A program made the translations under genes and the position numbers. Under the pieces are notes generated by a model. It was not told the origin of the DNA. It saw nothing but the letters and a program-made list of their open reading frames with translations, and did no database searches. Source: Escherichia coli (lineage in GTDB: Bacteria > Pseudomonadota > Gammaproteobacteria > Enterobacterales > Enterobacteriaceae). Taken from it: a DNA stretch of 64,000 nucleotides. Positions 1 through 64,000 of the stretch are shown here, one piece after another (positions within the stretch are counted from its first letter, which is position 1; every line of letters starts with the position of its first letter). Location of the stretch: assembly GCF_048403405.1 (NCBI RefSeq), contig NZ_CP183129.1; one strand, 5' to 3'.

Positions 1-245
1 CCAAGCTGGAATTTGCCAAACTCAATGCCGCGCGGCGCATCTGCCGGACGCGGAGTGAACATCTGCCATTCGCCGTTAAAGTCTTCATCGATAAACGGGC
101 TGGCGGCGCGGAAGTCGACCACTTCCGTTCCGTGTTTCGGTGCGCCGAAACGCACGCGGATTTTCACTTCATTGGCTAAAATCGCCCGATCTTCATACTC
201 AACCAGCGCAGCAACACGCGGTGCTGTGGCTACTAACTTTTTCAT
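1..245 (-). CDS. ycjQ: YcjQ-like zinc-dependent dehydrogenase, N-terminal part only (gene runs off window start)
   Basis: Minus-strand ORF with ATG at 243-245; position upstream of ycjP matches ycjQ synteny; truncated by window edge. Confidence 0.65.
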   Translation of the reverse strand, partial: MKKLVATAPRVAALVEYEDRAILANEVKIRVRFGAPKHGTEVVDFRAASPFIDEDFNGEWQMFTPRPADAPRGIEFGKFQL

Positions 246-275
246 TTAAAACTCCTTGTAAAGAAACTGGCCGCT

Positions 276-1118
276 TTAGCCCTTCACGCCACCGGCGGTC
301 AAACCACTCTTAATAAAACGTTCCGAAAGCGCATACATAATCACCACCGGCAATGCGGTCACCAGTGAGGCCGCCATCATCCGTCCCCAGATGTAATCTG
401 GCGTACTGAACAGCGCGTTCAGGCCCACCGGTAAGGTGAAATTGCTGGCGCTGGAGAGGAAAATCGACGCAAACAGATAGTCGTTCCACGCCACCATAAA
501 GCAGTAGACGAACACGGATATCAGCCCGGACATCGCCAACGGCACGGTGATGCGGAAGATAATTTGCAGACGGTTGAGGCCATCCATCATCGCCGCTTCT
601 TCGATCTCATCGGGGATGGTGTCGAAGTAGCTTTTCAGCATAAACACGGCGGTGGGCAGAGTTTGCGTCACCATGGTGATGATCAGCGCCATCTCGGTGT
701 CGTAAATGCCCAGCGCGGTGATGATTTTGAACAGCGGCACCACCAGCAAAATGCCAGAGAACATATACACCGTGTAAAAGCTGGCATTGATGGTCATCCG
801 ACCTTTAAAGCGCAGGCGGGAAAGCGCGTAAGCCCCAAGAATGCCGAGGAATACCGCCACCACGGATGAAACCACCGACACCACCAGACTGTTACGGAAG
901 TAGTCGACAAACGGGAAAATCATCGGGTTAAAAATGTCGACGTAATGCTCCAGCGTCCACTGCTGCGGCAGCAGCGTAGGATGCAGTGAGATCGCCTCTT
1001 TCGCGCCCTTGAACGAGGTCATCAGCATCACAAAAAATGGAAACAGCGTGATGATGAGAAACAGCGCCAGCCCGCAGTAAAAACCGATGCGACTGAGTGT
1101 GCGTTTATTTGTTGCCAT
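276..1118 (-). CDS. ycjP: ABC sugar transporter permease
   Basis: 280-aa ORF with multiple TM segments and MalG-like permease signature; synteny ycjNOP. Confidence 0.88.
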   Translation of the reverse strand: MATNKRTLSRIGFYCGLALFLIITLFPFFVMLMTSFKGAKEAISLHPTLLPQQWTLEHYVDIFNPMIFPFVDYFRNSLVVSVVSSVVAVFLGILGAYALSRLRFKGRMTINASFYTVYMFSGILLVVPLFKIITALGIYDTEMALIITMVTQTLPTAVFMLKSYFDTIPDEIEEAAMMDGLNRLQIIFRITVPLAMSGLISVFVYCFMVAWNDYLFASIFLSSASNFTLPVGLNALFSTPDYIWGRMMAASLVTALPVVIMYALSERFIKSGLTAGGVKG

Positions 1119-1986
1119 TGAGGTTCACCCGTTTCCTGGTCAGCAGAATGACAGCGAAAATAATGATGAAGAGCACCACCGAGATCGCCGCCGCTTTTCC
1201 TAAATCATTAAAGGCAAAGGCGGTTTTGTAGAGATATACACCGAGAATATCGACCTTGGTCGTCAGCAGATAAACATCCGCGAACATGTAGAACATCCAG
1301 ATGGTGCGCAGGGTCACCACCGTCGCCAGGACCGGCATAATCGCGGGCAGCGTGACAATGCGAAACCGCTGCCAGGCATTAGCGCCATCCATCTCTGCCG
1401 CTTCGTACAACGATTTATCAATGGTCTGCAAAATCGCCAGAAACGAAATAAAGGCATAGGGGAAGTAGCGCCAGATGGCGAACAGCACCACCAGCACAAA
1501 GCTACTGCCCGGATTATCGAACCACAGCGGTGCCTGCTCATAGAGATGCAGAAGATCGACGCCGAGGTAGTTCACAATGCCGTAACCGTTGTTGAACATG
1601 TATTTCCAGGCGAACACCAGCGAAATAGACGGCGTTACGTAGGAGAGGATCACCAGCGAACGCGCGGTTTTGCGCAGGCGGAACTCGCGGTTGAAAAACA
1701 TCGCCACGGCCAGCCCGAGCACGGTGCTGCCCGTCACCACCAGTGTGGTATACCAGACCGTCATCCACAGCGAGTGCCAGAAGCCGGGATCGGAGAGAAT
1801 ACGCACGTAGTTGCTTACCCCAACAAACGTTGACTCGATGTTGGGATTGAGCGGCAGACGTAAAAAACTGATTTCGATATTCGACACCATCGGCCACGCC
1901 ACCAGACCGCCCAGCAGTAATAAGCTGGGCGCGAGAAGCAACAGCGCAAAGGGCATATCGGAACGACCTGAAAAAAGCCTGTTCAT
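1105..1986 (-). CDS. ycjO: ABC sugar transporter permease
   Basis: 293-aa ORF, MalF-like permease; overlaps ycjP start, operon arrangement. Confidence 0.88.
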   Translation of the reverse strand: MNRLFSGRSDMPFALLLLAPSLLLLGGLVAWPMVSNIEISFLRLPLNPNIESTFVGVSNYVRILSDPGFWHSLWMTVWYTTLVVTGSTVLGLAVAMFFNREFRLRKTARSLVILSYVTPSISLVFAWKYMFNNGYGIVNYLGVDLLHLYEQAPLWFDNPGSSFVLVVLFAIWRYFPYAFISFLAILQTIDKSLYEAAEMDGANAWQRFRIVTLPAIMPVLATVVTLRTIWMFYMFADVYLLTTKVDILGVYLYKTAFAFNDLGKAAAISVVLFIIIFAVILLTRKRVNLNGNK

Positions 1987-2006
1987 TGCGGATTCCTGTC
2001 CTGGGT

Positions 2007-3299
2007 TTAGTGCTGTTCAACCAACTCATCCAGCTTTTTCTGGCTCGTTTGCAGCGTGCCAGGGAGGTCGGCTTTACCCACGGTGACGTTATGCACCATG
2101 GAGCTCACCACGCCAGAACCCGTCACATCGCCCATGCGGGTAAAATTTTTATCCCCTACTGCGCCAAAGACCTGAATATTTGGCAGTTCGCTGATTAACT
2201 GATTTGGCAGCTCACCCAGCGCCTTAATAACGTCGTTGTCTTTCCAGGTGGCGGTAGTGACAACCGCTTTGTTCACCGGCAGCGCCGCGCCTGGCGACAT
2301 CATCACCCAGTCGGCAATGTTGTCTGCCTGCTCCATAAAGGTGACAAATTTTTCTGCTGCTTCCGTCTCTTCGGTCTTTTGCCCGGCGGTAATGGTCAGC
2401 GAGGTCAACATGCCGTAGACCGCAGAGTTTTTCTCGGTTGGCACCACGAAACCGACGTTTTTCGGATCGCCTTCTTTAATTACAGCCGGAAGGATATAGG
2501 TGGAGTAAATCGCCAGCGGCGCGGTGCCGTTCATAAAGGCGTCTTTCACTTCCATGATGTCGTTAGAACCCGGCATCGTGTTGGCGGCAAGGTCGCGGTA
2601 ATAGGTCAGCGCCTGCATCATCTCTGGGGTATCAAGGGTGATTTTGCCTTCTGCGTTAAAGACGTTGGCCTGGTTGGATAACGCAAACTGGGAGAAGGAT
2701 TGTTCCGTCAGTACGCTTTCTGCCGTCGGCAGTGCAATGCCGTATTTTTTATTCGCCGGGTCATTCAGTTTCTGTGCAACGTCCAGTAGCTGTTGCCAGT
2801 TTTTCGGCTCCTCCAGCCCCGCTTTTGCCAGCACATCTTTGCGATACCAGATGCCGCCAATCCAGGCACTCACAGGAACACCGGTCCATGCGCTACCATC
2901 TTCGGTGCGCACAATACGCAGTACGCCATCGTAAAACGCGCCTTCACCCACGTTGCTGATGACTGTGGCAACCGCTTTGCGATCGATAAGCTGCTCTTTG
3001 TCCATAACTTTGGCGTAGTCATGGCTGGTTTCGATCACTTCCGGCAGTGAGCCGCTACGTGACAGGGTTATGACTTTGGTGTTATAGGCATCTTCTTCCA
3101 CTGGCACTTGTTTAACGGTGATGCCCGAGTTTTCTTTTTCAAAACGGGCAATCAATTTACTGATAACGGCTTGACGCTCCTGCTCCACCGAAGAATGCAT
3201 AAATTCGATGGATACATGGGTTTTATTTTCTTCTTTACAGCCTGAAATCAGGGCGCAGGAAACCAGTGCTGATAACAGCACGATTTTTGATTTAATCAT
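2007..3299 (-). CDS. ycjN: ABC transporter periplasmic sugar-binding lipoprotein
   Basis: 430-aa ORF with signal peptide and lipobox (LISGC); synteny. Confidence 0.88.
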   Translation of the reverse strand: MIKSKIVLLSALVSCALISGCKEENKTHVSIEFMHSSVEQERQAVISKLIARFEKENSGITVKQVPVEEDAYNTKVITLSRSGSLPEVIETSHDYAKVMDKEQLIDRKAVATVISNVGEGAFYDGVLRIVRTEDGSAWTGVPVSAWIGGIWYRKDVLAKAGLEEPKNWQQLLDVAQKLNDPANKKYGIALPTAESVLTEQSFSQFALSNQANVFNAEGKITLDTPEMMQALTYYRDLAANTMPGSNDIMEVKDAFMNGTAPLAIYSTYILPAVIKEGDPKNVGFVVPTEKNSAVYGMLTSLTITAGQKTEETEAAEKFVTFMEQADNIADWVMMSPGAALPVNKAVVTTATWKDNDVIKALGELPNQLISELPNIQVFGAVGDKNFTRMGDVTGSGVVSSMVHNVTVGKADLPGTLQTSQKKLDELVEQH

Positions 3300-3313
3300 G
3301 AGATGTTCCTTTT

Positions 3314-4993
3314 TTATTTAATCCACATAACCTGCCAGGGGCGCAGCGTTATTTCATTACCCAATATATCAACTTCACTAATCAGATCCCGACCGTGCAG
3401 ATCAGTAATATTTATATGCTGAATATTTTCACTGACATTAAACAATCCTGTCAGACAATTACCATCCGCGTTGTTTCTTTGAATACGCATTACGGATGAA
3501 TTAACCGTGTCGATGGTAAAATCATTATCCGGATGAAACTCGTTATGACTGCAACGAAGTGTAATTAAACGCGACAACTGATGATATACCGCATGCCTTA
3601 ATGTATCTTCATCGTTCAGTTCTCGGGTTATCTCTTCATTGTGATATTTTTTACGGTTAATCGCACGGTTATATCCCAGTTTTTCGACACCTGCGTAATC
3701 ATTACGCGAGCCAAGAATACTTTGAATATATATCGCTGGCACACCGGGGAAACTTAACAAAATCGCATGGGCAAGGATAAACCTGGCACACCGCTCTTCA
3801 TCGCTACTCTCGCGGCGGCTTAACGCATCCATATAGGTGACATTTATTTCATAGGGACTGCGCGTACCGTCGGGATTATTTTTCCAGTTTACTAATGCAC
3901 CTTCCTGCTGTAACGCCTCGACCAGCGCTAATATTTCGCTTTCTGGTAACAAGCCACGCAGTGGGTTCAGCCCGATGCCATCGTGAGAGGCGAGGAAGTT
4001 AAACCAGGTGGTGTTGCTGGAAGGTAGTGTCAGGTTTTGCGCCCACGCACAAAGCGCCTCAACGTTCTGTTTTTGCACCGCATGCAGCACCAGCGGCGGC
4101 AGCGAGAACTGGTACACCATATGCGCTTCGTCATCGCCTTCGCCAAAGTAAGCAATGTTGTCTTTATGCGGAACATTGGTCTCGGTAATGATCACTGTAC
4201 CTGGTGCTACGTCATCAATAATCGACCGTAACAGCTTGATAATCAGATGTGTTTTTTCCAGATGGATGCAGCTTGTTCCTGGCTCTTTCCACATAAAGCC
4301 AACGGCATCCAGCCGGACATATTCTGCGCCCTTTTCCAGGTAGCACAGCAATACATCCACCATCGCCAGCAACACTTCAGGGCTACGGTAATTGAGGTCA
4401 ATTTGATCGTCGCTAAAGGTGGTCCATAAATGGCGCGTGGAATTATCATCCATTTGAAACGGTGTTAATAGCGGTAACGCACGCGGACGGGTGACGGCGC
4501 TGAGATCGGTTTGCGGATCAACAGCAATAAAAAAATCTTCAAAACCTGGCTGCTGTTGTAAATAGTTTTTAAACCATTCACTTTTTGCCGACATATGGTT
4601 GCAGACAAAATCAAACATTAAATGACTGCATTCACCGAGTTGCTGAATATCCTGCCACTCCCCCGCTTCACTGGCGACCTGATGATAATCAATTACCGAA
4701 AACCCATCATCAGATGACCATGGATAAAAAGGTAATAAATGAACATGTGAAAAAATGCTTTGCAGCCATTGATGGTAAAACTGATTAAATGTGGGTAGTG
4801 GTTTTAAATCATTACTGTGAAATTGATCAGCATAGGTAATTAACACGACATCACTTTCATCCCAGTGTTTTTTACGTCGCTGTGTAATTAATCGTTTCGC
4901 ACTCTCAAGACGCGTTACAAGTTTCTGTAAATGAGTCGCGGTAAATGTTCCACCGTAGATTTCGTCCAGGTAATCCGTAATTTTCTGTTTCAT
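3314..4993 (-). CDS. ycjM: GH13 sucrose-phosphorylase-like enzyme (glucosylglycerate phosphorylase)
   Basis: ORF track 3314..5020; start refined to internal ATG at 4991-4993 giving 559 aa, matching YcjM. Confidence 0.82.
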   Translation of the reverse strand: MKQKITDYLDEIYGGTFTATHLQKLVTRLESAKRLITQRRKKHWDESDVVLITYADQFHSNDLKPLPTFNQFYHQWLQSIFSHVHLLPFYPWSSDDGFSVIDYHQVASEAGEWQDIQQLGECSHLMFDFVCNHMSAKSEWFKNYLQQQPGFEDFFIAVDPQTDLSAVTRPRALPLLTPFQMDDNSTRHLWTTFSDDQIDLNYRSPEVLLAMVDVLLCYLEKGAEYVRLDAVGFMWKEPGTSCIHLEKTHLIIKLLRSIIDDVAPGTVIITETNVPHKDNIAYFGEGDDEAHMVYQFSLPPLVLHAVQKQNVEALCAWAQNLTLPSSNTTWFNFLASHDGIGLNPLRGLLPESEILALVEALQQEGALVNWKNNPDGTRSPYEINVTYMDALSRRESSDEERCARFILAHAILLSFPGVPAIYIQSILGSRNDYAGVEKLGYNRAINRKKYHNEEITRELNDEDTLRHAVYHQLSRLITLRCSHNEFHPDNDFTIDTVNSSVMRIQRNNADGNCLTGLFNVSENIQHINITDLHGRDLISEVDILGNEITLRPWQVMWIK

Positions 4994-5160
4994 GTTGCCT
5001 TTCCGTGGTAGCGGTCCCATGAAACGAGAGACTACTCCGCAGAAAATAAACTGTCAATTGAGTACAAGGGTTTTAGTCACGCAGGAAATCATTTTTTACC
5101 AGGGAAAAAGCGTATTTGTGAGCTGACGCAAATAATCTATGGGGATGTAAATAAGGTGTG

Positions 5161-5190
5161 ACAGAAAAAGTAAACGGCGCATAAGCGCCG
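5161..5190 (-). terminator. Intrinsic terminator downstream of pspE
   Basis: GC hairpin cggcgc-ataa-gcgccg followed on the minus strand by a T-rich run, directly after the pspE stop. Confidence 0.5.
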
Positions 5191-5206
5191 CTTAGGGTGG
5201 ATTCTT

Positions 5207-5521
5207 TTAACCTTTGACCTTCGGCATTGCGATGTCTTTCAGGCCACCGGCGTTCTCAACGTGGGTATATCCCATCTCGCTAAGGATCTCTTTTGCCTGC
5301 CCTGACTGGCGTCCGGCATTGCAATACACTTTCACGGTGTCGTTTTTATCCGGAACGGCGGTGGCAATGCGCTCTTTTACTTCCTTCAGGGGAATATTGA
5401 TGGCTCCCTGAACGTGCTCTTGCTGATACTGCTCTGGAACACGAACATCGATCCAGTGTTCAGCGGCGAAAACGGGCAGTGAAAACACCAGTGTCAGAGC
5501 AAGTAAGCCTTTTTTAAACAT
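5207..5521 (-). CDS. pspE: Periplasmic rhodanese (thiosulfate sulfurtransferase)
   Basis: 104-aa ORF with signal peptide and rhodanese active-site Cys (CNAGRQS); last gene of psp operon. Confidence 0.9.
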   Translation of the reverse strand: MFKKGLLALTLVFSLPVFAAEHWIDVRVPEQYQQEHVQGAINIPLKEVKERIATAVPDKNDTVKVYCNAGRQSGQAKEILSEMGYTHVENAGGLKDIAMPKVKG

Positions 5522-5595
5522 GTAAGCGTCCTTCTATGGATGAAAATTGCCATCCATAATATGCCTTAGCTTTAACAATTTTTGCGAAACTCCCC

Positions 5596-5817
5596 TCACC
5601 TTTTATAACGCTGCGCCAGTTTATTGGCAGCCCGACTTAACAGCGGTTCCAGCGCCACGGCCAGCAACATTTTCAGTGGTCGGCGAGCAACTGATTTTAT
5701 CGCCCAGCCAGCTACACCCGCCGGGCCATAGCGCAGTGCGGTAAGAAGTACCAGCTTGCCTGCTAATTTGAAACCAGGCTTCACCTTTTGCCCGGCCTGT
5801 TGCCAGCGAGTATTCAT
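5596..5817 (-). CDS. pspD: Phage shock protein D
   Basis: ORF track 5596..5829 (GTG start); refined to ATG at 5815-5817 giving 73 aa MNTRWQQ..., matches PspD. Confidence 0.8.
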
Positions 5818-5825
5818 AACTTTCC

Positions 5826-6185
5826 TCACAGTTGACGGAAACGGCTACGTAACGTGAAAGTATCGGAAGTGACATAACGTTCCATCTCGCGTAAAGGCGT
5901 TTCACTTGCCGCCAGTTCACGGTCGACTTCATCCAGCAATTCGCTGCTGGAAGGTAGCTGCTCACCAAAGGCCATGTTGTCCGGCATTGGATCAAGCGCA
6001 AATGACAAAATGATGTAAGCAACCAGGGTAAACAGCGCCAGACCGAAGAAAATCGACAGCACCACCAGGATACGCACCAGTTTTACCGGTACATCAAAAT
6101 AGTTGGCAATCCCGGCGCAGACGCCGCGTACCATGCCCCGCTGTGGAATACGCCATAATTTTTTATTGAGATTAATGCCCGCCAT
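5826..6185 (-). CDS. pspC: Phage shock protein C
   Basis: 119-aa ORF, single TM segment, overlaps pspB stop; operon order. Confidence 0.9.
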
Positions 6186-6409
6186 TAGCGATCCCTCCAG
6201 TTCGGATGTTCTGCATCAAGAATGGATTCCAGCGCCTGAATACGTTCGCGCATCCGTTTTGCTTCATCAGCCAGTTGCGCTAATCGCTGCTGCTCACTTT
6301 GCGACAATTCACTGCGACCAGAACGATTGCTGTAATGCAGCCATAACCAGATCGGTAAAACAAACAGCACAAAAATGGTTAACGGAATAGCCAGAAATAG
6401 CGCGCTCAT
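6185..6409 (-). CDS. pspB: Phage shock protein B
   Basis: 74-aa ORF with N-terminal TM helix; operon order. Confidence 0.9.
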   Translation of the reverse strand: MSALFLAIPLTIFVLFVLPIWLWLHYSNRSGRSELSQSEQQRLAQLADEAKRMRERIQALESILDAEHPNWRDR

Positions 6410-6462
6410 AAGGACTCCTTAGACGATGAGCGGCGGCGCGTTCGGACGCCGCCGGGATGTTA

Positions 6463-7203
<741 letters not shown>

Positions 7204-7297
7204 TTATCTTTTTGATTTATAAAGATCTGATTGAAGAATCAACAGCAACATGCCAGGATGAGTTAGCGAATTACACTAACAAGTGGCGAATTTCATC

Positions 7298-8275
7298 ATG
7301 GCAGAATACAAAGATAATTTACTCGGTGAGGCGAACAGCTTTCTCGAAGTGCTGGAACAGGTTTCGCATCTCGCACCGCTGGACAAACCGGTGCTCATCA
7401 TCGGCGAGCGCGGCACAGGTAAAGAGCTCATTGCCAGCCGTCTGCATTATCTCTCCTCCCGTTGGCAGGGGCCGTTTATTTCCCTTAACTGCGCGGCGTT
7501 AAATGAAAATCTGCTGGATTCCGAACTGTTTGGTCACGAAGCGGGCGCGTTTACCGGTGCGCAAAAACGTCATCCAGGGAGATTTGAACGTGCCGACGGC
7601 GGTACGCTATTTCTTGATGAACTCGCTACGGCACCGATGATGGTGCAGGAGAAATTATTGCGCGTGATTGAGTACGGTGAACTGGAGCGCGTCGGCGGCA
7701 GCCAGCCATTGCAGGTGAATGTACGGTTGGTATGCGCGACGAATGCCGATCTCCCGGCGATGGTCAATGAAGGTACTTTTCGCGCTGACCTACTCGACCG
7801 GCTGGCTTTCGATGTAGTGCAACTGCCGCCCCTGCGCGAGCGCGAAAGCGACATTATGCTGATGGCAGAACACTTTGCCATTCAGATGTGTCGGGAAATC
7901 AAGCTGCCTCTGTTCCCGGGGTTTACGGAGCGCGCCAGAGAAACATTGCTGAATTATCGCTGGCCGGGAAATATTCGTGAATTGAAAAACGTGGTGGAAC
8001 GTTCAGTGTATCGCCACGGCACCAGCGATTATCCGCTTGATGACATCATTATTGATCCCTTTAAACGGCGTCCGCCTGAAGACGCTATCGCCGTTTCAGA
8101 AACCACCTCGCTTCCAACACTGCCGCTGGATTTACGTGAGTTTCAGATGCAGCAGGAAAAAGAGTTGCTGCAACTCAGTTTGCAACAAGGGAAATATAAC
8201 CAGAAGCGCGCGGCTGAATTGCTGGGGTTAACCTATCATCAGTTCCGCGCGTTGTTGAAAAAGCACCAGATTTAG
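7298..8275 (+). CDS. pspF: Sigma-54-dependent transcriptional activator PspF
   Basis: AAA+ sigma-54 activator motifs (GERGTGKE, GAFTGA) and C-terminal HTH; start refined to ATG 7298 (325 aa). Confidence 0.9.
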   Translation: MAEYKDNLLGEANSFLEVLEQVSHLAPLDKPVLIIGERGTGKELIASRLHYLSSRWQGPFISLNCAALNENLLDSELFGHEAGAFTGAQKRHPGRFERADGGTLFLDELATAPMMVQEKLLRVIEYGELERVGGSQPLQVNVRLVCATNADLPAMVNEGTFRADLLDRLAFDVVQLPPLRERESDIMLMAEHFAIQMCREIKLPLFPGFTERARETLLNYRWPGNIRELKNVVERSVYRHGTSDYPLDDIIIDPFKRRPPEDAIAVSETTSLPTLPLDLREFQMQQEKELLQLSLQQGKYNQKRAAELLGLTYHQFRALLKKHQI

Positions 8276-8296
8276 CGAAGTTGGGCAATACAACTT

Positions 8297-8377
8297 GCCG
8301 GATGCGGCGTGAACGCCTTATCCGGCATACATAATCAATACGTCGTTTGCAGGCCTGATAAGCGCAGCGTATCAGAC
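8297..8377. repeat. REP/BIME-like palindromic elements in the pspF-puuE convergent intergenic region
   Basis: GCCGGATGCGGCGTGAACGCCTTATCCGGC (8297-8326) plus a second GCCTGATAAGCGCAGCGTATCAG palindrome; typical E. coli REP sequence style. Confidence 0.45.
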
Positions 8378-8394
8378 ATTATTGCGTTGGGCTA

Positions 8395-9660
8395 TTAATC
8401 GCTCAGCGCATCCTGCAAAATTTTCATTGCCGCATCGAATTGCGCATCCGGGATGGTCAGCGGATACAGGAAACGAATCACGTTGCCGTATGCGCCACAG
8501 GTCAGTAGAAGCAGCCCCTGCGCCAGCGCGCGTTGCTGGATTTTCTGTGCAATCGCCGCTGACGGCTCGCCCGTTTGCGGATCGTTAAACTCTGCCGCAA
8601 TCATAGACCCCAGACCGCGTACCGCCGCGATGGCCGGAACGCTTTCTTTGGCATCAATCAACGTGTTTGTCAGGCGCTGGCCCAGTTGATTCGCGCGTTC
8701 ACAGAGTGATTCTTTGTCGATAATGTTGAGCACAGCGTGCGCGGCAGCCACCGCCAGCGGGTTCCCGGCGTAGGTACCACCCAACCCGCCCGGCGCGGGC
8801 GCGTCCATAATATTCGCGTTACCGACCACGCCCGAAAGCGGCATCCCGCCCGCGAGGCTTTTCGCCATCGTCATTAAGTCCGGCTTATCGGCGTAGTGAT
8901 CCATGGCAAACAGTTTACCGGTACGCGCAAAGCCGCTTTGCACTTCATCGGCAATCATCACAATGCCGTGCTCGTCGCACAGGCGGCGAATGGCGGCAAC
9001 CAGCTCTGTTGGTGCAACGTTGAAACCGCCTTCGCCCTGCACCGGTTCGAAAATAATCGCCGCCACCTGCTTCGCTTCAATGTCCGATTTAAACAAGCGT
9101 TCGATGGCGTCGAGAGAGTCCTGCGTTGAAACGCCATGTAAATCTGACGGATAAGGTACGTGATATACCGAACCGGGGAACGGGCCGAAGCCGATTTTGT
9201 ACGGCGCGACCTTTCCGGTCAGCGCCATGGTCATATATGTACGACCGTGGAAGCCGCCGCTAAACGCAATCACGCCAGGGCGTCCGGTATGGGCGCGGGC
9301 GATTTTCACCGCGTTCTCCACCGCTTCCGCACCGGTGGTGAAGAACGCAGTTTTAGCCTGCCCGCTCACCGGGGCAAGGGCGTTAATTTTCTCCGCCAGG
9401 GTGACGTAGCTTTCGTACGGCACAATCTGATACGCCGTGTGGGTAAACTGTTGCAATTGCTGCTCCACCGCCGCGACCAGATCAGGGTGGCGATGCCCGG
9501 TATTCAGCACCGCAATGCCTGCGGCGAAATCGATGTATTCGTTGCCCTCTACATCCTTCAGCGTGGCGTTTTCTGCCGACTGGGCGAAGAAGTTACACAT
9601 CACGCCAACCCCGCGTGGGGTAGCAGAAAGACGACGCTGATGGAATTCATTGTTGCTCAT
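8395..9660 (-). CDS. puuE: 4-aminobutyrate aminotransferase (PLP-dependent)
   Basis: 421-aa class-III aminotransferase ORF; synteny in puu cluster. Confidence 0.88.
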   Translation of the reverse strand: MSNNEFHQRRLSATPRGVGVMCNFFAQSAENATLKDVEGNEYIDFAAGIAVLNTGHRHPDLVAAVEQQLQQFTHTAYQIVPYESYVTLAEKINALAPVSGQAKTAFFTTGAEAVENAVKIARAHTGRPGVIAFSGGFHGRTYMTMALTGKVAPYKIGFGPFPGSVYHVPYPSDLHGVSTQDSLDAIERLFKSDIEAKQVAAIIFEPVQGEGGFNVAPTELVAAIRRLCDEHGIVMIADEVQSGFARTGKLFAMDHYADKPDLMTMAKSLAGGMPLSGVVGNANIMDAPAPGGLGGTYAGNPLAVAAAHAVLNIIDKESLCERANQLGQRLTNTLIDAKESVPAIAAVRGLGSMIAAEFNDPQTGEPSAAIAQKIQQRALAQGLLLLTCGAYGNVIRFLYPLTIPDAQFDAAMKILQDALSD

Positions 9661-9697
9661 GTTTCACACCTTTTGACTCTTCACTGTTAATCGGAAA

Positions 9698-10978
9698 TTA
9701 AACGCCCAGACGATCGCGCAGGCTGTAATAAGCCGCGCCCATCGCGGTAAACGGAACGCGCAGCGTGCGCCCGCCGGGGAACGGGTAATGCGGCAGATTG
9801 GCGAAGGCGTCGAAGCGCTCGGCGTCACCGCGCAGCAGTTCAGCAATCAAACGCCCGGCGAGGTGGGTACAGGTGACGCCGTGGCCGCTGTAGCCCTGCA
9901 TGTAGTAGATGTTGGTATCGAGGCGACCAAACTGCGGCATGCGTGACAGGGTCAGCAGGAAGTTGCCCGTCCAGCGGTAATCAATTTTCACGCCCTTCAG
10001 TTGCGGGAAGGTTTTCAGCAGTTTCGGCACCACAAGGCGCTCAACATCGTCCGGGTCGCGTGCGCCGTAGACCACGCCGCCGCCGTACAGCAGGCGGTTA
10101 TCGGCAGTCAGACGGTAGTAATCAAGCAGATAGTTACAGTCTTCAACGCAGTAGTTTTTCGGGATCAGCGAACGGGCTAAATCATCGGAAAGCCGCTCGG
10201 TGGTGATCACCTGCGTGCCGCACGGCATGCTGCGTTTCGCCAGTTCCGGTTCCACTTTATCGCCCAGATACGCATTCCCGGCGACAATCACGTATTTCGC
10301 CGTCACCTGACCTTTGGCAGTTCGCACAACGGCTGGCGTGGTGTGCTGGATCTGCGTCACGGCAGAAAGTTCATACACGCGCCCGCCGTTCAGGCGGATG
10401 GCGTCCGCTTCGCCAATGGCGAGGTTTAGCGGATGAATATGCCCACCGCTGTGATCCAGCAGCGCACCAGTGTAGCGATCGCTGGCGACCTCGCGGCGAA
10501 TAGCGTTGGCGTCCAGCAGCTCCAGCTGTTTATTGCCGTAGCGTTCCCAGTTCTCTTTCTGCTCTTCGAGTGTGGCGAGCTGTTTATCATTCATCGCCAC
10601 AAACAGGCCGCCGGGGCGGTAGTCGCAGTCAATCTGATAACGTTTGATACGTTCGCGGATGATCTCGCCGCCTTCGAACATCATGCTGCCGAGCATACGG
10701 GCGGTGTCCATGCCGTAGTTTTTTTCAATGACGTCGATGTCGCGGCTGTAGGAGTTCACAAGCTGCCCGCCGTTGCGTCCGCTTGCGCCGAAGCCGATGC
10801 GTGAGGCTTCAAGAACCACCACGTCAAAGCCCGCTTCCGCCAGATGCAGCGCGGAAGAAAGCCCGGTATAGCCGCCGCCGACCACGCAAACATCGCAGGA
10901 AATCGACTCATTCAGCGTGTCGAATGGTGCGTATTTATTCGCACTGGCGGCGTAATAACTGCTGGTATGTTCGGTCAT
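9698..10978 (-). CDS. puuB: Gamma-glutamylputrescine oxidase (FAD-dependent)
   Basis: 426-aa ORF with N-terminal FAD-binding GxGxxG (VVGGGYTG); synteny. Confidence 0.88.
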   Translation of the reverse strand: MTEHTSSYYAASANKYAPFDTLNESISCDVCVVGGGYTGLSSALHLAEAGFDVVVLEASRIGFGASGRNGGQLVNSYSRDIDVIEKNYGMDTARMLGSMMFEGGEIIRERIKRYQIDCDYRPGGLFVAMNDKQLATLEEQKENWERYGNKQLELLDANAIRREVASDRYTGALLDHSGGHIHPLNLAIGEADAIRLNGGRVYELSAVTQIQHTTPAVVRTAKGQVTAKYVIVAGNAYLGDKVEPELAKRSMPCGTQVITTERLSDDLARSLIPKNYCVEDCNYLLDYYRLTADNRLLYGGGVVYGARDPDDVERLVVPKLLKTFPQLKGVKIDYRWTGNFLLTLSRMPQFGRLDTNIYYMQGYSGHGVTCTHLAGRLIAELLRGDAERFDAFANLPHYPFPGGRTLRVPFTAMGAAYYSLRDRLGV

Positions 10979-10979
10979 T

Positions 10980-12467
10980 TCAGGCCTCCAGGCTTATCCA
11001 GATAGTTTTCAGTTCGGTGAATTTTTCAAGGGCGTGCAGGGATTTGTCGCGACCGTTGCCGCTCTGCTTATAGCCGCCAAACGGCACGGTCATATCGCCG
11101 TCGTTGTAGTTATTGACAAAGACGGAACCGGCTTTCAGGCGACGGCTCATGCGGTGCGCGCGGGAGAGGTCGCGCGTCCATACTGCCGCGCCAAGTCCGT
11201 ACTGGCTGTCGTTAGCAAGCTGTAGCGCCTGTTCTTCTGATGTGAAACGCGTGACCACCAGCACTGGACCGAAAATCTCTTCGCGGCTTAAGGACGCATC
11301 CGGGTCTACATCCACAAAGATCGTCGGGCCGATGGCGGCAGCCAGCTCGGCGTTACGGCCATCCAGCAGCAGTTGCCCTTTGCTTTCGCCTTCACGAATA
11401 AAGCTATGGACCGAGTCGGCGTGGGCGCAGTCGATTAAGGTGCCCATGGTGGTTGCGGGATCAAGTGGATGGCCCGGCTGCCAGTTTTGCGCCTGCTGTT
11501 TTAACAGGTCTAAGAATTCATCGGCGATGCTCTCTTCCAGCAACAGGCGCGTTCCGGCGATACACACCTGCCCCTGGTTGTAGAAAATGCCCGCAGCGGT
11601 CGCGCTCGCCGCTTTTTGCAAATCCGGACAGTCAGCGAAAACGATGTTGGCGCTTTTGCCGCCCGCTTCCAGCCAGACGCGTTTCATGTTGCTGTCGCCT
11701 GCATCTTTCAGCAGCTGTTTCCCGGTGCGGGTTGAGCCAGTAAAGGCGATGGCATCGATATCGTTATGACGCGACAGCGCCTGCCCCGCTTCATGACCAA
11801 AACCCGTCACCACGTTCAACACGCCATCCGGCAGCCCCGCTTCTTTCGCCAGCCCCGCGAGACGAATCGCACTGAGCGGTGATTTTTCAGACGGTTTTAG
11901 GATCACGCTGTTTCCCGCCGCCAGCGCCGGGCCGAGTTTCCAGCAAGTCAGCAGCAGCGGGAAGTTCCACGGCACGATGGCGGCAATCACGCCGACCGGT
12001 TCACGCACGATCATCGCCAGCTCATGGCTACTGGTGGTCGCCACTTCGCCATACACTTTGTCGATCGCTTCGGCGTACCAGCGAATGGCGCGCGCCGCGC
12101 CGGGAATATCATCACGCAGACTGTGACGAATCGGTTTGCCGGTGTCGAGCGTTTCCAGCAGCGCCAGTTCTTCAGCGTTAGCTTCCATTAAATCGGCGAG
12201 TTTATTCAGCACCGCTTTACGCTTAGCCGGAGAAGAGAGTGACCAGTCGCCACGTTCAAACACGCCGCGTGCTGCGCTCACCGCACGGTCAATATCGACG
12301 CTCTTGCCGCGGGCAATATTCGCCAGCGGTGCCTGGGTGACCGGATCAACGGTTTCAAAAGTTTCATTTTCCGCCGCAGCAGTATATTCACCGTTAATAA
12401 ATAAGCGGGTTTCAATGGCGAGACTTAACGCTTTATCCTGCCAGTAAGCCAGATGATGAAAATTCAT
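10980..12467 (-). CDS. puuC: Gamma-glutamyl-gamma-aminobutyraldehyde dehydrogenase (NAD-dependent aldehyde dehydrogenase)
   Basis: Aldehyde dehydrogenase family ORF with catalytic Cys region; start refined to ATG at 12465-12467 (495 aa), preceded by GGAG. Confidence 0.85.
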   Translation of the reverse strand: MNFHHLAYWQDKALSLAIETRLFINGEYTAAAENETFETVDPVTQAPLANIARGKSVDIDRAVSAARGVFERGDWSLSSPAKRKAVLNKLADLMEANAEELALLETLDTGKPIRHSLRDDIPGAARAIRWYAEAIDKVYGEVATTSSHELAMIVREPVGVIAAIVPWNFPLLLTCWKLGPALAAGNSVILKPSEKSPLSAIRLAGLAKEAGLPDGVLNVVTGFGHEAGQALSRHNDIDAIAFTGSTRTGKQLLKDAGDSNMKRVWLEAGGKSANIVFADCPDLQKAASATAAGIFYNQGQVCIAGTRLLLEESIADEFLDLLKQQAQNWQPGHPLDPATTMGTLIDCAHADSVHSFIREGESKGQLLLDGRNAELAAAIGPTIFVDVDPDASLSREEIFGPVLVVTRFTSEEQALQLANDSQYGLGAAVWTRDLSRAHRMSRRLKAGSVFVNNYNDGDMTVPFGGYKQSGNGRDKSLHALEKFTELKTIWISLEA

Positions 12468-12616
12468 TATGACTCCTGTTTCACGTCTATCAGATATATG
12501 CAGTTTGTGAACGTCAGGGCGCAGAGATCCCCGGGCCGTATGCCCGTTTATTTCTGGCGACATTCTTTATGGATTGCCGGGCGCATTGCGCTTACCCGGC
12601 TTACAGAACAAAAAGA

Positions 12617-13174
12617 TTAAAACGTGGTGGGCGTATGGGCGCTGATAATTCGGCAAATACCTGCCGACGTATTACTGAAACTGTGCGGGATGCCGGTATT
12701 AATGGCATAACTTTGCCCCGCGACGAGGTGGTAATCCTGACCATTAATCGTCAGAACAATTTCACCTTCCAGTACAGTGCCTATTTCCTCACCCTGATGC
12801 TTAATTCTTTCCCCAGTGGTTGTGCCCGGCTGGTAAGTTTCAAAGATCATCGCCAGCGTGCGATTCGGGTTACCGTTATGAACCAGCTTCATTGACACAC
12901 CCTGACTGCCCATCTCAATTAAGTCGTCCTGATTAATGACGACCTGCGGCTCATCAGGTTTTTCCGGCTCGGAAAAGAATTCCGAGAGTGACAGACCATA
13001 CACCTTCAGCAGCTTTTGCAGCGTACTGATGGCAGGGCTGACTTTATCTTGTTCTATCGTACTGATAGCACTGTGAGTCAGCCCGGAGAGTTCGGCGGCA
13101 CGACGTTGTGAAAGCCCCTGCTGCTGGCGGATTTCCGACAAGCGTTTTCCTGGCGCCAGTCCCTCATCACTCAT
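12617..13174 (-). CDS. puuR: HTH-XRE/cupin transcriptional repressor of puu genes
   Basis: 185-aa ORF with N-terminal HTH and C-terminal cupin fold; synteny. Confidence 0.87.
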   Translation of the reverse strand: MSDEGLAPGKRLSEIRQQQGLSQRRAAELSGLTHSAISTIEQDKVSPAISTLQKLLKVYGLSLSEFFSEPEKPDEPQVVINQDDLIEMGSQGVSMKLVHNGNPNRTLAMIFETYQPGTTTGERIKHQGEEIGTVLEGEIVLTINGQDYHLVAGQSYAINTGIPHSFSNTSAGICRIISAHTPTTF

Positions 13175-13200
13175 ATTTGCATTTCCTTAAACTGTAGTGG

Positions 13201-13965
13201 TCAGAGTCGCTGTTTTTCAGCGATATGGTGCTGACAAGCGGTGATAAAGCCCTCGAACAATATACGCGAAAGCGCGTACTCGCTACTGTTCCATTCCGGG
13301 TGCCACTGTACGCCCAGCGCAAAAGGATGATTGATGACGCTAACCGCCTCAACTAAGCCATCCGGCGAGCGAGCTTCAACACGCAACCGTGGGCTAACGA
13401 CCTTCGCCCCTTGTCCATGCAGAGAGTTTACCCAAAAGTTGCTACATTCAGGTAACAACGCAGACAGTAATCCCCCCTCTTCAACCTGAACTTCATGCGA
13501 CGGCGCATATTGCTGCTCCACCGGCAGTTCGGGATCTTCCCGATGTTCCAGCAATTCAGGCTGTTCGCACAGCTTGCGATGCAACGAACCACCGGTTGCC
13601 ACCACCAGTTCCTGTAAACCCCGGCAGATGGCGAAAATGGGGATGCGCCTTTCGAGTGCGGCATTAATTAACGCCATGCTCAGAAGATCACGCCCGGGAT
13701 CGGCGTCAGGCTCATCGCCGTTTTCACCATATAGGTGCGGCTGCACATTGCTGGGACTACCAGGAAGATAAATGCCATCGAGTTTCGGCAAAAGTTGTTC
13801 AAGTAATGACGGTTCCGCCAGCGCATGTGGCAGCGCAATTGGCAAGCCGCCTGCGTGGATGATGGCATTCAGGTACTTTTCTTGCAGAGTCTGGGTCGCA
13901 TGACCCTTAAGCCTGTTCCTGCACATTACGACACCGATAACCGGATTGTTCATTATATTTTCCAT
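13201..13965 (-). CDS. puuD: Gamma-glutamyl-gamma-aminobutyrate hydrolase (class-I glutamine amidotransferase-like)
   Basis: ORF track 13201..13977; start refined to ATG at 13963-13965 (254 aa). Confidence 0.87.
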   Translation of the reverse strand: MENIMNNPVIGVVMCRNRLKGHATQTLQEKYLNAIIHAGGLPIALPHALAEPSLLEQLLPKLDGIYLPGSPSNVQPHLYGENGDEPDADPGRDLLSMALINAALERRIPIFAICRGLQELVVATGGSLHRKLCEQPELLEHREDPELPVEQQYAPSHEVQVEEGGLLSALLPECSNFWVNSLHGQGAKVVSPRLRVEARSPDGLVEAVSVINHPFALGVQWHPEWNSSEYALSRILFEGFITACQHHIAEKQRL

Positions 13966-14033
13966 GCTCAATCTCACAAAGTGGACTAAATTATCGCCAT
14001 TACTGCGCTTTAAATGACCTTTATGTTCAATAT

Positions 14034-14048
14034 TTTTTCAATCTAGCA
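14034..14048. promoter_or_regulatory. Candidate PuuR operator in puuD-puuA divergent region
   Basis: TGTTCAATATTTTTT (rc AAAAAATATTGAACA) resembles the AT-rich PuuR recognition motif as I recall it; sits in the puuA/puuD divergent promoter region. Confidence 0.4.
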
Positions 14049-14118
14049 GTGGGTTTTCATTTTTGCAAACTCAATTTAACATTTGACAAACATTTAGTTT
14101 GCATACAGATTCGAATGG

Positions 14119-14133
14119 TGGTCATTATATTTT
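14119..14133. promoter_or_regulatory. Candidate PuuR operator in puuD-puuA divergent region (second copy)
   Basis: TGGTCATTATATTTT (rc AAAATATAATGACCA), a second related copy of the same motif just upstream of puuA. Confidence 0.4.
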
Positions 14134-14176
14134 ACGCTTTGATAACGAGCGGAAAACAAACCAAAGGCGAAGAATC

Positions 14177-15595
14177 ATGGAAACCAATATCGTTGAAGTA
14201 GAGAACTTTGTTCAGCAGTCAGAAGAGAGGCGGGGTAGCGCCTTTACGCAGGAAGTGAAACGCTACCTGGAGCGCTACCCGAATACGCAATATGTTGATG
14301 TTTTACTTACCGATTTGAATGGTTGCTTCCGTGGAAAACGTATTCCTGTTTCAAGCCTGAAGAAGCTCGAGAAAGGGTGTTATTTCCCGGCCTCGGTATT
14401 TGCAATGGATATTCTGGGTAATGTAGTAGAAGAAGCGGGCCTGGGTCAGGAAATGGGCGAGCCGGATCGTACCTGTGTTCCTGTTCTCGGTTCCTTAACC
14501 CCTTCTGCCGCCGATCCAGAGTTTATAGGTCAGATGCTCCTGACCATGGTCGATGAAGATGGCGCTCCCTTTGACGTTGAGCCGCGGAACGTTCTTAACC
14601 GCCTGTGGCAGCAGCTGCGCCAGCGCGGATTGTTCCCGGTCGTAGCGGTAGAGCTGGAGTTCTATTTACTGGATCGCCAGCGCGACGCTGAAGGGTATCT
14701 GCAACCGCCCTGCGCGCCCGGCACCGATGACCGCAATACACAAAGCCAGGTTTACTCCGTTGATAATCTCAACCACTTCGCCGACGTGCTCAATGATATT
14801 GATGAACTGGCGCAGTTACAGCTGATTCCGGCAGATGGAGCGGTCGCTGAGGCCTCGCCAGGTCAGTTTGAAATCAATCTTTACCATACCGATAACGTGC
14901 TGGAAGCTTGCGATGATGCGCTGGCACTAAAACGCCTGGTGCGTCTGATGGCAGAAAAGCATAAGATGCACGCCACTTTTATGGCGAAGCCGTATGAAGA
15001 GCACGCGGGCAGCGGGATGCATATCCATATCAGTATGCAAAATAACCGTGGCGAGAACGTGCTTTCTGACGCGGAAGGCGAAGATTCGCCGCTGCTGAAA
15101 AAGATGCTTGCCGGGATGATTGACCTGATGCCGTCATCAATGGCGTTGCTGGCACCAAACGTGAACTCGTATCGCCGCTTCCAGCCAGGTATGTATGTAC
15201 CGACGCAGGCGTCGTGGGGCCATAACAACCGCACCGTCGCCCTGCGTATTCCGTGCGGCGATCGCCATAATCACCGCGTGGAATATCGCGTGGCGGGTGC
15301 CGATGCCAACCCGTATCTGGTGATGGCGGTGATTTTTGCCGGTATTTTGCATGGCCTTGATAACGAACTGCCATTACAGGAAGAAGTCGAAGGTAACGGG
15401 CTGGAACAGGAAGGCTTACCCTTCCCGATTCGTCAGAGCGATGCCCTGGGTGAGTTTATCGAGAATGATCACCTGCGCCGCTATTTAGGCGAACGCTTCT
15501 GCCATGTCTATCACGCCTGTAAAAATGATGAGCTGTTGCAGTTTGAGCGCCTCATCACAGAAACAGAAATTGAGTGGATGTTGAAAAACGCGTAA
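14177..15595 (+). CDS. puuA: Gamma-glutamylputrescine synthetase (glutamine synthetase family)
   Basis: ORF track 14099..15595; start refined to ATG 14177 (472 aa, METNIVEV...), preceded by AGGCGAAG; GS catalytic-domain motifs. Confidence 0.88.
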   Translation: METNIVEVENFVQQSEERRGSAFTQEVKRYLERYPNTQYVDVLLTDLNGCFRGKRIPVSSLKKLEKGCYFPASVFAMDILGNVVEEAGLGQEMGEPDRTCVPVLGSLTPSAADPEFIGQMLLTMVDEDGAPFDVEPRNVLNRLWQQLRQRGLFPVVAVELEFYLLDRQRDAEGYLQPPCAPGTDDRNTQSQVYSVDNLNHFADVLNDIDELAQLQLIPADGAVAEASPGQFEINLYHTDNVLEACDDALALKRLVRLMAEKHKMHATFMAKPYEEHAGSGMHIHISMQNNRGENVLSDAEGEDSPLLKKMLAGMIDLMPSSMALLAPNVNSYRRFQPGMYVPTQASWGHNNRTVALRIPCGDRHNHRVEYRVAGADANPYLVMAVIFAGILHGLDNELPLQEEVEGNGLEQEGLPFPIRQSDALGEFIENDHLRRYLGERFCHVYHACKNDELLQFERLITETEIEWMLKNA

Positions 15596-15897
15596 TACCC
15601 CTTGCGGGGTTGTTTCATCGGCCTGAGCGGAGCCAGGCCTGACATTTGCTGGTAATCCAGACATTTTCCGGATGTCGCGTTATGGAGCGCAGGCGGCAAC
15701 GGGCTTCCGTTAACGATTAAGACTGTGACGAGGAAATGAGATGATGCCGATGATTAAATCCCCGCATGGCGAGGGAGGCTGCGTATGCGCCCCTCCTGCG
15801 ACTGACTGGACTCCGCCCCCTTTGCTTCCCTTGCTAAACAGGTTTGATTTCAGGTCGACACGACCGCGAACCTTATTACGCAGGGGAGGCAGCAATT

Positions 15898-17283
15898 ATG
15901 GCTATTAATTCACCACTAACTATTGCTGCGCAATCTGGCAAAACCCGTCTGCGAAAATCACTGAAATTGTGGCAGGTGGTGATGATGGGTCTGGCCTATC
16001 TCACGCCGATGACCGTATTTGATACTTTTGGTATTGTCTCCGGCATTAGCGACGGTCACGTTCCGGCGTCCTATTTGCTGGCGCTGGCGGGCGTGCTGTT
16101 TACCGCTATCAGCTACGGCAAACTGGTTCGCCAGTTTCCGGAAGCCGGTTCGGCCTATACCTACGCGCAAAAGTCGATTAACCCGCACGTCGGATTTATG
16201 GTCGGCTGGTCATCACTGCTGGATTATCTCTTTTTGCCAATGATCAACGTTTTATTGGCGAAAATCTATCTCTCCGCCCTCTTCCCGGAAGTGCCGCCGT
16301 GGGTGTGGGTGGTAACCTTCGTCGCCATTTTAACCGCCGCGAATCTGAAGAGCGTCAACCTGGTCGCTAACTTCAATACCCTGTTTGTACTGGTGCAAAT
16401 CTCCATCATGGTGGTGTTTATCTTCCTGGTGGTTCAGGGACTGCATAAAGGAGAAGGCGTTGGCACAGTCTGGTCACTTCAGCCGTTTATCAGCGAGAAC
16501 GCGCACCTGATCCCGATTATTACCGGGGCGACGATTGTCTGTTTCTCCTTCCTCGGTTTCGATGCGGTGACCACGCTTTCGGAAGAGACGCCGGACGCCG
16601 CACGCGTGATCCCAAAAGCCATCTTCCTGACGGCGGTATACGGCGGCGTTATCTTTATCGCTGCGTCGTTCTTTATGCAGCTGTTCTTTCCCGATATCAG
16701 CCGCTTTAAAGACCCGGACGCCGCACTGCCTGAAATTGCGCTGTACGTCGGCGGCAAGCTCTTCCAGTCGATTTTCCTCTGCACCACGTTTGTGAACACG
16801 TTAGCGTCTGGCCTGGCTTCACATGCCAGCGTGTCGCGTCTGCTGTATGTGATGGGGCGTGACAATGTGTTTCCGGAGCGCGTGTTTGGCTATGTGCACC
16901 CGAAATGGCGCACGCCAGCGCTGAACGTCATTATGGTCGGGATTGTTGCGCTGTCGGCGCTGTTCTTTGATTTAGTCACCGCGACAGCATTGATTAACTT
17001 CGGTGCTCTGGTGGCATTTACCTTCGTAAATCTGTCGGTGTTTAATCATTTCTGGCGGCGTAAAGGAATGAATAAAAGCTGGAAGGATCACTTTCACTAT
17101 TTGCTGATGCCGCTGGTTGGCGCGCTGACGGTGGGTGTGCTGTGGGTTAACCTCGAGTCAACGTCACTGACACTCGGTCTGGTATGGGCTTCGTTAGGCG
17201 GCGCATATTTGTGGTATCTGATCCGCCGCTATCGCAAAGTGCCGTTGTATGATGGTGACAGAACGCCGGTGAGCGAAACGTAA
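15898..17283 (+). CDS. puuP: Putrescine importer (APC-family amino acid/polyamine permease)
   Basis: ORF track 15844..17283; start refined to ATG 15898 (461 aa); 12-TM permease. Confidence 0.87.
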
Positions 17284-17416
17284 TAGTCGGATGCGCGGCG
17301 CATTATCCTGCCTGAGGGTAATGCACCGCGCCATTAACTATAAAAAGATGTATGACCCGGATCACGAGTGCTATCATCCGCCCTTATGCTTAGCGCATTA
17401 ACCCCAGGGGCAAATA

Positions 17417-17662
17417 ATGAACCACGATATCCCGCTAAAATATTTTGATATTGCCGATGAGTACGCGACCGAATGCGCAGAGCCTGTCGCAGACGCTGAA
17501 CGCACACCGCTGGCCCACTACTTCCAGTTACTGCTCACCCGTTTGATGAACAATGAAGAGATCAGCGAAGAAGCCCAACATGAAATGGCTGCTGAAGCGG
17601 GGATTAATCCCGTACGCATTGATGAGATCGCAGAGTTTTTGAATCAATGGGGTAATGAGTAA
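17417..17662 (+). CDS. ymjA: Small conserved protein YmjA (DUF2543)
   Basis: 81-aa acidic ORF between puuP and sapA; synteny. Confidence 0.72.
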
Positions 17663-17695
17663 TTATTTCATTGCAGACGCTCGGTCAGTATCGTT

Positions 17696-17726
17696 GCCCG
17701 GATAAAGCGTTCACGCCGCATCCGGC
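17696..17726. repeat. REP element
   Basis: GCCCGGATAAAGCGTTCACGCCGCATCCGGC palindromic unit in the ymjA-sapA intergenic region. Confidence 0.45.
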
Positions 17727-17974
17727 TAAAAATGACACGCACTGCAGCGTGCTTTAATGGGGTTCTCACGATCGTACCGCTCTGCTCCTCGCTAAGTTGT
17801 TCTGTGAGTTATAGTTATAGAGAAATCACGGGTACGAATGTTGAACAGATGGCGACGTCACCTGTTCAACGACCAACCACACGGCCCTCATTACGACCCC
17901 TGAACACAAACGGTAATGGCAAATGTCATTAAATATTAGTAAGATAGCCTCTTTACATAAAATCCATTAATATT

Positions 17975-19618
17975 ATGCGCCAGGTATTATCGTCTCTTTT
18001 GGTGATTGCTGGACTTGTGAGTGGTCAGGCAATCGCCGCGCCTGAATCCCCCCCGCATGCTGATATCCGCGACAGCGGTTTTGTCTATTGCGTCAGCGGG
18101 CAAGTCAACACCTTTAACCCATCCAAAGCGAGCAGTGGGTTAATTGTCGATACCCTTGCCGCCCAGTTTTATGATCGACTGCTGGATGTCGATCCCTATA
18201 CCTATCGCCTGATGCCGGAACTTGCCGAAAGCTGGGAAGTTCTCGATAACGGCGCGACCTATCGCTTCCACCTGCGTCGCGATGTTCCGTTTCAAAAAAC
18301 CGACTGGTTTACTCCCACTCGTAAAATGAATGCCGACGATGTGGTGTTTACCTTCCAGCGAATTTTTGACCGCAACAACCCGTGGCATAACGTCAACGGC
18401 AGCAACTTCCCCTACTTCGACAGCCTGCAATTTGCCGATAACGTGAAAAGCGTCCGCAAACTGGATAATCATACGGTTGAGTTCCGACTCGCCCAGCCGG
18501 ATGCTTCTTTTTTGTGGCACCTGGCGACCCATTATGCATCGGTCATGTCGGCAGAATATGCCCGGAAGTTAGAGAAAGAAGATCGCCAGGAGCAACTCGA
18601 CCGTCAACCGGTCGGCACTGGACCGTATCAGTTGTCGGAATACCGCGCCGGGCAATTTATTCGCCTACAACGTCATGATGACTTCTGGCGCGGTAAACCG
18701 TTAATGCCGCAGGTGGTGGTGGATTTAGGCTCCGGCGGCACCGGACGTCTGTCGAAACTCCTGACCGGGGAATGCGACGTTCTGGCCTGGCCTGCTGCGA
18801 GCCAGCTATCCATTTTGCGTGACGACCCGCGCTTGCGTTTAACGCTGCGTCCTGGGATGAACGTCGCCTATCTGGCATTTAACACCGCCAAACCGCCACT
18901 AAATAATCCCGATGTCCGCCATGCGCTGGCACTGGCGATTAATAACCAGCGCCTGATGCAATCCATCTATTATGGTACGGCTGAAACGGCGGCCTCTATT
19001 TTACCGCGCGCCTCGTGGGCCTATGACAACGAGGCTAAAATTACTGAATATAATCCGGCGAAATCGCGCGAACAGTTGAAGGCGTTGGGGCTGGAAAACT
19101 TAACGCTGAAACTGTGGGTACCAACACGTTCGCAGGCGTGGAACCCCAGTCCACTGAAAACTGCCGAATTGATTCAGGCGGATATGGCACAGGTTGGCGT
19201 AAAAGTGGTGATTGTGCCGGTAGAAGGTCGCTTTCAGGAGGCGCGGTTGATGGATATGAGCCATGATCTGACGTTATCCGGTTGGGCGACTGACAGTAAC
19301 GACCCGGACAGTTTCTTCCGTCCGTTACTGAGCTGCGCGGCAATTCATTCGCAGACCAACCTCGCCCACTGGTGCGATCCGAAATTCGACAGCGTATTGC
19401 GTAAGGCGCTCTCCTCGCAGCAACTGGCGGCGCGCATCGAAGCCTATGACGAAGCGCAGAGTATTCTGGCGCAGGAATTGCCCATTTTGCCGCTGGCGTC
19501 GTCATTGCGTTTGCAGGCCTATCGGTACGATATCAAAGGTCTGGTACTTAGCCCGTTTGGTAACGCCTCCTTTGCTGGGGTGTATCGCGAGAAACAGGAT
19601 GAGGTGAAAAAACCATGA
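17975..19618 (+). CDS. sapA: Periplasmic substrate-binding protein of Sap ABC transporter
   Basis: 547-aa ORF with signal peptide, family-5 solute-binding protein; first gene of sapABCDF. Confidence 0.9.
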
Positions 19619-20580
19619 TTATCTTCACCTTACGCCGCATTTTGTTATTGATTGTCACCTTGTTCCTGCTGACCTTCGTTGGCTTCAGCTTGAGCTATTT
19701 CACTCCACACGCGCCGTTACAAGGCGCGTCACTGTGGAATGCCTGGGTGTTCTGGTTTAATGGCCTGATCCACTGGGATTTTGGTGTTTCCAGCATTAAC
19801 GGTCAACCGATTGCCGAACAGTTAAAAGAGGTCTTCCCGGCGACGATGGAACTGTGCATCCTCGCCTTCGGTTTTGCGCTGATTGTTGGCATCCCCGTGG
19901 GGATGATTGCCGGGATTACGCGCCATAAGTGGCAGGATAACTTGATCAACGCCATCGCCTTACTGGGCTTTTCCATCCCGGTGTTCTGGCTGGCGCTTCT
20001 GTTGACGCTATTTTGTTCACTCACGCTAGGTTGGTTGCCCGTTTCAGGGCGTTTCGATCTGCTCTACGAAGTGAAACCGATTACCGGTTTTGCGTTGATT
20101 GATGCCTGGCTTTCGGACTCACCATGGCGGGATGAAATGGTCATGAGCGCAATCCGCCATATGATATTGCCCGTGATCACCCTGTCGGTTGCGCCAACAA
20201 CTGAAGTGATCCGACTGATGCGTATCAGCACTATCGAAGTGTATGACCAGAACTATGTTAAAGCAGCGGCGACCCGCGGTTTGTCGCGCTTTACTATTTT
20301 GCGTCGCCACGTTCTGCATAACGCGTTACCTCCGGTTATTCCTCGCCTGGGCTTACAGTTTTCTACCATGCTGACGCTGGCGATGATCACCGAAATGGTT
20401 TTTAGCTGGCCGGGTTTAGGGCGCTGGTTAATTAACGCTATCCGCCAGCAGGATTACGCAGCCATTTCCGCCGGAGTGATGGTGTGTGGCTCACTGGTCA
20501 TTATTGTTAACGTGATTTCTGATATTTTGGGTGCCATGGCTAACCCTCTGAAACATAAGGAATGGTATGCCTTACGATAG
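19615..20580 (+). CDS. sapB: Sap ABC transporter permease
   Basis: 321-aa multi-TM permease ORF, overlaps sapA stop. Confidence 0.9.
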
Positions 20581-21457
20581 CGTATACAGCGAAAAGCGCC
20601 CGCCGGGCACGCTGCGTACCGCCTGGCGCAAATTTTATAGTGACGCCTCTGCGATGGTCGGCCTGTACGGCTGCGCGGGGCTGGCTGTACTGTGTATTTT
20701 TGGCGGCTGGTTTGCGCCTTACGGCATCGATCAGCAATTTCTCGGTTATCAATTATTGCCACCGTCATGGTCGCGCTATGGCGAAGTTTCTTTCTTCCTT
20801 GGGACTGACGACCTCGGACGCGATGTTTTAAGCCGTTTACTGAGCGGAGCTGCGCCAACCGTAGGCGGCGCATTTGTGGTGACGCTTGCCGCGACGATCT
20901 GTGGCCTGGTACTGGGCACCTTCGCCGGGGCGACGCACGGCCTACGCTCAGCGGTGCTTAACCATATTCTGGATACCTTACTGGCGATCCCTTCCCTACT
21001 GCTGGCAATTATCGTTGTAGCGTTTGCCGGACCGAGTTTGTCTCACGCCATGTTTGCCGTCTGGCTGGCGCTGCTGCCTCGTATGGTACGTTCGATTTAC
21101 AGCATGGTGCATGACGAACTGGAAAAAGAGTACGTTATCGCCGCCCGTCTGGATGGCGCATCAACGCTGAATATTCTCTGGTTTGCTGTGATGCCAAACA
21201 TCACCGCCGGGCTGGTCACCGAGATCACCCGCGCACTGTCGATGGCAATTCTCGATATCGCCGCGCTGGGCTTTCTCGATCTCGGCGCACAACTCCCCTC
21301 ACCTGAATGGGGAGCGATGCTCGGTGATGCGCTGGAACTGATTTATGTCGCTCCGTGGACTGTCATGCTGCCAGGTGCGGCAATTATGATTAGCGTGCTG
21401 TTGGTTAACCTCCTTGGCGACGGTGTCCGTCGTGCAATTATTGCGGGGGTGGAATAA
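20567..21457 (+). CDS. sapC: Sap ABC transporter permease
   Basis: 296-aa multi-TM permease ORF, overlaps sapB. Confidence 0.9.
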
Positions 21458-22449
21458 TGCCATTACTCGATATTCGTAACCTGACCATTGAATTTAAAAC
21501 CGGTGATGAGTGGGTTAAAGCCGTCGACCGCGTAAGTATGACCTTAACCGAAGGTGAAATCCGCGGTCTTGTTGGCGAATCAGGTTCCGGCAAAAGTTTG
21601 ATTGCGAAAGCAATTTGTGGGGTGAATAAAGATAACTGGCGTGTTACAGCTGATCGTATGCGTTTTGATGATATCGATTTGCTGCGTCTCTCCGCACGCG
21701 AACGGCGCAAGCTGGTTGGTCACAACGTGTCGATGATTTTCCAGGAACCGCAGTCGTGTCTTGATCCTTCAGAACGAGTGGGTCGCCAGTTGATGCAAAA
21801 CATCCCAGCCTGGACCTATAAAGGCCGTTGGTGGCAGCGTTTTGGCTGGCGCAAACGCCGTGCCATTGAACTGCTGCACCGCGTGGGGATTAAAGATCAC
21901 AAAGATGCGATGCGCAGTTTTCCCTATGAGTTGACCGAAGGTGAATGTCAGAAAGTGATGATAGCCATTGCACTGGCGAATCAACCGCGTCTGCTGATTG
22001 CTGACGAACCGACAAACTCAATGGAGCCAACAACCCAGGCGCAAATCTTTCGCCTCCTGACGCGTCTCAATCAAAACAGCAATACCACTATTTTGCTTAT
22101 CAGCCATGACTTACAAATGCTTAGCCAATGGGCGGATAAAATTAACGTGCTTTACTGCGGTCAAACGGTGGAAACCGCGCCAAGTAAGGAATTGGTGACA
22201 ATGCCACATCATCCTTATACCCAGGCGCTGATCCGCGCGATACCAGACTTCGGCAGCGCGATGCCGCATAAAAGTCGCCTCAATACGCTGCCCGGCGCTA
22301 TCCCACTGCTGGAACAGTTACCGATTGGGTGTCGTCTGGGGCCGCGTTGCCCGTATGCACAACGAGAATGCATTGTGACGCCACGTTTGACGGGGGCGAA
22401 AAATCATCTCTATGCCTGTCATTTCCCGCTGAACATGGAGAAAGAGTGA
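21457..22449 (+). CDS. sapD: Sap ABC transporter ATP-binding protein
   Basis: 330-aa ORF with Walker A (GESGSGKS) and ABC signature. Confidence 0.9.
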
Positions 22450-22450
22450 G

Positions 22451-23257
22451 ATGATCGAAACGCTGCTTGAAGTGCGTAATTTAAGTAAAACGTTCCGCTA
22501 CCGGACCGGCTGGTTTCGTCGTCAGACCGTAGAAGCGGTAAAACCCTTGAGCTTTACGCTACGTGAAGGCCAGACACTGGCGATCATTGGTGAGAATGGT
22601 TCTGGTAAATCCACGCTGGCAAAAATGCTGGCGGGAATGATAGAACCTACCAGCGGCGAGTTATTGATTGACGATCATCCGCTGCATTTTGGCGATTATT
22701 CCTTCCGCAGTCAGCGTATTCGCATGATTTTTCAGGATCCTTCGACCTCGTTGAATCCCCGTCAACGTATCTCGCAAATTCTGGATTTTCCACTGCGTCT
22801 GAACACCGATCTGGAACCTGAACAGCGTCGCAAACAGATTATTGAAACGATGCGTATGGTTGGGCTGCTACCGGATCACGTCAGTTACTATCCGCATATG
22901 TTGGCACCCGGGCAAAAACAGCGTCTGGGGCTGGCGCGCGCGCTGATATTGCGCCCAAAAGTCATTATTGCCGATGAAGCCCTCGCCTCACTGGATATGT
23001 CGATGCGTTCGCAGTTGATTAATCTGATGCTTGAGTTACAGGAAAAACAGGGCATTTCGTATATTTATGTTACCCAGCATATCGGAATGATGAAGCACAT
23101 TAGCGACCAGGTGCTGGTGATGCATCAGGGCGAGGTTGTCGAGCGAGGCAGCACCGCCGATGTGCTGGCATCGCCGCTGCATGAACTCACCAAACGGCTG
23201 ATCGCCGGTCATTTTGGCGAGGCATTGACGGCGGATGCGTGGCGTAAGGACCGTTAG
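22451..23257 (+). CDS. sapF: Sap ABC transporter ATP-binding protein
   Basis: 268-aa ORF with Walker A (GENGSGKST); last gene of the operon. Confidence 0.9.
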   Translation: MIETLLEVRNLSKTFRYRTGWFRRQTVEAVKPLSFTLREGQTLAIIGENGSGKSTLAKMLAGMIEPTSGELLIDDHPLHFGDYSFRSQRIRMIFQDPSTSLNPRQRISQILDFPLRLNTDLEPEQRRKQIIETMRMVGLLPDHVSYYPHMLAPGQKQRLGLARALILRPKVIIADEALASLDMSMRSQLINLMLELQEKQGISYIYVTQHIGMMKHISDQVLVMHQGEVVERGSTADVLASPLHELTKRLIAGHFGEALTADAWRKDR

Positions 23258-23265
23258 TGTTTTGC

Positions 23266-23302
23266 ACCTCATCCTGACAGGGGCCCCCCTCAGGATGAGG
23301 TG
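23266..23302. terminator. Bidirectional stem-loop between convergent sapF and the MFS transporter gene
   Basis: Perfect 13-bp inverted repeat CACCTCATCCTGA / TCAGGATGAGGTG around a G/C-rich loop, filling the 49-bp gap between two convergent stop codons. Confidence 0.55.
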
Positions 23303-23306
23303 TTCA

Positions 23307-24470
23307 TTACTTTTGATTGTCGATTCTGGTGAGAGCAACCAGCAATGCCAGCGTATAACACACCGTAATTGCCAGACTCATTTTTAACAGTGTTTCTCCG
23401 CCAATTCCCGACAATGGCGCGGCTATACCGCCGAAGACAAACATGCTCATCCCCATCAACGCAGACGCCGTTCCAGATTCCTGCGTCCCTACTGCACTCA
23501 TAGCCTCTGCCCCGCCAACAGTGCCGATGCCGCTACAAAATGCGATGGTGAAAAATAATGCCACCAGTGCCGGAATGGGCAATTGTATCCATGCGCATAA
23601 GACCGTGAGCAATGCACACAAAATTGCCGCTATCAGGCCACCTCGCAACAATGTCATCGCGTTAATCCGTCGCGCCAGGCGCGAGAAGATCCATGAAGCA
23701 ATGATAAGTCCGATGCCGTTAAGGCCAAACACCAGGCTAAATTGCATTGGATTAAAGCCAAATTCCTTCTGCAACACGAACGACGAAGAGCCGATATATG
23801 CAAACAAACCGGCCAGCATAAAACTTTGAATCAGGCAAAAGCGCATAAAACGGCGGTTCTGCACCACGCTTCGTCCGGTTAATAGCAATGATGAGCCCCT
23901 TTTATTTTCTGGCAAGGTCTCATTAATAAATAACAGGCAGCCCAGCAACAGTACGGTGCTAATTTCAGCCATTACCCAGAATAAAGTGCGCCAGTCAAAA
24001 GTGCTGACAATGTACCCGCCCAGCACTGGCGACAACACCGGTGCCAGGCCATTCACCGTCATTAACAGCGCAAAAAACTGGGTCAACGTTACTCCCTGAT
24101 ATTTGTCACGAGCAATAGAACGAGAGAGCACCGAACCACCCGCCCCCGCGATCCCTTGAATAAAACGCCAGACCACCAGCCAGTAAATATTGTTCGTTGT
24201 CGCGCACAAAATGGAAGAAACAATAAACAATAGCAACGACAAGATTAACGGACGTTTACGCCCTATTTTGTCGCTCAGAGGGCCAAATAACAGTTGTCCG
24301 ACGCCAAGACCGATCAGTGATGCAGTCAGCGTTAATTGCGTTATGGTCGTGGTTGCCGCCAGTTGCTCAGACATCTCCGGCAAAGCCGGCAAATAAAGAT
24401 CGGTACACATCGGGCCGATACCGGCTAAAAGACCAAGAATCAATGCCCATGAAAGAGAGACTCTAGCCAT
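23307..24470 (-). CDS. MFS drug/H+ antiporter, Bcr/CflA (DHA1) family, 12 TM
   Basis: 387-aa ORF with MFS signature region GPLSDKIGRKRP and 12 predicted TM segments; 8 bp downstream of the OMF gene. Confidence 0.8.
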   Translation of the reverse strand: MARVSLSWALILGLLAGIGPMCTDLYLPALPEMSEQLAATTTITQLTLTASLIGLGVGQLLFGPLSDKIGRKRPLILSLLLFIVSSILCATTNNIYWLVVWRFIQGIAGAGGSVLSRSIARDKYQGVTLTQFFALLMTVNGLAPVLSPVLGGYIVSTFDWRTLFWVMAEISTVLLLGCLLFINETLPENKRGSSLLLTGRSVVQNRRFMRFCLIQSFMLAGLFAYIGSSSFVLQKEFGFNPMQFSLVFGLNGIGLIIASWIFSRLARRINAMTLLRGGLIAAILCALLTVLCAWIQLPIPALVALFFTIAFCSGIGTVGGAEAMSAVGTQESGTASALMGMSMFVFGGIAAPLSGIGGETLLKMSLAITVCYTLALLVALTRIDNQK

Positions 24471-24478
24471 ATTATTCC

Positions 24479-25852
24479 TTACTTGAGTGATGACATGCCG
24501 CCGCCCAGCGACTGCCAGAGCGTGATTCGGTTTGTAAAATCAGTCAGTTGTAGTGCCAGCAGCGCCTGCTGTGCGCTCCACAAGCTGCGCTGCGCCGTCA
24601 ACACGGTCAGGTAATCACCAACACCCGCCTGATAGCGACGCAAGCCAACATCGACCGTTTGTTGCTCAGCTTTAACATACTGGCGCTGTGCATCCAGTTG
24701 CTCTTCAAGCGTGGTCCGCCGCGCCAGTGCGTTAGCGACATCTTTAAATGCGCTCTGAACGGTTTTTTCATAGGTGGCAATGAGTCCACGCTTTTGTGCT
24801 TCTGCGTAACGAAGCTGCGCCAGATTACTTCCGCCAGTGAACAGCGGTAATGTGACCGATGGCGTAAATGACCAGATCTGCATTCCGTGGCTGAACAACG
24901 ACGACAATGCTTCACTGCCAACACCAGCGCTGGCAGTCAGCGAAATCGTCGGAAAAAAGTTAGCCCGCGCCGCGCCAATATCGGCATTGGCGCTCTTCAA
25001 ATTATGTTCCGCTTCCTGGATATCCGGGCGACGCAGCAGAACGTCAGATGACACTCCCGCAGGAACCAGACTTATCATCTGTTCCGGCAGGCTTTCCAGT
25101 GTTCCCGGTAGCAAATTTTCCTCAAGCGTTGTACCTGCCAGTAAGTTCAGCGCATTTTTATCCTGCATCACTTGTGTCTGATAGCTGGCAACGCTGGCGC
25201 GCGCTTGCTGATAAACACTCATCGCCTCACTGACATCTGTCGCTGCCGCCGTGCCAACCTGTTGCTGGCGCTGGATAATTTTCAATGAGTTTTCTGCACT
25301 GGCCATCGTTTCTTTTGCCAGGGCCAGGTTGCTGTTATCAGCCGCCAGTGTCAGCCAGGCGGTGCTGATTTCAGCAATCAGCGTTAAACGAGTGTTCTGG
25401 GCTGTAAATTCACTGGCAAGCCAGGTTTCCCGCGCCGCCCGAGATAAACTCTGATTACGACCAAACAGATCTAACGTAAAACTGGACACCGTGCCGTCAG
25501 CCTCGGCAGTGGTTTCCGTACCATTCGCCAGCGAACGACTGCGGGTTGAACTTAAGGCCGCATTCACCGTCGGGAATAACGACGCATTAGTTTGCCCATA
25601 GAGCGCCCGTGCTGAGTCAATATCAGCAATCGCTTTTTGCACATCGCGGTTACTGTTCAGTGCAATAGTCACCACCTGCTGCAATCGGGGATCGTGGATC
25701 ACCTGCTGCCAGTCATGGCTGATTGCCTTTCCCTGGCCCTGTGCTCCCGGCAAGGTCGCCGGGATTGGGGATTCAGGCGTGCTGTAGTGGGGCTCGAGCG
25801 AGACACATCCCGCACTCAACAGCACCAGAAAAATAAGAGAACGACGCAACAT
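24479..25852 (-). CDS. Outer-membrane efflux lipoprotein, NodT/OprM family
   Basis: 457-aa ORF with lipoprotein signal (LLSAGC) and OprM-like outer membrane factor repeats; 3 bp downstream of the RND gene. Confidence 0.85.
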   Translation of the reverse strand: MLRRSLIFLVLLSAGCVSLEPHYSTPESPIPATLPGAQGQGKAISHDWQQVIHDPRLQQVVTIALNSNRDVQKAIADIDSARALYGQTNASLFPTVNAALSSTRSRSLANGTETTAEADGTVSSFTLDLFGRNQSLSRAARETWLASEFTAQNTRLTLIAEISTAWLTLAADNSNLALAKETMASAENSLKIIQRQQQVGTAAATDVSEAMSVYQQARASVASYQTQVMQDKNALNLLAGTTLEENLLPGTLESLPEQMISLVPAGVSSDVLLRRPDIQEAEHNLKSANADIGAARANFFPTISLTASAGVGSEALSSLFSHGMQIWSFTPSVTLPLFTGGSNLAQLRYAEAQKRGLIATYEKTVQSAFKDVANALARRTTLEEQLDAQRQYVKAEQQTVDVGLRRYQAGVGDYLTVLTAQRSLWSAQQALLALQLTDFTNRITLWQSLGGGMSSLK

Positions 25853-25855
25853 AAC

Positions 25856-28800
25856 TTACTCCTGACGGCGCGGTTTACCGGCAAACAAACGTTTCACCAG
25901 TACAAAAAACAGAGGAACAAAGAAAATAGCCAGCAACGTAGCGGTCAGCGTACCGCCAATAATGCCCGTACCAATGGCGATGCGGCTGTTCGCCCCTGCG
26001 CCGGTTGCTATCGCCAGCGGCATTACCCCCGCAATAAACGCCAGCGAGGTCATGATGATTGGGCGTAAACGAGTCTGCGCCGCGCGTAATGCCGCACGAC
26101 TCAAGGAATAGCCCTCTGCAACCGCCGCTTCAGCAAATTCCACAATCAGAATGGCGTTTTTCGACGACAAGCCGATAGTGGTTAATAGCGCCACCTGGAA
26201 GTAAACATCGTTGTTTAAATCACGCATCCAGGCCGCCAGCGCCGCGCCAAGAAGCCCCAGAGGGATCACCAGAATGACCGAGAACGGGACTGACCAGCTT
26301 TCGTACAGTGCTGCAAGGCAGAGGAAAACCACCAGAATAGAAACTGCATACAGACTCAATGCCTGACCGCTGGCCAGTTTCTCCTGCAATGACAAACCAC
26401 TCCAGGCCCAGGTTGTTCCCGCAGGAAGACTGTTTGCCAGTTCCTCCATTTTTGTCATTGCATCGCCGGAACTAAAGCCAGTCGCATTTTCCCCCTGAAT
26501 TTCATAGGCTGCAGAACCGTTGTAGCGCACCAGTCTTTCCGGTCCATACAGCCAGCGGGTGGTTGCAAAAGCAGAGAATAGTGTCATGGCGTTATCGCTA
26601 CCGCGCACAAACCATTTACCTAAGTCTGACGGCGTGGAACGAAATTCACTGTCGCCCTGAATGTAGACTTTTTTCACACGACCACGGTCAATAAAGTCAT
26701 TCACATAAGTACCGCCCCACGCACTGGACAGGGTGTCGGTGACATCATTCAAACTCAACCCTAATGACACCGCTTTATTACTATCAATATCTACCTGCAA
26801 TTGCGGCATTTGTGGCAAATCATTGGCACGCACAGAATGTAACTCCGGACTTTGATTCGCTTTTTCTATCAACTGATTACGCATTTGCAGTAGTGTTTCG
26901 CGATCGGTTCCACCGTTAGCTAACAATTCAAACGTAAAACCATTGCTTTGCCCCAGCCCATCAACGGCTGGCGGCGTCATCGCAAATACCGTGGCATCAC
27001 GAATTGTGCCCAGCTCTTTGGTTGCCCGTAGGGCGATAGCCTGGGCGGTGTTTTCTGCCCCTTTACGTTGAGACCAGTTTTTCAACGAAACAAACGCCAT
27101 CCCGGTGTTCTGTCCGCTGCCGCTAAAACTGAAACCATCAACGGTAAAAATGACATCGGTATTTGCTTTCTCATTAATCAGGAACCAGTCAACAATCTGG
27201 CGATTCACTTCTGCTGTACGGGCAGCGGTCGCCCCGGCCGGCAGCGTGTACTGCACCATGATTTCGCCCTGGTCTTCAGTGGGTAAGAAACTGCCCGGCA
27301 GTTTCCACATCATCAGGGCCATTCCACCACCCAGTACGACATAAAGCCCCATCGTTCGAGCAGCACGGCGCAGGACATAAATTACGCCTCGCTGATATTT
27401 ATCTTCAGTACGGCGGTAAAAGCGGTTAAATGCGCCGAAAAAGCCTTTTTTATGTGGCGGAACATGCTGGAGGACGGAACCGCACAGGGCGGGAGTCAAG
27501 GTCAATGCCACTACCACGGAAAGCAGCATTGCGGAGATAATGGTTATCGAAAACTGACGATAAATTACCCCCGTAGATCCCCCAAAGAAGGCCATAGGCA
27601 GGAATACGGCTGACAACACCAGCGCAATGGCAACCAGTGCGCCAGAAATCTCGCCCATTGATTTTTCCGTGGCTTCACGCGCGGGCAACCCTTCGTCACG
27701 CATAATACGTTCGACGTTCTCCACCACCACAATGGCATCGTCCACCAGCAAGCCGATCGCCAGCACCATTGCAAACAACGTCAGGGTATTAATCGAATAG
27801 CCAAACAACGCAAGAACGCCGAATGTGCCCAGCAAAACGACGGGGACAGCTAACGCCGGAATCAGTGTGGCACGCAGGTTTTGCAGGAATAAATACATCA
27901 CGCAAACCACCAATACGATGGCTTCAAACAGCGTCTGAATTACGTCCTCTACAGAGATTTTAATAAATTCAGTGCTGTCTTTCGGGTATGCGATGTCGTA
28001 TCCCTGCGGCATGTTCCGCTGGAATTCGGCAATCTTATCCTTGACCAGCGTCGCCGTATTCAGCGCATTCGCACCGGGCGAAAGCATTACAGCAACCCCG
28101 GCAGACGGGTGACCGTTAAGTTTGCCGATAGCGGTATAATCTTCACTGCCCATCTCAACGCGAGCCACATCTTTTATACGAACAACTGCGCCGTCTGACT
28201 GGCTTTTCACGATAATATTTTTGAACTGATCCACCGTCTGCAAGCGAGACTGCGCACGTACCGTTGCGGTCAGTTGCTGAGTATTCGGTGAAGGCAATGC
28301 CCCTATTTTCCCGGCAGTAACCTGCACGTTTTGCGCTTCAATAGCACTTTGCACGTCTGAAGGCATTAGCGAGTAAGACGCCAGTTTGGCCGGGTCAAGC
28401 CAGATGCGCATAGCGTATTCCGCGCCAAAGACTTGCAGACTCCCCACACCTTCAACACGCGCCAGCGGGTCCTGAACGTTACTAACCAACCAGTCGGCGA
28501 TATCCGAACTGGAGGCTTTGTCAGTGGTGTCATACACGGCAGCAATCAGCAAAAAGTTGCTTTGTGATTTCTCCACCGTAACACCCGTTTGCTGCACTTC
28601 GCTGGGTAGGCGCGACTCCGCCTGCTGAATTTTATTCTGCACCTGAACCTGTGCAGTATCTGGATCGGTACCTTGTTCAAAGGTCACATTAATACTGACC
28701 GAACCATCAGAGCTGCTGGTTGAGCTGAAATAGAGTAAATTATCAAGCCCAGTGAGTTGTTGCTCGATAACCTGAGTCACGCTGTTCTCCAGCGTTTCGG

Positions 28801-28963
28801 CAGAAGCACCAGTATAAGTGGCTGAAATTTTAATGGTCGGTGGCGCAACGTCAGGATATTGCGCGACGGGCAATGTGCGAATAGCCAGAATCCCCGCCAA
28901 CATAATCAAAATGGCGATAACCCAGGCAAAGACCGGGCGGCGAACAAAAAAGCGCGAAAACAT
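25856..28963 (-). CDS. RND multidrug efflux permease (AcrB/MexB/HAE1 family)
   Basis: 1035-aa ORF with clear similarity to AcrB/MdtF but not identical to any K-12 RND pump I can recall; 12 TM plus large periplasmic loops. Confidence 0.9.
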   Translation of the reverse strand: MFSRFFVRRPVFAWVIAILIMLAGILAIRTLPVAQYPDVAPPTIKISATYTGASAETLENSVTQVIEQQLTGLDNLLYFSSTSSSDGSVSINVTFEQGTDPDTAQVQVQNKIQQAESRLPSEVQQTGVTVEKSQSNFLLIAAVYDTTDKASSSDIADWLVSNVQDPLARVEGVGSLQVFGAEYAMRIWLDPAKLASYSLMPSDVQSAIEAQNVQVTAGKIGALPSPNTQQLTATVRAQSRLQTVDQFKNIIVKSQSDGAVVRIKDVARVEMGSEDYTAIGKLNGHPSAGVAVMLSPGANALNTATLVKDKIAEFQRNMPQGYDIAYPKDSTEFIKISVEDVIQTLFEAIVLVVCVMYLFLQNLRATLIPALAVPVVLLGTFGVLALFGYSINTLTLFAMVLAIGLLVDDAIVVVENVERIMRDEGLPAREATEKSMGEISGALVAIALVLSAVFLPMAFFGGSTGVIYRQFSITIISAMLLSVVVALTLTPALCGSVLQHVPPHKKGFFGAFNRFYRRTEDKYQRGVIYVLRRAARTMGLYVVLGGGMALMMWKLPGSFLPTEDQGEIMVQYTLPAGATAARTAEVNRQIVDWFLINEKANTDVIFTVDGFSFSGSGQNTGMAFVSLKNWSQRKGAENTAQAIALRATKELGTIRDATVFAMTPPAVDGLGQSNGFTFELLANGGTDRETLLQMRNQLIEKANQSPELHSVRANDLPQMPQLQVDIDSNKAVSLGLSLNDVTDTLSSAWGGTYVNDFIDRGRVKKVYIQGDSEFRSTPSDLGKWFVRGSDNAMTLFSAFATTRWLYGPERLVRYNGSAAYEIQGENATGFSSGDAMTKMEELANSLPAGTTWAWSGLSLQEKLASGQALSLYAVSILVVFLCLAALYESWSVPFSVILVIPLGLLGAALAAWMRDLNNDVYFQVALLTTIGLSSKNAILIVEFAEAAVAEGYSLSRAALRAAQTRLRPIIMTSLAFIAGVMPLAIATGAGANSRIAIGTGIIGGTLTATLLAIFFVPLFFVLVKRLFAGKPRRQE

Positions 28964-30084
28964 CAGGCGTTGCCTCCATTAGCCTGAACTTCAACAGCCT
29001 TGACGGTCTGCCCTGAAGTGACTTTGGCAGAACCTTCAACAATCAGTCGGTCGCCGTTGTGCAGGCCGTTCAGCACCAGCCATTTATCACCATACGTTTC
29101 TCCCGTTTCGAGCGTTCGCTGCTCTACTTTATTGTCTTTATTCACCACCAGCGCAGTTGCATTGCCTTTAGCATCGCGCGTGACGCCCTGTTGCGGCGCG
29201 AGAATAGCGTCTTCCATCACGCCTTCATCGACACGAGCGCGAACAAACATTCCCGGTAATAACTGCTGTTGTGGATTGGGGAAAATCGCCCGTAATGTCA
29301 CCGAACCGGTAGACTCATCTACAGCGACTTCGGTGAGTTCCAGACGCCCTTTTTCGCTGTAGGTTGTGCCATCTTCCAGAATAAGTGAGACGCTCATGGT
29401 GTCACTGTTGGTCGCCAGTGACTGTTTACGCAGACGTAATAAATCGACACTGGAGCGAGTGAGGTCGACATACATTGTCTCCAGACCACGAATAGTCGTT
29501 AACGCTGTATCTTGCGACGCGGTCACCAGTGCGCCAGGGGTTACCGACGAAATGCCAATTCGCCCTGAAATCGGTGCGGTTACCGTGGTCCAGTCAAGAT
29601 TAATGCGCGCAGTTTCCAGCGCGGCTTTTTTCGCCTCTACACTGGCTTTATCTTGTGCACAGGTAGACTGAGCATCATCAGCATCCTGTTGTGAAACACC
29701 GTTCTCTTTCACCAGTCGGGCATAACGCTGCGCTTTCTGGCAATCGGCTTTTACCAGTGCCTGTGCTTGTTGTAATGCTGCCCGAGCTTCATTCCATGCA
29801 GCCTGATAACTGACCGCATCAATCTGGTAGAGAGGCTGTCCAGCCTTGACCAGATCCCCTTCCTTAAATAAGCGTTTCTGGATAATTCCCCCAACCTGCG
29901 GACGTACTTCAGCACTGAGCGCAGCACTGGTGCGTCCGGTTAATTCACTGACTACCGAGACCGGTTGAGATTTGACTGTAACAACGCCGACTTCTGTTTC
30001 TGACGGGGATGAATTGTTACTTTGCGTATTATCACAACCAGATAAGAGCAGCATTGCCACTACAGATGTTGCTATATACTTCAT
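28963..30084 (-). CDS. RND efflux membrane fusion protein (periplasmic adaptor lipoprotein)
   Basis: ORF track 28963..30117; start refined to ATG 30082-30084 (373 aa) preceded by GGAG; lipobox LLSGC; AcrA/MexA-like; stop overlaps the RND start. Confidence 0.85.
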   Translation of the reverse strand: MKYIATSVVAMLLLSGCDNTQSNNSSPSETEVGVVTVKSQPVSVVSELTGRTSAALSAEVRPQVGGIIQKRLFKEGDLVKAGQPLYQIDAVSYQAAWNEARAALQQAQALVKADCQKAQRYARLVKENGVSQQDADDAQSTCAQDKASVEAKKAALETARINLDWTTVTAPISGRIGISSVTPGALVTASQDTALTTIRGLETMYVDLTRSSVDLLRLRKQSLATNSDTMSVSLILEDGTTYSEKGRLELTEVAVDESTGSVTLRAIFPNPQQQLLPGMFVRARVDEGVMEDAILAPQQGVTRDAKGNATALVVNKDNKVEQRTLETGETYGDKWLVLNGLHNGDRLIVEGSAKVTSGQTVKAVEVQANGGNA

Positions 30085-30111
30085 TATTTTCTCCAGGGTG
30101 AGAAATACCCT

Positions 30112-30131
30112 CCTCATTAAAATTAATGAGG
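30112..30131. promoter_or_regulatory. Candidate TetR-family operator upstream of the efflux operon
   Basis: Inverted repeat CCTCATTAA-aa-TTAATGAGG with perfect 9-bp arms between the TetR gene and the MFP gene; further palindromes at 30169-30184 and 30195-30212. Confidence 0.35.
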
Positions 30132-30232
30132 ATATGTCAGGGATATTCAGTTATAACGAACCCGCATCGCGAAATGAATTTCGCAATGAAATAAGGGGGA
30201 TTAATATCCCCCGCTATTGGTTAATTCTGTTC

Positions 30233-30799
30233 TTATTTATTTATCAACATACTAACAATATCCTGATATATTTCCTGCAGATGTTGTGGATCGCTTTTTT
30301 GCGGTGTTAAACGACGATAAACCGTACCTTCCATCATGGTAGCAAACACTTCAACGCAGCAACGAATGTGCTCGTCGCTAAGATGGGGATGCATTCTTTT
30401 CATATGTGCACAACCGTTAGCGAACATTCTGGCGTCAGCTTCTTCAAGCATTGCCATAACCCGCGGGTTGCGTGTGGCTTCTGCAGCCACTTCCAGCATC
30501 AGCGCGTCGTCGTCCTCATTTAAGGATTTACGCAAGGCAAGGACTTCCGGGAAGTGATCGGTACGCGCGTCAATGTCCATTTGGGCAATACGAAAGTCGA
30601 TGATACGGCGAACCATCTCTTCAATAATGGCGTCTTTGTTGGCGAAGTAACGATATATCTGACCCACGCTAAGCTGAGCTTCGCTGGCAATTTGCGACAT
30701 ACTGGCGGCATGAAACCCGCAGCGACGAAAACACCGACGGGCGGCGTTAATGATTTCATCCTGACGCTGTTTGTGGCGTATCTCCAGCTTGCTGGTCAT
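30233..30799 (-). CDS. TetR/AcrR-family transcriptional regulator
   Basis: ORF track 30233..30898; start refined to ATG 30797-30799 (188 aa) preceded by AGGAGA; N-terminal TetR HTH (SMSQIASEAQLSVGQIYRYFANKD). Confidence 0.8.
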   Translation of the reverse strand: MTSKLEIRHKQRQDEIINAARRCFRRCGFHAASMSQIASEAQLSVGQIYRYFANKDAIIEEMVRRIIDFRIAQMDIDARTDHFPEVLALRKSLNEDDDALMLEVAAEATRNPRVMAMLEEADARMFANGCAHMKRMHPHLSDEHIRCCVEVFATMMEGTVYRRLTPQKSDPQHLQEIYQDIVSMLINK

Positions 30800-31276
30800 T
30801 TCTGTCTCCTGGCCTATCACTTGGTGAGAATGATCGTTCTCATTTTTGCTGATTATACGTTTCTCCAAAGTAATGGAAAGTATTTTTATCTTATTCATGG
30901 TGCATATTCTGATAATGAAGAGATTGTGGAGATTATGTGAAGATAGTTGACAATATTAAGTTGGGGTCAATTCATCAGAAAGGCTGCTACTTGTTGTCGC
31001 CAGTTCTGTTTTCATCATCAAACTTATCGGAGCTAATACGAATAGTTTCAGAGTCAGATTCTATAAGATATTCCCCCAACCTACCCCTTGCAGGCGTCAA
31101 GAGTAGATAACGCAAAATGCTCTGTACCGCAGCTTCTCTCCGGTACAGAAAGCGCAACTATAGCCACCCACAGCCAGGTTGATTATAATAACCGTTTATC
31201 TGTTCGTACTGTTTACTAAAACGACGAATCGCCTGATTTTCAGGCACAACAAGCATCAACAATAAGGATTAAAGCT

Positions 31277-32065
31277 ATGGGTTTTCTTTCCGGTAAGCGC
31301 ATTCTGGTAACCGGTGTTGCCAGCAAACTGTCCATCGCCTACGGTATCGCTCAGGCGATGCACCGCGAAGGAGCTGAACTGGCATTCACCTACCAGAACG
31401 ACAAACTGAAAGGCCGCGTAGAAGAATTTGCCGCTCAATTGGGTTCTGACATCGTTCTGCAGTGCGATGTTGCAGAAGATGCCAGCATCGACACCATGTT
31501 CGCTGAACTGGCGAAAGTTTGGCCGAAATTTGACGGTTTCGTACACTCTATTGGTTTTGCACCTGGCGATCAGCTGGATGGTGACTATGTTAATGCCGTT
31601 ACCCGTGAAGGCTTCAAAATTGCCCACGACATCAGCTCCTACAGCTTCGTTGCAATGGCAAAAGCTTGCCGCTCCATGCTGAATCCGGGTTCTGCCCTGC
31701 TGACCCTTTCCTACCTTGGCGCTGAGCGCGCTATCCCGAACTACAACGTTATGGGTCTGGCAAAAGCGTCTCTGGAAGCAAACGTGCGCTATATGGCGAA
31801 CGCAATGGGTCCGGAAGGTGTGCGTGTTAACGCCATCTCTGCGGGTCCGATCCGTACTTTGGCGGCCTCCGGTATCAAAGACTTCCGCAAAATGCTGGCT
31901 CATTGCGAAGCCGTTACCCCGATTCGCCGTACCGTTACTATTGAAGATGTGGGTAACTCCGCGGCATTCCTGTGCTCCGATCTCTCTGCCGGTATCTCCG
32001 GTGAAGTGGTCCACGTTGACGGCGGTTTCAGCATCGCTGCAATGAACGAACTCGAATTGAAATAA
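31277..32065 (+). CDS. fabI: Enoyl-ACP reductase (NADH)
   Basis: 262-aa [29 protein letters not shown]...; SDR family; matches FabI. Confidence 0.93.
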
Positions 32066-32085
32066 TCATTCTGTTGGTAAATATT

Positions 32086-32110
32086 GGGCGGCGTTCTGCC
32101 GCCCGTTATC
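32086..32110 (+). terminator. Intrinsic terminator after fabI
   Basis: GGGCGGC-loop-GCCGCCC hairpin followed by a T-containing tract, 20 bp after the fabI stop. Confidence 0.5.
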
Positions 32111-32209
32111 TCTGTTATACCTTTCTGATATTTGTTATCGCCGATCCGTCTTTCTCCCCTTCCCGCCTTGCGTCAGGATAACGATTTCCTTTACGACCAA
32201 GGAGCGCCC

Positions 32210-33337
32210 ATGGAACAACGCCACATCACCGGCAAAAGCCACTGGTATCATGAAACGCAATCCAGTACTGCGGAGTATGACGTTCTGCCTCTGGTCCCGG
32301 AAGCCGCAAAGGTCAGCGATCCCTTTCTGCTCGACGTGATCCTTGATGAAGAAACGCTGGCTCCCTTCCTTTCATGGCTGGTCCCTGCGCGCGTTCTTGC
32401 AGTGGAATTGTTCCCTGACCAGCTTACCGTGACCCGTTCACAGACCTTCACCGCTTATGAACGCTTGTCTACGGCCCTGACGGTTGCTCAGGTTTGCGGC
32501 GTCCAGCGGTTATGTAACTACTATTCGGCGCGACTTACGCCGCTCCCCGGGCCTGATTCCTCCAGGGAAAGCAATCATAGGTTGGCACAAATCACGCAAT
32601 ATGCCCGCCAACTGGCTAGCTCGCCTTCTATTATCGACAACCGATCGCGCCAGCATCTGATTGACGTCGGTCTTACTGCCGGGGACTGTGTGATCATTAA
32701 CCAAATCATTGGTTTTATTGGCTTTCAGGCGCGGACCATTGCGACATTTCAGGCTTATCTCGGGCACCCGGTACGCTGGTTACCCGGTCTGGAAATACAA
32801 AACTACGCCGACGCGTCACTGTTTGCTGATGAATCAATACGCTGGCGAAGCAGCTATGAGGTGGAAAAACTACCTGAAGAGTACACAAAAAGTTCAACTG
32901 CAGAACTTTGCCAACTGGCCGAAACACTCTCTCTCCACCCTATTTCACTTTCCCTTCTCGAAAGGTTGTTAAACAGTACACGGGTTAATACACAGCCGGA
33001 TAATAAGCTTGCGGCGTTGTTATGCGCGCGGATAAATGGCAGTCCTGCTTGTTTTGCCGCCTGTATGGATTCATCAAATGAATATAAAAAAATCAGCGCC
33101 CTTGTGCGCAAGGGCGAAAATGAAATTAACCAATGGGCTGACCGTCATTCTGTTGAGCACGCTACCGTTCAGGCGATACAATGGCTGACCCGAGCACCCG
33201 ATCGCTTTAGCGCCGCCCAGTTCAGCCCTTTACTCGAACACGAAAAATCATCAACGCAGATTATTAATCTGCTGGTATGGAGCGGGCTGTGTGGCTGGAT
33301 AAATCGCTTAAAAATCGCGTTGGGTGAGACATATTAA
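32210..33337 (+). CDS. yciW: YciW, putative peroxidase-related/CMD-like protein
   Basis: ORF track 32132..33337; start refined to ATG 32210 (375 aa) preceded by AAGGAG; synteny between fabI and rnb. Confidence 0.8.
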
Positions 33338-33404
33338 CCTTGCCGCGTCAGACAGATTCGCGTAAAACTGTCAGCCGCTCTAATGGCCACCAAAATAGAC
33401 AATT

Positions 33405-35339
33405 ATGTTTCAGGACAACCCGCTGCTAGCGCAGCTTAAACAGCAACTGCATTCCCAGACGCCACGCGCTGAAGGGGTGGTAAAAGCCACAGAAAAAGGC
33501 TTTGGCTTCCTGGAAGTCGACGCGCAAAAAAGTTATTTCATTCCGCCGCCGCAGATGAAAAAAGTCATGCATGGCGACCGAATTATCGCGGTGATCCACA
33601 GTGAAAAAGAACGTGAATCCGCAGAGCCAGAAGAACTGGTTGAACCGTTCCTGACTCGTTTCGTGGGTAAAGTTCAGGGCAAAAATGACCGTCTGGCCAT
33701 CGTTCCTGATCATCCACTCTTAAAAGACGCCATTCCTTGCCGCGCAGCCCGTGGCCTGAACCACGAGTTTAAAGAAGGCGACTGGGCGGTTGCCGAAATG
33801 CGCCGTCATCCGCTGAAAGGCGATCGTTCTTTCTATGCTGAACTGACACAATACATCACTTTTGGTGACGACCACTTTGTACCGTGGTGGGTTACACTTG
33901 CGCGCCATAATCTGGAAAAAGAAGCACCAGACGGCGTCGCTACCGAAATGCTCGATGAAGGTCTGGTTCGTGAAGATCTGACCGCGCTGGATTTTGTCAC
34001 CATCGACAGTGCCAGCACAGAAGATATGGATGACGCCCTTTTCGCTAAGGCGTTGCCGGATGACAAACTTCAGCTGATTGTGGCGATTGCCGATCCAACC
34101 GCGTGGATTGCAGAAGGCAGCAAGCTGGACAAAGCCGCGAAAATTCGCGCATTCACCAACTATCTGCCTGGCTTCAACATCCCTATGCTGCCTCGCGAGC
34201 TTTCTGACGATCTCTGCTCACTGCGCGCCAATGAAGTCCGCCCGGTACTGGCATGCCGCATGACGCTCTCCGCTGATGGCACCATTGAAGATAATATCGA
34301 ATTCTTTGCCGCCACCATCGAATCCAAAGCGAAGCTGGTGTATGACCAGGTTTCTGACTGGCTGGAAAATACCGGTGACTGGCAGCCTGAAAGTGAAGCA
34401 ATTGCCGAACAAGTCCGTTTGTTAGCGCAAATTTGCCAACGCCGCGGCGAGTGGCGTCATAACCACGCACTGGTGTTTAAAGATCGCCCGGATTACCGCT
34501 TTATTCTCGGTGAAAAAGGTGAAGTGCTGGATATCGTCGCCGAGCCCCGTCGCATTGCCAACCGTATCGTCGAAGAAGCGATGATTGCCGCTAACATTTG
34601 TGCGGCCCGCGTACTGCGCGATAAGCTCGGTTTTGGCATCTATAACGTGCATATGGGCTTTGATCCGGCAAATGCCGACGCGCTGGCAGCGTTGCTGAAA
34701 ACGCACGGTCTGCATGTCGATGCCGAAGAAGTGCTCACGCTGGACGGTTTCTGCAAACTGCGTCGTGAACTGGACGCGCAACCAACTGGTTTCCTCGACA
34801 GCCGCATTCGTCGCTTCCAGTCATTTGCTGAAATTAGCACTGAACCCGGTCCTCACTTTGGCCTCGGTCTGGAAGCATACGCCACCTGGACTTCGCCGAT
34901 CCGTAAATATGGCGACATGATCAACCACCGTCTGCTGAAAGCGGTTATCAAAGGCGAAACTGCGACGCGTCCGCAGGATGAAATCACTGTCCAAATGGCC
35001 GAGCGTCGCCGTCTCAACCGAATGGCAGAACGTGATGTTGGCGACTGGTTATACGCACGCTTCCTGAAAGACAAAGCCGGGACTGACACCCGTTTCGCGG
35101 CGGAAATTGTCGATATCAGCCGTGGCGGCATGCGTGTGCGTTTGGTTGATAACGGCGCTATTGCCTTTATTCCGGCACCTTTCTTACACGCTGTGCGCGA
35201 TGAACTGGTTTGCAGCCAGGAAAACGGCACTGTACAAATTAAAGGTGAAACGGCTTACAAAGTGACTGACGTTATTGACGTCACCATTGCCGAAGTCCGC
35301 ATGGAAACCCGCAGCATTATTGCGCGCCCGGTCGCGTAA
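33405..35339 (+). CDS. rnb: Exoribonuclease II (RNase II)
   Basis: 644-aa ORF with RNB catalytic domain and C-terminal S1 domain. Confidence 0.92.
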
Positions 35340-35350
35340 TCTCCTTTCAC

Positions 35351-35380
35351 GGCCCATTCCTCATGAATGGGCCATTTATT
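35351..35380 (+). terminator. Intrinsic terminator after rnb
   Basis: GGCCCATT-loop-AATGGGCC hairpin followed by ATTTATTT. Confidence 0.5.
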
Positions 35381-35573
35381 TCCCCGCTCCACCTTCGTCA
35401 TATCCCGGCAGATTTTTAACTGACTTTCGTTTGAAAACTGGCGTTTTTCCAAAACTGGATTACAAATAAATATATAAAAAAAACAATGCGTTTAGCCGCC
35501 GTTAATTTCATGTAAGTCATGTTGTTCCTTTTATTTAACCGCGGACTCCGCTGTTAACCGGAGGATATGCATC

Positions 35574-37559
35574 ATGAAAACCGTTAGGGAGTCCACAACG
35601 TTGTACAACTTTCTCGGATCGCACAATCCATACTGGCGGTTAACGGAAAGCAGCGATGTTTTGCGCTTTTCTACCACCGAAACCACAGAACCTGAACGTA
35701 CGTTGCAGTTATCTGCCGAACAGGCTGCTCGCATCAGGGAAATGACAGTCATCACTTCCAGTCTGATGATGAGTCTGACCGTCGATGAAAGCGATCTTTC
35801 TGTGCATCTGGTAGGACGAAAAATCAATAAACGGGAATGGGCTGGCAACGCGTCGGCATGGCATGACACACCGGCGGTTGCTCGTGATTTATCACACGGG
35901 CTTTCCTTTGCTGAGCAGGTAGTTTCTGAAGCACATTCCGCAATAGTGATTCTCGACAGTCGGGGGAATATCCAGCGCTTCAATCGGTTATGTGAAGATT
36001 ACACAGGGTTGAAAGAACACGACGTCATTGGGCAAAGCGTGTTTAAACTGTTTATGAGCCGTCGTGAAGCTGCGGCATCCAGGCGCAATAACCGTGTATT
36101 TTTTCGAAGCGGCAATGCATATGAAGTCGAACTGTGGATACCAACACGTAAAGGCCAGCGGCTGTTTCTGTTTCGCAATAAATTTGTCCACAGCGGTAGT
36201 GGCAAAAACGAGATTTTTTTAATCTGTTCCGGCACCGACATTACCGAAGAGCGCCGCGCTCAGGAGCGACTGCGCATTCTGGCAAATACCGACAGTATCA
36301 CCGGACTGCCGAATCGTAACGCAATGCAGGAGTTAATCGATCACGCTATTAATCAGGCAGATAACAATAAAGTTGGGGTTGTGTATCTTGATTTGGATAA
36401 TTTTAAAAAGGTCAACGACGCCTATGGGCATTTGTTTGGTGACCAGCTATTACGCGACGTGTCATTGGCTATTTTAAGCTGTCTCGAACATGACCAGGTG
36501 TTGGCGCGTCCAGGTGGCGATGAGTTTCTGGTACTGGCATCCAACACCTCACAAAGCGCGCTGGAAGCAATGGCATCACGAATTTTGACCCGCTTACGGC
36601 TCCCCTTTCGCATTGGTTTAATTGAAGTTTATACCAGCTGTTCAGTAGGTATTGCACTCTCTCCCGAACATGGTTCAGACAGCACGGCTATTATTCGTCA
36701 CGCCGACACAGCAATGTACACAGCGAAGGAAGGCGGACGAGGACAATTTTGCGTTTTTACCCCAGAAATGAATCAACGGGTATTTGAATATCTCTGGCTG
36801 GATACCAACTTGCGTAAAGCACTGGAAAACGATCAGTTGGTTATTCACTATCAACCGAAAATCACCTGGCGTGGCGAAGTGCGCAGTCTGGAAGCACTAG
36901 TACGTTGGCAGTCACCTGAACGTGGGTTGATTCCACCGTTGGACTTCATTTCCTACGCCGAAGAGTCAGGGCTAATTGTGCCTTTAGGCCGTTGGGTGAT
37001 TCTCGATGTCGTACGCCAGGTGGCGAAGTGGCGGGATAAAGGTATTAACCTGCGAGTGGCGGTAAATATTTCTGCACGTCAGCTCGCCGATCAAACCATT
37101 TTCACCGCCCTGAAACAGGTTCTCCAGGAACTCAATTTTGAATACTGCCCTATAGATGTTGAACTGACAGAGAGTTGTCTGATTGAGAATGATGAACTGG
37201 CACTGTCTGTTATTCAACAATTTAGCCAACTAGGTGCGCAAGTGCATCTGGATGATTTTGGTACCGGCTACTCTTCACTTTCGCAACTGGCGCGCTTTCC
37301 GATCGATGCCATCAAACTTGACCAGGTTTTTGTTCGAGATATTCACAAACAACCTGTCTCGCAGTCACTGGTCCGGGCGATCGTCGCTGTGGCCCAGGCA
37401 TTGAATCTTCAGGTGATCGCCGAAGGTGTAGAGAGTGCAAAGGAAGATGCTTTTTTAACCAAGAACGGGATCAATGAGCGGCAAGGATTTTTGTTTGCCA
37501 AACCGATGCCCGCCGTCGCCTTCGAACGCTGGTATAAACGCTATCTGAAGCGCGCATAA
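35574..37559 (+). CDS. pdeR: Cyclic-di-GMP phosphodiesterase PdeR (PAS-GGDEF-EAL)
   Basis: 661-aa ORF with PAS, degenerate GGDEF and intact EAL domain; synteny. Confidence 0.9.
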   Translation: MKTVRESTTLYNFLGSHNPYWRLTESSDVLRFSTTETTEPERTLQLSAEQAARIREMTVITSSLMMSLTVDESDLSVHLVGRKINKREWAGNASAWHDTPAVARDLSHGLSFAEQVVSEAHSAIVILDSRGNIQRFNRLCEDYTGLKEHDVIGQSVFKLFMSRREAAASRRNNRVFFRSGNAYEVELWIPTRKGQRLFLFRNKFVHSGSGKNEIFLICSGTDITEERRAQERLRILANTDSITGLPNRNAMQELIDHAINQADNNKVGVVYLDLDNFKKVNDAYGHLFGDQLLRDVSLAILSCLEHDQVLARPGGDEFLVLASNTSQSALEAMASRILTRLRLPFRIGLIEVYTSCSVGIALSPEHGSDSTAIIRHADTAMYTAKEGGRGQFCVFTPEMNQRVFEYLWLDTNLRKALENDQLVIHYQPKITWRGEVRSLEALVRWQSPERGLIPPLDFISYAEESGLIVPLGRWVILDVVRQVAKWRDKGINLRVAVNISARQLADQTIFTALKQVLQELNFEYCPIDVELTESCLIENDELALSVIQQFSQLGAQVHLDDFGTGYSSLSQLARFPIDAIKLDQVFVRDIHKQPVSQSLVRAIVAVAQALNLQVIAEGVESAKEDAFLTKNGINERQGFLFAKPMPAVAFERWYKRYLKRA

Positions 37560-37705
37560 GTAGATGAATATATATACTTAGCGCTATATCCCGTCATTAT
37601 ATATCGTATTCCTGGATGATAATTAGCCGTTGCTGTTAAACACTTCTCTTTTAGCGGCAATTTTTGCATTATTCATTTTCCACTTTTACTATAAGGATGT
37701 CCTTG

Positions 37706-37879
37706 ATGTCTGAATTTGATGCCCAGCGCGTTGCCGAACGTATTGATATTGTGTTAGATATCCTTGTGGCAGGCGATTACCACTCTGCGATCCATAATCT
37801 CGAGATACTTAAAGCAGAACTCTTGCGCCAGGTTGCTGAATCTACGCCAGACATCCCGAAGGCACCGTGGGAGATTTAA
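37706..37879 (+). CDS. yciZ: Small protein YciZ (UPF0509)
   Basis: ORF track 37664..37879; start refined to ATG 37706 (57 aa [14 protein letters not shown]...). Confidence 0.7.
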
Positions 37880-37968
37880 CAATCGTGCCTTCAGGTTTTC
37901 CTATTTGAGGATGCCCGGCGCGTCAGTATTTTTTTATTTAGTATTATAACGTTATAAGAATTACAGCG

Positions 37969-38718
37969 ATGAATTCCCGACAACAAACTATTCTACAGAT
38001 GGTCATTGACCAGGGTCAGGTTAGCGTAACCGATCTGGCAAAAGCCACTGGAGTTTCTGAAGTTACCATTCGCCAGGATCTCAACACCCTCGAAAAACTG
38101 AGTTACCTCCGCCGTGCACATGGCTTTGCAGTTTCGCTTGATAGTGATGACGTCGAAACCCGTATGATGAGCAACTATACGCTGAAGCGTGAACTCGCCG
38201 AGTTTGCCGCGTCTCTGGTTCAACCGGGCGAAACCATCTTTATCGAAAATGGTAGCAGCAATGCCCTGCTCGCCCGGACTCTGGGCGAACAGAAGAAAAA
38301 TGTCACTATCATCACAGTCAGCAGCTACATTGCGCATTTGCTGAAAGACGCGCCTTGTGAAGTCATTTTGCTCGGTGGCGTGTACCAGAAAAAAAGCGAA
38401 AGTATGGTTGGCCCTTTGACACGCCAGTGCATCCAGCAGGTACATTTCAGCAAAGCATTTATTGGTATTGATGGCTGGCAACCTGAAACTGGATTCACCG
38501 GTCGCGATATGATGCGTACCGATGTGGTCAATGCCGTGCTGGAAAAAGAGTGCGAAGCGATAGTCCTGACTGACAGCTCGAAATTTGGTGCTGTACATTC
38601 ATACTCCATCGGTCCCGTTGAGCGATTCAATCGCGTGATTACCGATTCGAAAATACGCGCCAGCGATCTGATGCATCTTGAGCACAGTAAACTCACCGTT
38701 CACGTCGTTGACATTTAA
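37969..38718 (+). CDS. yciT: DeoR-family transcriptional regulator
   Basis: 249-aa ORF with N-terminal DeoR HTH and C-terminal sugar-phosphate-binding domain. Confidence 0.85.
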
Positions 38719-38986
38719 CCATTTCCCTTCTCTACGGATGATTTGCAGTTTGGCAAATCATCCGCTCTAAGATGATTCCTGGTTGATAATTAAGACTATT
38801 TACCTGTTATTAACACTCTCAAGATATAAAATTATTATCAGCGATATAACAGGAAGTCATTATCACCTGCGTGATATAACCCTGCGCGCGAGCAGATTTC
38901 ACGGAATAATTTCACCAGGCTTATTCTTAGCTATTATAGTTATAGAGAGCTTACTTCCGTGAATCATAAATTCAGGAGAGAGTATT

Positions 38987-39205
38987 ATGTTTGTAACGAG
39001 CAAAAAAATGACCGCGGCTGTTCTGGCAATTACCCTGGCAATGTCTCTGAGTGCCTGTTCTAACTGGTCTAAACGGGACCGCAACACCGCAATCGGCGCG
39101 GGTGCAGGGGCATTAGGCGGTGCAGTACTGACCGATGGCAGTACGTTGGGTACATTAGGTGGTGCAGCTGTCGGTGGTGTTATTGGTCACCAGGTCGGTA
39201 AATAA
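38987..39205 (+). CDS. osmB: Osmotically inducible lipoprotein B
   Basis: 72-aa ORF with lipobox LSACS and glycine-zipper G-x-G-A repeats. Confidence 0.88.
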   Translation: MFVTSKKMTAAVLAITLAMSLSACSNWSKRDRNTAIGAGAGALGGAVLTDGSTLGTLGGAAVGGVIGHQVGK

Positions 39206-39300
39206 TCGTAAATAAATGTCGATTATCGACTCGCAATTATAATACGCTTGATTCTGTTCAGTACGAAATAACTGAATAATACACACAGTAAAATATTCGA

Positions 39301-39328
39301 AAGCCACGGATATATCCGTGGCTTTTTA
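39301..39328. terminator. Bidirectional intrinsic terminator between convergent osmB and yciH
   Basis: AAGCCACGG-atatat-CCGTGGCTT hairpin flanked by A- and T-runs. Confidence 0.6.
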
Positions 39329-39330
39329 TG

Positions 39331-39660
39331 TTAACCACCTGCGAGTTTTACCTTCATCCCTTTCGCTTCAAGTAGTGATTTTAATAAATCACGCTTATCG
39401 CCCTGGATTTCAATAACTCCATCTTTAACTGCTCCGCCGCAGCCGCATTTTTTCTTCAGTTCCGCTGCAAGTTTTGTCAGTTCGGCATCATCGAGATCGA
39501 CACCGGTAATCAGGCAAACGCCCTTACCTTTACGTCCACTGGTCTGACGCTGAATACGCACCACACCGTCGCCTTTAGGGCGTACAGGGGCCGCTTTGGG
39601 CTCATCAATACGTCCGGTTTCCGTTGAGTAGACCAGACGGCTGTTGGAATCACTCATCAT
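39331..39660 (-). CDS. yciH: SUI1/eIF1-family translation initiation factor homologue
   Basis: 109-aa ORF; SUI1 fold; overlaps pyrF stop. Confidence 0.87.
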
Positions 39661-40394
39661 GCACTCCGCTGTAAAGAGGCGTTGATCGCTTTCAGCGTCT
39701 GCGCTGGATCTACCGATTGCGTTACCGGGCGACCAATCACCATATAATCAACACCAGCCGACAACGCCTGTTCTGGCGTCATAATGCGGCGCTGGTCACC
39801 AGCTTCACTCCCCTGCGGACGAATGCCCGGCGTAACCAGTTTGAACTCCTGACCGAATACCTGTTTAAAGCGCACAGCTTCCTGAGCAGAACACACCACA
39901 CCATCAAGGCCACATTTTTGCGTCAGTGCCGCCAGACGTTCTGCATAATCTGCAGGTGACAGTGTCATGCCAAGATCGACCAGGTCGCTGGCTTCCATGC
40001 TGGTCAACACTGTCACAGCAATCAAAAGCGGTGCATCTTTGCCAAACGGAACCAGTGCCTCACGCGCTGCGGTCATCATACGCGCCCCACCAGAGGCATG
40101 AACATTCACCATCCACACGCCTAAGTCAGCTGCAGCAGCGACAGCGTGCGCAGCAGTGTTAGGAATATCGTGGAATTTCAGGTCAAGAAAGATATCAAAA
40201 CCACGCTGTTGAAGTTCGCGCACAAACTGTGGCCCAAACAATGTAAACATCTCTTTGCCGACCTTCAGACGACAATCGCGTGGGTCGATCTTGTCGACAA
40301 AGGACAGCGCGTCATCACGATTATGATAATCAAGGGCAACAACCACAGGAGAATTCGTAACAGCGCGGGAAGAAGATGAAGCAGTTAACGTCAT
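39657..40394 (-). CDS. pyrF: Orotidine-5'-phosphate decarboxylase
   Basis: ORF track 39657..40454; start refined to ATG 40392-40394 (245 aa). Confidence 0.9.
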
Positions 40395-40586
40395 GACCAG
40401 ACCTTCTTGATGATGGGCACCGGAAGTGGCGCGAAACAGGTAAACGGCGAGCATTCTACCCGTGGAAATAAAAAATTAACAGTTGCGATTTTTCCCCTGG
40501 CAGGCTTTTTCTGCGCCGTCGTTGCCGGAGCACAATGGAACATCAATAACTAGTATGTTGTAACTAAAGTCGGATTTTTTTAAAAA

Positions 40587-41756
40587 TTACAGGCCATCAA
40601 GACCGCGAATCGGTTTAATGGTTGACCAGGCCCGACAAGACGGACAATGCCAGTAGAGGGTGTATGCGGTAAAACCACATTTCTGGCAGCGATAACGAGG
40701 CTTACTACGCACCTTCTCGCCAACCATGTCACGCAGCACCATCAGACTCTCTTTGGCACGCCCTTCTTCCGCTTCATTTAAGTGGTAATCCATTAGCTTA
40801 TGGAACACACGCATGGTCGGATGACGCTGAAGCTGACGCGTAATATAGACCTGTGCGGCCTCACTACCGTCGCGCGCTTCGATAATATCCGCAAGCATCA
40901 ATTCAGCATCGGCACCGGTGTTCTCTTCCACCGCGCGCTGCAGGAATTCTGCCCATTCGGCAGTTTTACCCAACTGCTGATAGCAGGTTTGCAACATTTC
41001 CAGCGTTTCGCTGACCAGTTCTCTGTCCTGGGATATCACGCGTTGCAAACTTTCGACGGCTTTGGCGTATTCTCCTTTCGCCATAAACACGCGTCCCATC
41101 ATGATGGATACGCGGGCGCTGTTTTTATCTGCCGCAGCCCCTTTTTTTAGCAAGGTCATGGCACGATCGAGATCGTCGCTGGCCATATGCTGCAGGGCTA
41201 ACTCACAGTAGAAATGGGCAATTTCGACGCGCTGTTTATCTTTACCCAGCTTCACCAGGCGTTCGGCAACATCAATTGCTTTCTGCCACTCGCTGGTAGC
41301 CTGGTAGATTTGTAGCAACTGTTGCAGCGCGCCAATGCGGAAGTCAGTTTCATCGGTCAGCTGATTGAACATGTCTTCCGCGCGGTCGTATAACCCGGCG
41401 GCCATGTAATCACGCCCCAGTTGTTGAATCGCCAACAGACGCTGTTCATAGGTCAGCGAGGCGCTTTCCATTAGGGTCTGATGGATGCGAATAGCGCGAT
41501 CAACTTCGCCACGCGAACGGAACAGGTTTCCGAGCGTAAGGTGGGCTTCAACGGTACCCGTATCCTCTTTAAGCATATCGAGAAACAGGTCTACCGCTTT
41601 ATCCTGTTGATTACTAAGCAGAAAGTTAACCCCCGCTACGTAATCACGCGACAAGCGGTTGGCTTCATCTTGCTTGTTTTGTTGCGCACTTCTGCGGCCC
41701 ATATACCAGCCATAGGCAGCGGCTACAGGCAAAAGCAGAAACAACAACTCCAGCAT
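40587..41756 (-). CDS. lapB: LPS assembly protein LapB (TPR repeats plus rubredoxin-like zinc finger)
   Basis: 389-aa ORF with N-terminal TM, TPR repeats and C-terminal CxxC...CxxC metal-binding motif. Confidence 0.9.
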   Translation of the reverse strand: MLELLFLLLPVAAAYGWYMGRRSAQQNKQDEANRLSRDYVAGVNFLLSNQQDKAVDLFLDMLKEDTGTVEAHLTLGNLFRSRGEVDRAIRIHQTLMESASLTYEQRLLAIQQLGRDYMAAGLYDRAEDMFNQLTDETDFRIGALQQLLQIYQATSEWQKAIDVAERLVKLGKDKQRVEIAHFYCELALQHMASDDLDRAMTLLKKGAAADKNSARVSIMMGRVFMAKGEYAKAVESLQRVISQDRELVSETLEMLQTCYQQLGKTAEWAEFLQRAVEENTGADAELMLADIIEARDGSEAAQVYITRQLQRHPTMRVFHKLMDYHLNEAEEGRAKESLMVLRDMVGEKVRSKPRYRCQKCGFTAYTLYWHCPSCRAWSTIKPIRGLDGL

Positions 41757-41762
41757 AGAAAG

Positions 41763-42071
41763 TTATTCCTTCGCCGCTGACGAATGCGGCGCTACAGCCA
41801 CGTCAGTCGCGGGTGAAAGCTGGTTTTCCAGTCGCTTTATTTTACGTTCAGCGCGCGCCAGGGAAACACGAACTCGCAGCCAGAACAGACCGCAAATCAG
41901 CCAACCGATAGCAAACCCCGCAGCAAACAATACCGCCAGCAATGTGGAAATACGGTACTCCCCTTGCGCTAACAGATAATTAAACGTCACCTGTTGATCG
42001 TTCTGCGCACCTAACGTGACCGAAATCACGAAGATCGCTAACACCAGTAAGAAAATGAGTAAATATTTCAC
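41763..42071 (-). CDS. lapA: LPS assembly protein LapA
   Basis: 102-aa two-TM ORF immediately upstream of lapB. Confidence 0.85.
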   Translation of the reverse strand: MKYLLIFLLVLAIFVISVTLGAQNDQQVTFNYLLAQGEYRISTLLAVLFAAGFAIGWLICGLFWLRVRVSLARAERKIKRLENQLSPATDVAVAPHSSAAKE

Positions 42072-42219
42072 ATTACTTCCCGTTATGTGGTTAGAGCGAA
42101 TAAATTATGGTCAACTTACCGCAATAGCCCTTTAAAGTACCATTTTCGCGCCGTCTGCGAAATGGCATCCACGCGCATTGTTGATGATTTAAGGGCTAAA
42201 TTCGGAAAATCAACCAGCG

Positions 42220-42984
42220 TTAACTTTCTTGTTCTCGTTGTGCAATTTCGCGATTTTCTTCCGCAGGTGGTGTTAATGGCCCACAAATTCGTTGCGCAAG
42301 CCACGTTGCCACCGCCACCAGCGCCCACGAAATCAACGTAGCTACCACCAGATCGCGTGGCCAATGCATCCCGAGCAGCAGGCGGCTTCCCATGACTCCC
42401 GTTGCCCAGACCAACAAGATAGCAATGGTTAACGTTCGCCGACGCGGCCATAGCAAACCAACGGCCAGCAGCGCCCAACTGGCAGCAAACATCGTGTGAC
42501 CGGAAGGAAAGGCAAACCCCGTCTCTTTCTGCCAGTGTGAACGCAAATATTGTGGGATATTTTTCTCTTCAGCCAACTGTTCTTTCACTAGATTTCCGCG
42601 TTCTGCTCGCTTTAAAGTGTAGAACTCATCAACCGGAATATGATGTGTTTTTTCCAGCCAGATAACAAAAGGTCGTGGTTCCTGGACTTTGTCTTTGATC
42701 CAGGATTTAACGCCTTGTCCCACAAGAATTGCCGCCGCCAGAATGGCAAATAACATAATGGCAGCCTTAATGCGAAAACGCAGACACCAGAGAAACCAAC
42801 CGAATAAAATCAAATGTGTAATGACGCCCCAGGGCTGGGTAACAGTTTCAGTAACCCAAAAAGCCGCTTTTAGTAGCCAACTTTGTTCTCCAGGTTGCCA
42901 ACGCCAGCCAGAAATCCATACGGCTACTGGCATAACAAGCAATAGTGCAGCTCCCACTGCGGTACGTCTGGCAATCGAACGCAT
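42220..42984 (-). CDS. pgpB: Phosphatidylglycerophosphatase B (PAP2 family)
   Basis: 254-aa membrane ORF with PAP2 motifs (PSGH, SRLLLGMHWPRD). Confidence 0.88.
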   Translation of the reverse strand: MRSIARRTAVGAALLLVMPVAVWISGWRWQPGEQSWLLKAAFWVTETVTQPWGVITHLILFGWFLWCLRFRIKAAIMLFAILAAAILVGQGVKSWIKDKVQEPRPFVIWLEKTHHIPVDEFYTLKRAERGNLVKEQLAEEKNIPQYLRSHWQKETGFAFPSGHTMFAASWALLAVGLLWPRRRTLTIAILLVWATGVMGSRLLLGMHWPRDLVVATLISWALVAVATWLAQRICGPLTPPAEENREIAQREQES

Positions 42985-43153
42985 GGCCTCTCCTTTTTGA
43001 TAAGTCCCACAATCATAACTGAAAATGCCAGTTCCAGGAAAAATTGACAGATTTGTGCCATTCCGTGAACGATCGACGCGTCGTGATTAGGTGAACCCCT
43101 TCTCGTTATGGCAAAATAAGCCAATACAGAACCAGCATTATCTGGAGAATTTC

Positions 43154-43744
43154 ATGCAGCTTAAACGTGTGGCAGAAGCCAAACTGCCAACCCCATGGGG
43201 CGATTTCCTGATGGTGGGATTTGAAGAACTGGCAACCGGACACGATCATGTCGCGCTAGTCTATGGCGATATTTCCGGGCATACCCCGGTACTTGCGCGC
43301 GTCCATTCCGAATGTCTGACCGGTGACGCCCTGTTCAGCTTGCGCTGCGATTGTGGCTTCCAGCTCGAAGCGGCACTGACGCAAATTGCCGAAGAAGGCC
43401 GTGGTATTTTGCTGTATCACCGTCAGGAAGGTCGTAACATTGGTCTGCTGAATAAAATCCGCGCTTATGCACTGCAGGATCAAGGTTACGATACCGTAGA
43501 GGCTAACCACCAGTTAGGCTTCGCCGCTGATGAGCGCGACTTCACTCTTTGCGCTGATATGTTCAAACTCCTTGGCGTCAATGAAGTCCGCTTGTTAACC
43601 AATAACCCGAAAAAAGTCGAAATTCTGACCGAAGCAGGGATTAATATTGTTGAACGCGTACCGTTGATTGTAGGTCGTAACCCCAATAACGAACATTATC
43701 TTGATACCAAAGCCGAGAAAATGGGTCATTTGCTGAACAAATAA
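43154..43744 (+). CDS. ribA: GTP cyclohydrolase II
   Basis: ORF track 43091..43744; start refined to ATG 43154 (196 aa); CxGxC zinc-binding motif. Confidence 0.9.
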
Positions 43745-43807
43745 CCCTCTTGCATTGTGTAATTCATTTGCTTGCCGGAAGCAAAATAACCGGCAAGCAA
43801 ATACTCG

Positions 43808-46483
43808 TTACTTCAACATATTACGAATGACATAATGCAAAATGCCGTCGTTCTGGTAGTAGGTCAACTCCGTCGCGGTGTCGATACGACAACGGCAGGG
43901 TACGACTTCCTGGCTACCATCCGCGCGCGTAAACGTCACCGGAACCGTCGCGCCGGGTTGTAGACTTTGCAGATCGCCAATATCAATCTTCTCTTCCCCG
44001 ATTAGCCCTAACGTTTTACGCATCACGCCTTGCGGAAATTCTAGCGGCAGGATGCCCATGCCAATTAAATTCGAGCGGTGAATTCGTTCAAACGATTCGG
44101 CAATCACAACACGAATACCAAGTAGACGCGGACCTTTTGCCGCCCAGTCACGGCTGGAGCCTGATCCATACTCTTTCCCGGCAATCACCGCCAGCGGCGT
44201 TTGCGCCTGCTTATAGCGCATCGCGGCATCATAAATAGAGATGACCTCGCTGTCAGGTAAATGCCGCGTCATCCCCCCTTCAACGCCAGGCACCATTTCA
44301 TTACGGATGCGAATATTGGCGAAGGTGCCGCGCATCATCACTTCATGGTTACCACGCCGCGAACCGTAGGAGTTAAAGTCTTTTCGCTCAACACCCCGAC
44401 CTTGTAGATATCGACCCGCTGGGCTGTCGGGCTTAATACTGCCCGCCGGAGAGATATGGTCAGTGGTGACTGAATCCCCCAGCATTGCGAGGATCCGCGC
44501 ACCGTGAATATCTTCCACAGGTTCTGGTGTTGCCTGCATTTCATCAAAGAAAGGCGATAAGCGAATATAGGTTGAATCTTCCTGCCAACCGTAGGTATCG
44601 GATCGTGTGACGTTAATTTCCTTCCACTCTGCTGTGCCTTCAAAAACTTCTGCGTACTCTTTGCGGAACATTTCTGTGGAGACTTGTTCTACCGCACGGG
44701 CAATTTCTTGTGCCGATGGCCAGATATCTTTCAGATATACCGGATCGCCTTTGCGATCATGGCCGATAGGCTCAGATGCGAGGTTGATATTCATATTTCC
44801 CGCCAGCGCATAGGCAACCACCAGCGGCGGCGAGGCCAGCCAGTTGGTTTTAACCAGCGGATGGATACGGCCTTCAAAGTTACGGTTGCCGGACAGCACT
44901 GCACCGACGGTTAAATCGCCTTTTTTGATTGCCGTTTCGATAGGGTCGGGCAGCGGCCCAGAGTTACCAATACAGGTGGTACAACCGTATCCCACAAGGT
45001 TAAACCCCAGTTCGTCGAGATACGGTGTCAATTTCGCTTTTGCCAGATAGTCAGAAACAACTTTCGAGCCTGGTGCCAGCGACGCTTTGACCCACGGTTG
45101 CCGCTTGAGGCCCAGAGTTACGGCTTTTTTCGCCAGCAAGCCTGCGGCCATCAGCACACTTGGGTTAGAGGTATTGGTGCACGACGTTATCGCAGCAATG
45201 ACCACCGCGCCATCAGGTAACTGATACTGATGTCCGTTCATAACATAATCGACCGGCTGGCGATCTTTATGCGTGGCATTTACTTCCAGTTCGTTACTGG
45301 CGGCAAATGCTTTTGGTACATCGGGCAGTGCAACGCGATCCTGTGGGCGTTTTGGCCCTGCCAGGCTCGCTTCAACGTCATTCATATCCAGTTCTAACGT
45401 ACTGGTAAAAATCGGTTCATCGCCCGGATTACGCCACATGCCCTGCGCTTTGGCGTATTTTTCGACCAACTCGACCTGATCTTCACTGCGCCCGCTTAAA
45501 CGCATGTAATCGAGGGTGACAGCATCGATTGGGAAGAAGCCACAGGTGGCACCATATTCTGGCGACATATTGGCAATGGTGGCGCGATCCGCCAGCGGTA
45601 GTGAATCCAGCCCATCACCATAAAATTCGACGAATTTCCCCACCACGCCATGTTTGCGCAGCATTTGGGTAACGGTGAGAACCAGGTCTGTGGCGGTAAT
45701 ACCTTCACGTAATTTTCCGGTAAGTTTAAAGCCTACTACGTCCGGGATAAGCATGGAAACCGGCTGGCCTAACATTGCGGCTTCTGCTTCGATGCCACCA
45801 ACGCCCCACCCCAGCACGCCAAGGCCGTTGATCATGGTGGTGTGCGAGTCAGTACCAACGAGTGTATCCGGATAAGCAATCCATTCACCGTCCTGCAATT
45901 CGCTCCACACTGCTTTGCCGAGATATTCGAGGTTAACCTGATGGCAAATGCCTGTGCCTGGCGGCACGACGCTAAACCGACTGAACGCTTGCTTTCCCCA
46001 TTTCAGGAACACATAACGTTCGTGGTTGCGCTCCATTTCCAGGCGTACGTTTTCTTCAAATGCCTCATCATCACCAAAACGATCGACGGTCACCGAGTGG
46101 TCAATAACCAGGTCGACCGGTGAGAGCGGGTTAACCTTTGCAGTATCGCCGCCGAGGCGTTTAACCGCTTCGCGCATTGCCGCCAGATCAACAACGGCAG
46201 GTACGCCGGTAAAGTCCTGCATCAGCACCCTTGCCGGGCGGTAGGCAATTTCACGGTCAGCATGGGCATTTTTCAGCCATCCCGCCAGCGCGTAGATATC
46301 CTCTTCGGTAACCGAGTTACCATCCTGCCAGCGCAGCAGGTTTTCGAGCAAAACTTTGAGTGACTTAGGCAAACGGGTGATATCGCCCAGTGATTTGGCA
46401 GCAAGCGGCAGGCTGTAGTAGTGGTAAGTTTTATCTTTGGCCTGCAACGTGTCCTTACTGGCTTCTCGTAGGGTTGACGACAT
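43808..46483 (-). CDS. acnA: Aconitate hydratase A
   Basis: 891-aa aconitase-family ORF with Fe-S cluster cysteines. Confidence 0.92.
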
Positions 46484-46855
46484 AGCTCCTCCTTAATGAC
46501 AGGGTTGCGAAGCCCTGATTCTCTTCAGGGTGAATATTAAAGATAACACAAACATCGCGTAACGATTTGATAACAACCCAAATTGATAAAAGAGGAGAAA
46601 GCTTGTGGCAAAACAAATGAAAACCCCGCCGCAGCGGGGTCAGGGATCAGTGAGTAATGATCCAGAGGAGTTCGGCCCAGAAGAGCATCGACAGAGAAAA
46701 TGCGCCCATCCAGGACCAATATTTCATATTTGTGTTGATCATAGGCTACACCTTTAACGGTTATTACTTTGTGTTGAGATAACTCAACCTGTTATTGCTG
46801 CGGTGTATTAAAAGCCCTGTAATTCATTAAAAATGGGTAATAAGAATGATGATAA

Positions 46856-47023
46856 TTATTGTTTCGGCTGATCATCTTCAGCAAACAGTTCTATAAAGGC
46901 TTGCTGCTGCGATGTTAGTTGCCAGTCGTCTGGAATAACGACGGAACATTCCCGTTTCGTTTCTGTTTCATTGTCACTATGCTGGCATAATGGTGACGAC
47001 TCCAGTTGCTCCTGACCGACCAT
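46856..47023 (-). CDS. yciX: Small protein YciX
   Basis: ORF track 46856..47044; start probably the internal ATG at 47021-47023 (55 aa MVGQEQLESS...). Confidence 0.55.
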   Translation of the reverse strand: MVGQEQLESSPLCQHSDNETETKRECSVVIPDDWQLTSQQQAFIELFAEDDQPKQ

Positions 47024-47025
47024 AG

Positions 47026-47154
47026 TTATCCCCACACTTTCCAAATCAGCAGTGCGACAACCACCCAGAAAAGTGCAGAACCAAGAAAAACCGCCAGCCA
47101 GGCTTTACGTTTTAATTCAGGATCGCGGCGGGGTTCCTGATTTCCAGAAGGCAT
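47026..47154 (-). CDS. ymiA: Small membrane protein YmiA
   Basis: 42-aa ORF MPSGNQEPRRDPELKRKAWLAVFLGSALFWVVVALLIWKVWG read from the minus strand, below the ORF-track length cutoff; immediately upstream of yciX. Confidence 0.55.
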   Translation of the reverse strand: MPSGNQEPRRDPELKRKAWLAVFLGSALFWVVVALLIWKVWG

Positions 47155-47484
47155 TGCTAACCTCATATAATCGCCATCACTTATCAGCAAGACGTTGAAC
47201 GATTGGTGTAATTAATCATACGATGAGACAAATCCTAAAGAAACTTTAGTCAAAAATCCAGCGAATTTACGAATCGTCTCCAGTGAATAATTCAATCTTT
47301 TGACCTGAAATAGATATTTGAAAACTCGAGTTTGCGAGGCGGGTAATTAGACACTACTTTACAGGTAATTTACCCTATAAATATGAGGGATAAAAATATT
47401 GTGCACGGTATACAAATAAGCAACAAAAGAGAATATATTCCGGCACCTTCGCTACATAAAAGGTGCCGAAAATAACGCAAGAAA

Positions 47485-48483
<999 letters not shown>

Positions 48484-48668
48484 TCAGAACATCGTTTTTT
48501 CGTCACACCTGGCGGGTGACTAATACGATTTAATAATAAAAAAGGTGCTAACTATAACCACTATATCATTTATAGCCTTAGTGTATAGGTGTGAAGAAAA
48601 AATAATATGCAATAAAAAAGGGCCGCTTTCGCGACCCTTTGTTTATAAAAACCTGACAGAATTAAAGG

Positions 48669-51307
48669 TTATTTTTTCCCTTCAACCCATTTGCCATCAA
48701 CATAAAATGCTGACCAGCCAGTCGCCTTTCCGTCTTTTTCCGAAGAGACATATTGCTGTTTGGTTTTACGGCTAAAGCGAACCATGGTCTTATTACCTTC
48801 CGGATCCTGCTGTGGCGCATCGGCCAGATAACGCAGTTTTTCCGGCAGACGGTCGCGGAAGCGATAAAGCTCTTCCACCAATGGCGCGCGTGTTTCACGC
48901 GATTTCGGGAAGGTATTGGCCGCCAGGAACACACCGGCAGCACCGTCACGCAGCACGAAATAGGCATCTGATTTTTCGCACGGCAGCTCCGGTAATGGCA
49001 CCGGATCTTCCTTCGGTGGTGCCACTTCGCCGTTACGTAAAATCTTACGTGTGTTTTTACACTCTTCGTTAGTGCAGGCCATGTATTTACCGAAACGTCC
49101 CATTTTCAGGTGCATTTCAGAGCCACATTTTTCACACTCAACGATCGGGCCGTCATAACCTTTAATGCGGAATTCGCCCTCTTCGATCTCGTAACCGTCG
49201 CAGGTTGGGTTATTACCACAGACATGCAACTTACGTTTCGGATCGATGAGATAGCTGTCCATCGCCGTGCCGCATTTCGGGCAACGACGTTTTGCGCGCA
49301 GCGCGTTGGTTTCAGCGTCTTCACCTTCCAGCACGTTCAGCACTTCGTTTTCCGGCACCAGGTTGATGGTGGTTTTGCAACGCTCTTTCGGTGGCAGAGC
49401 GTAGCCGGAACAGCCAAGGAATACCCCGGTGCTCGCTGTGCGAATACCCATTTTGCGACCACAGGTCGGGCAGTCGATGCTGGTCAGAACCATCTGGTTC
49501 GGGCGCATCCCCCCTCTTCCGGATCTTTTTCAGCTTTATCTAACTGCTGGGTGAAATCCGAGAAGAAGTGATCCAGTACAGCTTTCCACTCTGCTTCGTG
49601 ATTTGCCACCTGGTCGAGGCTGTTTTCCATCTGTGCGGTGAAGTCGTAGTTCATTAACTCACGGAAATTCTCTTCCAGGCGATCGGTGACGATTTCGCCC
49701 ATTTTTTCCGCATAGAAACGACGATTTTCTACTCGCACATAGCCACGATCCTGAATGGTCGAAATGATCGACGCATAGGTAGACGGACGACCGATACCGC
49801 GTTTTTCCAGCTCTTTAACCAGCGATGCTTCACTAAAACGGGCTGGCGGCTTGGTAAAGTGCTGGGCTGGTGTCAGTTCAACGAGCGTCAGAGCATCGCC
49901 TTTATCGACTGCCGGTAATATACGATCTTCATCGCCTTTACGCAGTGCAGGCATCACTTTTGTCCAGCCATCAAAGCGCAAAATACGACCGCGTGCTTTC
50001 AGGCGGAAATCGCCCGCACCAACGGTCAGCGTCGTGGAGTCATATTTCGCTGGGGTCATCTGGCAGGCAACGAACTGACGCCAGATTAACTGGTACAATT
50101 TTTGCGCATCTGCTTCCATATCCTTCAACGATTCCGCCATCACATTGACGTCAGAAGGACGAATCGCTTCGTGCGCTTCCTGTGAGTTTTCTTTGCTGGC
50201 GTACTGATTCGGACTTTCCGGCAGATATTTCTTACCAAAATTATCGCTGATATAACCGCGAACCATATTTACCGCGTCCTGACTCAGGTTGGTGGAGTCG
50301 GTACGCATGTAAGTGATATAGCCTGCTTCATACAAACGCTGCGCCATCATCATGGTTTTTTTCACGCCAAAACCAAGACGGGTGCTGGCAGCTTGTTGCA
50401 GCGTAGAGGTAATAAAAGGAGCGCCAGGTTTACTGGTTGTCGGTTTGTCTTCACGTTCCAGCACGCTGTAGCGCGCTTTTTCCAGCAGACTTACCGCAGC
50501 CTGTGTTTGTTCTTTGTTGACCGGGCGGAACGGTTTGTCGTTCTGATGAGTCACCTGCAACGCCAACGCATCACCAGATGGCGTGGTCGTGCTGGCATCG
50601 ACTTCCCAGAACTCTTCCGGTACGAACGCTTTAATTTCACGCTCACGCTCGACCACCAGGCGGACCGCCACCGACTGCACACGACCTGCAGACAGACCAC
50701 GAGCGATCTTTTTCCACAGCAGCGGCGAAACCATATATCCCACCACGCGGTCCATAAAGCGACGCGCCTGCTGGGCATTAACACGATCAATATTCAGCTC
50801 ACCTGGTTTGTTAAATGCCTGGCGGATCGCGTTTTTAGTAATTTCGTTAAACACCACTCGGCTATAGCGCGCATCATCACCACCAATCACTTCCCGCAGG
50901 TGCCATGCAATGGCTTCCCCTTCGCGGTCAAGGTCGGTTGCGAGATAGATGTGGTCGGCTTTTTCAGCCAGTTGTTTCAGTTCAGAGACGACCTTCTCTT
51001 TACCAGGCAACACTTCATAGTGCGCCTCCCAATTGTGCCACGGGTCAACCCCCATACGGTTGACGAGAGCGCCACGTTCATCCTTTTTAGGCTTTTTAGC
51101 CGTCTTGGTGGAGGTAGAGTCGGCACTCTTTTTGGCAGCTGAGCCACTGGTCGGCAAATCGCGGATGTGACCGACGCTGGATTTCACCACGTAGTCACTA
51201 CCCAGATACTTGTTGATCGTTTTGGCTTTTGCCGGGGACTCAACGATGACAAGAGCTTTACCCATATTCACCTTACCTAATTTGATTCTTCCAGGAATGC
51301 GTCGCAC
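48669..51307 (-). pseudogene. topA: DNA topoisomerase I, reading frame interrupted by an apparent single-nucleotide frameshift
   Basis: Two adjacent minus-strand ORFs (49484..51307, 607 aa with the TOPRIM/catalytic core; 48669..49508, 279 aa with the Zn-ribbon C-terminal region) overlap in different frames at a C6 run (49509-49514). Could be a genuine mutation or an assembly error. Confidence 0.7.
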
Positions 51308-51644
51308 GTTGATAAACCTTCCACTGGCAACGAGTTACCGATATGGACTCGCTCTCTGCGGATATCAACCCCTTGTCGTGACTCTGTTCACGAAAATTCA
51401 GGTGACTGAGTTAACAGGTCTTGGCCTACAGGCGCTATAGCACGACGGAATTTTGGTCGAATGTCAAGCAAATCTATTGCCAGATTGACGAAAGCGTCAC
51501 ACTGTACCTGATAAAATCCGATACGCAACTTTATTAGCATGCAAAATCCAAAGTTGCCAGTAAGGCGCTCTTGCCACCAGCGTGGTATATTTGTCTGCAA
51601 GCCATGCCTGGCGTAGACTAATGTCCTTGTTTAAGGAGTAAATA

Positions 51645-51896
51645 ATGAACAAAGAGACACAACCCATCGACCGCGAGACGCTGTTGAAAGAGGCCAACAA
51701 AATCATTCGTGAGCATGAGGATACGCTCGCAGGGATTGAAGCCACCGGCGTCACGCAGCGTAATGGCGTGCTGGTATTTACCGGCGACTACTTTTTAGAT
51801 GAACAAGGATTGCCAACAGCCAAAAGCACCGCGGTGTTTAATATGTTCAAACACCTGGCCCATGTGCTTTCAGAAAAATATCATCTGGTTGATTAA
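51645..51896 (+). CDS. yciN: Small conserved protein YciN
   Basis: 83-aa ORF; synteny next to topA. Confidence 0.85.
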
Positions 51897-51936
51897 ATAA
51901 ATATCCTCCGGCATAGCCGGAGGTTTTTCAAATGCG

Positions 51937-52640
51937 CCTATAAGGCTCTCTTACCAGCCGCGCCCTAACAGGCGCACACGATCTGACATTTGCATCCAAC
52001 TTCGTTACTTACGGCCCGTAAACGGGCTGCCCGGATAGGGAATCGATAACTGCTCTCCCATTTTATCCTCTTCAAGCTGGTGCTTTATGTAATCCTGTAT
52101 CTTCGCCGTGTTCTTACCCACCGTATCGACGTAGTACCCTCTGCACCAGAACTCCCTGTTCCTGTATTTGAATTTCAAATCACCAAACTGCTCGTAAAGC
52201 ATCAGACTGCTTTTCCCTTTCAGATATCCCATAAAGCCGGATACGCTCATTTTGGGCGGGATCTCCACAAGCATATGGATATGATCTGCACAGCATTCAG
52301 CTTCCAGAATCCGTACACTTTTCCACTCACACAGCTTTCTCAAAATACTGCCTATTGCTCTACGCTTCTCTCTGTAGAACACCTGTCTTCGGTATTTTGG
52401 CGCAAAAACTATGTGATATTTACAGTTCCATCGGGTGTGCGCTAAGCTCTTTTCGTTCCCCATTGGGACCCCCTTTTGATTTCTTGTTTGACACTTGCAG
52501 TTGCCAGACCGCAAGGTGTTTTAACAAATCAAAAGGGGTTTTAATAACTGGCTTAAAGCTGAAAGCTTTCCGGAACCCCCAGCCTAGCTGGGGGTTTTCT
52601 GTGCACAAACAAAACGCGAGGTCTTAGCCTCGCGTTTGTC
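51937..52640 (-). mobile_element. IS200-like insertion sequence (IS200/IS605 family), approximate boundaries
   Basis: Contains a Y1 transposase gene plus the characteristic stem-loops (52576-52596 and 52611-52636); not present between yciN and sohB in K-12. Ends estimated from the expected ~0.7 kb size. Confidence 0.7.
52005..52463 (-). CDS. tnpA: IS200 transposase TnpA (HUH Y1 transposase)
   Basis: ORF track 52005..52514; start refined to ATG 52461-52463 (152 aa MGNEKSLAHTRWNCKYHIVFAPKYRR...), HxH motif (HIHMLVEIPP). Confidence 0.85.
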   Translation of the reverse strand: MGNEKSLAHTRWNCKYHIVFAPKYRRQVFYREKRRAIGSILRKLCEWKSVRILEAECCADHIHMLVEIPPKMSVSGFMGYLKGKSSLMLYEQFGDLKFKYRNREFWCRGYYVDTVGKNTAKIQDYIKHQLEEDKMGEQLSIPYPGSPFTGRK

Positions 52641-52642
52641 TT

Positions 52643-53692
52643 TTACATCAATGGTTTTTGCCCCCGCTGCCACCAGCGTAACAACAATCGATCGGCGCTC
52701 TCTGCCGCGCTGCCGGTGAATCGGTCAATGAGTCGTTTACGCTGCATATAGCGTACATTGACCACTTCACGGCCTTCCATCAGGCTAAGAATAACTTCAT
52801 CACTGGTGTTGATTTCATCAACCAGGCCTTTCTCTACCGCCTGTTGTCCGTACCAGTGTTCACCCGTTGCCACCTGATCAATATTCAGAGACGGACGCAT
52901 ACGCTTCACAAAATCTTTAAATAACTGATGCGTTTCGTTCAGCTCTTCGCGGAATTTCTCCCGCCCTTCTTCGGTGTTTTCACCCAGCAAAGTCAGCGTG
53001 CGCTTATACTGCCCGGCGGTGTGCAGTTCGATATCAATATCTTTGCTTTTCAGGAAGCGGTTAAAGTTGGGCATTTGTGCCACCACGCCAATGGAACCCA
53101 CAATAGCAAACGGTGCGGAAACAATTTTGTCCGCCACACAGGCCATCATGTAACCGCCACTGGCAGCAACTTTGTCTACCGTAACAGTTAAAGGAATGTT
53201 TTTATCACGCAGACGCTGCAGCTGCGAAGCCGCCAGCCCGTAACCATGCACCATGCCACCAGGGCTTTCCAGACGTAGCACAACCTGATCCTGCGGTTTG
53301 AATGCTGCGAGTACCGCCGTTATCTCTTCACGTAGCGAGTTCACTTCATGGGCGTCCATGCTGCCTTTAAAATCCAGCACCCAGACGCGAGGTTTACTGT
53401 CAGTTGCCACCTCGCCCAGTTTGGCTTTCGCTTTTGCTGCTTTCGCTTCTTGCTTGTGCTTTTTCTTCTGCGCTTTGTGCCACTGTTTTTGCTGATGTGA
53501 GTCCATCAGCGCCGCGGCCAGTTCTTCTTTCATCTCCTTATACTGTTCGCTGAGATTGTTGACCCGTAACTCGCCACGCTGGCGTTTATTACGTTGAGCA
53601 ACATTGACAATAATGGCGGCAATCGCCGCAATCGCTAGCACAACGGTAACGATTTTCGCCAAAAACAAACCATATTCAGACAACAATTCCAC
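52643..53692 (-). CDS. sohB: Inner-membrane peptidase SohB (S49 family)
   Basis: 349-aa ORF with N-terminal TM and ClpP/S49 peptidase domain. Confidence 0.9.
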   Translation of the reverse strand: MELLSEYGLFLAKIVTVVLAIAAIAAIIVNVAQRNKRQRGELRVNNLSEQYKEMKEELAAALMDSHQQKQWHKAQKKKHKQEAKAAKAKAKLGEVATDSKPRVWVLDFKGSMDAHEVNSLREEITAVLAAFKPQDQVVLRLESPGGMVHGYGLAASQLQRLRDKNIPLTVTVDKVAASGGYMMACVADKIVSAPFAIVGSIGVVAQMPNFNRFLKSKDIDIELHTAGQYKRTLTLLGENTEEGREKFREELNETHQLFKDFVKRMRPSLNIDQVATGEHWYGQQAVEKGLVDEINTSDEVILSLMEGREVVNVRYMQRKRLIDRFTGSAAESADRLLLRWWQRGQKPLM

Positions 53693-53911
53693 GAGTCCCC
53701 ACCTTGGTTAAACAACGCTTTGGCTCACAGTTTACAACAGGCATGTTAAGCCGTCTCGCAGAGATGTTATTGCAGCGAAAGTATGACAAAGTATCCATTT
53801 TGCGGTGTTATCGCCCCAGGCTGATTGAAATGCCCTTCTGTTTCAGGCATAAAGCCCCAAAGTCATAAAGTACACTGGCAGCGCGACAGACAACGTCGTT
53901 GAGGAGTAGCC

Positions 53912-54670
53912 ATGCATTACCAGCCAAAACAAGATTTACTCAATGATCGCATTATCCTGGTGACGGGAGCCAGCGATGGTATTGGCCGTGAAGCCGCGAT
54001 GACGTATGCACGCTATGGTGCGACAGTGATTCTGTTGGGCCGTAATGAAGAAAAATTACGTCAGGTAGCCAGCCACATAAACGAAGAAACTGGACGTCAG
54101 CCACAGTGGTTTATTCTCGATTTGCTGACCTGCACGTCCGAAGATTGCCAACAACTGGCACAGCGCATTGCCGTTAATTATCCGCGTCTGGATGGTGTTT
54201 TGCATAATGCCGGATTGCTCGGCGATGTTTGCCCAATGAGCGAACAAAATCCGCAGGTCTGGCAGGACGTCATGCAGGTCAACGTTAATGCCACCTTTAT
54301 GCTCACCCAGGCACTGCTTCCTTTATTACTCAAATCGGACGCCGGTTCACTGGTCTTTACTTCATCAAGCGTTGGACGTCAGGGACGAGCCAACTGGGGC
54401 GCATATGCAGCGTCGAAATTTGCCACCGAAGGGATGATGCAGGTACTGGCCGATGAATATCAGCAGCGCCTGCGCGTCAACTGCATTAACCCAGGCGGTA
54501 CGCGCACCGCAATGCGGGCCAGCGCCTTCCCGACCGAAGATCCACAGAAACTTAAAACACCCGCTGATATCATGCCGCTCTACCTCTGGCTGATGGGCGA
54601 TGACAGCCGCCGTAAAACCGGCATGACCTTTGACGCCCAACCGGGCCGTAAACCAGGAATTTCCCAATGA
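53912..54670 (+). CDS. yciK: Short-chain dehydrogenase/reductase
   Basis: 252-aa SDR ORF with TGASDGIG cofactor-binding motif; overlaps btuR start. Confidence 0.88.
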   Translation: MHYQPKQDLLNDRIILVTGASDGIGREAAMTYARYGATVILLGRNEEKLRQVASHINEETGRQPQWFILDLLTCTSEDCQQLAQRIAVNYPRLDGVLHNAGLLGDVCPMSEQNPQVWQDVMQVNVNATFMLTQALLPLLLKSDAGSLVFTSSSVGRQGRANWGAYAASKFATEGMMQVLADEYQQRLRVNCINPGGTRTAMRASAFPTEDPQKLKTPADIMPLYLWLMGDDSRRKTGMTFDAQPGRKPGISQ

Positions 54671-55257
54671 GTGATGAACGCTACCAACAGCGTCAGCAGC
54701 GAGTGAAAGAAAAAGTCGATGCTCGTGTGGCCCAGGCCCAGGATGAACGCGGTATTATCATCGTTTTTACCGGCAATGGAAAAGGCAAAACCACCGCGGC
54801 ATTTGGTACGGCAACTCGTGCAGTAGGCCATGGCAAAAAAGTGGGTATCGTGCAGTTTATTAAAGGCACCTGGCCTAATGGCGAGCGCAATCTACTGGAG
54901 CCACATGGCGTTGAGTTTCAGGTGATGGCAACGGGCTTTACCTGGGATACACAAAATCGCGAATCTGATACCGCGGCCTGCCGTGAAGTCTGGCAACATG
55001 CCAAACGAATGCTGGCCGATCCTTCACTGGATATGGTTTTGCTCGATGAGCTGACTTATATGGTGGCGTATGATTATTTGCCACTGGAAGAAGTGGTGAA
55101 GGCGTTAAATGAACGTCCACATCAGCAAACCGTCATTATTACGGGTCGTGGTTGTCATCGGGATATACTTGAACTGGCGGATACGGTAAGTGAATTACGC
55201 CCCGTGAAACATGCGTTTGATGCCGGTGTAAAAGCGCAGATAGGGATTGACTACTAA
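54667..55257 (+). CDS. btuR: Cob(I)yrinic acid a,c-diamide adenosyltransferase
   Basis: 196-aa ORF with P-loop GNGKGKTTAA, CobA family. Confidence 0.9.
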   Translation: MSDERYQQRQQRVKEKVDARVAQAQDERGIIIVFTGNGKGKTTAAFGTATRAVGHGKKVGIVQFIKGTWPNGERNLLEPHGVEFQVMATGFTWDTQNRESDTAACREVWQHAKRMLADPSLDMVLLDELTYMVAYDYLPLEEVVKALNERPHQQTVIITGRGCHRDILELADTVSELRPVKHAFDAGVKAQIGIDY

Positions 55258-55260
55258 GTG

Positions 55261-55294
55261 AAAGCACCTCAAAAGAAGCCTCTTGAGGTGCTTT
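55261..55294. terminator. Stem-loop between convergent btuR and the inserted two-gene cassette
   Basis: 12-bp inverted repeat AAAGCACCTCAA / TTGAGGTGCTTT immediately after the btuR stop. Confidence 0.5.
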
Positions 55295-55308
55295 AATCAT
55301 GATTATAT

Positions 55309-55617
55309 TCAAGCGGCAATAGCGAAATTCAGAATACGTGTAATCTCATTCAAATGTCCCGGATATGCTTCATGATTCTCAGCGTCAACATCTTCAATAA
55401 ATAATATCAGTTCAGTAATTAACGCATTAGCATCGTCATAATTTATCCCGGCTAACTCTGGCGAAGTTTCAGTACCATAGTTAATCGTCAGGTTGTTCAT
55501 AACTGTGAGGATATGGATAAAATATTTATGACAAACATTACATGTGGTTTTATTACCCAAAGTATTATACAGCATATCAAGTAATGCCAATATTCTACGG
55601 TTTTGCACATCGTTCAT
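55309..55617 (-). CDS. Hypothetical small acidic cytoplasmic protein (102 aa), function unknown
   Basis: ORF with ATG start 6 nt after an AGGAGG Shine-Dalgarno that overlaps the stop of the upstream lipoprotein gene; AT-rich; no family recognised. Confidence 0.6.
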   Translation of the reverse strand: MNDVQNRRILALLDMLYNTLGNKTTCNVCHKYFIHILTVMNNLTINYGTETSPELAGINYDDANALITELILFIEDVDAENHEAYPGHLNEITRILNFAIAA

Positions 55618-55627
55618 AAAAAGCCTC

Positions 55628-56629
55628 CTATAACATTATTCCGCTGGCAATAAGTAATTTTGCCAGCCCCTCAGACGCCTTTAACCCACTAATGACCTGT
55701 GCGCGTAATATTTCATTTAATCTTTTTTGTTCAGCTGCCGTGCGTGTTTTATTAACGTATAAGCTTTTTAGATAATCACCCTTATCTATAAAGGCATTTA
55801 AAGCCTCAATCGCAGGCATGGCAGGTGCCGATGCCTGTAGTCTGGTTTCATTCACATTGATTACTGAACTTAGAAACTCCTTCCTGTTTTTCAGAGTGTT
55901 AAACTCTGTATTCTTAGAGTTTTTAGATGCTGTATTATAATAAAACATATTATCATGCACATTCGCAAAGGTATAATTTTCAATCTTATTGCTTTTTGTA
56001 TAAATATCATTGCGCAAAACCGCCATGTTCTTTATAAGTCTTACCCAGTTTTCATCTGCCGTTTTGCCTATTTTTCCAGAATTGACTTTAATTATATATA
56101 ACTCATTGAAATAATTTACCAAATCTTTAACCGCTGCTGCAGATTGAGCTAAATCTTTGCTATGTGAAACACCAAGTAGTGTTTGTGCGTTGTTTGCGTG
56201 ATCCAGAGCCTGTTTAAGTAATGCCACTTGCTGACTTTCCGTAGTTGCCATATCCTTTGTCAGAAGTTCCACATAAGCGCTCATGCTATTAATGACTTCC
56301 ATTGAAGCCAGTAATTTTTCTTTCTCGAAAGGGACTAATTGTACTTGTTTTGTATTTGGCCCTGAACGCTGGCATAATTTTCCGCCATTCCCATCACCGC
56401 CTATATCAATGGTATAATCAGGTCGCAATGCACAATCCGGATTAGTCGCGTAGAAATTAACAAGGAAGTTTTCACGAGAAGCATAGTATTGTTTAAAGAA
56501 ACTTGCATTCGCCGCTACTGCTTTGTTACCCGCAGTAATAACAGTTTCAGCTTGTTCGTTTTTCAATGCTTCAGTTGCACAACCTGAAAGCATTAACAGC
56601 GATAGAAATATTCCACTATATCTAATCAT
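55628..56629 (-). CDS. Hypothetical lipoprotein (333 aa), function unknown
   Basis: ATG start with SD GAGGTG; signal peptide plus lipobox LMLSGC (Cys17); N/K-rich, AT-rich coding sequence; no family recognised. Confidence 0.65.
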   Translation of the reverse strand: MIRYSGIFLSLLMLSGCATEALKNEQAETVITAGNKAVAANASFFKQYYASRENFLVNFYATNPDCALRPDYTIDIGGDGNGGKLCQRSGPNTKQVQLVPFEKEKLLASMEVINSMSAYVELLTKDMATTESQQVALLKQALDHANNAQTLLGVSHSKDLAQSAAAVKDLVNYFNELYIIKVNSGKIGKTADENWVRLIKNMAVLRNDIYTKSNKIENYTFANVHDNMFYYNTASKNSKNTEFNTLKNRKEFLSSVINVNETRLQASAPAMPAIEALNAFIDKGDYLKSLYVNKTRTAAEQKRLNEILRAQVISGLKASEGLAKLLIASGIML

Positions 56630-56798
56630 AACCCACCTCTTGACGTTGAGTTTATCTCAGATAATTAAATAGTAATGTGGCTATTTCCGGGTATTATTCA
56701 TAAGCAAGTATGAAATTAAATTAAAATACTGCGACTATTTATCATGCTTCAAATGAAGAAAAGGCCCCGCAGGGCCTTTATTTTATACTTATCTTAAA

Positions 56799-57674
56799 TT
56801 AACCGTTATTATTACGTCCGCCAGAACGACGACCGCCGCTCACCTGACTGTGACGCTTAACCGCTCGACGAATCTGATTCGCCTTCATACGACGACGGTC
56901 TTTTTCTACAGCGACTTTAGAGCTGGTTTCTGGCGGTAGCTCCACCAGTTCGCGCAGATAGTTAGTCTGGGCGAGGTCCAGCTCCGTCCAGCCACCGCGT
57001 GGCAGACCTTTCGGCAGTGGGATATCACCGTAACGAACACGGATCAGGCGGCTTACCTGCACACCAACCGCTTCCCAAAGACGACGAACTTCACGGTTAC
57101 GGCCTTCGGTCAGAGTTACGTTGTACCACTGGTTGATCCCTTCGCCGCCGCTGAACTTGATGGTTTTAAAGGCTGCCGGACCATCTTCCAGCTGCACGCC
57201 ACGACTCAAATCACGCAGTTTCGCGTCGTCAACCTGACCAAATACACGCACGGCATATTCACGTTCAACTTCACGGCTTGGATGCATTAAACGGTTTGCC
57301 AGTTCACCGTCGGTGGTGAACAGCAGCAGACCACAGGTGTTAACGTCCAGACGACCTACGGCAATCCAGCGTGCGCCACGCAGCTTTGGCAGACGGTCAA
57401 ACACCGTTGGACGCCCTTCCGGATCGTTACGGGTACACAACTCACCTTCCGGTTTGTAATAGGCCAGAACGCGACAAATTTGTTCAGCGGACTCACGTAC
57501 CGAAATCAGGTGACCATCGATACGGATTTTCAATCCAGGTGTAACTTCAACGCGATCGCCGAGTTTAGCAATTTTGCCATCAACACTCACACGACCGGCT
57601 TCAATAATAGATTCGATTTCACGGCGAGAACCGTGGCCGGCACGCGCCAGCACTTTCTGTAGCTTTTCGCTCAT
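56799..57674 (-). CDS. rluB: 23S rRNA pseudouridine(2605) synthase
   Basis: 291-aa ORF with S4 domain and RsuA-family catalytic domain, Arg/Gly-rich C-terminal tail. Confidence 0.9.
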
Positions 57675-57884
57675 AGAGCTTCCTTTTGGTGTCGCCTTCC
57701 CAGGCGTCTGATATGCTTTTGTGCAACAGTGAGTCAGAACTTACATCTGACTCACTGATAGTAAAGTCTGTTTGAACTCTTCAGGCCTTAAGTAAACGAC
57801 TCGACGTTTATCGGCCTGGCTTTGAGGCGCAACATACTACACTATCTTTATGGTTAAAGCTTGTTTCGATTAACATCAGCTTGA

Positions 57885-59789
57885 TTACCAGCCACCGCCG
57901 CCTCCGCCACCTGCACCGCCACCAGCACCACCACCGGAATAGCTACGCCCCAACAAACTGGTATAGGCCCCGCAACTCAGGTGCGTCTGTAATGAGAATA
58001 AAACGCCACTACGGGCAATTTCCGGGGCGCGAACAGCCGCTGTGAGTGATGGGGTGATACGTGCTGCCCATTCTCTGCCAAGGTTTGCCGAGACCGCCCA
58101 ACCTAACAACGCGTAATCCAGTTTCCGTGTTTCCCCTTTCCGCCGCCGCCCACTGTGTGTTGCTGCCTCTTTACGCGCAAGATAGTTAACGATAGCTTCA
58201 CCGTGGACATAACGTTGCTGCCCAGTTTGGGTAAACTTTGGCAGAAAAATATACCCCAAGCCAGTGAGATAACCGGTCAGGACAACAGCGCTAAAATAAC
58301 CCGCTGGCATATACCAGTAAAAGAATACATCTCCGACATTGATATAGAGAGAATAAAAGGCCACGCCTGAACAAATCAGCGGTAAAAACAAAGTGATGAT
58401 TACACGATTAACGCAAGGCTTGTCATCATCGCGGGCAAACACAAGCTCAAGGGAACAAAATAAAAAAGGAAGAAGCCAGCAGATCATAATAAACATATCG
58501 CCCACCAGACTCATTCCTGCCCAGCCTACGGGACTCAGGTTACCGTAGAGAATGACCGCTAATATCGCCATTCCCCCCCATTGCAAAAACGCATCAGGTC
58601 GGTAAAACGAAGACTTTTTACGCGGCAGATAAAATTTCTGCATCCGTAAAAATGCCCTGCGTAAGACTCTGTTGCGTCTCCCCGTAAGAACGACCTTATC
58701 GCCTTTACGAAATAACGCTTCCAGTAATAACTGCTCTGCGGGCAGTAATACCGCATTATTTCTGGTCGCGCCTTCATTAACACGAATCAGGATTTGCTGG
58801 TTCTTATCATACTGATCTTCCAGATGAATTTTGCCTTTCACAATCAGATTTACGATATCGGCACAAAAACCTTTATCGTCGTAAACCAGCTTCGCATCGA
58901 GACGTAACATGCCGGGCGTGTAATCTGGCGGAATGACATCGGTTTCAATCACATCTACCGGCGTAAATTGCGGCCTGCGCTTCCAGAGATATAACCATCC
59001 ACAAACCAGGAATAGACACGGAAACCAAATTAACAACGATGACGTGGAGGGTAAAAGAAGATGGCTGAAAATATTCGTCGTTTGTGGAGCCGGGGCATTG
59101 CTAAGTAAAGCGTGAGGCCAGCGGTAGAGTACCGTGAAATCTTCACGATAAAACGGATCGCGGGATTCAATTCTTCCGTCCTCAAGGATGCGGCCATTTC
59201 GATATGTGTCGCCCTCTTCTCCAGTAAAGAGATCGATTTCGCTAAATGGATTACCCGCGATATCAGGGAACTTGAGTGAAAATCGGGTCTTATAGATTTC
59301 AAACGGCCAGTGGTTACCGGTCACGTTCCAGATTAACAGATCTGAATCTCCCTCACGCAGGAAAGCATTTTTAACCTGATAATGAATTTGATAATGATAG
59401 TCGCCTTGAGGCAAGAAACGTTGTTTATCGCCCACGACGATACTCATTAAACCGATATGCCAGTCAAGATGCCAGGGTTCAGGAACACCATCACGGGTGA
59501 CGCCAACAATATGATAGTTCAGCAGTGCAGCGTCCCCATCAGGCTGCATCCAGAGTCGTGGTAAATCACGATAAAATCCGTGCTTAATCTGCTGATTTCG
59601 CGCCTGAAAATGAATATTTTCTTTGATGTCGAGCCCCCCATCCGGTTGCAGAGTGGCTTCAACATCAAAGAGCGAGATCCCTTCTTCATAAAAAGGGATC
59701 TCCGTGTTTTTCGGATAACTCAACGAAGAGAAAAAAGCCCAACTATCAACAGCAAAATGCAGCGATATATCCCTGCCATAGTCTTCCAT
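57885..59789 (-). CDS. yciQ: DUF2207-family inner-membrane protein
   Basis: 634-aa ORF with multiple TM segments and a Gly/Ala-rich C-terminal tail; synteny. Confidence 0.85.
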   Translation of the reverse strand: MEDYGRDISLHFAVDSWAFFSSLSYPKNTEIPFYEEGISLFDVEATLQPDGGLDIKENIHFQARNQQIKHGFYRDLPRLWMQPDGDAALLNYHIVGVTRDGVPEPWHLDWHIGLMSIVVGDKQRFLPQGDYHYQIHYQVKNAFLREGDSDLLIWNVTGNHWPFEIYKTRFSLKFPDIAGNPFSEIDLFTGEEGDTYRNGRILEDGRIESRDPFYREDFTVLYRWPHALLSNAPAPQTTNIFSHLLLPSTSSLLIWFPCLFLVCGWLYLWKRRPQFTPVDVIETDVIPPDYTPGMLRLDAKLVYDDKGFCADIVNLIVKGKIHLEDQYDKNQQILIRVNEGATRNNAVLLPAEQLLLEALFRKGDKVVLTGRRNRVLRRAFLRMQKFYLPRKKSSFYRPDAFLQWGGMAILAVILYGNLSPVGWAGMSLVGDMFIMICWLLPFLFCSLELVFARDDDKPCVNRVIITLFLPLICSGVAFYSLYINVGDVFFYWYMPAGYFSAVVLTGYLTGLGYIFLPKFTQTGQQRYVHGEAIVNYLARKEAATHSGRRRKGETRKLDYALLGWAVSANLGREWAARITPSLTAAVRAPEIARSGVLFSLQTHLSCGAYTSLLGRSYSGGGAGGGAGGGGGGGW

Positions 59790-59806
59790 CCGTGGAACGC
59801 AATTTG

Positions 59807-60427
59807 TTATAAGAAAGGCTTCACATCACCTACGCCTTCACGCACCACGACCGGCGTATCATCAGTAAGATCAATAACCGTTGTTGGTTTCTGCCCGAGA
59901 TAGCCGCCGTGAATAATCAAGTCCACCTGTTTTTCCAGACGGTCTTTAATTTCTTCCGGATCGGATTCGGTAAATTCGCTGCCTGGCAGCATTAGCGAAG
60001 TGGAAAGCATCGGTTCGCCCAGTGCTTCAAGCAACGCCTGCGCAATCGGGTTAGAAGGCACACGCATACCGATGGTTTTGCGTTTTTCCTGCAACAGACG
60101 GCGTGGCACCTCCTTCGTCCCTTTCAGGATGAAGGTGTAGTTGCCCGGCGTGTTGTTTTTCATCAAACGAAACGCAACGTTATCCACGAATGAATAGGTC
60201 GAGAGCTCAGAAAGATCGCGACACATCAGGGTAAAGTTGTGACCGTCCGGCAGCTGGCGAATTCGACAAATACGCTCCATGGCGTTTTTATCTTCAATTT
60301 TACAGCCGAGCGCATAGCCGGAATCGGTTGGATAAACAATCACCCCGCCTTTACGCACGATCTCCACCGCCTGGTTGATCAGACGTTGCTGCGGATTATC
60401 AGGATGAATATAAAAAAACTGGCTCAT
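59807..60427 (-). CDS. yciO: YrdC/Sua5-family RNA-binding protein
   Basis: ORF track 59807..60463; start refined to ATG 60425-60427 (206 aa MSQFFYIHP...). Confidence 0.85.
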   Translation of the reverse strand: MSQFFYIHPDNPQQRLINQAVEIVRKGGVIVYPTDSGYALGCKIEDKNAMERICRIRQLPDGHNFTLMCRDLSELSTYSFVDNVAFRLMKNNTPGNYTFILKGTKEVPRRLLQEKRKTIGMRVPSNPIAQALLEALGEPMLSTSLMLPGSEFTESDPEEIKDRLEKQVDLIIHGGYLGQKPTTVIDLTDDTPVVVREGVGDVKPFL

Positions 60428-61305
60428 AATTCCCTCTCTGTGGTGTTCTGCGGCTGTTCCCATAGCTGCCAGACGCCTTCAACGCCTGCGGGCAGCCAGA
60501 GTTTACGACCCAGTTCGATCCACGGGCATGGCTGATGAAAATCAGATCCTTGTGATGCCCATAAATGATGCTGACGCGCAAGTGTCGCCAGCTGGGTGCG
60601 TTCATTGGGCGATTGCTGGCACTGCGCGACTTCCATCGCGTCGCCGTGGTGTTCGGCAAAATGCGCAACCAATCTTTTCAGCCATTTAGCACTAAGATTG
60701 TACCGCCCAGGATGAGCTAGCACCGCCTTACCGCCAGAATGATGAATGACATCAATAGCTTGTTCTATTGTACACCACTGTGGCGGAACGTATCCGGTTT
60801 TCCCGCGCGCCAGATATTTTTTAAAGACATCCGCCATTGAACTGGCTTTGCCGCACTCCACAAGGAAACGCGCAAAATGACCGCGCGTCACCGCACCGCC
60901 CTGCGCCAGTCGTTGCGCGCCTTCCAGTGCCCCAGGTATTTGCGCTTTTTCAAGTCTTTCGGCAATCAGCTGCGCCCGCTGATTGCGCCGTTCTGTCTGC
61001 TGCGCGAGGAACTCACACATTAGCGGATGAGTAATATCAATATTCAGCCCGACAATATGAATTTCATGATTTTCCCAGACCGTGGAGATTTCCACGCCGG
61101 GAATAAGATTCAGCGCCAGTCCCGAACGTGAAATTTCCTCTCTTGCTGGTGAGATTGCAGCTGTGGTGTCATGGTCGGTGATCGCCAGGGTGCCGACGCG
61201 CATCTCGACTGCACGGTGCACCAATGCTTCTGGCGTCAGGCAGCCATCGGAAGCTGTGGTATGGCTGTGCAGGTCGTAAATCACTGCGTAATTCGTGTCG
61301 CTCAA
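60424..61305 (-). CDS. trpH: PHP-domain 5'-3' exoribonuclease (TrpH/YciV/Rnm)
   Basis: 293-aa ORF with PHP histidine motifs (YDLHSHTTASDG). Confidence 0.88.
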   Translation of the reverse strand: MSDTNYAVIYDLHSHTTASDGCLTPEALVHRAVEMRVGTLAITDHDTTAAISPAREEISRSGLALNLIPGVEISTVWENHEIHIVGLNIDITHPLMCEFLAQQTERRNQRAQLIAERLEKAQIPGALEGAQRLAQGGAVTRGHFARFLVECGKASSMADVFKKYLARGKTGYVPPQWCTIEQAIDVIHHSGGKAVLAHPGRYNLSAKWLKRLVAHFAEHHGDAMEVAQCQQSPNERTQLATLARQHHLWASQGSDFHQPCPWIELGRKLWLPAGVEGVWQLWEQPQNTTEREL

Positions 61306-61380
61306 GGCGCACTCCCGTTCTGGATAATGTTTTTTGCGCCGACATCATAACGGTTCTGGCAAATATTCTGAAATGAGCTG

Positions 61381-61416
61381 TTGACAATTAATCATCGAAC
61401 TAGTTAACTAGTACGC
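61381..61416 (+). promoter_or_regulatory. trp promoter (-35 TTGACA, -10 TTAACT) with overlapping TrpR operator
   Basis: TTGACAATTAATCATCGAACTAGTTAACTAGTACG: canonical trp promoter and the ACTAGTTAACTAGT operator palindrome. Confidence 0.85.
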
Positions 61417-61442
61417 AAGTTCACGTAAAAAGGGTATCGACA

Positions 61443-61487
61443 ATGAAAGCAATTTTCGTACTGAAAGGTTGGTGGCGCACTTCCTGA
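61443..61487 (+). CDS. trpL: trp operon leader peptide
   Basis: ATGAAAGCAATTTTCGTACTGAAAGGTTGGTGGCGCACTTCCTGA encodes [14 protein letters not shown] with tandem Trp codons. Confidence 0.88.
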
Positions 61488-61528
61488 AACGGGCAGTGTA
61501 TTCACCATGCGTAAAGCAATCAGATACC

Positions 61529-61557
61529 CAGCCCGCCTAATGAGCGGGCTTTTTTTT
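61529..61557 (+). terminator. trp attenuator (3:4 terminator hairpin plus U-tract)
   Basis: AGCCCGCC-taat-GAGCGGGCT followed by TTTTTTTT, between trpL and trpE. Confidence 0.85.
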
Positions 61558-61578
61558 GAACAAAATTAGAGAATAACA

Positions 61579-63141
61579 ATGCAAACACAAAAACCGACTC
61601 TCGAACTGCTAACCTGCGAAGGCGCTTATCGCGACAACCCGACTGCGCTTTTTCACCAGTTGTGTGGGCATCGTCCAGCAACGCTGCTGCTGGAATCCGC
61701 AGATATCGACAGCAAAGATGATTTAAAAAGTCTGCTGCTGATAGACAGTGCGCTGCGCATTACAGCATTAGGTGACACTGTCACAATTCAGGCACTTTCC
61801 GGCAATGGCGAAGCCCTGCTGGCACTACTGGATAACGCCCTGCCTGCGGGTGTGGAAAGTGAACAATCACCAAACTGCCGTGTGCTGCGCTTCCCCCCTG
61901 TCAGTCCACTGCTGGATGAAGACGCCCGCTTATGCTCCCTTTCGGTTTTTGACGCTTTCCGCTTATTGCAGAATCTGTTGAATGTACCGAGGGAAGAGCG
62001 AGAAGCAATGTTCTTCGGCGGCCTGTTCTCTTATGACCTTGTGGCGGGATTTGAAGATTTACCACAACTGGCAGCGGAAAATAACTGTCCTGATTTCTGT
62101 TTTTATCTCGCTGAAACGCTGATGGTGATTGACCATCAGAAAAAAAGCACCCGCATTCAGGCCAGTCTTTTTGCTCCGAATGAAGAAGAAAAACAACGTC
62201 TCACTGCTCGCCTGAACGATCTTCGCCAGCAACTGACTGAAACCGCGCCACCGCTGCCGGTGGTTTCCGTGCCGCATATGCGTTGTGAATGTAACCAGAG
62301 CGATGAAGAGTTCGGTGGCGTAGTGCGTTTGTTGCAAAAAGCGATTCGCGCCGGAGAAATTTTCCAGGTCGTACCATCTCGCCGTTTCTCTCTGCCCTGC
62401 CCGTCACCGCTGGCGGCCTATTACGTGCTGAAAAAGAGTAATCCCAGCCCGTACATGTTTTTTATGCAGGATAATGATTTCACCCTGTTTGGCGCGTCGC
62501 CGGAAAGTTCGCTCAAGTATGACGCCACCAGCCGCCAGATTGAGATCTACCCCATTGCCGGAACACGTCCACGCGGTCGTCGTGCCGATGGTTCACTGGA
62601 CAGAGACCTCGACAGCCGCATCGAACTGGAAATGCGTACCGATCATAAAGAGCTTTCTGAACATCTGATGCTGGTGGATCTCGCCCGTAATGATCTGGCA
62701 CGCATTTGCACCCCCGGTAGTCGCTACGTCGCCGATCTCACCAAAGTTGACCGTTATTCTTATGTGATGCACCTCGTCTCCCGCGTGGTCGGTGAGCTGC
62801 GCCACGATCTCGACGCCCTGCACGCTTACCGCGCCTGTATGAATATGGGCACGTTAAGCGGCGCGCCGAAAGTGCGCGCCATGCAGTTAATTGCCGAGGC
62901 GGAAGGTCGTCGCCGCGGCAGCTACGGCGGCGCAGTAGGTTATTTCACCGCGCATGGCGATCTCGACACCTGCATTGTGATCCGCTCGGCGCTGGTGGAA
63001 AACGGTATCGCCACCGTGCAAGCCGGTGCTGGCGTGGTACTTGATTCTGTTCCGCAGTCGGAAGCCGACGAAACCCGTAATAAAGCCCGCGCTGTACTGC
63101 GCGCTATTGCCACCGCGCATCATGCACAGGAGACGTTCTGA
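61579..63141 (+). CDS. trpE: Anthranilate synthase component I
   Basis: 520-aa ORF, chorismate-binding enzyme; stop overlaps trpD start (TGATGG). Confidence 0.93.
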
Positions 63142-64000
63142 TGGCTGACATTCTGCTGCTCGATAATATCGACTCTTTTACTTACAACCTGGCAGATCAG
63201 TTGCGCAGCAATGGTCATAACGTGGTGATTTACCGCAACCATATTCCGGCGCAGACCTTAATTGAACGCCTGGCGACAATGAGCAATCCGGTGCTGATGC
63301 TTTCTCCTGGCCCCGGTGTGCCAAGCGAAGCCGGTTGTATGCCAGAACTCCTCACCCGCCTGCGCGGCAAGCTGCCAATTATTGGCATTTGCCTCGGTCA
63401 TCAGGCGATTGTCGAAGCTTATGGGGGGTATGTCGGTCAGGCGGGCGAAATTCTTCACGGTAAAGCGTCGAGTATTGAACATGACGGTCAGGCGATGTTT
63501 GCCGGATTAACAAACCCATTGCCAGTGGCGCGTTATCACTCGCTGGTTGGCAGTAACATTCCGGCCGGTTTAACCATCAACGCCCATTTTAATGGCATGG
63601 TGATGGCGGTGCGTCACGATGCAGATCGCGTTTGTGGATTCCAGTTCCATCCGGAATCCATTCTTACTACCCAGGGTGCTCGCCTGCTGGAACAAACGCT
63701 GGCCTGGGCGCAGCAGAAACTGGAACCGACCAACACGCTGCAACCGATTCTGGAAAAACTGTATCAGGCGCAGACCCTTAGCCAGCAGGAAAGTCACCAG
63801 CTGTTTTCAGCGGTGGTACGTGGCGAACTGAAACCGGAACAACTGGCGGCGGCGCTGGTGAGCATGAAAATTCGCGGCGAGCACCCGAACGAGATCGCCG
63901 GAGCAGCAACCGCGCTACTGGAAAACGCCGCGCCGTTCCCGCGCCCGGATTATCTGTTTGCTGATATCGTCGGTACTGGCGGTGACGGCAGTAACAGCAT
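63141..64000 (+). CDS. trpD: Anthranilate synthase component II / anthranilate phosphoribosyltransferase, N-terminal part (runs off window end)
   Basis: Begins [21 protein letters not shown]..., glutamine amidotransferase domain with catalytic GICLGHQ; truncated by window edge. Confidence 0.9.

Follow-up and report, generated by a model that had tools for sequence, protein, structure and literature searches.

A decayed, BIME-1-like pair of REP units in the pspF-puuE intergenic region of Escherichia coli

The window, which is the whole 64,000-nt stretch of E. coli DNA that was analysed, encodes pspF (+ strand) and puuE (- strand) in convergent orientation, with 119 bp between them. We identified two REP-type palindromic units in this gap. 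A Y-type REP (GCCGGATGCGGCGTGAACGCCTTATCCGGC, 8297-8326) starts 21 nt past the pspF stop codon (TAG, 8273-8275). It is read on the - strand, in the 'REP' orientation of Ton-Hoang, with the tetranucleotide 5' of the hairpin. Its arms are 15 nt each and 87% complementary, with a G.T/C.T mismatch pair in the stem. The unit is followed by ATAC (8327-8330, + strand), a decayed CTAC tail that reads GTAT instead of GTAG on the - strand. The linker between both tails (ATAATCAATACGTCGTTT, 8331-8348, no strand assigned) is 18 nt long and contains an IHF-like core (AATCAATACGTCG, 8333-8345) that matches WATCAANNNNTTR at 12 of 13 positions. GCAG (8349-8352, + strand), a decayed GTAG guide tetranucleotide, leads into the second unit, a short Z1-type REP (GCCTGATAAGCGCAGCGTATCAGAC, 25 nt, 8353-8377, + strand) that is inverted relative to the Y unit and ends 17 nt short of the puuE stop codon (complement of 8395-8397). 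The units are arranged tail to tail across the linker, in a single copy. Both are extragenic, bounded by the stop codons of pspF (8275) and puuE (8395). The original prediction of REP-type palindromes in this gap was borne out, as the 30-mer it quoted is the Y unit, the second, inverted unit was identified at 8353-8377, and the span it gave (8297-8377) runs exactly from the first base of one unit to the last base of the other. The gene names pspF, puuE, ymjA and sapA were also correct.

The window is 99.98% identical over 64 kb to the genome of E. coli MS 69-1 (one mismatch and two gap openings) and is collinear with its annotation, from ycjQ through psp, puu, sap, fabI and topA to trpE. This confirms the E. 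coli backbone that had been proposed from the repeats. One of the only three differences over the 64 kb is an indel near 9866 in puuB (9698-10978), which is an intact ORF of 426 aa in the window and is annotated as frameshifted in MS 69-1. Between sapF and fabI (23297-30789), the window encodes an MFS transporter, an outer-membrane factor, an RND permease, a periplasmic adaptor and a TetR regulator; K-12 presumably has only ycjD in this interval. The block looks like a strain-variable efflux island.

A scan with a REP consensus had been suggested as the way to check the palindromes. We searched both strands for a REP pattern made of two anchors, GCCKGATG and TTATCMGGC, spaced 8-23 nt apart, counted Hamming mismatches, and took 30 dinucleotide-preserving shuffles as the null. 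With at most one mismatch, two matches were found in the window (0.0 expected), and with at most two mismatches there were five (0.7 expected). The five are the Y unit (no mismatches), the Z1 unit (two mismatches, on the - strand), a unit between ymjA and sapA, a weak sequence after puuP (17286-17311), and a match in a coding region (48159-48193) that we take to be due to chance. The scan recovered all positive controls (six REPs flanking K-12 rayT, two between malE and malF, and two between mog and satP), every one of which ends in CCTAC. The units in the intergenic regions thus match the REP consensus far above chance.

Direct comparison gave the same answer. The reference was a canonical BIME-1 located between mog and satP in E. 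coli ATCC 11775. The Y unit of the window is identical to its Y unit at 30 of 30 positions, and the Z1 unit to its Z1 unit at 22 of 25 positions (24 of 25 for the E. whittamii orthologue). The sequence is also dispersed. A 401-bp query around the element matched 5425 of 5426 E. coli genomes, at a median of 31 megablast places per genome (minimum 6), by a count that needs an exact word of 28 nt. The segment with matches elsewhere in genomes and on plasmids is 8296-8328, which is the Y unit. The junction of a BIME-1 L motif with a Y REP, used as a query, is present exactly in 1009 E. coli collection records, and is covered to at least 80% in 5424 of 5426 genomes; the mog-satP element of ATCC 11775 is among these copies.

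REPs are described as extragenic, palindromic, short and multi-copy, with a common consensus (PMC12306157), and y, z1 and z2 types have been distinguished within the BIME scheme (PMC3333891). The units described here are extragenic, form palindromic stem-loops with an internal mismatch, match the consensus and have many dispersed copies. They differ in the GTAG that is conserved 5' of the hairpin foot, which is GTAT, GCAG or GTTG in the window. The interpretation as REPs is therefore supported; the pspF-puuE and ymjA-sapA units are members of this long-known family of E. coli repeats and a routine feature of the chromosome.

No Rfam match at gathering thresholds was found in either gap, the text of the RepRanger supplement does not mention pspF, puuE or ymjA, and the RefSeq record of K-12 has no repeat features in the pspF-puuE gap or in the malE-malF gap, so sequences were compared directly instead. 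Elsewhere in the window, Rfam matches at gathering level were obtained for the sRNA STnc180 (- strand, near ymiC and acnA) and the trp operon leader (46613-46815 and 61464-61557), both of which are expected here.

The pspF-puuE gap holds one copy of a BIME. BIME-1 elements consist of one z1 and one y unit in single copy with a long, well-conserved L linker, often with an IHF site, whereas BIME-2 elements are tandem z2/y arrays with short linkers (PMC3333891). The Z1 unit of the window has the length of z1 (25 nt) rather than that of the z2 control units (32 nt), and tandem repetition is absent. Because the linker is 18 nt rather than 35 nt long, with only AAAA..TCAATA aligning, we classify the element as BIME-1 (RIB/RIP)-like with a shortened, atypical linker, and not as a canonical BIME-1.

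The second site named in the original prediction, 17696-17726 between ymjA and sapA, is also a REP, although its palindrome actually starts at 17697. It is a single, degenerate Y-type unit on the + strand, consisting of GTTG and CCCGGATAAAGCGTTCACGCCGCATCCGGC (17693-17726; palindrome 17697-17726), with one mismatch to the REP pattern. By direct reading it is identical to the canonical Y unit at 28 of 30 positions, and its arms are 77% complementary. It is located 44 nt past the ymjA stop in a gap of 312 bp (ymjA ends at 17652 and sapA starts at 17965). Both intergenic regions had been called convergent; this holds for pspF-puuE but not for ymjA-sapA, where both genes are on the + strand and co-directional. 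The only terminator-like site identified in the ymjA-sapA gap is on the - strand (17752-17735), outside the REP. The unit is present in the B2 strains, in E. whittamii and in strain SCPM-O-B-8794 as well as in K-12, and is absent in Escherichia sp. MOD1-EC7003. Its tetranucleotide is already GTTG in E. whittamii, and an intact form was not seen.

Two other sequences in the window resemble REPs. A doubtful, possibly vestigial unit (GTCGGATGCGCGGCGCATTATCCTGC, 17286-17311, + strand, two mismatches to the pattern) is also found in K-12. It starts 12 nt past the stop codon of puuP, within the 15 nt for which an effect on translation has been reported, and does not form a stable hairpin (z +0.15). 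A REP-like hairpin just downstream of puuR (12576-12600, - strand, where it reads GTAA GCCGGGTAAGCGCAATGCGCCCGGC) has three mismatches and a hairpin z of -3.2; its membership in the family is uncertain. It is identical in K-12. Beside this hairpin, K-12 has a 125-nt insertion (7515-7639 of the extracted puuR-puuC locus) that is absent from the window (12570/12571). This inserted sequence is itself dispersed (median of 10 places per genome), and about half of the E. coli genomes have a copy of at least 99% identity. It looks like an ERIC/IRU element.

The pspF-puuE locus (301-bp query, at least 80% coverage) was found in 5320 of 5426 E. coli genomes (98%). Nine loci were obtained when the species representatives of GTDB were scanned for the C-terminus of PspF with a degenerate pattern. 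The element is complete in E. whittamii, where CCTAC and GTAG are canonical; it is also present in Escherichia sp. E1V33, and it is present with half of the Y unit deleted in E. albertii and in E. coli E69. In Salmonella arizonae, Salmonella diarizonae, Escherichia sp. MOD1-EC7003 and strain SCPM-O-B-8794, neither the puu cluster nor a BIME was found after pspF; pspF abuts sapA in the two Salmonella and ymjA in the two Escherichia lineages. In the B2 strains EC958, SSGNw1 and muskdeer13-4 the puu genes are deleted, and the BIME, the last 63 nt of puuE and a remnant of puuP are kept. The element is orthologous in K-12, in the 5320 E. coli genomes, in E. whittamii, in E. albertii and in another Escherichia species, and is thus an old, vertically inherited insertion; it is tied to the puu cluster. 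The pair predates the divergence of E. coli from both E. whittamii and E. albertii. A metagenome-assembled genome labelled Citrobacter sp. HRGM_Genome_0066 (DXKH01000083.1) is essentially E. coli in this region, with a BIME allele of the K-12 type and puuE; its label or its binning is probably wrong.

GTAG sits 5' of the REP hairpin, and each of its bases is needed for binding and cleavage by TnpA-REP (PMC3479197). None of the three guide tetranucleotides in the window is GTAG; these are GTAT for the Y unit, GCAG for the Z1 unit and GTTG for the ymjA-sapA unit. The tail of the Y unit is CCTAC in E. whittamii and Escherichia sp. E1V33 and CATAC in most E. coli. The tetranucleotide of the Z1 unit is GTAG in E. 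whittamii, E1V33 and E. albertii, and GCAG in all E. coli alleles examined. Since the E. whittamii orthologue has GTAG at both units, the pspF-puuE pair descends from regular REPs and has since decayed.

The REP transposase gene rayT and its flanks are present in 3501 of 5426 E. coli genomes, which agrees with the two-thirds reported previously (PMC3333891). Neither rayT nor hicAB was found at this REPtron locus in MS 69-1, where the gap between lfhA and yafL is 97 bp (17151-17247 of the extracted locus); the REP that comes first past yafL is truncated and breaks off after GTAGGACGG. At the pspF-puuE locus, six genomes are identical to the window, and these have 8-9 megablast places for the query that contains the Y unit, compared with the median of 31. 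Low REP counts are documented for some clades (PMC3333891). The difference could be due to REP decay after loss of the transposase or to membership in a low-REP clade, and the low count is in keeping with a lineage that has few consensus Y copies. The REP copies of the window are best seen as fossils that are probably immobile.

We evaluated DNA hairpin stability as z relative to shuffles, for single-stranded DNA. The Y unit forms a stable hairpin (z -4.4 and -5.4). Hairpins of the Z1 unit (z about -1.5) and the ymjA-sapA unit (z about -1.6) are weak, and no more stable than shuffles. At the RNA level, the Y hairpin dominates the predicted fold of the pspF-sense transcript, and in the puuE-sense transcript the Z1 and Y hairpins both form and dominate. 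Each of the two 122-nt RNAs has a z of -2.7 relative to shuffles. A terminator scan of both strands of 8276-8394 did not identify a hairpin-plus-T-run site. With the gap lacking an intrinsic terminator, the REP hairpins are the only stable 3'-end structures available to the pspF and puuE mRNAs.

For REP hairpins in 3' UTRs, the literature describes a barrier to 3'-to-5' exonucleases, stabilisation of the mRNA upstream, and attenuation of transcription (PMC12306157; PMC3333891). As neither strand has a hairpin followed by a U run, we infer that the pspF (+) and puuE (-) transcripts most likely end at the REP hairpins or are trimmed back to them. The pspF transcript would meet the strong Y hairpin 21 nt past its stop codon, and the puuE transcript would meet Z1 17 nt past its stop codon and then Y. 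By blocking 3'-to-5' exonucleases, the hairpins would determine where both mRNAs end and how long they persist, and they may limit read-through into the opposing convergent gene. Ribosome stalling and lower translation have been reported for REPs less than 16 nt (within 15 nt) from a stop codon. Such an effect is not expected for pspF or puuE, because the units are 21 nt and 17 nt from the stops.

Over 11 alleles and species, 95% of the cells of the stem alignment are paired, compared with 25-43% when the partners are slid. Covariation scores in this set were not above those of column shuffles, and only one compensatory pair was found, a change from G-C to A-U in SSGNw1; we therefore do not claim selection on the structure from the covariation test. 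Where just one side of the Y stem has changed, the substitution is in most cases C>T or A>G (+ strand), which keeps G.U pairs in the pspF-sense RNA and would break pairing in the puuE-sense RNA. This strand bias hints at selection on the hairpin at the 3' end of pspF, in a set of few and phylogenetically linked alleles that includes disruptive ones. Damaged alleles exist in nature; the Y stem is disrupted in the B2 strains, a C>A change breaks the stem in FORC_029, and TUM14664 has a 2-nt deletion in the IHF-like core. Most of the linker has been kept between E. albertii and E. coli, with T>C, C>T and a 2-nt deletion as population variants. It seems quite unlikely that the short, largely conserved linker and the Y hairpin together constitute a locus-specific regulatory device instead of a generic repeat, for example an IHF-dependent insulator and 3'-end determinant that sets PspF levels; the strand bias in the stem would speak for such a device.

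The palindromes had been suggested to act as sites for gyrase or IHF. Matches to the IHF consensus with at most one mismatch number 75 in the window, compared with 57 expected by chance, so the match of the linker at 12 of 13 positions proves nothing alone. The K-12 locus is reportedly the subject of a 1997 paper by Jovanovic and Model in the Journal of Bacteriology (179:3095), 'The RIB element in the goaG-pspF intergenic region of Escherichia coli', which is said to describe IHF binding and an effect on pspF transcripts. The gene goaG is puuE, and the RIB element of that paper is the same locus and element as the pair in the window. Based on the motif and on what that paper is said to contain, the linker may be a candidate IHF site, like the linkers of BIME-1 elements. 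IHF rather than gyrase is the partner to be expected, because the architecture is BIME-1-like and gyrase is associated with BIME-2. The suggestion is thus narrowed to possible binding of IHF, as gyrase cleavage is documented for BIME-2 (PMC3333891, PMC6379681).

The palindromes had also been proposed as targets for IS insertion, and an example was found at this very site. In E. coli EE72d (NZ_CP065136.1) a 1430-bp element of the IS3 family (2571-4000 of the extracted locus) is inserted in the loop of the orthologous Y unit, at a point equivalent to 8313/8314 of the window. It lies between GCGGCGTGAAT and GAATGCTTTGTCCGGC, is flanked by a 4-bp target duplication (GAAT), and has the ends TGAACTG...CAGTTCA. 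Its transposase is annotated as frameshifted. The window has an IS of another kind, a copy of IS200C between yciN and sohB (about 51950-52660), with tnpA on the - strand (about 52006-52464). An Rfam match to STnc490 (52473-52596) corresponds to the 5' leader RNA of this copy, and no REP is visible at its junctions.

We consider the most probable explanation of the pspF-puuE element to be an old, decayed, BIME-1-like REP pair with an inferred role at the 3' ends of the two mRNAs and a putative IHF site in its linker (probability about 0.85 for this explanation as a whole). The pair might instead be a neutral relic that has no part in the expression of pspF or puuE. The decayed guides and the lack of rayT at the REPtron locus of the lineage are in keeping with a relic, as are the natural alleles with an IS insertion, partial deletions or stem-breaking substitutions, and the lack of significant covariation. 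Also, where pspF abuts ymjA or sapA, the element is absent and is not replaced by another REP-type hairpin. However, the pair has been kept at one site since before E. albertii and E. coli diverged, 98% of E. coli genomes have it, and B2 strains retained it when the puu cluster was deleted. The 95% pairing of stem cells and the lack of another terminator in the gap speak against neutrality too, and the effect on pspF transcripts reportedly described for the K-12 locus by Jovanovic and Model in 1997 also counts against it. On balance, a purely neutral relic seems rather unlikely.

Convergent transcription builds up positive supercoils in gaps of this type, and y-type REPs are cleaved by gyrase more often than z2-type REPs (PMC6379681), so the element could act at the DNA level as a strong gyrase site that relieves supercoiling. 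We see a slim chance of this, given that enrichment was shown for tandem Y/Z2 arrays of BIME-2, whereas the locus has a single Y and Z1 pair. That the pair is a still-mobile REPIN or BIME, cleaved and copied by RayT (TnpA-REP), is very improbable, even though the Y hairpin is the consensus Y unit bound by RayT and 3501 of 5426 genomes have rayT. The tetranucleotides are GTAT and GCAG rather than GTAG, and single-base changes impair both binding and cleavage (PMC3479197); in addition, the position is fixed across species and MS 69-1 lacks rayT at the REPtron site. Hardly credible is the idea that the hairpins are locus-specific, bidirectional intrinsic terminators that merely resemble REPs. In favour of terminators are the position, where two convergent genes end, and the hairpins that form on both strands, but no hairpin is followed by a T/U run, the terminator scan of the gap was negative, and the Y unit is identical at 30 of 30 positions at unrelated loci, with tens of copies per genome. 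As a statement of what the element is, we therefore rejected this reading: the Y unit is a dispersed repeat. Action of a REP hairpin as a weak or Rho-assisted terminator is compatible with the decayed BIME-1-like pair that we favour.

The element is already known and belongs to textbook E. coli biology; it is not a discovery. Its importance is mostly for annotation, and it confirms the E. coli backbone. The 3' ends of pspF and puuE would be bounded by REPs and not by terminators, which is useful for prediction of transcript ends and for the design of deletions. Comparative analysis adds that the BIME is older than the split of E. coli and E. albertii, that it travels with the puu cluster, and that it outlived deletion of the cluster in B2 strains. 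It also adds an IS strike on a REP loop in one strain, and a lineage (that of the window) that appears to have lost the REP transposase.

The IS in EE72d resembles IS1397 and ISKpn1 in that it is an IS3-family element located exactly in the Y loop with a 4-bp duplication; it is present in EE72d and not in the window. Loop-specific insertion into palindromic units is described for IS1397 and ISKpn1, both of the IS3 family (cited in PMC1525189). The REPs of REPtrons, which are substrates of RayT (PMC3333891, PMC3479197), have the same Y hairpin family and the same two-base mismatch in the stem. The units of the window lack GTAG, and MS 69-1 lacks rayT at the REPtron locus, so processing is not expected. 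With BIME-2 the element has the Y unit in common, but it lacks a Z2 unit and an S linker and is not amplified in tandem.

The closest known counterpart is at the same locus. The goaG(puuE)-pspF element of K-12 is also in a gap of 119 bp (K-12 coordinates about 1,366,816-1,366,934) and consists of the same units, Y and Z1, on either side of the same 18-nt linker; identity over the aligned region is 98%. Five substitutions distinguish the two. K-12 has C>T at three positions in the 3' arm of Y, which turns G-C pairs of the stem into G-T/G-U, and T>C at one position in Z1; the fifth change is upstream. The Y unit of the window has the consensus form. The REP between ymjA and sapA is shared with K-12 as well. 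The canonical BIME-1 of the mog-satP gap (ATCC 11775) comprises Z1 (25 nt), CTAC, a 35-nt linker (AAAATCGTGCAAATTCAATATATTGCAAGAAGATC), GTAG and Y (30 nt). The pspF-puuE element differs from it in the length of the linker, which is 18 nt compared with the 35-nt L, and in the mutation of both tetranucleotides. It is like the canonical BIME-1 in having inverted Y and Z1 units with their tails facing the linker, in single copy and in a convergent gap, and its linker starts similarly and holds an IHF-like core.

Follow-up and report, generated by a model that had tools for sequence, protein, structure and literature searches.

The closest described system is that of PuuR in Escherichia coli K-12, where PuuR represses the puuAP and puuDRCBE operons (PMC9397018), and where the spacer between puuA and puuD is reported to hold four PuuR DNA-binding motifs, with puuA and puuD both repressed by PuuR (PMC9951944). 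The regulator leaves the DNA on sensing putrescine (PMC7901475; PMC10965056), and for this spacer secondary sources report protection by purified PuuR, seen by DNase I or gel shift, that putrescine relieves (PMC9951944; PMC7901475; PMC10965056). The PuuR-dependent range has been given as 36-fold for the full-length puuD promoter, 7-fold for a truncated puuD promoter and about 2-fold for puuA promoters (PMC9951944), and a transplanted PuuR site, 'PuuO', is functional in hybrid promoters (PMC11683335). In addition, the RegulonDB matrix for PuuR recovers all known PuuR operons (PMC12645834). XRE-cupin regulators bind as dimers to palindromes in the core promoters of adjacent genes (PMC7901475), and the Pseudomonas regulators PauR, PsdR and ErfA share with PuuR the architecture of an HTH_3 and a Cupin_2 domain (Trouillon et al. 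2021, PMC7901475). By analogy, the operators of these Pseudomonas repressors, which are palindromic, dimer-bound and placed in the core promoters of adjacent metabolic genes, would resemble the PuuR sites, and the repressors are likewise autoregulated and released from DNA by a metabolite of the pathway, with consensus sequences that vary among family members (PMC7901475). PuuR differs in having four sites within one 211-bp spacer, two of them downstream of a predicted transcription start, whereas most of the Pseudomonas members have one or two targets; PauR, however, controls 29 genes from 12 genomic locations.

The DNA analysed here is a stretch of 64,000 nucleotides from E. coli (hereafter the window), and compared with the K-12 sites it offers the same organism, the same DNA and the same regulator gene. 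PuuR footprints and recognition sites in the puuA-puuD spacer of E. coli K-12 are said to have been described by Nemoto et al. in 2012, in J Bacteriol 194:3437. The PuuR-operator system is already known, having been characterised in E. coli K-12 in that year, and the spacer examined here is identical to that of K-12. Four motifs have been counted in K-12 (PMC9951944) and four conserved candidate sites are found in the window, with no demonstrable difference between the two. The literature searched gave secondary statements only, with no sequences or coordinates of PuuR sites. The genes that frame the region are the following.

puuR, 12617-13174, minus strand: 185 aa, 100% identical to RefSeq PuuR WP_001278727.1
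puuD, 13201-13965, minus strand: 100% identical to the RefSeq annotation
puuA, 14177-15595, plus strand: 100% identical to the RefSeq annotation

Positions 13966-14176 are exactly the 211-bp puuD-puuA spacer. The regulator gene puuR lies directly downstream of puuD, as the second gene of the puuD operon, and in the annotated locus puuC, puuB and puuE lie beyond puuR, with puuP after puuA. Pfam assigns to PuuR an XRE-type helix-turn-helix (HTH_3, residues 13-66, E=6e-15) and a cupin domain (Cupin_2, residues 111-178, E=6e-19), to PuuD the Peptidase_C26 family, and to PuuA a glutamine-synthetase catalytic domain. Together with 30 nt of each flanking gene, the spacer matches K-12 MG1655 base for base, occupying MG1655 positions 1360909-1361119 (MG1655 coordinate = 1375085 minus window position), so that publications on K-12 apply to it directly; the K-12 RefSeq record annotates no regulatory features in the spacer. 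Of 5426 complete E. coli genomes, 4371 matched a 2-kb query around the spacer, and the top matches are 100% identical and annotated with puuR, puuD and puuA. Conservation within the species is concentrated between the genes: the spacer, compared over 13936-14206, is at least 99% identical in 4209 of the 4371 E. coli genomes with the region, while the 2-kb stretch 13000-15000, coding flanks included, reaches at least 99% identity in only 807 of the 4371, which indicates that the puu control region is more constrained than its genes. The puu region as a whole is missing from 1055 of the 5426 complete genomes.

An earlier note on this DNA had pointed to two related, dyad-like 15-mers in the spacer as candidate PuuR operators. 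The second of them, TGGTCATTATATTTT, lies where it had been placed, at 14119-14133, and the first, TGTTCAATATTTTTT, is present as well, but its coordinates had been given as 14034-14048, whereas it is found 10 bases further to the left, at 14024-14038. The two differ at 3 of 15 positions, and taken as a pair their likeness does not exceed chance: when the 241-bp region (34% G+C) was shuffled 1000 times with its dinucleotides preserved, 65% of the shuffles gave a pair of 15-mers at least that similar, so that the two 15-mers by themselves are no evidence. They are related nonetheless as members of a larger family, whose best representative is a third copy, TGTTCATTATATTTT, at 13947-13961, within codons 2-6 of puuD. 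Mismatches to TGTTCATTATATTTT number 0 at 13947, 2 at 14024 and 1 at 14119, and these three are the only matches with two or fewer mismatches in the 64-kb window. A repeat search grouped the three copies into a single family of 19-nt direct repeats with spacings of 77 and 95 bp, and a three-copy family of equal quality appeared in 2 of 1000 local shuffles; the repeat signal is therefore significant only when the third copy is added. The copy at 13947-13961 is the exact reverse complement of AAAATATAATGAACA, a string which we take to be the published 15-bp PuuR consensus, and which had no match in the literature searched. This consensus-perfect copy had been overlooked because it lies just inside puuD, outside the interval to which the note was confined. 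A fourth copy at 13982-13999, discernible only through cross-species conservation, had also been passed over, so that the two proposed sites do belong among the operators, but as two of four.

S1, 13947-13964, plus strand: TGTTC ATTATATT TTCCA, the first 15 nt being exactly TGTTCATTATATTTT
Site B, 13982-13999, plus strand: TGGAC TAAATTAT CGCCA, that is TGGACTAAATTATCGCCA; the fourth and more degenerate copy, in the puuD 5' leader
S2, 14024-14041, plus strand: TGTTC AATATTTT TTCAA, the first 15 nt being the first 15-mer of the earlier note
S3, 14119-14136, plus strand: TGGTC ATTATATT TTACG, the first 15 nt being the second 15-mer of the earlier note

All four sites have the same orientation, with the better half on the left, and S1, besides puuD codons 2-6, also takes in the TG of the start codon of puuD, an ATG at 13965-13963 on the minus strand. 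In the 64-kb window, the four highest-ranking distinct matches to an 18-bp position weight matrix were S1, S2, S3 and B, with S1 at the top and scores of 22.0 for S2 and 20.3 for S3, and the density of a degenerate dyad pattern in puu spacers was about 100 times that in the flanking 570 kb of these loci, although both the matrix and the pattern were built from these same sites, which makes both specificity tests partly circular. The next match to the matrix, TGGTCATTATTGTTAACG at 20495-20512, scored 16.0, about the score of site B; it falls inside a 321-aa open reading frame (19615-20580) and is thus probably a chance match. Two minus-strand candidates for the fourth site, at 14067-14081 and 14078-14092, each with 5 mismatches, were dropped in favour of site B, and the second of these fits ArcA better.

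Comparison among genera was based on a scan for PuuR with one genome per species, which gave 80 loci, from Escherichia to Serratia, Erwinia, Pantoea and Rahnella. For the alignment we used the 59 of these 80 loci that have the puuA / puuD-puuR arrangement with full-length matches, representing about 20 genera. Most of the 59 spacers are 210-215 bp long, and their identity to the window ranges from 54 to 97%, with a median of 71%. Mean conservation across them, taken as the average share of the majority base, is 0.92 for S2, 0.92 for S3, 0.88 for S1 and 0.87 for B, compared with 0.67 for the remaining spacer, and part of this conservation among related genera could come from overlapping signals, e.g., -10 regions or the start codon. 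In other genera site B reads TGGAC TAAATTAT GACCA or TGTTC GAAATTAT GAACG, which are clear inverted repeats.

S1 presents a special case, as it coincides with codons, and here 13 Serratia loci are informative in which a second puuR is directly divergent from a puuA paralogue, without puuD, across spacers of 400 bp (loci L058, L059, L062, L064-L066, L068 and L070-L075, at about locus positions 3600-4000). An S1-like 18-mer, TGGAAAATATATTGCCCA, is invariant in these puuD-less spacers and is followed by the old start codon, whereas the flanking columns are 30-60% conserved, which speaks for the retention of S1 as a DNA element and not merely as codons. The same 18-mer, TGGAAAATATATTGCCCA, is carried by Rahnella loci. 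In the puuD-less Serratia loci the first puuD codons (MGNIF...) survive along with the S1-like operator, and in L058 only, by hand translation, they open a reading frame of about 40 codons that ends at the puuR start; this short frame may represent a remnant or a puuR-coupled leader.

Taken together as a family, the sites define a unit of 18 bp, an imperfect palindrome of the form TGKWC-N8-GWMCA, or roughly TGKWC-AWWATWTT-GWMCA, centred between positions 9 and 10. The profile was made by pooling the unique orthologous instances with equal weight for the four site classes, and its near-invariant positions are 2 (G), 9 (A) and 10 (T). When the profile is set against its reverse complement about the 9|10 centre, the correlation is r=0.91, or 0.87 if only the outer five pairs are counted; all other centres yield values between -0.34 and 0.48. 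Single E. coli sites, in contrast, are poor palindromes: 1-3 of 5 half-site pairs match, where the background averages 1.26. Symmetry is weakest in S2, whose right half is unrecognisable. The pooled profile being symmetric and the single sites weakly so, the symmetry belongs to the family and not to each copy. The term dyad-like, which the earlier note had used, therefore does not describe the 15-mers as written, but it is apt for the 18-bp unit at the level of the profile. A palindromic unit of 18 bp would be expected for a dimeric XRE-cupin repressor, and PuuR presumably binds to it as a dimer.

From sequence and conservation we predicted one promoter for each of the divergent operons, as follows.

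Predicted puuA sigma-70 promoter, 14083-14111, plus strand: TTGACA at 14083-14088, a 17-nt spacer and CAGATT at 14106-14111
Predicted puuD sigma-70 promoter, 14040-14068, minus strand: TTGCAA at 14068-14063, a 17-nt spacer and TAGATT at 14045-14040

The predicted puuA start lies near 14118, which would put S3 at about +1 to +18, and the predicted puuD start lies near 14033, which would put S2 at about -8 to +10, B at +35 to +52 and S1 at +70 to +87; each predicted promoter hence has its start region overlapped by a site, S2 for puuD and S3 for puuA. In the 59 spacers the predicted puuA -35 is conserved at 0.75-1.00, and within its -10, which reads CATATT in most genera, A2 and T6 are invariant (1.00) and the other positions range from 0.39 to 0.75, the usual signature of a -10 element. 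For puuD, the predicted -10 is conserved at 0.90-0.97 and the -35 at 0.73-1.00. A sigma-70 consensus scan listed neither of the two predicted promoters, its sole match lying elsewhere, inside S1. This match, TTGTGA-16-TATAAT at 13979-13952 on the minus strand, was rejected as a puuD promoter, as its -10 is in S1, downstream of the puuD start codon; it probably reflects the operator sequence and not a promoter. Outside the four sites, a long and strongly conserved block extends over 14060-14104, and the -35 hexamers predicted for puuA and puuD both fall within it. The block also includes an inverted repeat, TGCAAACTCAAT / ATTTAGTTTGCA, with arms at 14064-14075 and 14092-14103 that are 92% complementary and 16 nt between them.

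Other regulators are known or suspected at this spacer, and the repeats have to be weighed against each of them. ArcA represses the puu genes anaerobically, its 15-bp consensus, GTTAATTAAATGTTA, is AT-rich and bears a partial likeness to the motif, and both S1 (13948-13962) and S3 (14120-14134) match this consensus at 11 of 15 positions; moreover, PMC9397018, citing Partridge 2006, reports recognition sites for ArcA and FNR in the puuA-puuD spacer. A match of 11 of 15 to an AT-rich consensus is nevertheless weak in a spacer of 34% G+C, and the best ArcA match is found elsewhere, as GTTTGTCAAATGTTA at 14077-14091 on the minus strand, with 12 of 15 positions and two TGTT repeats 11 bp apart. The TG at positions 1-2, the central AT, the CA at positions 17-18 and the two-fold symmetry of the repeats are also unlike the direct-repeat architecture of ArcA sites. 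We consider it very unlikely that these repeats act as ArcA boxes, whether in place of PuuR operators or in addition to that role. The ArcA-like GTTTGTCAAATGTTA overlaps the predicted puuA -35. Consensus searches of the region for sigma-54, NtrC, CRP and FNR gave only weak matches, with 3-6 mismatches. Only for the site at 14119 does AcrR come into question, as the reading would be that this site is part of an AcrR operator and not a PuuR operator. AcrR shifted a 226-bp puuA promoter fragment at 1 uM (PMC9769551), and the best match of the region to the 24-bp AcrR operator of acrAB, at 14100-14123, has 9 mismatches, as many as a predicted AcrR site in the puuA promoter is reported to have (PMC9769551). 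This match, however, shares only 5 bases with S3, 9 mismatches in 24 positions are weak, the binding required more AcrR than the acrAB control (PMC9769551), and S1, B and S2 would be left unexplained, all of which renders the AcrR reading of S3 extremely unlikely, even though AcrR may coexist with control by PuuR. The AcrR-like match at 14100-14123 overlaps the predicted puuA -10.

A more general doubt is that the similarity could be a by-product of AT-rich, -10-like hexamers and UP-like tracts, with no site for a dedicated regulator. S3 does contain TATATT, the minus strand of S1 contains the TATAAT called promoter-like by the scan, and the pair of 15-mers from the earlier note is no more similar than chance would give in an AT-rich region. 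The three-copy family, on the other hand, was matched in only 2 of 1000 shuffles, the outer positions, which contain G and C, are conserved and symmetric, and the literature puts four PuuR motifs in the spacer (PMC9951944). Promoter elements would not be expected at S1 and B, since both sites come after the predicted puuD start, and the TATAAT in S1 is within the puuD coding sequence and unable to drive puuD, so that a by-product of promoter composition is, in our judgment, highly improbable. The reading that we hold with high confidence is that the putrescine-responsive XRE-cupin repressor PuuR has four operators here, and that each of the two 15-mers forms the left-hand 15 nt of one of them. 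Locus identity, identity of the spacer with K-12, a unique motif family, conservation and the literature all agree with repression of puuA and puuD by PuuR, as the earlier note had proposed, and its interpretation of the 15-mers as PuuR operators is supported as correct in substance.

The mechanism that we propose joins the sites, their uniqueness, their conservation, the symmetry of their profile and the identity of the locus with K-12, as found here, to three points taken from the literature, namely that PuuR binds in the spacer, that the motifs there number four and that putrescine releases the regulator; the positions of the promoters, the role of each site and binding by dimers are what we infer. 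The predicted puuA start coincides with S3, and S2 covers both the -10 and the start of the puuD promoter as predicted, so that PuuR dimers on S2 and S3 would keep RNA polymerase away and close both promoters. Site B, in the puuD leader, and S1, over the start codon, would probably add cooperative binding or a roadblock and thereby strengthen repression of puuDRCBE, and the 36-fold range of the full-length puuD promoter, as compared with 7-fold for the truncated one, fits such a contribution of the downstream sites B and S1. When putrescine rises, it would bind to the cupin domain, PuuR would come off the DNA, and puuAP and puuDRCBE would be transcribed. As puuR is itself in the puuD operon, the regulator would be autoregulated through the same sites.

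The centres of the sites are 42 bp apart for B and S2, 95 bp for S2 and S3, and 137 bp for B and S3, close to 4, 9 and 13 helical turns, and this spacing would allow PuuR to bind these sites on one face of the helix. If so, the helical spacing, together with the spacer length of 210-215 bp, would allow a single looped or cooperative complex that closes both divergent promoters. We advance tentatively, with somewhat less than even confidence, the more specific reading in which the operator is an 18-bp imperfect palindrome and not the usual asymmetric 15-mer, puuD is repressed through S2, B and S1 with S3 acting at puuA, and a looped or cooperative complex is possible.

The discovery value of the locus is little, as this is a textbook-style local repressor-operator system that is already used in putrescine biosensors. 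What the present analysis would add is a palindromic reading of the operator, imperfect and 18 bp long, and a candidate fourth site at 13982-13999, both of which derive from sequence comparison, and the exact map of four sites together with the palindromic reading could help the design of PuuR-based sensors. With regard to the earlier note, a remembered motif had been recognised correctly from sequence, but with a slip in one coordinate and with the best copy overlooked.

A difference is seen downstream of puuP. In E. coli ST2747, the 100%-identical reference (L001, 7745-10911), a partial duplicated puuP and two ymjA-family genes precede sapA. In the window, the segment 17417-19618 holds a 547-aa open reading frame that begins already at 17975; this frame, at 17975-19618 and upstream of the 321-aa frame mentioned above, is presumably sapA, and with a sapA-like frame so placed the window is unlike E. 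coli ST2747 downstream of puuP.

Follow-up and report, generated by a model that had tools for sequence, protein, structure and literature searches.

The sapF-fabI interval of an Escherichia coli genome almost certainly carries the known efflux operon eefRABCD, with a conserved three-hairpin element between its regulator and pump genes

The five genes lying between sapF and fabI in the 64,000-nucleotide stretch of Escherichia coli DNA analysed here (contig NZ_CP183129.1; hereafter the window) almost certainly constitute, judging from their sequence, the already published E. coli operon eefRABCD. The name has been used in E. coli by Fricke 2008, Colclough 2019, Pugh 2024/2026 (PMC12817139) and Shen 2025 (PMC12482432), for a "seventh" RND drug-efflux pump that is controlled by a repressor and comes with an outer-membrane channel of its own and an accompanying MFS pump. 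In E. coli MS 69-1 the corresponding stretch is 100% identical and has the same five genes annotated; with most other eef carriers the window, as an allelic variant, shares 98-99% nucleotide identity. The published oligonucleotides (primers and sgRNA) map to the expected genes in 16 of 16 cases with 0 to 2 mismatches each, and every one of the diagnostic residues reported for EefR, EefA, EefB and EefC (PMC12817139; PMC12482432) is present. No difference of substance separates the window from the eefRABCD of E. coli ATCC 25922, ATCC 35218 and SMS-3-5, which have in common with it the site, gene order, protein lengths, 148-bp gap, operator, catalytic and diagnostic residues and primer sites. Since this gene set is the published, named content of the sapF-fabI interval, the locus is not a discovery, which is the outcome that the initial annotation itself had named as refuting its reading.

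All five genes are intact, co-directional and on the minus strand between the end of sapF (23257) and the start of fabI (31277), as first described. The features are as follows.

22451-23257, plus strand: sapF, left flank (RefSeq annotation of the identical MS 69-1 stretch; common to K-12-type genomes)
23265-23301, unstranded: sapF/eefD hairpin CACCTCATCCTGA...TCAGGATGAGGTG between the convergent genes (read from the sequence)
23307-24470, minus strand: eefD, Bcr/CflA-type MFS efflux transporter, 387 aa (TIGR00710; published primers eefD-F/eefD-R at its two ends)
24479-25852, minus strand: eefC, NodT/OprM-type outer-membrane lipoprotein channel, 457 aa (TIGR01845, lipobox)
25856-28963, minus strand: eefB, HAE1 RND permease, 1035 aa (TIGR00915, proton-relay residues)
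28963-30084, minus strand: eefA, periplasmic adaptor lipoprotein, 373 aa from the RefSeq start (TIGR01730, lipobox)
30085-30232, minus strand: eefR-eefA spacer, 148 nt, three hairpins (folding, comparative alignment)
30111-30132, minus strand: hairpin H3, 27 nt upstream of the eefA ATG
30165-30188, minus strand: hairpin H2 (RNAalifold on a structure-blind MAFFT alignment)
30195-30212, minus strand: hairpin H1, GGGGGAU-AUUA-AUCCCCC then UUAUUUCAUU, just after eefR (terminator scan)
30233-30799, minus strand: eefR, TetR-family autorepressor, 188 aa (Pfam TetR_N; published sgRNA and qPCR primers map here)
30800-31276, unstranded: eefR-fabI intergenic region, divergent and AT-rich (GC 0.396)
30825-30842, minus strand: EefR operator TGAGAACGATCATTCTCA, an 18-bp palindrome (exact match to the EMSA-defined operator, PMC12482432)
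30852-30879, minus strand: predicted sigma-70-like eefR promoter TTTCCA-16-TATAAT (consensus scan, 10/12 matches; start site predicted)
31277-32065, plus strand: fabI, right flank (annotation of the identical MS 69-1 stretch)

Homology to K-12-type genomes extends on the left to 23264 and restarts on the right between about 31127 and 31157, and a fabI promoter-like site (31161-31189) lies within the K-12-shared part of the intergenic region. The sapF/eefD hairpin, whose stem is common to K-12-type genomes while its loop is different, is probably a bidirectional terminator. The longest ORFs of eefA and eefR extend to 30117 and 30898, respectively, and the eefA stop and eefB start overlap by 1 nt. 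As had been noted, GC content is backbone-like (0.506 in both the variable segment and the whole window), the only AT-rich portions being the two non-coding stretches (GC 0.385 and 0.396).

The family of each protein, as proposed at first, was borne out by the curated NCBIfam cut-offs for the MFS, OMF, RND and MFP components and by Pfam for the regulator. EefR matches PF00440 (TetR_N) at E = 2.1e-15 over residues 16-62 and, in its C-terminal part, TetR_C_6 and TetR_C_31 at about E = 6e-5; V45 and R50 are present. EefA scores 273.2 bits against TIGR01730 (RND MFP; cut-off 94.9), has the lipobox LLSGC with its cysteine at C17, and carries R120, L124, S131 and D136 as published. EefC scores 373.2 bits against TIGR01845 (NodT OMF; cut-off 210.05), with the lipobox LLSAGC (cysteine C16) and D206, G412, L415, T416, L418 and T419 as published (PMC12817139). 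EefB scores 1548.7 bits against TIGR00915 (HAE1 RND; cut-off 940.35) and 1496.3 against NF000282 (cut-off 1250), retains the proton-relay residues D408, D409, K935 and T972, and has AcrB and MexB as its best solved relatives. Identity of EefB with K-12 AcrB or AcrD was considered and ruled out: its scores fall below the equivalog cut-offs of both (1374.9 against 2150 for AcrB, 1404.2 against 1854 for AcrD), so it is not a K-12 pump, in agreement with the initial reading. EefD lies above the cut-off of the Bcr/CflA subfamily of DHA1 MFS exporters (TIGR00710, 280.8 bits against 200.9) and under the NCBIfam equivalog cut-offs for Bcr (NF008314, 227.9 against 303), TcaB, EmrD and PunC, which sets it apart from the specific Bcr/CflA and EmrD/MdfA-type members.

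The tripartite RND pump is orthologous to EefABC of Klebsiella (Enterobacter) aerogenes and K. pneumoniae, which, like E. coli eef, is cryptic in laboratory conditions. The Klebsiella EefABC literature reportedly comprises work by Masi in 2005 and 2006 and by Coudeyras in 2008; the K. aerogenes cluster, as described, is said to be without eefR and eefD and silenced by H-NS. Unlike the E. coli operon, that cluster does not lie between sapF and fabI. AcrAB-TolC, AcrD and MdtEF of K-12 share the HAE1 RND family, the architecture and the proton-relay residues with the Eef pump, but use an unlinked TolC, whereas EefC is encoded within the eef operon. This channel of its own was correctly recognized at the outset, but the contrast then drawn with the other E. 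coli pumps was too broad, since CusCFBA of K-12 also has its own OMF and the trait is thus not unique among E. coli RND systems. CusC serves as a comparison in PMC12817139. Published modelling predicted the EefC gate and EefA hairpin residues to be incompatible with TolC pairing, yet in the experiments of Shen et al. (PMC12482432) EefAB worked without EefC. The same authors reported identities between the E. coli and Klebsiella proteins of 78.1% for EefA, 87.3% for EefB and 74.9% for EefC and of only about 30% between EefD and E. coli Bcr. MexAB-OprM of P. aeruginosa is similar in that one operon encodes an adaptor, an RND pump and a dedicated lipoprotein channel of the OprM type; EefB is about 57% identical to MexB and EefA 54% to MexA (PMC12817139). 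It differs from eef in that its regulator MexR is of the MarR family and divergently transcribed, while eefR is of the TetR family and co-directional, in having no linked MFS pump, and in being constitutively expressed as a major intrinsic resistance determinant.

The EefR operator lies 25 nt upstream of the eefR ATG and just downstream of the -10 element of the predicted eefR promoter; 0.01 matches per window are expected by chance. It is retained in nearly all of 47 orthologous loci, and across Enterobacteriaceae the distance from it to the downstream eefR is 19 to 31 nt. Promoter activity resides in the 316 bp upstream of eefR, repression by EefR has been demonstrated in other strains, and junction RT-PCR indicated that the eef genes are co-transcribed (PMC12482432). 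A consensus scan detected no promoter-like site in the 148-bp eefR-eefA gap, which fits read-through from the eefR promoter together with the published RT-PCR. EefR would act as a dimeric TetR-family repressor on its palindrome and, when bound, would hold the whole five-gene transcript nearly silent, possibly through promoter occlusion. Inactivation of EefR by mutation, or presumably by a ligand, would allow transcription from the eefR promoter through the structured spacer into eefA-eefB-eefC-eefD. The lipoprotein adaptor EefA, the proton-driven HAE1 RND trimer EefB and the OprM-like lipoprotein channel EefC would then assemble into a tripartite envelope-spanning exporter, and EefD would serve as a separate inner-membrane MFS exporter. 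EefR repression, the operator, co-transcription and efflux phenotypes were shown by others in other strains (PMC12482432, PMC12817139), while our analysis covers the identity, anatomy and distribution of the locus and the conservation of its operator and leader structure.

When overexpressed in acrB-deficient cells the operon leads to export of ethidium, rhodamine 6G, sanguinarine and several antibiotics. The reported drug phenotypes are at odds, with dye efflux only in one study (Pugh et al., PMC12817139) and 8- to 32-fold MIC shifts in the other (Shen et al., PMC12482432), and "multidrug pump" is therefore to be understood as a capacity, not as a proven natural role. We tentatively consider it a serious possibility that the natural job of the pump is to export a host-associated or endogenous compound, for example in gut colonisation, acid stress or virulence, with drug efflux as a side capacity. 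Deletion of the pump in ATCC 25922 caused no MIC change, the operon matches acrAB-tolC in its degree of conservation and is confined to infection-associated phylogroups (PMC12817139), and a K. pneumoniae eefA mutant was poorer in gut colonisation and acid tolerance, as far as PMC12817139 relays the work of Coudeyras 2008. Moreover, Enterobacterales associated with plants and with the gut retain the EefR regulon and its operator, including those in which eefR is followed by eefD alone. On the other hand, drugs are clearly exported on overexpression (PMC12482432). Such a role is compatible with the interval being eefRABCD, and neither explanation excludes the other.

The spacer between eefR and eefA is a conserved three-hairpin element. 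It was initially described as a palindrome-rich gap of 148 bp, which is exact, and its three near-perfect palindromes coincide with H1, H2 and H3. In H1, a 7-pair stem with 5 G-C pairs encloses a 4-nt loop and leads into the tail TTATTTCATT. A GC-rich stem-loop with a U-rich tract immediately behind it on the transcribed strand characterizes an intrinsic (Rho-independent) terminator, and H1 looks like one, with termination itself predicted. A hairpin and U-rich tail of this type are kept across genera with changed stem sequences. H2 is the best-supported helix (compensatory changes in 6 of 9 pairs; 94-96% of cells paired), and H3, with changes on both sides in 7 or 8 of its 9 pairs, is followed by the invariant ribosome-binding region UCACCCUGGA(G/A)AAA. 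Over the whole spacer and about 25 species, compensatory changes affect 16 to 19 of its 24 pairs; the share of paired cells is 81-84%, compared with 46-53% in controls with the partners slid.

It is possible, though in our opinion less likely than not, that the gap is a mere spacer, in which an ordinary eefR terminator is accompanied by chance palindromes or palindromic protein sites and nothing is regulated at the RNA level. H1 is consistent with a plain intrinsic terminator, but the gap keeps a length of 129-155 nt in 27 of 29 eefR-eefA junctions, and when orthologous spacers are folded individually all three hairpins occur at the same places in 27 of 27. The folding z-score is -4.23, yet folding is also good for the antisense strand (z = -3.0), and the sense strand has only a modest bias towards G-U, with 61 G-U cells and 38 A-C cells. 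In the structure-blind alignment 16 of 24 pairs are changed on both sides, and paired cells make up 81% of the total, compared with 46-52% when the partners are slid; in such data, related sequences may outscore shuffled controls even where no structure exists. EefR does not bind the 148-nt spacer fragment, and sequence upstream of eefA is essential for the phenotypes of the operon (Shen et al., PMC12482432). The stems differ between genera while their complementarity is kept, as predicted for a nucleic-acid hairpin and not for a protein operator.

Regarded as a structured leader, the element resembles a general class of structured 5' leaders and leaky intrinsic terminators within operons, by which the ratio of regulator to pump is set; attenuation in mexXY and other antibiotic-responsive leaders is an example. 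It shares with them a terminator-like hairpin and U-tract between regulator and effector genes, and additional conserved hairpins ahead of the ribosome-binding site. It differs in that we found no conserved leader peptide (the in-frame upstream ATG of E. coli is absent in other genera), no alternative antiterminator pairing and, over the spacer and the eefR-fabI region, no match to the Rfam 15 covariance models at the gathering threshold or at E up to 1. The terminator-like H1 between eefR and eefA is in itself awkward for a simple single-transcript model.

The full locus is present in 2037 of 5426 complete E. coli genomes (about four in ten) and absent from the other 62%, which have a 633-bp ycjD segment in the interval, so it is accessory within the species, and K-12-type genomes have only ycjD there, as the initial annotation had maintained. 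It occurs in phylogroups B2, D, E, F and G and was previously read as lost in A, B1 and C (PMC12817139; PMC12482432). The view that an efflux island had replaced ycjD probably has the direction reversed. Because eefR adjoins fabI not only in E. coli but also in E. whittamii, E. albertii and Escherichia sp. MOD1-EC7003, and there is no mobility signature, the ycjD segment of phylogroups A, B1 and C probably replaced an eef locus that was ancestral at this site in Escherichia. The accompanying idea of an old acquisition of enterobacterial origin keeps its plausibility at a deeper level, the locus being beside fabI in no other genus sampled; within Escherichia it is probably ancestral.

The eef locus is a lineage-polymorphic chromosomal segment, and it is very improbable that it represents a mobile resistance island of recent origin or that plasmids are spreading it: despite its absence from K-12 and most complete genomes, five E. 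coli "plasmid" records reported to carry it (Shen et al., PMC12482432) and an eefRABC homologue of about 75% identity on an IncFIB plasmid of Enterobacter cloacae, it has no annotated integrase, transposase or tRNA, no repeats of at least 8 nt shared across its junctions, backbone GC, and the same fabI-adjoining site in the three other Escherichia species named above. The full-length matches in PLSDB are three E. coli records only, all of them chromosomal DNA. One measures 4.9 Mb. The remaining two, of 252 kb and 385 kb, are non-mobilizable records with no entry for replicon type; both contain neighbours of the locus on the chromosome, ymjA-sapABCDF and fabI-yciW-rnb-pdeR, among them the essential fabI, and are thus pieces of chromosome labelled as plasmids.

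As a finding, then, eefRABCD is ordinary. What is added to the publications is the chromosomal nature of three among the reported "plasmid" copies, the occurrence of eefR-eefD pairs without eefABC in other genera, and the structure of the leader. This three-hairpin RNA leader before the pump genes appears to be undescribed, and it may be the reason why the pump phenotypes require "eefA upstream sequences".

Five intact genes, all on the minus strand, lie between the end of sapF (23257) and the start of fabI (31277), and their coordinates and NCBIfam and Pfam families agree with the initial annotation, which had described five co-directional minus-strand efflux genes at this place.

Features of the sapF-fabI interval
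23307-24470, minus strand: eefD, MFS transporter, 387 aa
24479-25852, minus strand: eefC, outer-membrane factor, 457 aa
25856-28963, minus strand: eefB, RND permease, 1035 aa
28963-30084, minus strand: eefA, periplasmic adaptor, 373 aa from the RefSeq start
30085-30232, minus strand: eefR-eefA spacer, 148 bp, with three near-perfect palindromes
30233-30799, minus strand: eefR, TetR regulator, 188 aa

Neighbouring genes lie close together (gaps of 8 and 3 nt, one overlap of 1 nt), the sole exception being the 148-bp gap between eefR and eefA, which had rightly been called palindrome-rich. Four of the proteins score above curated NCBIfam cut-offs (Bcr/CflA MFS transporter, NodT outer-membrane factor, HAE1 RND permease and RND adaptor), and EefR carries a TetR_N domain (Pfam). 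For the RND protein, scores fall short of the AcrB and AcrD equivalog cut-offs, in keeping with the earlier statement that it is no K-12 paralogue, and the GC content of the variable segment, 0.506, equals that of the whole window, so that its description as backbone-like also holds, as does everything else that the initial annotation described. From 22400 to 32200 the window matches the chromosome of E. coli MS 69-1 with 100% identity; gene coordinates are shifted by 1 nt relative to that record somewhere between 35339 and 52005, and the window is therefore not identical to it over its full length. Because the RefSeq record matching the window lists the five eef genes under generic names only, the identity of the locus is useful for annotation.

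This locus is the published and named eefRABCD operon; it was already known, and its identification adds nothing to the literature. The operon was first sighted in strain SMS-3-5 (Fricke 2008) and later by Colclough et al. 2019 (PMC6790063). Pugh et al. (bioRxiv 2024; Microb Genom 2026, PMC12817139) screened over 20,000 assemblies and reported it from phylogroups B2, D, E, F and G, invariably at the sapF-fabI site, where phylogroups A, B1 and C have ycjD. Shen et al. (2025, PMC12482432) reported that eefR-A-B-C-D are co-transcribed, that EefR binds to TGAGAACGATCATTCTCA and so represses the promoter of its own gene, that eefA-D mRNA rises 27- to 83-fold on loss of EefR, and that overexpression in a delta-acrB background raises the MICs of sanguinarine, chloramphenicol, erythromycin, tetracycline, clindamycin and fusidic acid. 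This operator is matched exactly at 30825-30842, which lies 25 nt ahead of the eefR ATG and just downstream of a TTTCCA-16-TATAAT promoter-like site, against a chance expectation of 0.01 per window. Each of the 16 oligonucleotides of Shen et al. has its site in the expected gene, with at most 2 mismatches, and the residues singled out in both papers (PMC12817139, PMC12482432) are all present in the window proteins. Since operator, primers and residues all match published eefRABCD, the gene set is the already named content of this interval, and the interpretation in the initial annotation, though right on content, does not stand as a discovery.

The full eef locus is present in 2037 of the 5426 complete E. 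coli genomes, and nearly all of the remaining ones have the flanks with ycjD only; K-12-type genomes accord with the statement that ycjD alone fills the K-12 interval. Homology to a K-12-type genome extends on the left up to 23264, followed by a shared hairpin stem to about 23301, and restarts on the right at about 31127-31157, a short way upstream of the fabI promoter-like site, leaving about 7.85 kb between the homologous ends in the window and 633 bp in K-12; these two stretches are not significantly similar. The alleles have in common only the hairpin on the sapF side and the ~150 bp nearest fabI. A blastn search (word size 7) of the 633-bp ycjD segment for eef remnants returned only chance matches of at most 22 nt and so, at the level of significant similarity, did not reproduce the published alignment of operon fragments to the K-12 intergenic region. 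No shared repeats of 8 nt or more were found in the junction comparison, and the annotation of the interval contains no mobility genes and no tRNA. At the fabI-side boundary, the ycjD segment of the K-12-type genome (locus L002, 1930-2000) contains the GC-rich repeat-like sequence GCCCCTCTGGGGAGAGGGTTAGGGTGAGGGG, and the eef-type allele has there a different palindrome with a 12-bp stem (window 31121-31149).

A scan with an EefR alignment against one genome per species yielded 47 orthologous loci. Among these, the loci of E. coli, E. whittamii, E. albertii and Escherichia sp. MOD1-EC7003 have eefR beside fabI, an arrangement seen in no genus but Escherichia. The simplest reading is that eef is old at the sapF-fabI site within Escherichia and that a ycjD segment probably replaced it in some lineages, which agrees with Pugh et al. 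(PMC12817139). With eefR beside fabI in four Escherichia species, the earlier picture of an island replacing ycjD probably has the direction reversed. A still older arrival at the site, in the Escherichia ancestor, is possible.

Other features of the window were recorded in passing. Between yciN and sohB there is an IS200C transposase gene (about 52005-52464, minus strand), adjoined by the IS200-associated Rfam RNA STnc490 (52473-52596, minus strand). Two adjacent hypothetical-protein genes of 102 and 333 aa (55309-55617 and 55628-56629, both minus strand), situated between cobO and rluB, match nothing in NCBIfam or PADLOC and may form a small accessory insert. In the matching RefSeq record, puuB (gamma-glutamylputrescine oxidase, 9708-10978, minus strand) and yciQ (about 57885-59779, minus strand) are annotated as frameshifted pseudogenes. 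The sRNA STnc180 (46613-46815, minus strand) and the trp operon leader (61464-61557, plus strand), both matched by Rfam, are expected backbone features.

A plasmid-mediated route of transmission has been inferred from five records labelled as plasmids (Shen et al., PMC12482432). In PLSDB, full-length matches to eefRABCD number only three, all among these five. One (NZ_CP134663.1, database match H26) is 4.9 Mb long; the other two (CP054253.1 and NZ_CP141085.1, comparison loci L005 and L006) measure 252 kb and 385 kb, are typed as non-mobilizable with no replicon type listed, and carry the operon flanked by ymjA-sapABCDF and, at the opposite end, by fabI-yciW-rnb-pdeR. Because of these chromosomal neighbours (sapABCDF, fabI, yciW, rnb, pdeR) or of chromosome size, the three records are chromosomal DNA labelled as plasmid, and for them the claim of plasmid transmission is therefore unsupported. 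That at least three of the five records behind the published inference are chromosomal may be useful to those working on the pump. A genuine plasmid copy is a diverged homologue, an eefRABC cluster of about 75% identity on an IncFIB plasmid of Enterobacter cloacae.

The spacer between eefR and eefA forms a conserved element of three hairpins, whose compensatory base changes span about 25 species. In this Enterobacter plasmid locus its length is identical to the 148 nt of E. coli, and it measures 129-155 nt in 27 of the 29 loci where eefA follows next after eefR; of the two exceptions, one has a 124-bp ERIC-like insertion and one is 42 nt long. In Escherichia sp. MOD1-EC7003 (locus L010, 6568-6839), an ERIC-like repeat of about 124 bp stands in the spacer just upstream of the first hairpin, with all three hairpins intact. 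The hairpins, H1 (30195-30212), H2 (30165-30188) and H3 (30111-30132, all minus strand), occur at the same relative positions in 27/27 spacers, each folded singly, and the E. coli spacer has a folding z-score of -4.23. By its sequence, a GC-rich hairpin with a U-rich tract after it, H1 resembles a terminator; H2 is the helix with the best support; H3 is followed by a nearly invariant ribosome-binding region, UCACCCUGGA(G/A)AAA.

RNAalifold applied to a plain MAFFT alignment recovered H2 alone, because that alignment had put the stems of H1 and H3 out of register. We therefore built a covariance model and re-aligned the spacers, with a structure-blind pair count as a check. In the structure-blind MAFFT alignment, 80.8% of cells were paired versus 46-52% with partners slid, both-side changes were found in 16 of 24 pairs, and the covariation score was 0.341 versus 0.12-0.16; the covariance-model alignment gave 84.4% paired cells, 19/24 pairs and a score of 0.416. 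For the covariance-model alignment, the observed value was reached by 0/500 shuffles on four of five measures and by 1/500 on the fifth, in controls that sequence relatedness inflates. The model matched only eefR-eefA spacers in the 624 kb searched. The count of G-U versus A-C cells (61 vs 38) favours the sense strand only weakly, and the antisense strand of the spacer folds well too.

Other contents of the spacer were also considered. A conserved leader peptide was rejected because the in-frame upstream ATG at 30117 is confined to E. coli. The 148-bp gap contains no internal promoter with at least 9/12 consensus matches, and no alternative antiterminator pairing was found in the spacer. Rfam gave no match in the eef interval when the whole window was searched at gathering thresholds, nor in 30000-31300 at E up to 1. 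The conserved leader is missing from Rfam, and the eef papers do not discuss it; it is a modest, testable addition and the sole part of this analysis with something that those papers do not describe.

We infer that the spacer acts as a functional RNA leader. More specifically, it could be an undescribed conserved cis-acting RNA that gates or enables eefABC expression downstream of the repressor gene, a proposal that we hold tentatively, at somewhat short of even chances. Such a leader would consist of a terminator-like hairpin, then two covarying hairpins, then the invariant ribosome-binding region; it might work as a leaky terminator setting the ratio of regulator to pump, together with elements that make the mRNA downstream more stable or allow it to be translated. 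On a bolder version of this idea, a ligand, a protein or translation would decide whether H1 is read through, placing a second layer of control on a cryptic pump. In the EMSA of Shen et al. (PMC12482432), EefR did not bind the spacer fragment, which served as non-specific competitor. Shen et al. also reported that operon phenotypes require sequence upstream of eefA. Their eefA-F primer maps to 30378-30397, and their constructs therefore contain the whole spacer. Pugh et al. (PMC12817139) cloned eefABC via an NdeI site that presumably sits at the start codon, in which case the native spacer would be missing, and their constructs gave almost no drug phenotype. If true, the RNA leader would explain this weak phenotype.

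The operator extends well beyond E. coli: nearly all Enterobacteriaceae loci have it 19-31 nt upstream of eefR. The eefR loci show three architectures.

Architectures of eefR loci
eefR-A-B-C, with or without eefD
eefR-eefD, no RND genes: Kluyvera georgiana, Kosakonia sacchari, Erwinia, Pantoea, Winslowiella, Lonsdalea, Brenneria
eefR with neither eefA nor eefD adjoining: three Kosakonia species

In the eefR-eefD loci, an eefD homologue of 46-68% identity directly follows eefR, and eefABC is lacking. The existence of these three architectures, including eefR-eefD without RND genes, suggests that the TetR-MFS pair is the older module, between whose genes the eefABC cassette, with its leader, was inserted. 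Given the eefR-eefD pairs in Erwinia, Pantoea, Lonsdalea and Brenneria, the EefR operator and regulon predate eefABC and reach more widely than it does, and this breadth may aid the search for the natural inducer. Within the operon, the structured leader is a concrete, testable candidate for the unexplained requirement for sequence upstream of eefA, and it may also be the reason why the two functional studies disagree.

Follow-up and report, generated by a model that had tools for sequence, protein, structure and literature searches.

A strong stem-loop between the convergent genes sapF and eefD of Escherichia coli is probably a truncated relic of a DUF559 cassette promoter

Results

The sapF-fabI locus and its stem-loop

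The window, as we call the whole 64-kb stretch of Escherichia coli DNA analyzed here, carries the sapABCDF genes, followed on the opposite strand by genes for an MFS transporter, an outer-membrane factor, an RND permease, a periplasmic adaptor and a TetR regulator, and then by fabI (Table 1). This order is that of the RefSeq annotation of E. coli TUM14771, in which the region is 100% identical, and gene identities were taken from that annotation and from Pfam. The efflux island is the eefRABCD cluster described in the available text of a recent report (Microb Genom 2026, PMC12817139). According to that text, the carriers of eefRABCD are E. marmotae, E. albertii and phylogroups B2, D, E, F and G, a 354-nt ycjD takes its site in phylogroups A, B1 and C, and the ycjD state is read as a repeated loss of eef. 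The locus studied here and its two possible contents are identical to those of the available text, and the split between them is comparable, as 2039 of 5426 complete E. coli genomes have an eef-type junction and 3378 a ycjD-type one. No recombinase or integrase gene is annotated in or beside the eef segment.

The stop codons of the convergent genes sapF and eefD are separated by 49 bp (23258-23306), and 38 of these are occupied by a stem-loop with a perfect 13-bp inverted repeat, in which the right arm is the exact reverse complement of the left one. An earlier note, made from the sequence of this DNA, had described such a repeat as nearly filling the gap, and this was borne out, although the repeat starts at 23265 and not at 23266.

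Table 1. Coordinates of the features of the sapF-fabI locus in the window.
Feature	Position	Strand	Basis or remark
sapF, last gene of sapABCDF	22451-23257	+	stop TAG at 23255-23257
TGTTTTG	23258-23264	+	alignment; corresponds to TTTTCTG, the opening 7 nt of the ycjD cassette leader
Palindromic stem-loop, 13-bp perfect arms plus inner G/C stem	23265-23302	strandless	sequence and folding
Left arm CACCTCATCCTGA	23265-23277	+	homologous to the left arm/-35 region of the K-12-type ycjD promoter palindrome
CTGACA, retained -35 hexamer of the putative former ycjD promoter	23274-23279	+	K-12 scan and PMC3946193
G/C-rich centre CAGGGGCCCCCC	23278-23289	strandless	homopolymer runs differ in length among strains
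Right arm TCAGGATGAGGTG	23290-23302	+	homologous to the ycjD -10 region and start-codon region
CAGGAT, decayed -10 hexamer	23291-23296	+	11 nt after the -35 hexamer; 16-18 nt needed
eefD (MFS transporter), last eef gene, convergent with sapF	23307-24470	-	stop at 23307-23309
eefC	24479-25852	-	RefSeq annotation of TUM14771; available text of PMC12817139
eefB	25856-28963	-	RefSeq annotation of TUM14771; available text of PMC12817139
eefA	28963-30084	-	RefSeq annotation of TUM14771; available text of PMC12817139
eefR	30233-30799	-	RefSeq annotation of TUM14771; available text of PMC12817139
Right edge of the alternative segment	31127-31276	+	K-12-type homology resumes at 31127 (N96 type: 31155) and runs into the fabI start at 31277

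The RNA of positions 23255-23312 (58 nt) is predicted to fold at -32.1 kcal/mol when read from the plus strand and at -31.0 kcal/mol from the minus strand, with z-scores of -5.5 and -6.0, respectively, and none of 200 dinucleotide shuffles was as stable. The stem has 13 to 17 paired bases and a short loop, in such a way that it has the stability expected for the stem of an intrinsic terminator. A few other perfect inverted repeats of 12-14 bp with short loops exist within the 64 kb of the window, so that the hairpin is strong, yet not a unique kind of object. The window holds no further full copy of it, and the locus is single-copy in 5421 of the 5426 E. coli genomes, when the two matches obtained per genome are taken to be one palindrome read from either strand. 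Its evolutionary history is modestly interesting, but in sequence it is an ordinary stem-loop between genes.

No Rfam 15 family scored at or above its gathering score near 23265. The three matches above that score in the window lie elsewhere, and correspond to the sRNA STnc180 (46613-46815, minus strand), the Hfq-binding RNA STnc490 (52473-52596, minus strand) and the tryptophan operon leader (Trp leader; 61464-61557, plus strand). A search of viral contigs with the pattern of the arms gave no match.

The stem-loop as a transcript end

The earlier note had considered the hairpin as bidirectional, probably insulating the sap operon from the efflux island. A bidirectional intrinsic terminator needs a U-tract on both strands. 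On the sapF side (plus strand), the stem is followed by the moderately T-rich tail TTCATTACTTTTG, which consists of the eefD stop codon and the last eefD codons and has a marginal T-score of 2.49, the value being the same when the tail is read as TTCATTACTTTTGAT, whereas on the eefD side (minus strand) the tail CAAAACACTAACG, or CAAAACACTAACGGT, has a T-score of 0.02. Scored by hand with a d'Aubenton-Carafa-type discriminant, in the form that we assume for it, the plus-strand tail was also marginal. With a weak T-rich tail on the sapF side only, the sequence lends no support to termination in both directions, and a bidirectional terminator is unproven.

The hairpin resembles intrinsic terminators in its G/C-containing stem of at least 13 bp, in its short loop, in its location between convergent stops and in the partly U-rich tail on one strand. 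It differs from them in that this tail is not an uninterrupted U-tract, in that there is none on the eefD strand, and in that E. albertii has not kept it, no T-rich sequence following there on the sapF side. No U-tract follows the K-12 hairpin, near which the published Term-seq table of MG1655 lists no 3' end, and a consensus terminator scan picked up only a 5-bp sub-stem of the window hairpin. From these data we infer that its terminator or insulator activity would be at most that of a transcript-end stem-loop. If it has a role at present, this would most likely be a passive one at the RNA level. For sapABCDF transcripts the stem-loop would be a partial intrinsic terminator of weak to moderate strength, or a pause, given the incomplete U-tract after the stem on that strand, and for eef transcripts it would be a 3' stem-loop that might stabilize them, with no canonical termination on that strand.

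The arms of the stem-loop in genomes without the island

The window was aligned with the K-12-type genomes EV36, YY76-1 and MG1655. In these genomes the sapF stop is followed by 27 nt and then by CACCTCATTCTGAC-aaaagattaaatctt-GTCAGAATGAGGTG, in such a way that the arms equal those of the window except for one compensatory change from a C-G to a T-A pair, and the loop differs. In N96, which has a divergent ycjD allele (85% amino-acid identity), the hairpin reads CACCTCATTCTGACAGG...CCTGTCAGAATGA. The identity of the left arm of the window hairpin was 93% over 15 nt with K-12 and 94% over 18 nt with the N96 type, and the hairpin of the eef-type genome L012 matched the ycjD-type hairpin of N96 at 19 of 19 and 12 of 13 nt. 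The variable C/T-G/A pair covaries perfectly, both in 10 aligned sequences and in the 23 distinct junction variants collected (23/23), and neither its C-G nor its T-A state goes with eef or ycjD in particular, given that L012 and E. albertii, both of the eef type, have T-A. The older state of the arm in Escherichia is CATTCTGACAGG.

A hairpin was found in every eef-type Escherichia junction examined, with folding energies from -22 to -33 kcal/mol. Among eef-type E. coli the arms do not change, and the central runs of G and C vary in length from GGCCCCC up to GGGGAAACCCCC. The core of the arms, CATTCTGACAG and CTGTCAGAATG, is identical in E. albertii (eef type) and in K-12 despite their differing immediate flanks, and this suggests a continuing constraint at the sequence level for which a passive relic would not account.

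When the eef and ycjD haplotypes were compared by blastn, the shared sequences were the end of sapF (up to 23264), the hairpin arms and the sequence from the right edge of the alternative segment onwards (Table 1), and no remnants of eef genes were detected in the ycjD segment of K-12 apart from the hairpin. The left breakpoint of the alternative segment lies directly after the right arm, so that the hairpin is the last element shared before the haplotypes diverge, and therefore not island DNA. The earlier note had assigned the hairpin to the left junction of the island and proposed its comparison with the sapF-ycjD junction of K-12, where finding unchanged K-12 sequence would speak against a relation to the insertion. 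The outcome came close to this, as the K-12-type genomes have the same arms and no island. Its further suggestion that the hairpin marks a boundary was confirmed, since it sits exactly where the eefRABCD and ycjD contents of the sapF-fabI interval begin to differ. Judged by these alignments, the hairpin is backbone-side sequence, putatively inherited from the alternative ycjD cassette, and not a part of the efflux island.

The variability of this interval was also followed outside E. coli. SapF loci from 80 species were surveyed (L011-L090), and in several of them the downstream DNA that had been retrieved contained no fabI. In Enterobacteriaceae the distance between sapF and fabI is hypervariable, ranging from 28 bp to some 9.5 kb, and the inserts of different genera are unrelated. 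The 77 non-Escherichia SapF loci had neither a hairpin after sapF nor eef, and no such hairpin was found in other genera with fabI directly after sapF.

Some further elements were observed around the two junctions. An inverted repeat, TCTGTACCGCAG / CTCCGGTACAGA, at positions 31121-31149 of the window straddles the right breakpoint; L011 (Escherichia sp. MOD1-EC7003) has this repeat, E. albertii has a degraded version, and L012 lacks it. In a derivative of the EPEC strain E2348/69 (L006 / L237, 3537-5090) the IS4-family element ISEc13 interrupts the right hairpin arm, where it has a target duplication of 8-9 bp (CTCAGGAT), and eefD is intact beyond it. Between eefR and fabI of L011, at about 18,000-18,100, there is an element (GTGAATCCCCAGGAGCTTACATAAGTAAGTGACTGGGGTGAGCG) found in this lineage only, which we take to be ERIC/IRU-like.

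Decay of the ycjD promoter in the window

In K-12, a promoter consensus scan detected in the hairpin a -35 hexamer, CTGACA, located in the left arm and separated by 16 nt from a -10 hexamer, CAGAAT, which lies in the right arm with a TG upstream. The extended -10 is TGnCAGAAT, and the hexamers match the consensus at 9 of 12 positions. Because of the palindrome, the promoter was called on both strands. Binding of the RpoD holoenzyme in the ycjD/sapF spacer has been found by genomic SELEX, with CTGACA-16-CAGAAT as the constitutive promoter of ycjD (Shimada et al. 2014, PMC3946193).

The window element is like this promoter in its position after sapF, in its arms, which are the same save the compensatory pair, in its -35 hexamer and in a recognizable -10. 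It differs in that the hexamers are 11 nt apart and the -10 reads CAGGAT, and in the absence of 20 nt of upstream leader and of ycjD itself, in such a way that the element faces the 3' end of eefD whereas that of K-12 faces ycjD. CTGACA agrees with the consensus at 5 of 6 positions and CAGGAT at 3 of 6, with the A at position 2 and the T at position 6. The spacer between both hexamers is of 16 nt in K-12, N96 and E. albertii, of 14-15 nt in other Escherichia species and of 9-13 nt in eef-type E. coli, and the 11 nt of the window are outside the range of 16-18 nt given in Table 1. No promoter-like site was called by the scan at the window hairpin. With an 11-nt spacer the geometry of the promoter is lost and the stem-loop remains, and most likely the element no longer works as a promoter.

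The start of ycjD also lies in the hairpin, as its annotated GTG start corresponds to the final three bases of the right arm. Many ycjD alleles (L095, L118, L191, L210, L220) read GTG ATG GAT at this point, with the ATG 6 nt past the -10 hexamer, and K-12-type alleles read GTG ATA GAT (L002, 6626-6631). It is likely that K-12 lost the original ATG start and that its ycjD came to be annotated from a GTG inside the hairpin arm.

DUF559 cassettes and their leaders

The small gene ycjD is nuclease-like, and its product is a DUF559 protein (PF04480, E = 1.4e-49 in Pfam). Homologues with 59-67% identity over nearly the full query, and slightly higher values in alignments covering 87-88%, are found in Enterobacter, Kluyvera, Klebsiella, Phytobacter, Franconibacter and Scandinavium at two other chromosomal sites, one of them beside yggN, with hemW, yggM or dctM on the other side, and the second between an sbp-like gene and yfeX. 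Such DUF559 cassettes open, a few bases after the upstream stop codon, with a short hairpin (hairpin 1, CTGAAG...TTCCAG), to which there follow a second element (hairpin 2), cTCCcaTTCTGaCAGC...GCTGGCAGAGTGTGGGG-ATG, the ORF, ending in CCCTCTCCCTGA, and G/C-rich 3' palindromes. The window lacks the 20 nt needed to complete hairpin 1 of the leader, and no DUF559 ORF begins 6 nt after the -10 hexamer, the eefD stop being found instead.

An HMM built only from non-Escherichia leaders recognized the ycjD leaders of E. coli with E = 4e-6 (N96) and 4e-5 (K-12), and the same profile (nhmmer) gave no match with the window hairpin at E < 100. A covariance model of hairpin 2, also built without Escherichia sequences, was run on 144 kb, and its four best hits were the hairpins downstream of sapF, with 19.5 bits for L012 (eef type; E about 0.009), 18.5 for N96, 16.9 for K-12 and 13.6 for L011 (eef type). 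The window hairpin scored 9.8 bits with this model (E about 2.9) and ranked sixth in the window, in such a way that its link to the DUF559 cassettes is indirect, through other Escherichia variants. The window copy is the most derived one.

In the 12 non-Escherichia leaders, the invariant positions (12/12) were the TG of the -35, the C, A and T at positions 1, 2 and 6 of the -10 and the G preceding the -10 hexamer, and the distance from the -10 to the ATG was fixed at 6 nt. By contrast with these hexamers, covariation supporting an RNA stem was weak, with 73.6% of cells paired against 69.4% after shuffling, and with a covariation score that 60 of 500 shuffles reached. The conservation of the leaders thus fits promoter hexamers better than an RNA stem, and the conserved object across genera is a promoter, probably for a leaderless mRNA. 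Escherichia has turned this promoter into an unusually perfect palindrome.

The 3' part of the cassettes was also inspected. Downstream of K-12 ycjD (L002, 6908-6979 and 7027-7085) there is a second truncated DUF559 3' end (ggagacggtgctggagaatatt...ctgaacc), followed by the G/C-rich palindromes of the cassettes, and this suggests successive insertions or replacements of cassettes at the site. Conserved palindromes at the end of the cassettes, CCCTCTCCCTGAAAGGGAGAGGG and CCCCTCGCCCCTTTGGGGAGAGGGTTAGGGTGAGGGG, were seen in L212, L215, L217 and L218 and in L002 (6968-7190), and at the Klebsiella loci L218/L219 a related repeat unit occurs in tandem after the DUF559 ORF.

Arm-like palindromes in metagenomes

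A scan of metagenomes with the arm pattern (loci L092-L211) gave 77 non-Escherichia contigs, mostly of high GC content (median 66%), which share CCTCATCCTGAGG(A/T)GC, a motif reaching beyond the bases that the pattern required. These soil palindromes have the form CCTCATCCTGAGG(A/T)GC-(G/C-rich loop)-GC(A/T)CCTCAGGATGAGG, as in L093 (2274-2305) and L126 (140-187), and pairing often extends into variable flanks. Their arms have 11-13 nt in common with those of E. coli. Clustering of the neighbouring ORFs revealed no shared gene. A link with DUF559 was discarded, as phmmer with YcjD against the ORFs of 120 metagenome loci retrieved only 18 E. coli K-12-type contigs. The soil palindromes appear to be an unrelated and widespread family of dispersed palindromes.

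Discussion

The stem-loop between sapF and eefD is, in our opinion, probably what remains, in truncated form, of the palindromic promoter and leader that belonged to a DUF559 (YcjD-family) cassette once located in the sapF-fabI interval. In the simplest reading, a DUF559 cassette would have entered this site first. Later, in the ancestor of the eef lineages, eefRABCD would have replaced the segment from the ycjD start codon through about 150 bp upstream of fabI, including the 3' repeats, with the breakpoint directly after the right arm, and the 20 nt of upstream leader would have been lost as well. At the eef-type junction the palindrome is retained, together with 7 nt from the leader of the cassette (TGTTTTG versus TTTTCTG), and it is from the hairpin and these seven flanking nucleotides that we infer the order of events. 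As the hairpin is common to both haplotypes, the eef state would have arisen where a DUF559 cassette was already present, which is what the comparison of junctions suggests.

Some points weigh against such a history. No remnant of a YcjD ORF or of the 3' repeats of the cassette was found between eefR and fabI. In addition, the eef and ycjD haplotypes are both old, and because lineages have recombined it is harder to see which way the change went. If the cassette preceded eef, the account of a simple loss of eef that is given in the available text of PMC12817139 looks incomplete. The two accounts can coexist, provided that ycjD-type alleles spread later by homologous recombination. The words "terminator" and "inverted repeat" do not occur in the available text of that report, and the stem-loop is not described in it.

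The reading closest to that of the earlier note is that the hairpin was built as a bidirectional intrinsic terminator, as a part of the efflux island that insulates sapABCDF from eefRABCD. Its strong and symmetric stem fills the convergent gap, a partly T-rich tail follows on the sapF side, and the hairpin has been kept, with changes in its inner pairs, in every eef-type Escherichia lineage examined; but the same hairpin exists in genomes without the island, where the gene that follows is co-directional with sapF, the U-tract is missing on the eefD side, after the K-12 hairpin and on the sapF side of E. albertii, and the terminator scan sees only the small sub-stem, so we regard this origin as unlikely. 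We find it quite improbable that the palindrome is an active recombination hotspot, whose DNA would promote breakage, slippage or site-specific exchange, causing the eef/ycjD swap exactly here. The left breakpoint does abut the right arm, a smaller inverted repeat straddles the right one, ISEc13 has entered the right arm in EPEC E2348/69, the homopolymer runs of the loop change in length between strains, and the sapF-fabI gap is hypervariable across Enterobacteriaceae. Against this, the segment and its borders are free of recombinase and integrase genes, the repeat at the right junction has decayed in E. albertii and is missing from L012, the site is also variable in other genera, which have no hairpin there, and a single historical event would also leave one breakpoint beside the palindrome.

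It is a very remote prospect that eef-type strains still use the element as a promoter, possibly in both directions, to produce antisense RNA against eefD or sapF: in spite of the intact CTGACA, of the critical A and T that CAGGAT keeps and of the 16-nt spacer with TGTCAGAAT retained by the eef-type element of E. albertii, known promoters have been reported with spacers of 14-21 nt, the values found in eef-type E. coli lie below this range, and the scan calls none at the window hairpin. Even harder to believe is that the hairpin is a copy of a REP-like family of dispersed repeats, such as the CCTCATCCTGAGGAGC...GCTCCTCAGGATGAGG palindromes of soil metagenomes. This idea draws on the 77 non-Escherichia contigs with arm-like palindromes and on their motif, which extends past the search pattern, but members of REP/BIME-like families have many copies and this locus is single-copy in nearly all E. 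coli genomes, the older state of the Escherichia arm is less similar to the soil family than the derived one, the soil copies have neither a common neighbour gene nor a DUF559 gene nearby, and Rfam is silent at the hairpin.

A broader proposal, which we hold to be rather unlikely, is that YcjD-type DUF559 genes are compact selfish cassettes, that the palindrome is a preferred breakpoint for exchange and that the window hairpin is the scar of such an exchange. The cassette would consist of the leader hairpin, the palindromic promoter for a leaderless mRNA, a nuclease-like ORF and the G/C-rich 3' palindromes. When transcription comes from outside, the RNA of the palindrome would form a stem that prevents translation, and as DNA the palindrome would be the preferred site to swap the body of the cassette for other cargo, such as eefRABCD. 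Fold-back stems occlude the start sites of the transposase genes of IS10 and IS50, shielding them from read-through transcripts. There is a likeness to these systems, as in a ycjD-type read-through RNA coming from sapF the anti-SD-like CACCTC would pair with GAGGTG near the start, and a transcript from the promoter of the palindrome itself would have no left arm; in the window, unlike in IS10 and IS50, there is no downstream ORF left to be regulated.

The hairpin fixes to the base the left breakpoint of the eefRABCD/ycjD polymorphism, which divides A, B1 and C from B2, D, E, F and G, the phylogroups with the strongest association with infection. As the relic of a cassette promoter, it would also be a case in which a promoter was disabled by the shortening of its spacer while its palindrome survived, and such a remnant can be mistaken for a terminator, which calls for caution in annotation. 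For the published story of the eef locus, the history of the hairpin would be a small correction.

Follow-up and report, generated by a model that had tools for sequence, protein, structure and literature searches.

An MFS exporter gene that directly follows a complete set of tripartite RND pump genes raises two questions, namely whether the two pumps are made together and whether they act on a shared substrate. Such a gene lies in a 64,000-nucleotide stretch of Escherichia coli DNA (GCF_048403405.1, NZ_CP183129.1; hereafter the window), and an earlier note, drawn from the sequence alone, described it as fused into the 3′ end of an RND operon, considered the arrangement unusual and suggested a two-step export route in which the MFS protein works across the inner membrane and the RND pump from the periplasm outward. 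This gene is eefD, which comes fifth and last in eefRABCD, an operon already known from E. coli. What the note observed is correct, though nothing out of the ordinary, since both eefD and the operon have been described before. In our joint reading, which we hold with high confidence, eefD closes an EefR-repressed operon and encodes a stand-alone DHA1 pump that would work beside a separate EefABC pump, with the TetR-MFS pair as the probably older element.

The eefRABCD operon in Escherichia coli

The 387-aa ORF of eefD begins with ATG and is called identically by RefSeq/PGAP (WP_000135016.1). ORFs and NCBIfam assignments together give five genes on one strand in the order TetR, adaptor, RND, OMF and MFS, situated between fabI and sapF and transcribed toward sapF (Table 1). 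The order is the same in annotated E. coli MS 69-1, and the position between fabI and sapF has also been reported for E. coli (PMC12817139). The adjacency of the MFS gene to the RND operon described earlier is thus real, whereas the fusion is not, the MFS gene being a separate, appended ORF; likewise, the span first assigned to it (23307-24478) includes 8 nt of spacer beyond the gene end at 24470.

All four transport proteins exceed curated NCBIfam subfamily cut-offs: the adaptor that of TIGR01730 (273 bits vs 94.9, with MexA and AcrA as the best named models), the RND permease that of TIGR00915 (1549 vs 940), the outer-membrane factor that of TIGR01845, NodT (373 vs 210), and EefD that of TIGR00710, Bcr/CflA (280.8 vs 200.9, over residues 7-378 of 387). 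The PGAP start of eefA at 30084 yields a lipobox, LLSGC, which reads as a proper lipoprotein signal, and the alternative start at 30117 is probably wrong.

Table 1. Features of the eef locus and its flanks, in window coordinates
Feature	Position	Strand	Basis or remark
sapF	22451-23257	plus	convergent with eefD
Strong hairpin in the eefD-sapF gap, probable bidirectional terminator	23265-23302		RNA folding
eefD, DHA1 (Bcr/CflA-type) MFS efflux transporter, predicted 12-helix	23307-24470	minus	TIGR00710, 387 aa
eefC stop and eefD ribosome-binding site, TAAGGAATAAT	24471-24481	minus	read from sequence
eefC, NodT-family outer-membrane factor	24479-25852	minus	TIGR01845, 457 aa
eefB, RND permease	25856-28963	minus	TIGR00915, 1035 aa
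eefA, periplasmic adaptor lipoprotein	28963-30084	minus	TIGR01730, 373 aa
eefR-eefA spacer, two hairpins	30150-30232	minus	fold and terminator scan
eefR, TetR-family repressor	30233-30799	minus	188 aa, PGAP WP_000202113.1
EefR operator, 18-bp palindrome TGAGAACGATCATTCTCA	30825-30842	minus	exact match to published operator
Predicted sigma-70 promoter, TTTCCA, 16 nt, TATAAT	30852-30879	minus	promoter scan
fabI	31277-32065	plus	divergent from eef genes

The eefRABCD operon was first described in 2008 in E. coli SMS-3-5. An analysis of >19,000 assemblies found it always whole where present (PMC12817139, Microbial Genomics 2026; preprint 2024), and its experimental dissection has been published (PMC12482432, Virulence 2025); both studies already use the name eefD for the MFS gene. 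EefABC and EefD represent a seventh RND system and a linked MFS pump, occurring in E. coli phylogroups B2, D, E, F and G and absent from K-12. Set beside the published descriptions of eefRABCD in E. coli SMS-3-5, ATCC 25922 and ATCC 35218, the locus has the same site, gene order, strand and EefR operator; it shows no difference of substance from the published operon, of which the window holds one instance.

Several complete E. coli genomes, including MS 69-1, match the 8.4 kb around eefD with 100% identity. A search of 5426 complete E. coli genomes placed the MFS gene, taken by itself, in 2043 of them and the RND and OMF genes likewise in 2043 (about 38%), with nucleotide identities of 98-100% between the locus and the copies in those 2043 genomes. 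The arrangement can therefore be called unusual only by comparison with K-12, as about 38% of complete E. coli genomes carry the operon. Elsewhere in the window, the GC content at 8001-12000 is 0.565-0.583, against a window mean of 0.506.

Some records carrying eefRABCD are labelled as plasmids (L018, H40, H42 and H43), of which H42 (252.6 kb, E. coli) lay outside the examined set. In L018 (NZ_CP141085.1), a 385-kb "plasmid" typed as non-mobilizable, the operon is surrounded by fabI, yciW, rnb, sapABCDF, ymjA and pspF-pspE, and H40 (4.9 Mb) and H43 (5.4 Mb) have the size of whole chromosomes. On these grounds plasmid-borne spread was rejected for the records examined. Their copies resemble chromosome that was mislabelled or misassembled, and the published case for plasmid-mediated spread (PMC12482432) is weakened accordingly.

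Transcription and translation of eefD

The predicted promoter upstream of eefR is the best promoter-like site of the region, matching at 10 of 12 positions, and in Kluyvera, Pseudocitrobacter, Klebsiella and Raoultella a conserved version of its block precedes the leading gene of the cluster; a GFP reporter has also located a promoter upstream of eefR (PMC12482432). The operator palindrome, which begins 9 nt downstream of the -10 box, occurs once in the window against 0.01 sites expected by chance, and its recognition by EefR is supported by EMSA with point mutants (PMC12482432). Throughout the fetched loci that include the upstream region, one operator copy, exact or with ≤3 mismatches, is always present upstream of the first cluster gene. 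In the mechanism we propose, this single promoter would drive the whole operon, and EefR, seated on the palindrome just downstream of the -10 box, would repress it. Although the longest TetR ORF (221 aa) starts at 30898, this start is too early, because the longer ORF would contain both promoter and operator; the correct start is at 30799, where AGGAGA stands before it.

The eefR-eefA spacer folds with -27 kcal/mol (z = -3.9), a value equalled by none of 200 shuffled sequences. Its first hairpin (30195-30212; GGGGGAT-ATTA-ATCCCCC followed by TTATTTCATT) is terminator-like, is matched by the terminator scan as well, and has a counterpart with a T-run at the equivalent position in Pseudocitrobacter, Klebsiella, Raoultella and Kluyvera. 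This hairpin may act as an attenuator that limits how many transcripts run on past eefR into the pump genes. Read-through into eefA has been seen by RT-PCR, and expression constructs reportedly needed sequence upstream of eefA (PMC12482432); given the hairpin and the construct requirement, a second promoter or an attenuation step could lie ahead of eefA.

Further downstream, eefA and eefB overlap by 1 nt (TGATG), and eefB and eefC are separated by 3 nt (stop TAA, GTT, ATG). Between the eefC stop (TAA, 24481-24479) and the eefD start (ATG, 24470-24468) lie 8 nt (24478-24471, TAAGGAATAATATG), so that both gaps given in the earlier note, 8 bp for OMF-MFS and 3 bp for RND-OMF, are exact. A Shine-Dalgarno sequence of its own, AAGGA (24480-24476), from which eefD would be translated, stands 5 nt ahead of the ATG and overlaps the eefC stop; ribosomes finishing eefC could therefore re-initiate on eefD, a coupling predicted from the sequence. 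A simple consensus scan of the eefC-eefD junction returned no promoter-like or terminator-like site, and the RNA across it folds no better than shuffled sequence (z = +0.5).

Co-transcription of the MFS gene with the RND genes, suspected from the packing of the genes, is established, because RT-PCR products from E. coli ATCC 35218 span every junction, including eefC-eefD, and all four pump genes are derepressed when eefR is deleted, eefA-D by 27- to 83-fold and eefD by 27-fold (PMC12482432). The RT-PCR across the OMF-MFS junction that had been put forward as a check was thus already in print. At the far end of the operon, the 49-nt eefD-sapF gap contains a hairpin with a 13-bp outer stem (-31 kcal/mol, z = -5.05; 0 of 200 shuffles fold as well), which probably ends both convergent transcripts, eefD and sapF. 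A U-run is absent on the eefD strand, so termination at this site is a prediction.

The eefC-eefD linkage and the TetR-MFS pair in other genera

A scan of one genome per species with the EefD protein as sole query reached close relatives only (four Escherichia loci and one Pseudocitrobacter locus), so more distant contexts were obtained from protein searches followed by contig look-ups. Escherichia, Klebsiella, Raoultella and Pseudocitrobacter all retain the MFS-OMF-RND-MFP linkage, which answers the question of its conservation in other genomes; in K. quasipneumoniae, K. pneumoniae and Raoultella the gene after eefC is an orthologue of eefD (68%). The eefC-eefD spacer measures 8 nt in E. albertii, E. 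whittamii and two other Escherichia loci, 18 nt in locus L013, 45 nt in Klebsiella (L009 8956-9000), 48 nt in Raoultella (L011 8953-9000) and 157 nt in Pseudocitrobacter (L006 8844-9000). The TAAGGA..ATG block of the window recurs, with the 8-nt spacer, in the four other Escherichia loci, and the longer Klebsiella spacer has it at its 3′ end. Because other genera keep the adjacency with longer spacers, the tight 8-nt junction is specific to Escherichia and the linkage itself is older.

The tripartite pump of Klebsiella (Enterobacter) aerogenes and K. pneumoniae is orthologous to EefABC of E. coli. EefA, EefB and EefC are 79, 87 and 74% identical to the proteins of the fetched Klebsiella loci, in which one K. 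pneumoniae gene is annotated as eefA, and the published values for K. aerogenes, whose cluster was described without eefR and eefD, are 78.1, 87.3 and 74.9% (PMC12482432). The Klebsiella cluster differs from that of E. coli in its chromosomal site, between an acetyltransferase gene and murQ-murP, a site that it shares with the Raoultella, Pseudocitrobacter and Kluyvera loci; the flanks of L013 are different. Klebsiella and Raoultella have lost eefR and retain the promoter/operator block. Their longer eefC-eefD spacer also contains, unlike that of E. coli, a GC-rich 8-bp hairpin with one compensatory pair change between the two genera, for which no function is claimed because its stability does not exceed that of shuffled sequence (z = 0.0 and -0.6) and the compensatory change is a single one. 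About 150 nt of the Pseudocitrobacter spacer consist of repeat-like palindromes, and their GGGAGAGGG/CCCTCTCCC element also has copies upstream of eefR in that locus.

Two further observations concern individual contigs. In L013, which is a read-assembled contig, eefB is split into ORFs of 748 and 273 aa (4506-7614) by a frameshift or an assembly error, and eefD is intact. L014 (3314-4528) and L015 (2895-4109) each carry a solo eefD-like gene with 76% identity to EefD and 85% to its L013 counterpart. A Tn3-family transposase gene lies about 1 kb upstream of it, the gap between them contains apparent IS-transposase remnants, and neither eefABC nor eefR is present.

Among the sampled loci, a handful that provides a lead rather than a survey, no case of eefABC without eefD was found; absence of the MFS gene from orthologous loci, which had been named as counterevidence, does not occur in them, and if anything the opposite is seen. 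Kluyvera, whose locus has the chromosomal surroundings of the Klebsiella one, lacks eefABC, and eefD comes directly after eefR. Its EefD shares 88% identity with the protein from Pseudocitrobacter, where the cluster is complete, and the Kluyvera state would most simply be a secondary loss of the RND cassette. Since the Kluyvera eefR-eefD spacer, of which the 5′ part resembles the eefR-eefA spacer and the 3′ part the eefC-eefD spacer, fits an insertion as well as a deletion, this call rests on the EefD identities and the shared chromosomal context.

An RND pump is absent in Erwinia persicina, where an EefR-like gene (59% identity) and the MFS gene (47%) share a 4-nt overlap and an operator-like palindrome comes after a TATAAT box. 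A Pantoea dispersa plasmid displays the order operator, adaptor, RND, OMF, TetR and MFS, with a perfect palindrome (TGAGAATGATCATTCTCA) and proteins that are 46, 53, 42, 35 and 47% identical to EefA, EefB, EefC, EefR and EefD, respectively. A related cluster on contig L021 has its MFS gene convergent to the RND genes, and the TetR gene is directly beside the MFS gene both there and on the Pantoea plasmid. In these few loci, with an Erwinia MFS protein of 47% identity and unproven orthology among them, the TetR-MFS pair (eefR-eefD) appears to be the stable core; it probably came first, and the RND cassette was added later. The pair recalls TetR-MFS pairs of the tetR-tetA type, in which the repressor gene adjoins the exporter gene and a palindromic operator sits at the promoter; the Kluyvera and E. 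persicina versions are exactly so, whereas eefR of E. coli is co-directional with the pump genes and first in the operon, with the RND cassette intervening.

EefD beside EefABC

EefD belongs to the same family as EmrD, MdfA and Bcr, the single-component DHA1 antiporters of E. coli. To our knowledge, the genes of these three lie outside RND operons in K-12, unlike eefD. Because it misses the equivalog cut-offs for Bcr (NF008314; 227.9 vs 303), EmrD (163 vs 479) and TcaB (316 vs 475), EefD is not an orthologue of any of them; it is also under the MdfA equivalog cut-off. Among solved structures, EmrD (E = 3e-26) and MdfA come closest, and the published identity to Bcr is 30% (PMC12482432). Motif A, GPLSDKIGRKRP (GPLSDKIGRK), can be read between helices 2 and 3, and PVLSPVLGG is present; the subfamily pattern comprises about 390 aa, 12 helices, motif A (GxxxDrxGrk) and an antiporter motif that ends in GG in helix 5. 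A crude hydropathy scan resolved about 10 separate peaks, not a clean 12; a 6+6 helix arrangement has been modelled (PMC12817139). Among Escherichia species, dN/dS of eefD is 0.04-0.08, the same range as for eefA and eefC; judged by these ratios, eefD evolves under purifying selection, as its neighbours do.

We propose that EefD would act alone in the inner membrane as a proton-driven DHA1 antiporter with 12 helices, carrying amphipathic or cationic compounds into the periplasm from the cytoplasm or the inner leaflet, and that EefABC would be a separate, AcrAB-TolC-like tripartite pump that expels its substrates from the periplasm to the outside, across the outer membrane. The two would have a common regulator and overlapping substrates, and any sequential action would amount to generic pump interplay with no dedicated physical coupling. 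In DH5alpha delta-acrB, pBReefD alone raised the MICs of sanguinarine, tetracycline, erythromycin, chloramphenicol, clindamycin and fusidic acid by 2- to 4-fold and eefABC raised those of the same six compounds by 8- to 32-fold, while the MICs with pBReefABCD were exactly those with pBReefABC, so that synergy was nil (PMC12482432). In the other study, addition of eefD to eefABC lowered ethidium accumulation marginally and not significantly, deletion of eefD slowed ethidium efflux, and eefD had no effect on MICs (PMC12817139). The two studies thus disagree on whether EefD or EefABC alter drug MICs at all.

Other readings of the locus can be weighed against these data. That eefD is expressed independently from a promoter of its own, its closeness to eefC reflecting genome compaction only, is very unlikely: the E. 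coli spacer is 8 nt long, a consensus scan of the minus strand found no promoter-like site in the 3′ part of eefC, each locus has one operator, and the RT-PCR products cross the junction and eefD is derepressed along with eefA-C (PMC12482432). Partial uncoupling could occur where spacers are longer, as in Klebsiella, Raoultella and Pseudocitrobacter, and the MFS gene of L021 must have its own promoter because it is convergent to the RND genes. MFS-based tripartite pumps such as EmrAB-TolC and EmrKY-TolC exist, and the place of eefD directly after the adaptor, RND and OMF genes would suit an EefD that docks to EefA and EefC as an alternative inner-membrane partner; we nevertheless regard this as improbable in the extreme. 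EefD is a 387-aa DHA1 protein that reaches 76 bits with the EmrB/DHA2 model TIGR00711 (cut-off 230), to which its N-terminal half alone aligns, and EefA is an AcrA/MexA-type adaptor that EmrA-type models matched weakly. Kluyvera and Erwinia have eefD with neither an adaptor nor an OMF gene, and EefD alone confers resistance (PMC12482432). An EmrAB-like tripartite role for EefD was ruled out on family grounds.

The shared-substrate route suggested in the earlier note is plausible in a generic sense, as a sequential passage through two pumps, and the drug tests showed no synergy. Its stricter form, a dedicated pathway in which EefD moves a specific cytoplasmic substrate, perhaps an endogenous metabolite, to the periplasm and EefABC carries it onward in an obligatory pairing, strikes us as unlikely. 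The comparison of single with combined pumps that the earlier note had recommended exists as published plasmid expression, in which eefD on top of eefABC gave neither a multiplicative nor an additive gain for the six compounds and EefD was active alone (PMC12482432); the gain in ethidium accumulation was not significant (PMC12817139). Moreover, because Kluyvera and Erwinia have the eefR-eefD pair without an RND pump, EefD can do without EefABC. What speaks for the pathway is the co-regulation of both pumps from one operator, the overlap of their substrate lists, the purifying selection on eefD, and the persistence of the MFS-RND linkage through the orders R-ABC-D, ABC-D, ABC-R-D and ABC-R beside a convergent D, together with the established principle that single-component and tripartite pumps cooperate (Lee et al. 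2000; Tal and Schuldiner 2009; cited in PMC4462101).

We therefore retain the reading of eefD as the last gene of an EefR-repressed operon, encoding a pump that would stand alone beside EefABC. Mutations in eefR can switch this operon on and raise resistance when AcrB is absent. The comparative addition made here is that the linkage reaches beyond Escherichia, with spacers that vary from 8 to 157 nt. As a tentative possibility, eefABC might have been recruited into an older, self-sufficient eefR-eefD module with its palindromic operator, in which EefD and EefR set the substrate and the inducer and to which EefABC would have been added to complete export across the outer membrane. Such recruitment would explain why eefD is not lost where eefABC is kept among the sampled lineages, why Kluyvera has lost eefABC and retains eefR-eefD, and why the TetR and MFS genes are adjacent in the more distant clusters of the Pantoea plasmid and L021. 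If it is true, a real two-step synergy would be predicted for the natural substrate, even though none is seen with drugs.

Follow-up and report, generated by a model that had tools for sequence, protein, structure and literature searches.

Several small proteins induced by the PhoQP system are among the closest described counterparts of YmiA. MgrB, MgtS, PmrR, and YoaI are single-pass proteins of at most 50 residues that are produced in low Mg2+ in a PhoQ-dependent manner and that slow growth when overexpressed, and YmiA resembles them in all of these respects. It differs from them in that its gene is always paired with a gene encoding a soluble acidic partner, YciX, and in that its deletion is without phenotype. 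By analogy with these PhoQP-induced proteins, YmiA most likely acts by modulating a larger membrane protein. As for gene arrangement, the mgtS–mgtT and yriA–yriB pairs each consist of two small ORFs within one operon, the stop and start codons of which nearly touch, as they do in ymiA–yciX. However, mgtS–mgtT and yriA–yriB are out-of-frame overlaps (PMC11429745), whereas ymiA and yciX are separated by a gap of 2 nt with no overlap. Moreover, unlike the members of those pairs, YciX is longer than 50 residues and soluble, and the coupling of ymiA to yciX is putative.

An earlier note, made from the letters of the window alone (the window being the whole 64,000-nt stretch of Escherichia coli DNA analyzed here, from contig NZ_CP183129.1), had reported ymiA and yciX as tandem small-protein genes. 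The reported pair is an already annotated and experimentally validated E. coli operon, ymiA–yciX(–ymiC), located between cysB and acnA. The finding is already known because RefSeq and the K-12 annotation carry the genes and published work detects YmiA, and its discovery value is small, both genes being annotated in every E. coli RefSeq genome. The residual value lies in the three YmiA N-termini (42, 46, and 53/54 aa) found in databases, for which the data below mark the part that is under protein-level selection. Overall, we are highly confident that these genes are the first two cistrons of the known enterobacterial ymiA–yciX–ymiC operon, translated and regulated along the lines proposed in the following sections.

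Gene identity and coding status of ymiA

The comparison set consisted of 80 fetched loci from ~25 genera of Enterobacteriaceae which, together with the window, gave 81 loci. The features referred to throughout are as follows.

47026–47154, minus strand: ymiA, the 42-codon frame plus stop; conserved protein-coding core with its ATG in 81 of 81 loci and matches to NF000536 and PF22868
47026–47166, minus strand: ymiA as now annotated, 46 aa, MRLAMPSG…; the 141-nt CDS of RefSeq and K-12, with the TetRP start and the peptide LAMPSGNQEPR
47160–47164, minus strand: GAGGT Shine-Dalgarno sequence, 5 nt before the 42-aa ATG, overlapping the third base of the 46-aa start codon
46856–47023, minus strand: yciX, 55 aa plus stop; annotated, with an orthologue in 80 of 81 loci
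47024–47033, minus strand: ymiA–yciX junction, comprising GGGGA (47033–47029), TAA (47028–47026), and the spacer CT (47025–47024), from the sequence
46647–46742, minus strand: ymiC, 31 aa, third gene of the operon; annotated, with matches to NF041484 and PF23694
46613–46815, minus strand: Rfam STnc180 match (RF02079, full length), which holds ymiC and the terminator
47224–47237, minus strand: RcsB-type box, TAGGATTTGTCTCA, overlapping the likely −10 (TAGGAT) and transcription start site (~47224) of the ymiA operon
47155–47223, minus strand: putative 5′ leader of ~70 nt, near-invariant in nucleotides and unstructured

The 42-aa minus-strand frame claimed in the earlier note is present in the sequence at exactly the coordinates given. 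The frame begins with ATG at 47154–47152, comprises 42 sense codons (MPSGNQEPRRDPELKRKAWLAVFLGSALFWVVVALLIWKVWG), and is closed by TAA at 47028–47026. The yciX ATG (47023–47021) follows after two bases (C 47025 and T 47024), as the note had stated, and opens a 55-codon frame that runs to 46856. The reported interval, 47021–47154, is thus the span from the ymiA ATG to the yciX ATG. It was also correct that ymiA falls below a 60-aa ORF cutoff, the frame appearing in the program ORF list solely as a 54-aa TTG-initiated ORF (47026–47190).

A 1,161-nt (1.16-kb) interval from this locus has matches in 5,421 of 5,426 complete genomes, and seven records are 100% identical among the matches listed. In an identical E. 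coli record and in K-12 MG1655, the gene order is cysB – ymiA (141 nt) – yciX (168 nt) – ymiC (96 nt) – acnA, which agrees with the names, order, and location that the note had given. Its description of a small-protein pair holds insofar as ymiA and yciX are adjacent, but the operon to which they belong has three genes, ymiC being the last. The cysB – ymiA – yciX – (ymiC) – acnA arrangement was found in the window ORFs, in the E. coli annotation, and in L085, L087, and L088, the three distant loci with enough sequence, all of which are flanked by cysB and acnA. When compared with K-12 b4522, the 42 residues are identical to residues 5–46 of the K-12 protein and the gene has the same place between cysB and yciX, the only difference being the called N-terminus (42 aa in NF000536 and 46 aa in RefSeq, K-12, and PF22868).

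The size of the ymiA ORF is by itself no evidence of coding, because the program ORF list has 45 ORFs of at least 20 aa overlapping a 2.2-kb stretch around ymiA. The frame is considered real because of its conservation pattern across the 81 loci. Within the 42 codons, the entropy by codon position is 0.43/0.27/1.15. The peptide scores 97.2 bits against the NCBIfam model NF000536 (YmiA family putative membrane protein; cutoff 30), with positions 1–42 of 42 matched, and 115.2 bits against the Pfam model PF22868 (YmiA-like; cutoff 27), with positions 5–46 of 46 matched. The methods that the earlier note had put forward for checking the frame, ribosome profiling and tagged-protein detection, have already given positive results in published work. 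Both TetRP (PMC4909307) and Onc112/retapamulin profiling (bioRxiv 10.1101/511675) detect ymiA initiation, and YmiA has been detected by tagging and by GFP fusion (the latter in PMC11429745). Targeted (PRM) mass spectrometry put its abundance at roughly 1000–3000 copies per cell (PMC12529367).

An alternative is that the 42 codons are a chance ORF in the intergenic or leader region of acnA that encodes no functional protein. The abundance of small ORFs around ymiA and the report that a ymiA deletion strain has no growth phenotype in low Mg2+ (PMC11429745) would be in keeping with this explanation. However, it is already refuted by the strong coding periodicity, which is accompanied by a fixed length in the 81 loci, by membership in the two HMM families, and by detection of the protein through tagging, mass spectrometry, and GFP fusion (PMC11429745; PMC12529367). 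Moreover, YmiA overexpression lengthens the lag phase and this effect is lost upon mutation of the start codon (PMC11429745). We therefore give a chance ORF virtually no credence and treat ymiA as a protein-coding gene.

The best 19-aa hydrophobic window of YmiA, WLAVFLGSALFWVVVALLI, has a mean hydropathy of 2.54 and is flanked by five K plus R residues on its N-terminal side and one on its C-terminal side. The residues K19, R20, K21, A22, and W23 (KRKAW), which precede the transmembrane (TM) helix, are invariant in the protein alignment. The hydropathy and charge distribution of the peptide fit a single-pass membrane protein of N-in topology, and GFP–YmiA was found at the cell periphery/membrane (Vellappan et al., PMC11429745). 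In the arrangement we propose, YmiA would lie in the inner membrane with a cytoplasmic N-terminus, the KRK cluster, a hydrophobic helix of 19–21 residues, and only WKVWG beyond the helix. The sole PDB match was marginal (a 45-aa AmoD chain, E = 0.04) and was taken as similarity in TM-helix composition.

The translation start of ymiA

Three N-termini have been given for YmiA. The 42-aa form is that of a 2006 GenBank record and of Hemm 2008, a 54-aa form starting at TTG was given in a 2014 record, and the 46-aa form (MRLAMP…) is that of TetRP (PMC4909307), Weaver et al. (bioRxiv 10.1101/511675), and current RefSeq. Some older or other-species records call the gene at 53–54 aa. The 42-aa N-terminus proposed in the earlier note stands as a conserved frame in 81 of 81 loci, but as an annotation it is the superseded one of 2006, current records having 46 aa. 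A 42-aa call can be defended, although it departs from the annotation now in use.

The 42-aa ATG is present in all 81 loci and each time opens a frame of exactly 42 codons. At the position of the 46-aa start, 57 of these loci have ATG and 5 have GTG, whereas 19 have a codon that is not a start (ACG, AAG, or GCG), the latter being those of Kosakonia, Phytobacter, Trabulsiella, Pseudocitrobacter, and some Leclercia. The codon encodes Glu in an E. fergusonii protein and is ATC in L088. The G+AGG of the Shine-Dalgarno sequence is invariant (81 of 81 loci) and the T that follows is kept in 78 (it is C in L007, L053, and L060). Note that the first two bases of the 46-aa start codon vary across the 81 loci whereas the third base, G, never does. 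This is the opposite of a coding constraint, and the fixed G fits as part of GAGGT. The calculated pairing with the anti-Shine-Dalgarno sequence at the 42-aa start is −6.3 kcal/mol in all loci, as against −2.5 kcal/mol on average for the starts of the two longer forms (46 and 53 aa) and −2.0 kcal/mol on average for the background.

Codon-position entropy gave a similarly sharp boundary. The values are flat (0.33/0.31/0.28) across the 33 nt preceding the 42-aa ATG, and coding-type variation starts exactly at that ATG. Since there is no codon periodicity in the 33 nt, these are conserved as nucleotides rather than as protein. The comparative data thereby explain why the stretch upstream of ymiA has a deceptively coding-like look.

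Data from K-12 bear on the same question. The TetRP depths reported for the 46-aa site are 58.3/30.5/25.6 and those for the 42-aa site 0/31.9/36.6 (PMC4909307). A tryptic peptide from K-12 (LAMPSGNQEPR; Krug 2013, as cited in the supplement to the TetRP paper, PMC4909307) requires that translation start at or before the 46-aa ATG. Weaver et al. (bioRxiv 10.1101/511675) state that ymiA "likely initiates with MRLAMP". The main text of the TetRP paper (PMC4909307) reports "little signal" at the 2006 (42-aa) start, a remark that sits awkwardly with the values in its own table and with a reading in which two starts are used.

These K-12 results raise the possibility that ymiA encodes a 46-aa protein made only from the ATG at 47166, the 42-aa ATG being an internal Met codon and the Shine-Dalgarno sequence a coincidence of the Met-Arg-Leu codons. 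In favor of this, MRLAMP is the main K-12 start by two initiation-profiling methods, the tryptic peptide needs the longer form, and this start is the one used by RefSeq, by the EcoCyc-derived K-12 annotation, and by PF22868 with its 46 positions. Such exclusive use is rather unlikely in our view. The codon is a non-start in 19 of the 81 loci, Glu in the E. fergusonii protein, and ATC in L088, its first two bases vary while the G is fixed as expected of GAGGT, it has no Shine-Dalgarno sequence (−2.5 kcal/mol), and codon periodicity is absent upstream of the 42-aa ATG. In addition, in two of the three samples the TetRP signal at the 42-aa site is at least as deep as at the 46-aa site.

K-12 probably uses both starts. 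In the scheme we infer, translation of the 42-codon frame would be driven by the GAGGT located 5 nt upstream of its ATG and the K-12 ATG four codons upstream would also be used, to give the 46-aa form. We put about equal weight for and against the fuller reading, in which the 42-codon frame plus the invariant GAGGT is the universal unit, the 46-aa start is secondary and restricted to some lineages, adding four residues that are not conserved, and the ~60 nt upstream are a regulatory element rather than coding sequence. If the 42-aa start is indeed ancestral and the pseudo-coding leader regulatory, this would be a modest point on annotation and regulation.

The longer calls were considered as well. 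An upstream "MISD…" extension as conserved coding sequence was rejected on its lack of codon periodicity and of a Shine-Dalgarno sequence. The 53-aa ATG is absent in Escherichia, and in L070 it is out of frame, the stretch being frameshifted with stops. An in-frame pseudo-peptide, MISDxDC-x-RLA, lies upstream of ymiA and gives rise to 53–54-aa gene calls in many genomes.

The ymiA–yciX junction and YciX

An orthologue of YciX follows ymiA in 80 of the 81 loci, the exception being one S. enterica subsp. arizonae strain. In these 80 loci, the gap between the ymiA stop codon and the yciX start codon is −1 to +4 nt, most commonly 2 nt, and the stop codon and spacer bases diverge freely across loci. 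The two genes are thus on the same strand with stop and start codons within a few nucleotides of one another, the arrangement expected of a coupled pair, and a gap this short is the usual setting for termination–reinitiation. No promoter-like site was found between the genes on the minus strand in a consensus scan. The Trp-Gly codons (TGG GGN) of ymiA are near-invariant, and in the window TGG GGA supplies the Shine-Dalgarno-like GGGGA of yciX. Translational coupling of ymiA and yciX fits these comparative data.

Conserved RNA structure at the junction is essentially nil (RNAalifold −0.32 kcal/mol), and a structure that enforces coupling there was rejected on this value. With the yciX start free of any conserved occluding structure, there is no constraint that would make its translation dependent on that of ymiA. 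The tiny spacer could reflect compact packing of an operon in which the two genes are adjacent but independently translated, with yciX initiating de novo on its own Shine-Dalgarno sequence. The Shine-Dalgarno-like pairing of yciX averages −6.2 kcal/mol, and the unstructured junction leaves its start accessible without upstream translation. Distant relatives bear on this point also. A YmiA-like gene immediately precedes yciX in each of the four distant homologues that were examined (three by PF22868 and L084 by six-frame translation), and the gaps in these relatives reach 13–14 nt. In the two most distant loci the gap is 13 nt and an independent, canonical GAGG precedes yciX. In L088, the gap to the called yciX start is 14 nt and that start has no strong Shine-Dalgarno sequence (−2.8 kcal/mol). 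Independent initiation, although a serious alternative, is nevertheless somewhat doubtful, given that 80 loci from ~25 genera retain a spacing of −1 to +4 nt despite divergence of the stop codon, the spacer, and the YciX N-terminus.

We favor coupling by proximity rather than by unmasking of a hairpin, a mechanism that we infer from the 2-nt distance to the ymiA stop codon and the GGGGA within the last ymiA codons. Ribosomes ending at the ymiA stop would be 2 nt from the yciX ATG, with the Shine-Dalgarno-like GGGGA of TGG GGA close at hand, and yciX would most likely be translated by ribosomes that re-initiate or are recruited locally. The constant pairing of the genes suggests that YmiA and YciX may also be functional partners. 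As the two are always together, searches for function are best done by treating both as one unit.

The yciX gene is the same as K-12 b4523 (55 aa, starting 2 nt after the ymiA stop), with no difference, and its CDS is WP_001297116.1 in the E. coli record that matches the 1,161-nt query at 100%. YciX is a soluble, acidic protein of 55 aa (12 D plus E and 3 K plus R residues). Its N-terminal half diverges freely across loci and a C-terminal block, IP-x-SW-x-L-T-x-QQ-x-AFI-D-x-F, is conserved (codon-position entropy of 0.53/0.38/1.31 in the 80 orthologues). YciX matched no Pfam or NCBIfam model and had no relative in the PDB, and the hits of a search with its sequence alone were confined to Escherichia and Shigella. 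With a profile, 76 cluster representatives were recovered from 1.84 billion protein representatives, all of them small proteins. Since no large family was returned, a wider family for YciX was rejected. Within the searchable literature, no published evidence was found for the YciX protein itself.

In metagenomes and genomes, some gene calls of 91–100 aa (P0108, P0109, P0118, P0143, P0183, and P0194) fuse the N-terminus of YmiA to YciX. The TM-coding region of ymiA is at ~47050–47085. P0109, which has 37 member sequences, has lost 17 nt there between short GGT repeats; most of the TM helix is missing as a result, and translation passes into the yciX frame. The 91–100-aa calls are either natural ymiA-null alleles or assembly errors. 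Their use as "Rosetta stone" evidence was rejected, the 91–97-aa entries being deletion/frameshift alleles and not designed fusions.

Promoter, leader, and distal genes of the operon

Regulation at the level of the operon has been published. Vellappan et al. (PMC11429745) reported PhoQ-dependent induction of both ymiA and ymiC in low Mg2+. Reporter activity was found upstream of ymiA only, which was read as a "ymiA-yciX-ymiC" operon (PMC11429745). In the window, TAGGATTTGTCTCA (47237–47224) is the only exact match in 64 kb to TNRGANNNNTCYNA (RcsB-box consensus TN(G/A)GAN4TC(T/C)NA; Huesa et al. 2021, PMC7913699), and all specified positions of the match are invariant in 78 loci. In Salmonella, the identical 14-mer was reported upstream of ymiA, where it spans −13 to +1 relative to the mapped transcription start site (PMC7913699). 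Salmonella ymiA is down (log2FC −1.10 by RNA-seq) when RcsB is active (PMC7913699). Given the Salmonella start site and the identity of the 14-mer, the E. coli start site is likely near 47224, a position transferred by sequence identity, and this would give a leader of ~70 nt. In the proposed scheme, transcription would begin ~70 nt upstream of ymiA from a promoter overlapped by the RcsB-type operator. YjjQ, a FixJ/NarL-type repressor related to RcsB, is given as a ymiA regulator in a secondary table.

Other operators were sought near the promoter. For the PhoP box, (T/G)GTTTA-N5-(T/G)GTTTA, only matches with three mismatches were found there (47225–47241 and 47236–47252). As 187 such matches occur in the window versus 137 expected, those at the promoter are no better than background and no PhoP box was called. 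With no PhoP box identified above chance, the published PhoQ dependence may be indirect. A resemblance of ATGATAAGYGAT to a Fur box, seen by eye, extends to only ~12 of 19 positions and was set aside.

The ~200 nt of non-coding DNA upstream of ymiA (~47155–47350, minus strand) are more conserved across the ~25 genera than are the third codon positions of the genes, and they have neither codon periodicity nor a conserved RNA structure. No conserved RNA structure of note was found in the ymiA leader (RNAalifold −2.08 kcal/mol), and the fold of the E. coli sequence is no more stable than those of shuffled versions (z = +0.82). A Mg2+-sensing leader structure was rejected on these two values. The leader could be a nucleotide-level regulatory element controlling this PhoQP- and RcsB-responsive operon, either a site for an sRNA or a protein or an operator downstream of the transcription start site. 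Searches for ymiA function should take account of the RcsB/PhoQP-responsive promoter and of the ultra-conserved leader.

Low Mg2+ induces the operon via PhoQP, and the transcript would extend through ymiC to an intrinsic terminator upstream of acnA. The ymiC peptide matches NF041484 and PF23694, the codon-position entropy of the gene is 0.66/0.26/1.11, and its product is a small membrane protein that has been detected by SPA tag in published work. A motif search found ymiC in ~49 of the 81 loci, although the regular expression used could miss divergent copies. The gene is apparently missing in Kosakonia, Phytobacter, the Citrobacter freundii group, and Pseudescherichia, and the loci apparently without it include L021–L023, L030–L033, L039, L045–L052, L054, L079, and L082. 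The spacer between yciX and acnA is 353–480 nt in the apparently ymiC-less loci versus ~545–600 nt. From this distribution ymiC seems dispensable, whereas the ymiA–yciX pair does not.

The STnc180 model (RF02079) matches immediately downstream of yciX, outside the reported feature, with a score of 201.6 bits (threshold 50; E = 9e-44) over model positions 1–208 of 208. The match holds the ymiC ORF (46742–46647) and a terminator hairpin at 46641–46622 with its T-run, which was found by a terminator scan. Since STnc180 contains the whole of ymiC plus the terminator, the "sRNA" is the ymiC-coding 3′ part of the operon mRNA. Its discoverers saw species of 500–2000 nt that they judged to be processed mRNA (Sittka 2008), that is, a fragment of a message and not a stand-alone sRNA. 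Adams et al. list ymiC–acnA among uORFs with a nearby 3′ end. A second near-invariant non-coding block, …TATCAATTTGGGTTGTTATCAAATCGTTACGCG…TTATCTTTAATATT…, lies at 46535–46595 (minus strand), after the ymiC terminator and 50–110 nt upstream of the acnA ATG. This block is presumably the proximal promoter/operator region of acnA.

Annotation of other parts of the window was transferred from record NZ_CP128875.1, which is collinear with the window at 99.989%, so that the coordinates are accurate to ±1. This annotation has an IS200C-family tnpA between sohB and yciN (window ~52006–52464), two hypothetical-protein genes between rluB and cobO (~55310–56630), and a frameshifted yciQ pseudogene (~57886–59780). 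It also has the small-protein genes ymiD (42 aa) and yciZ, which adjoin pdeR (~37541–37879). Validated small ORFs below the 60-aa cutoff are numerous in the window.
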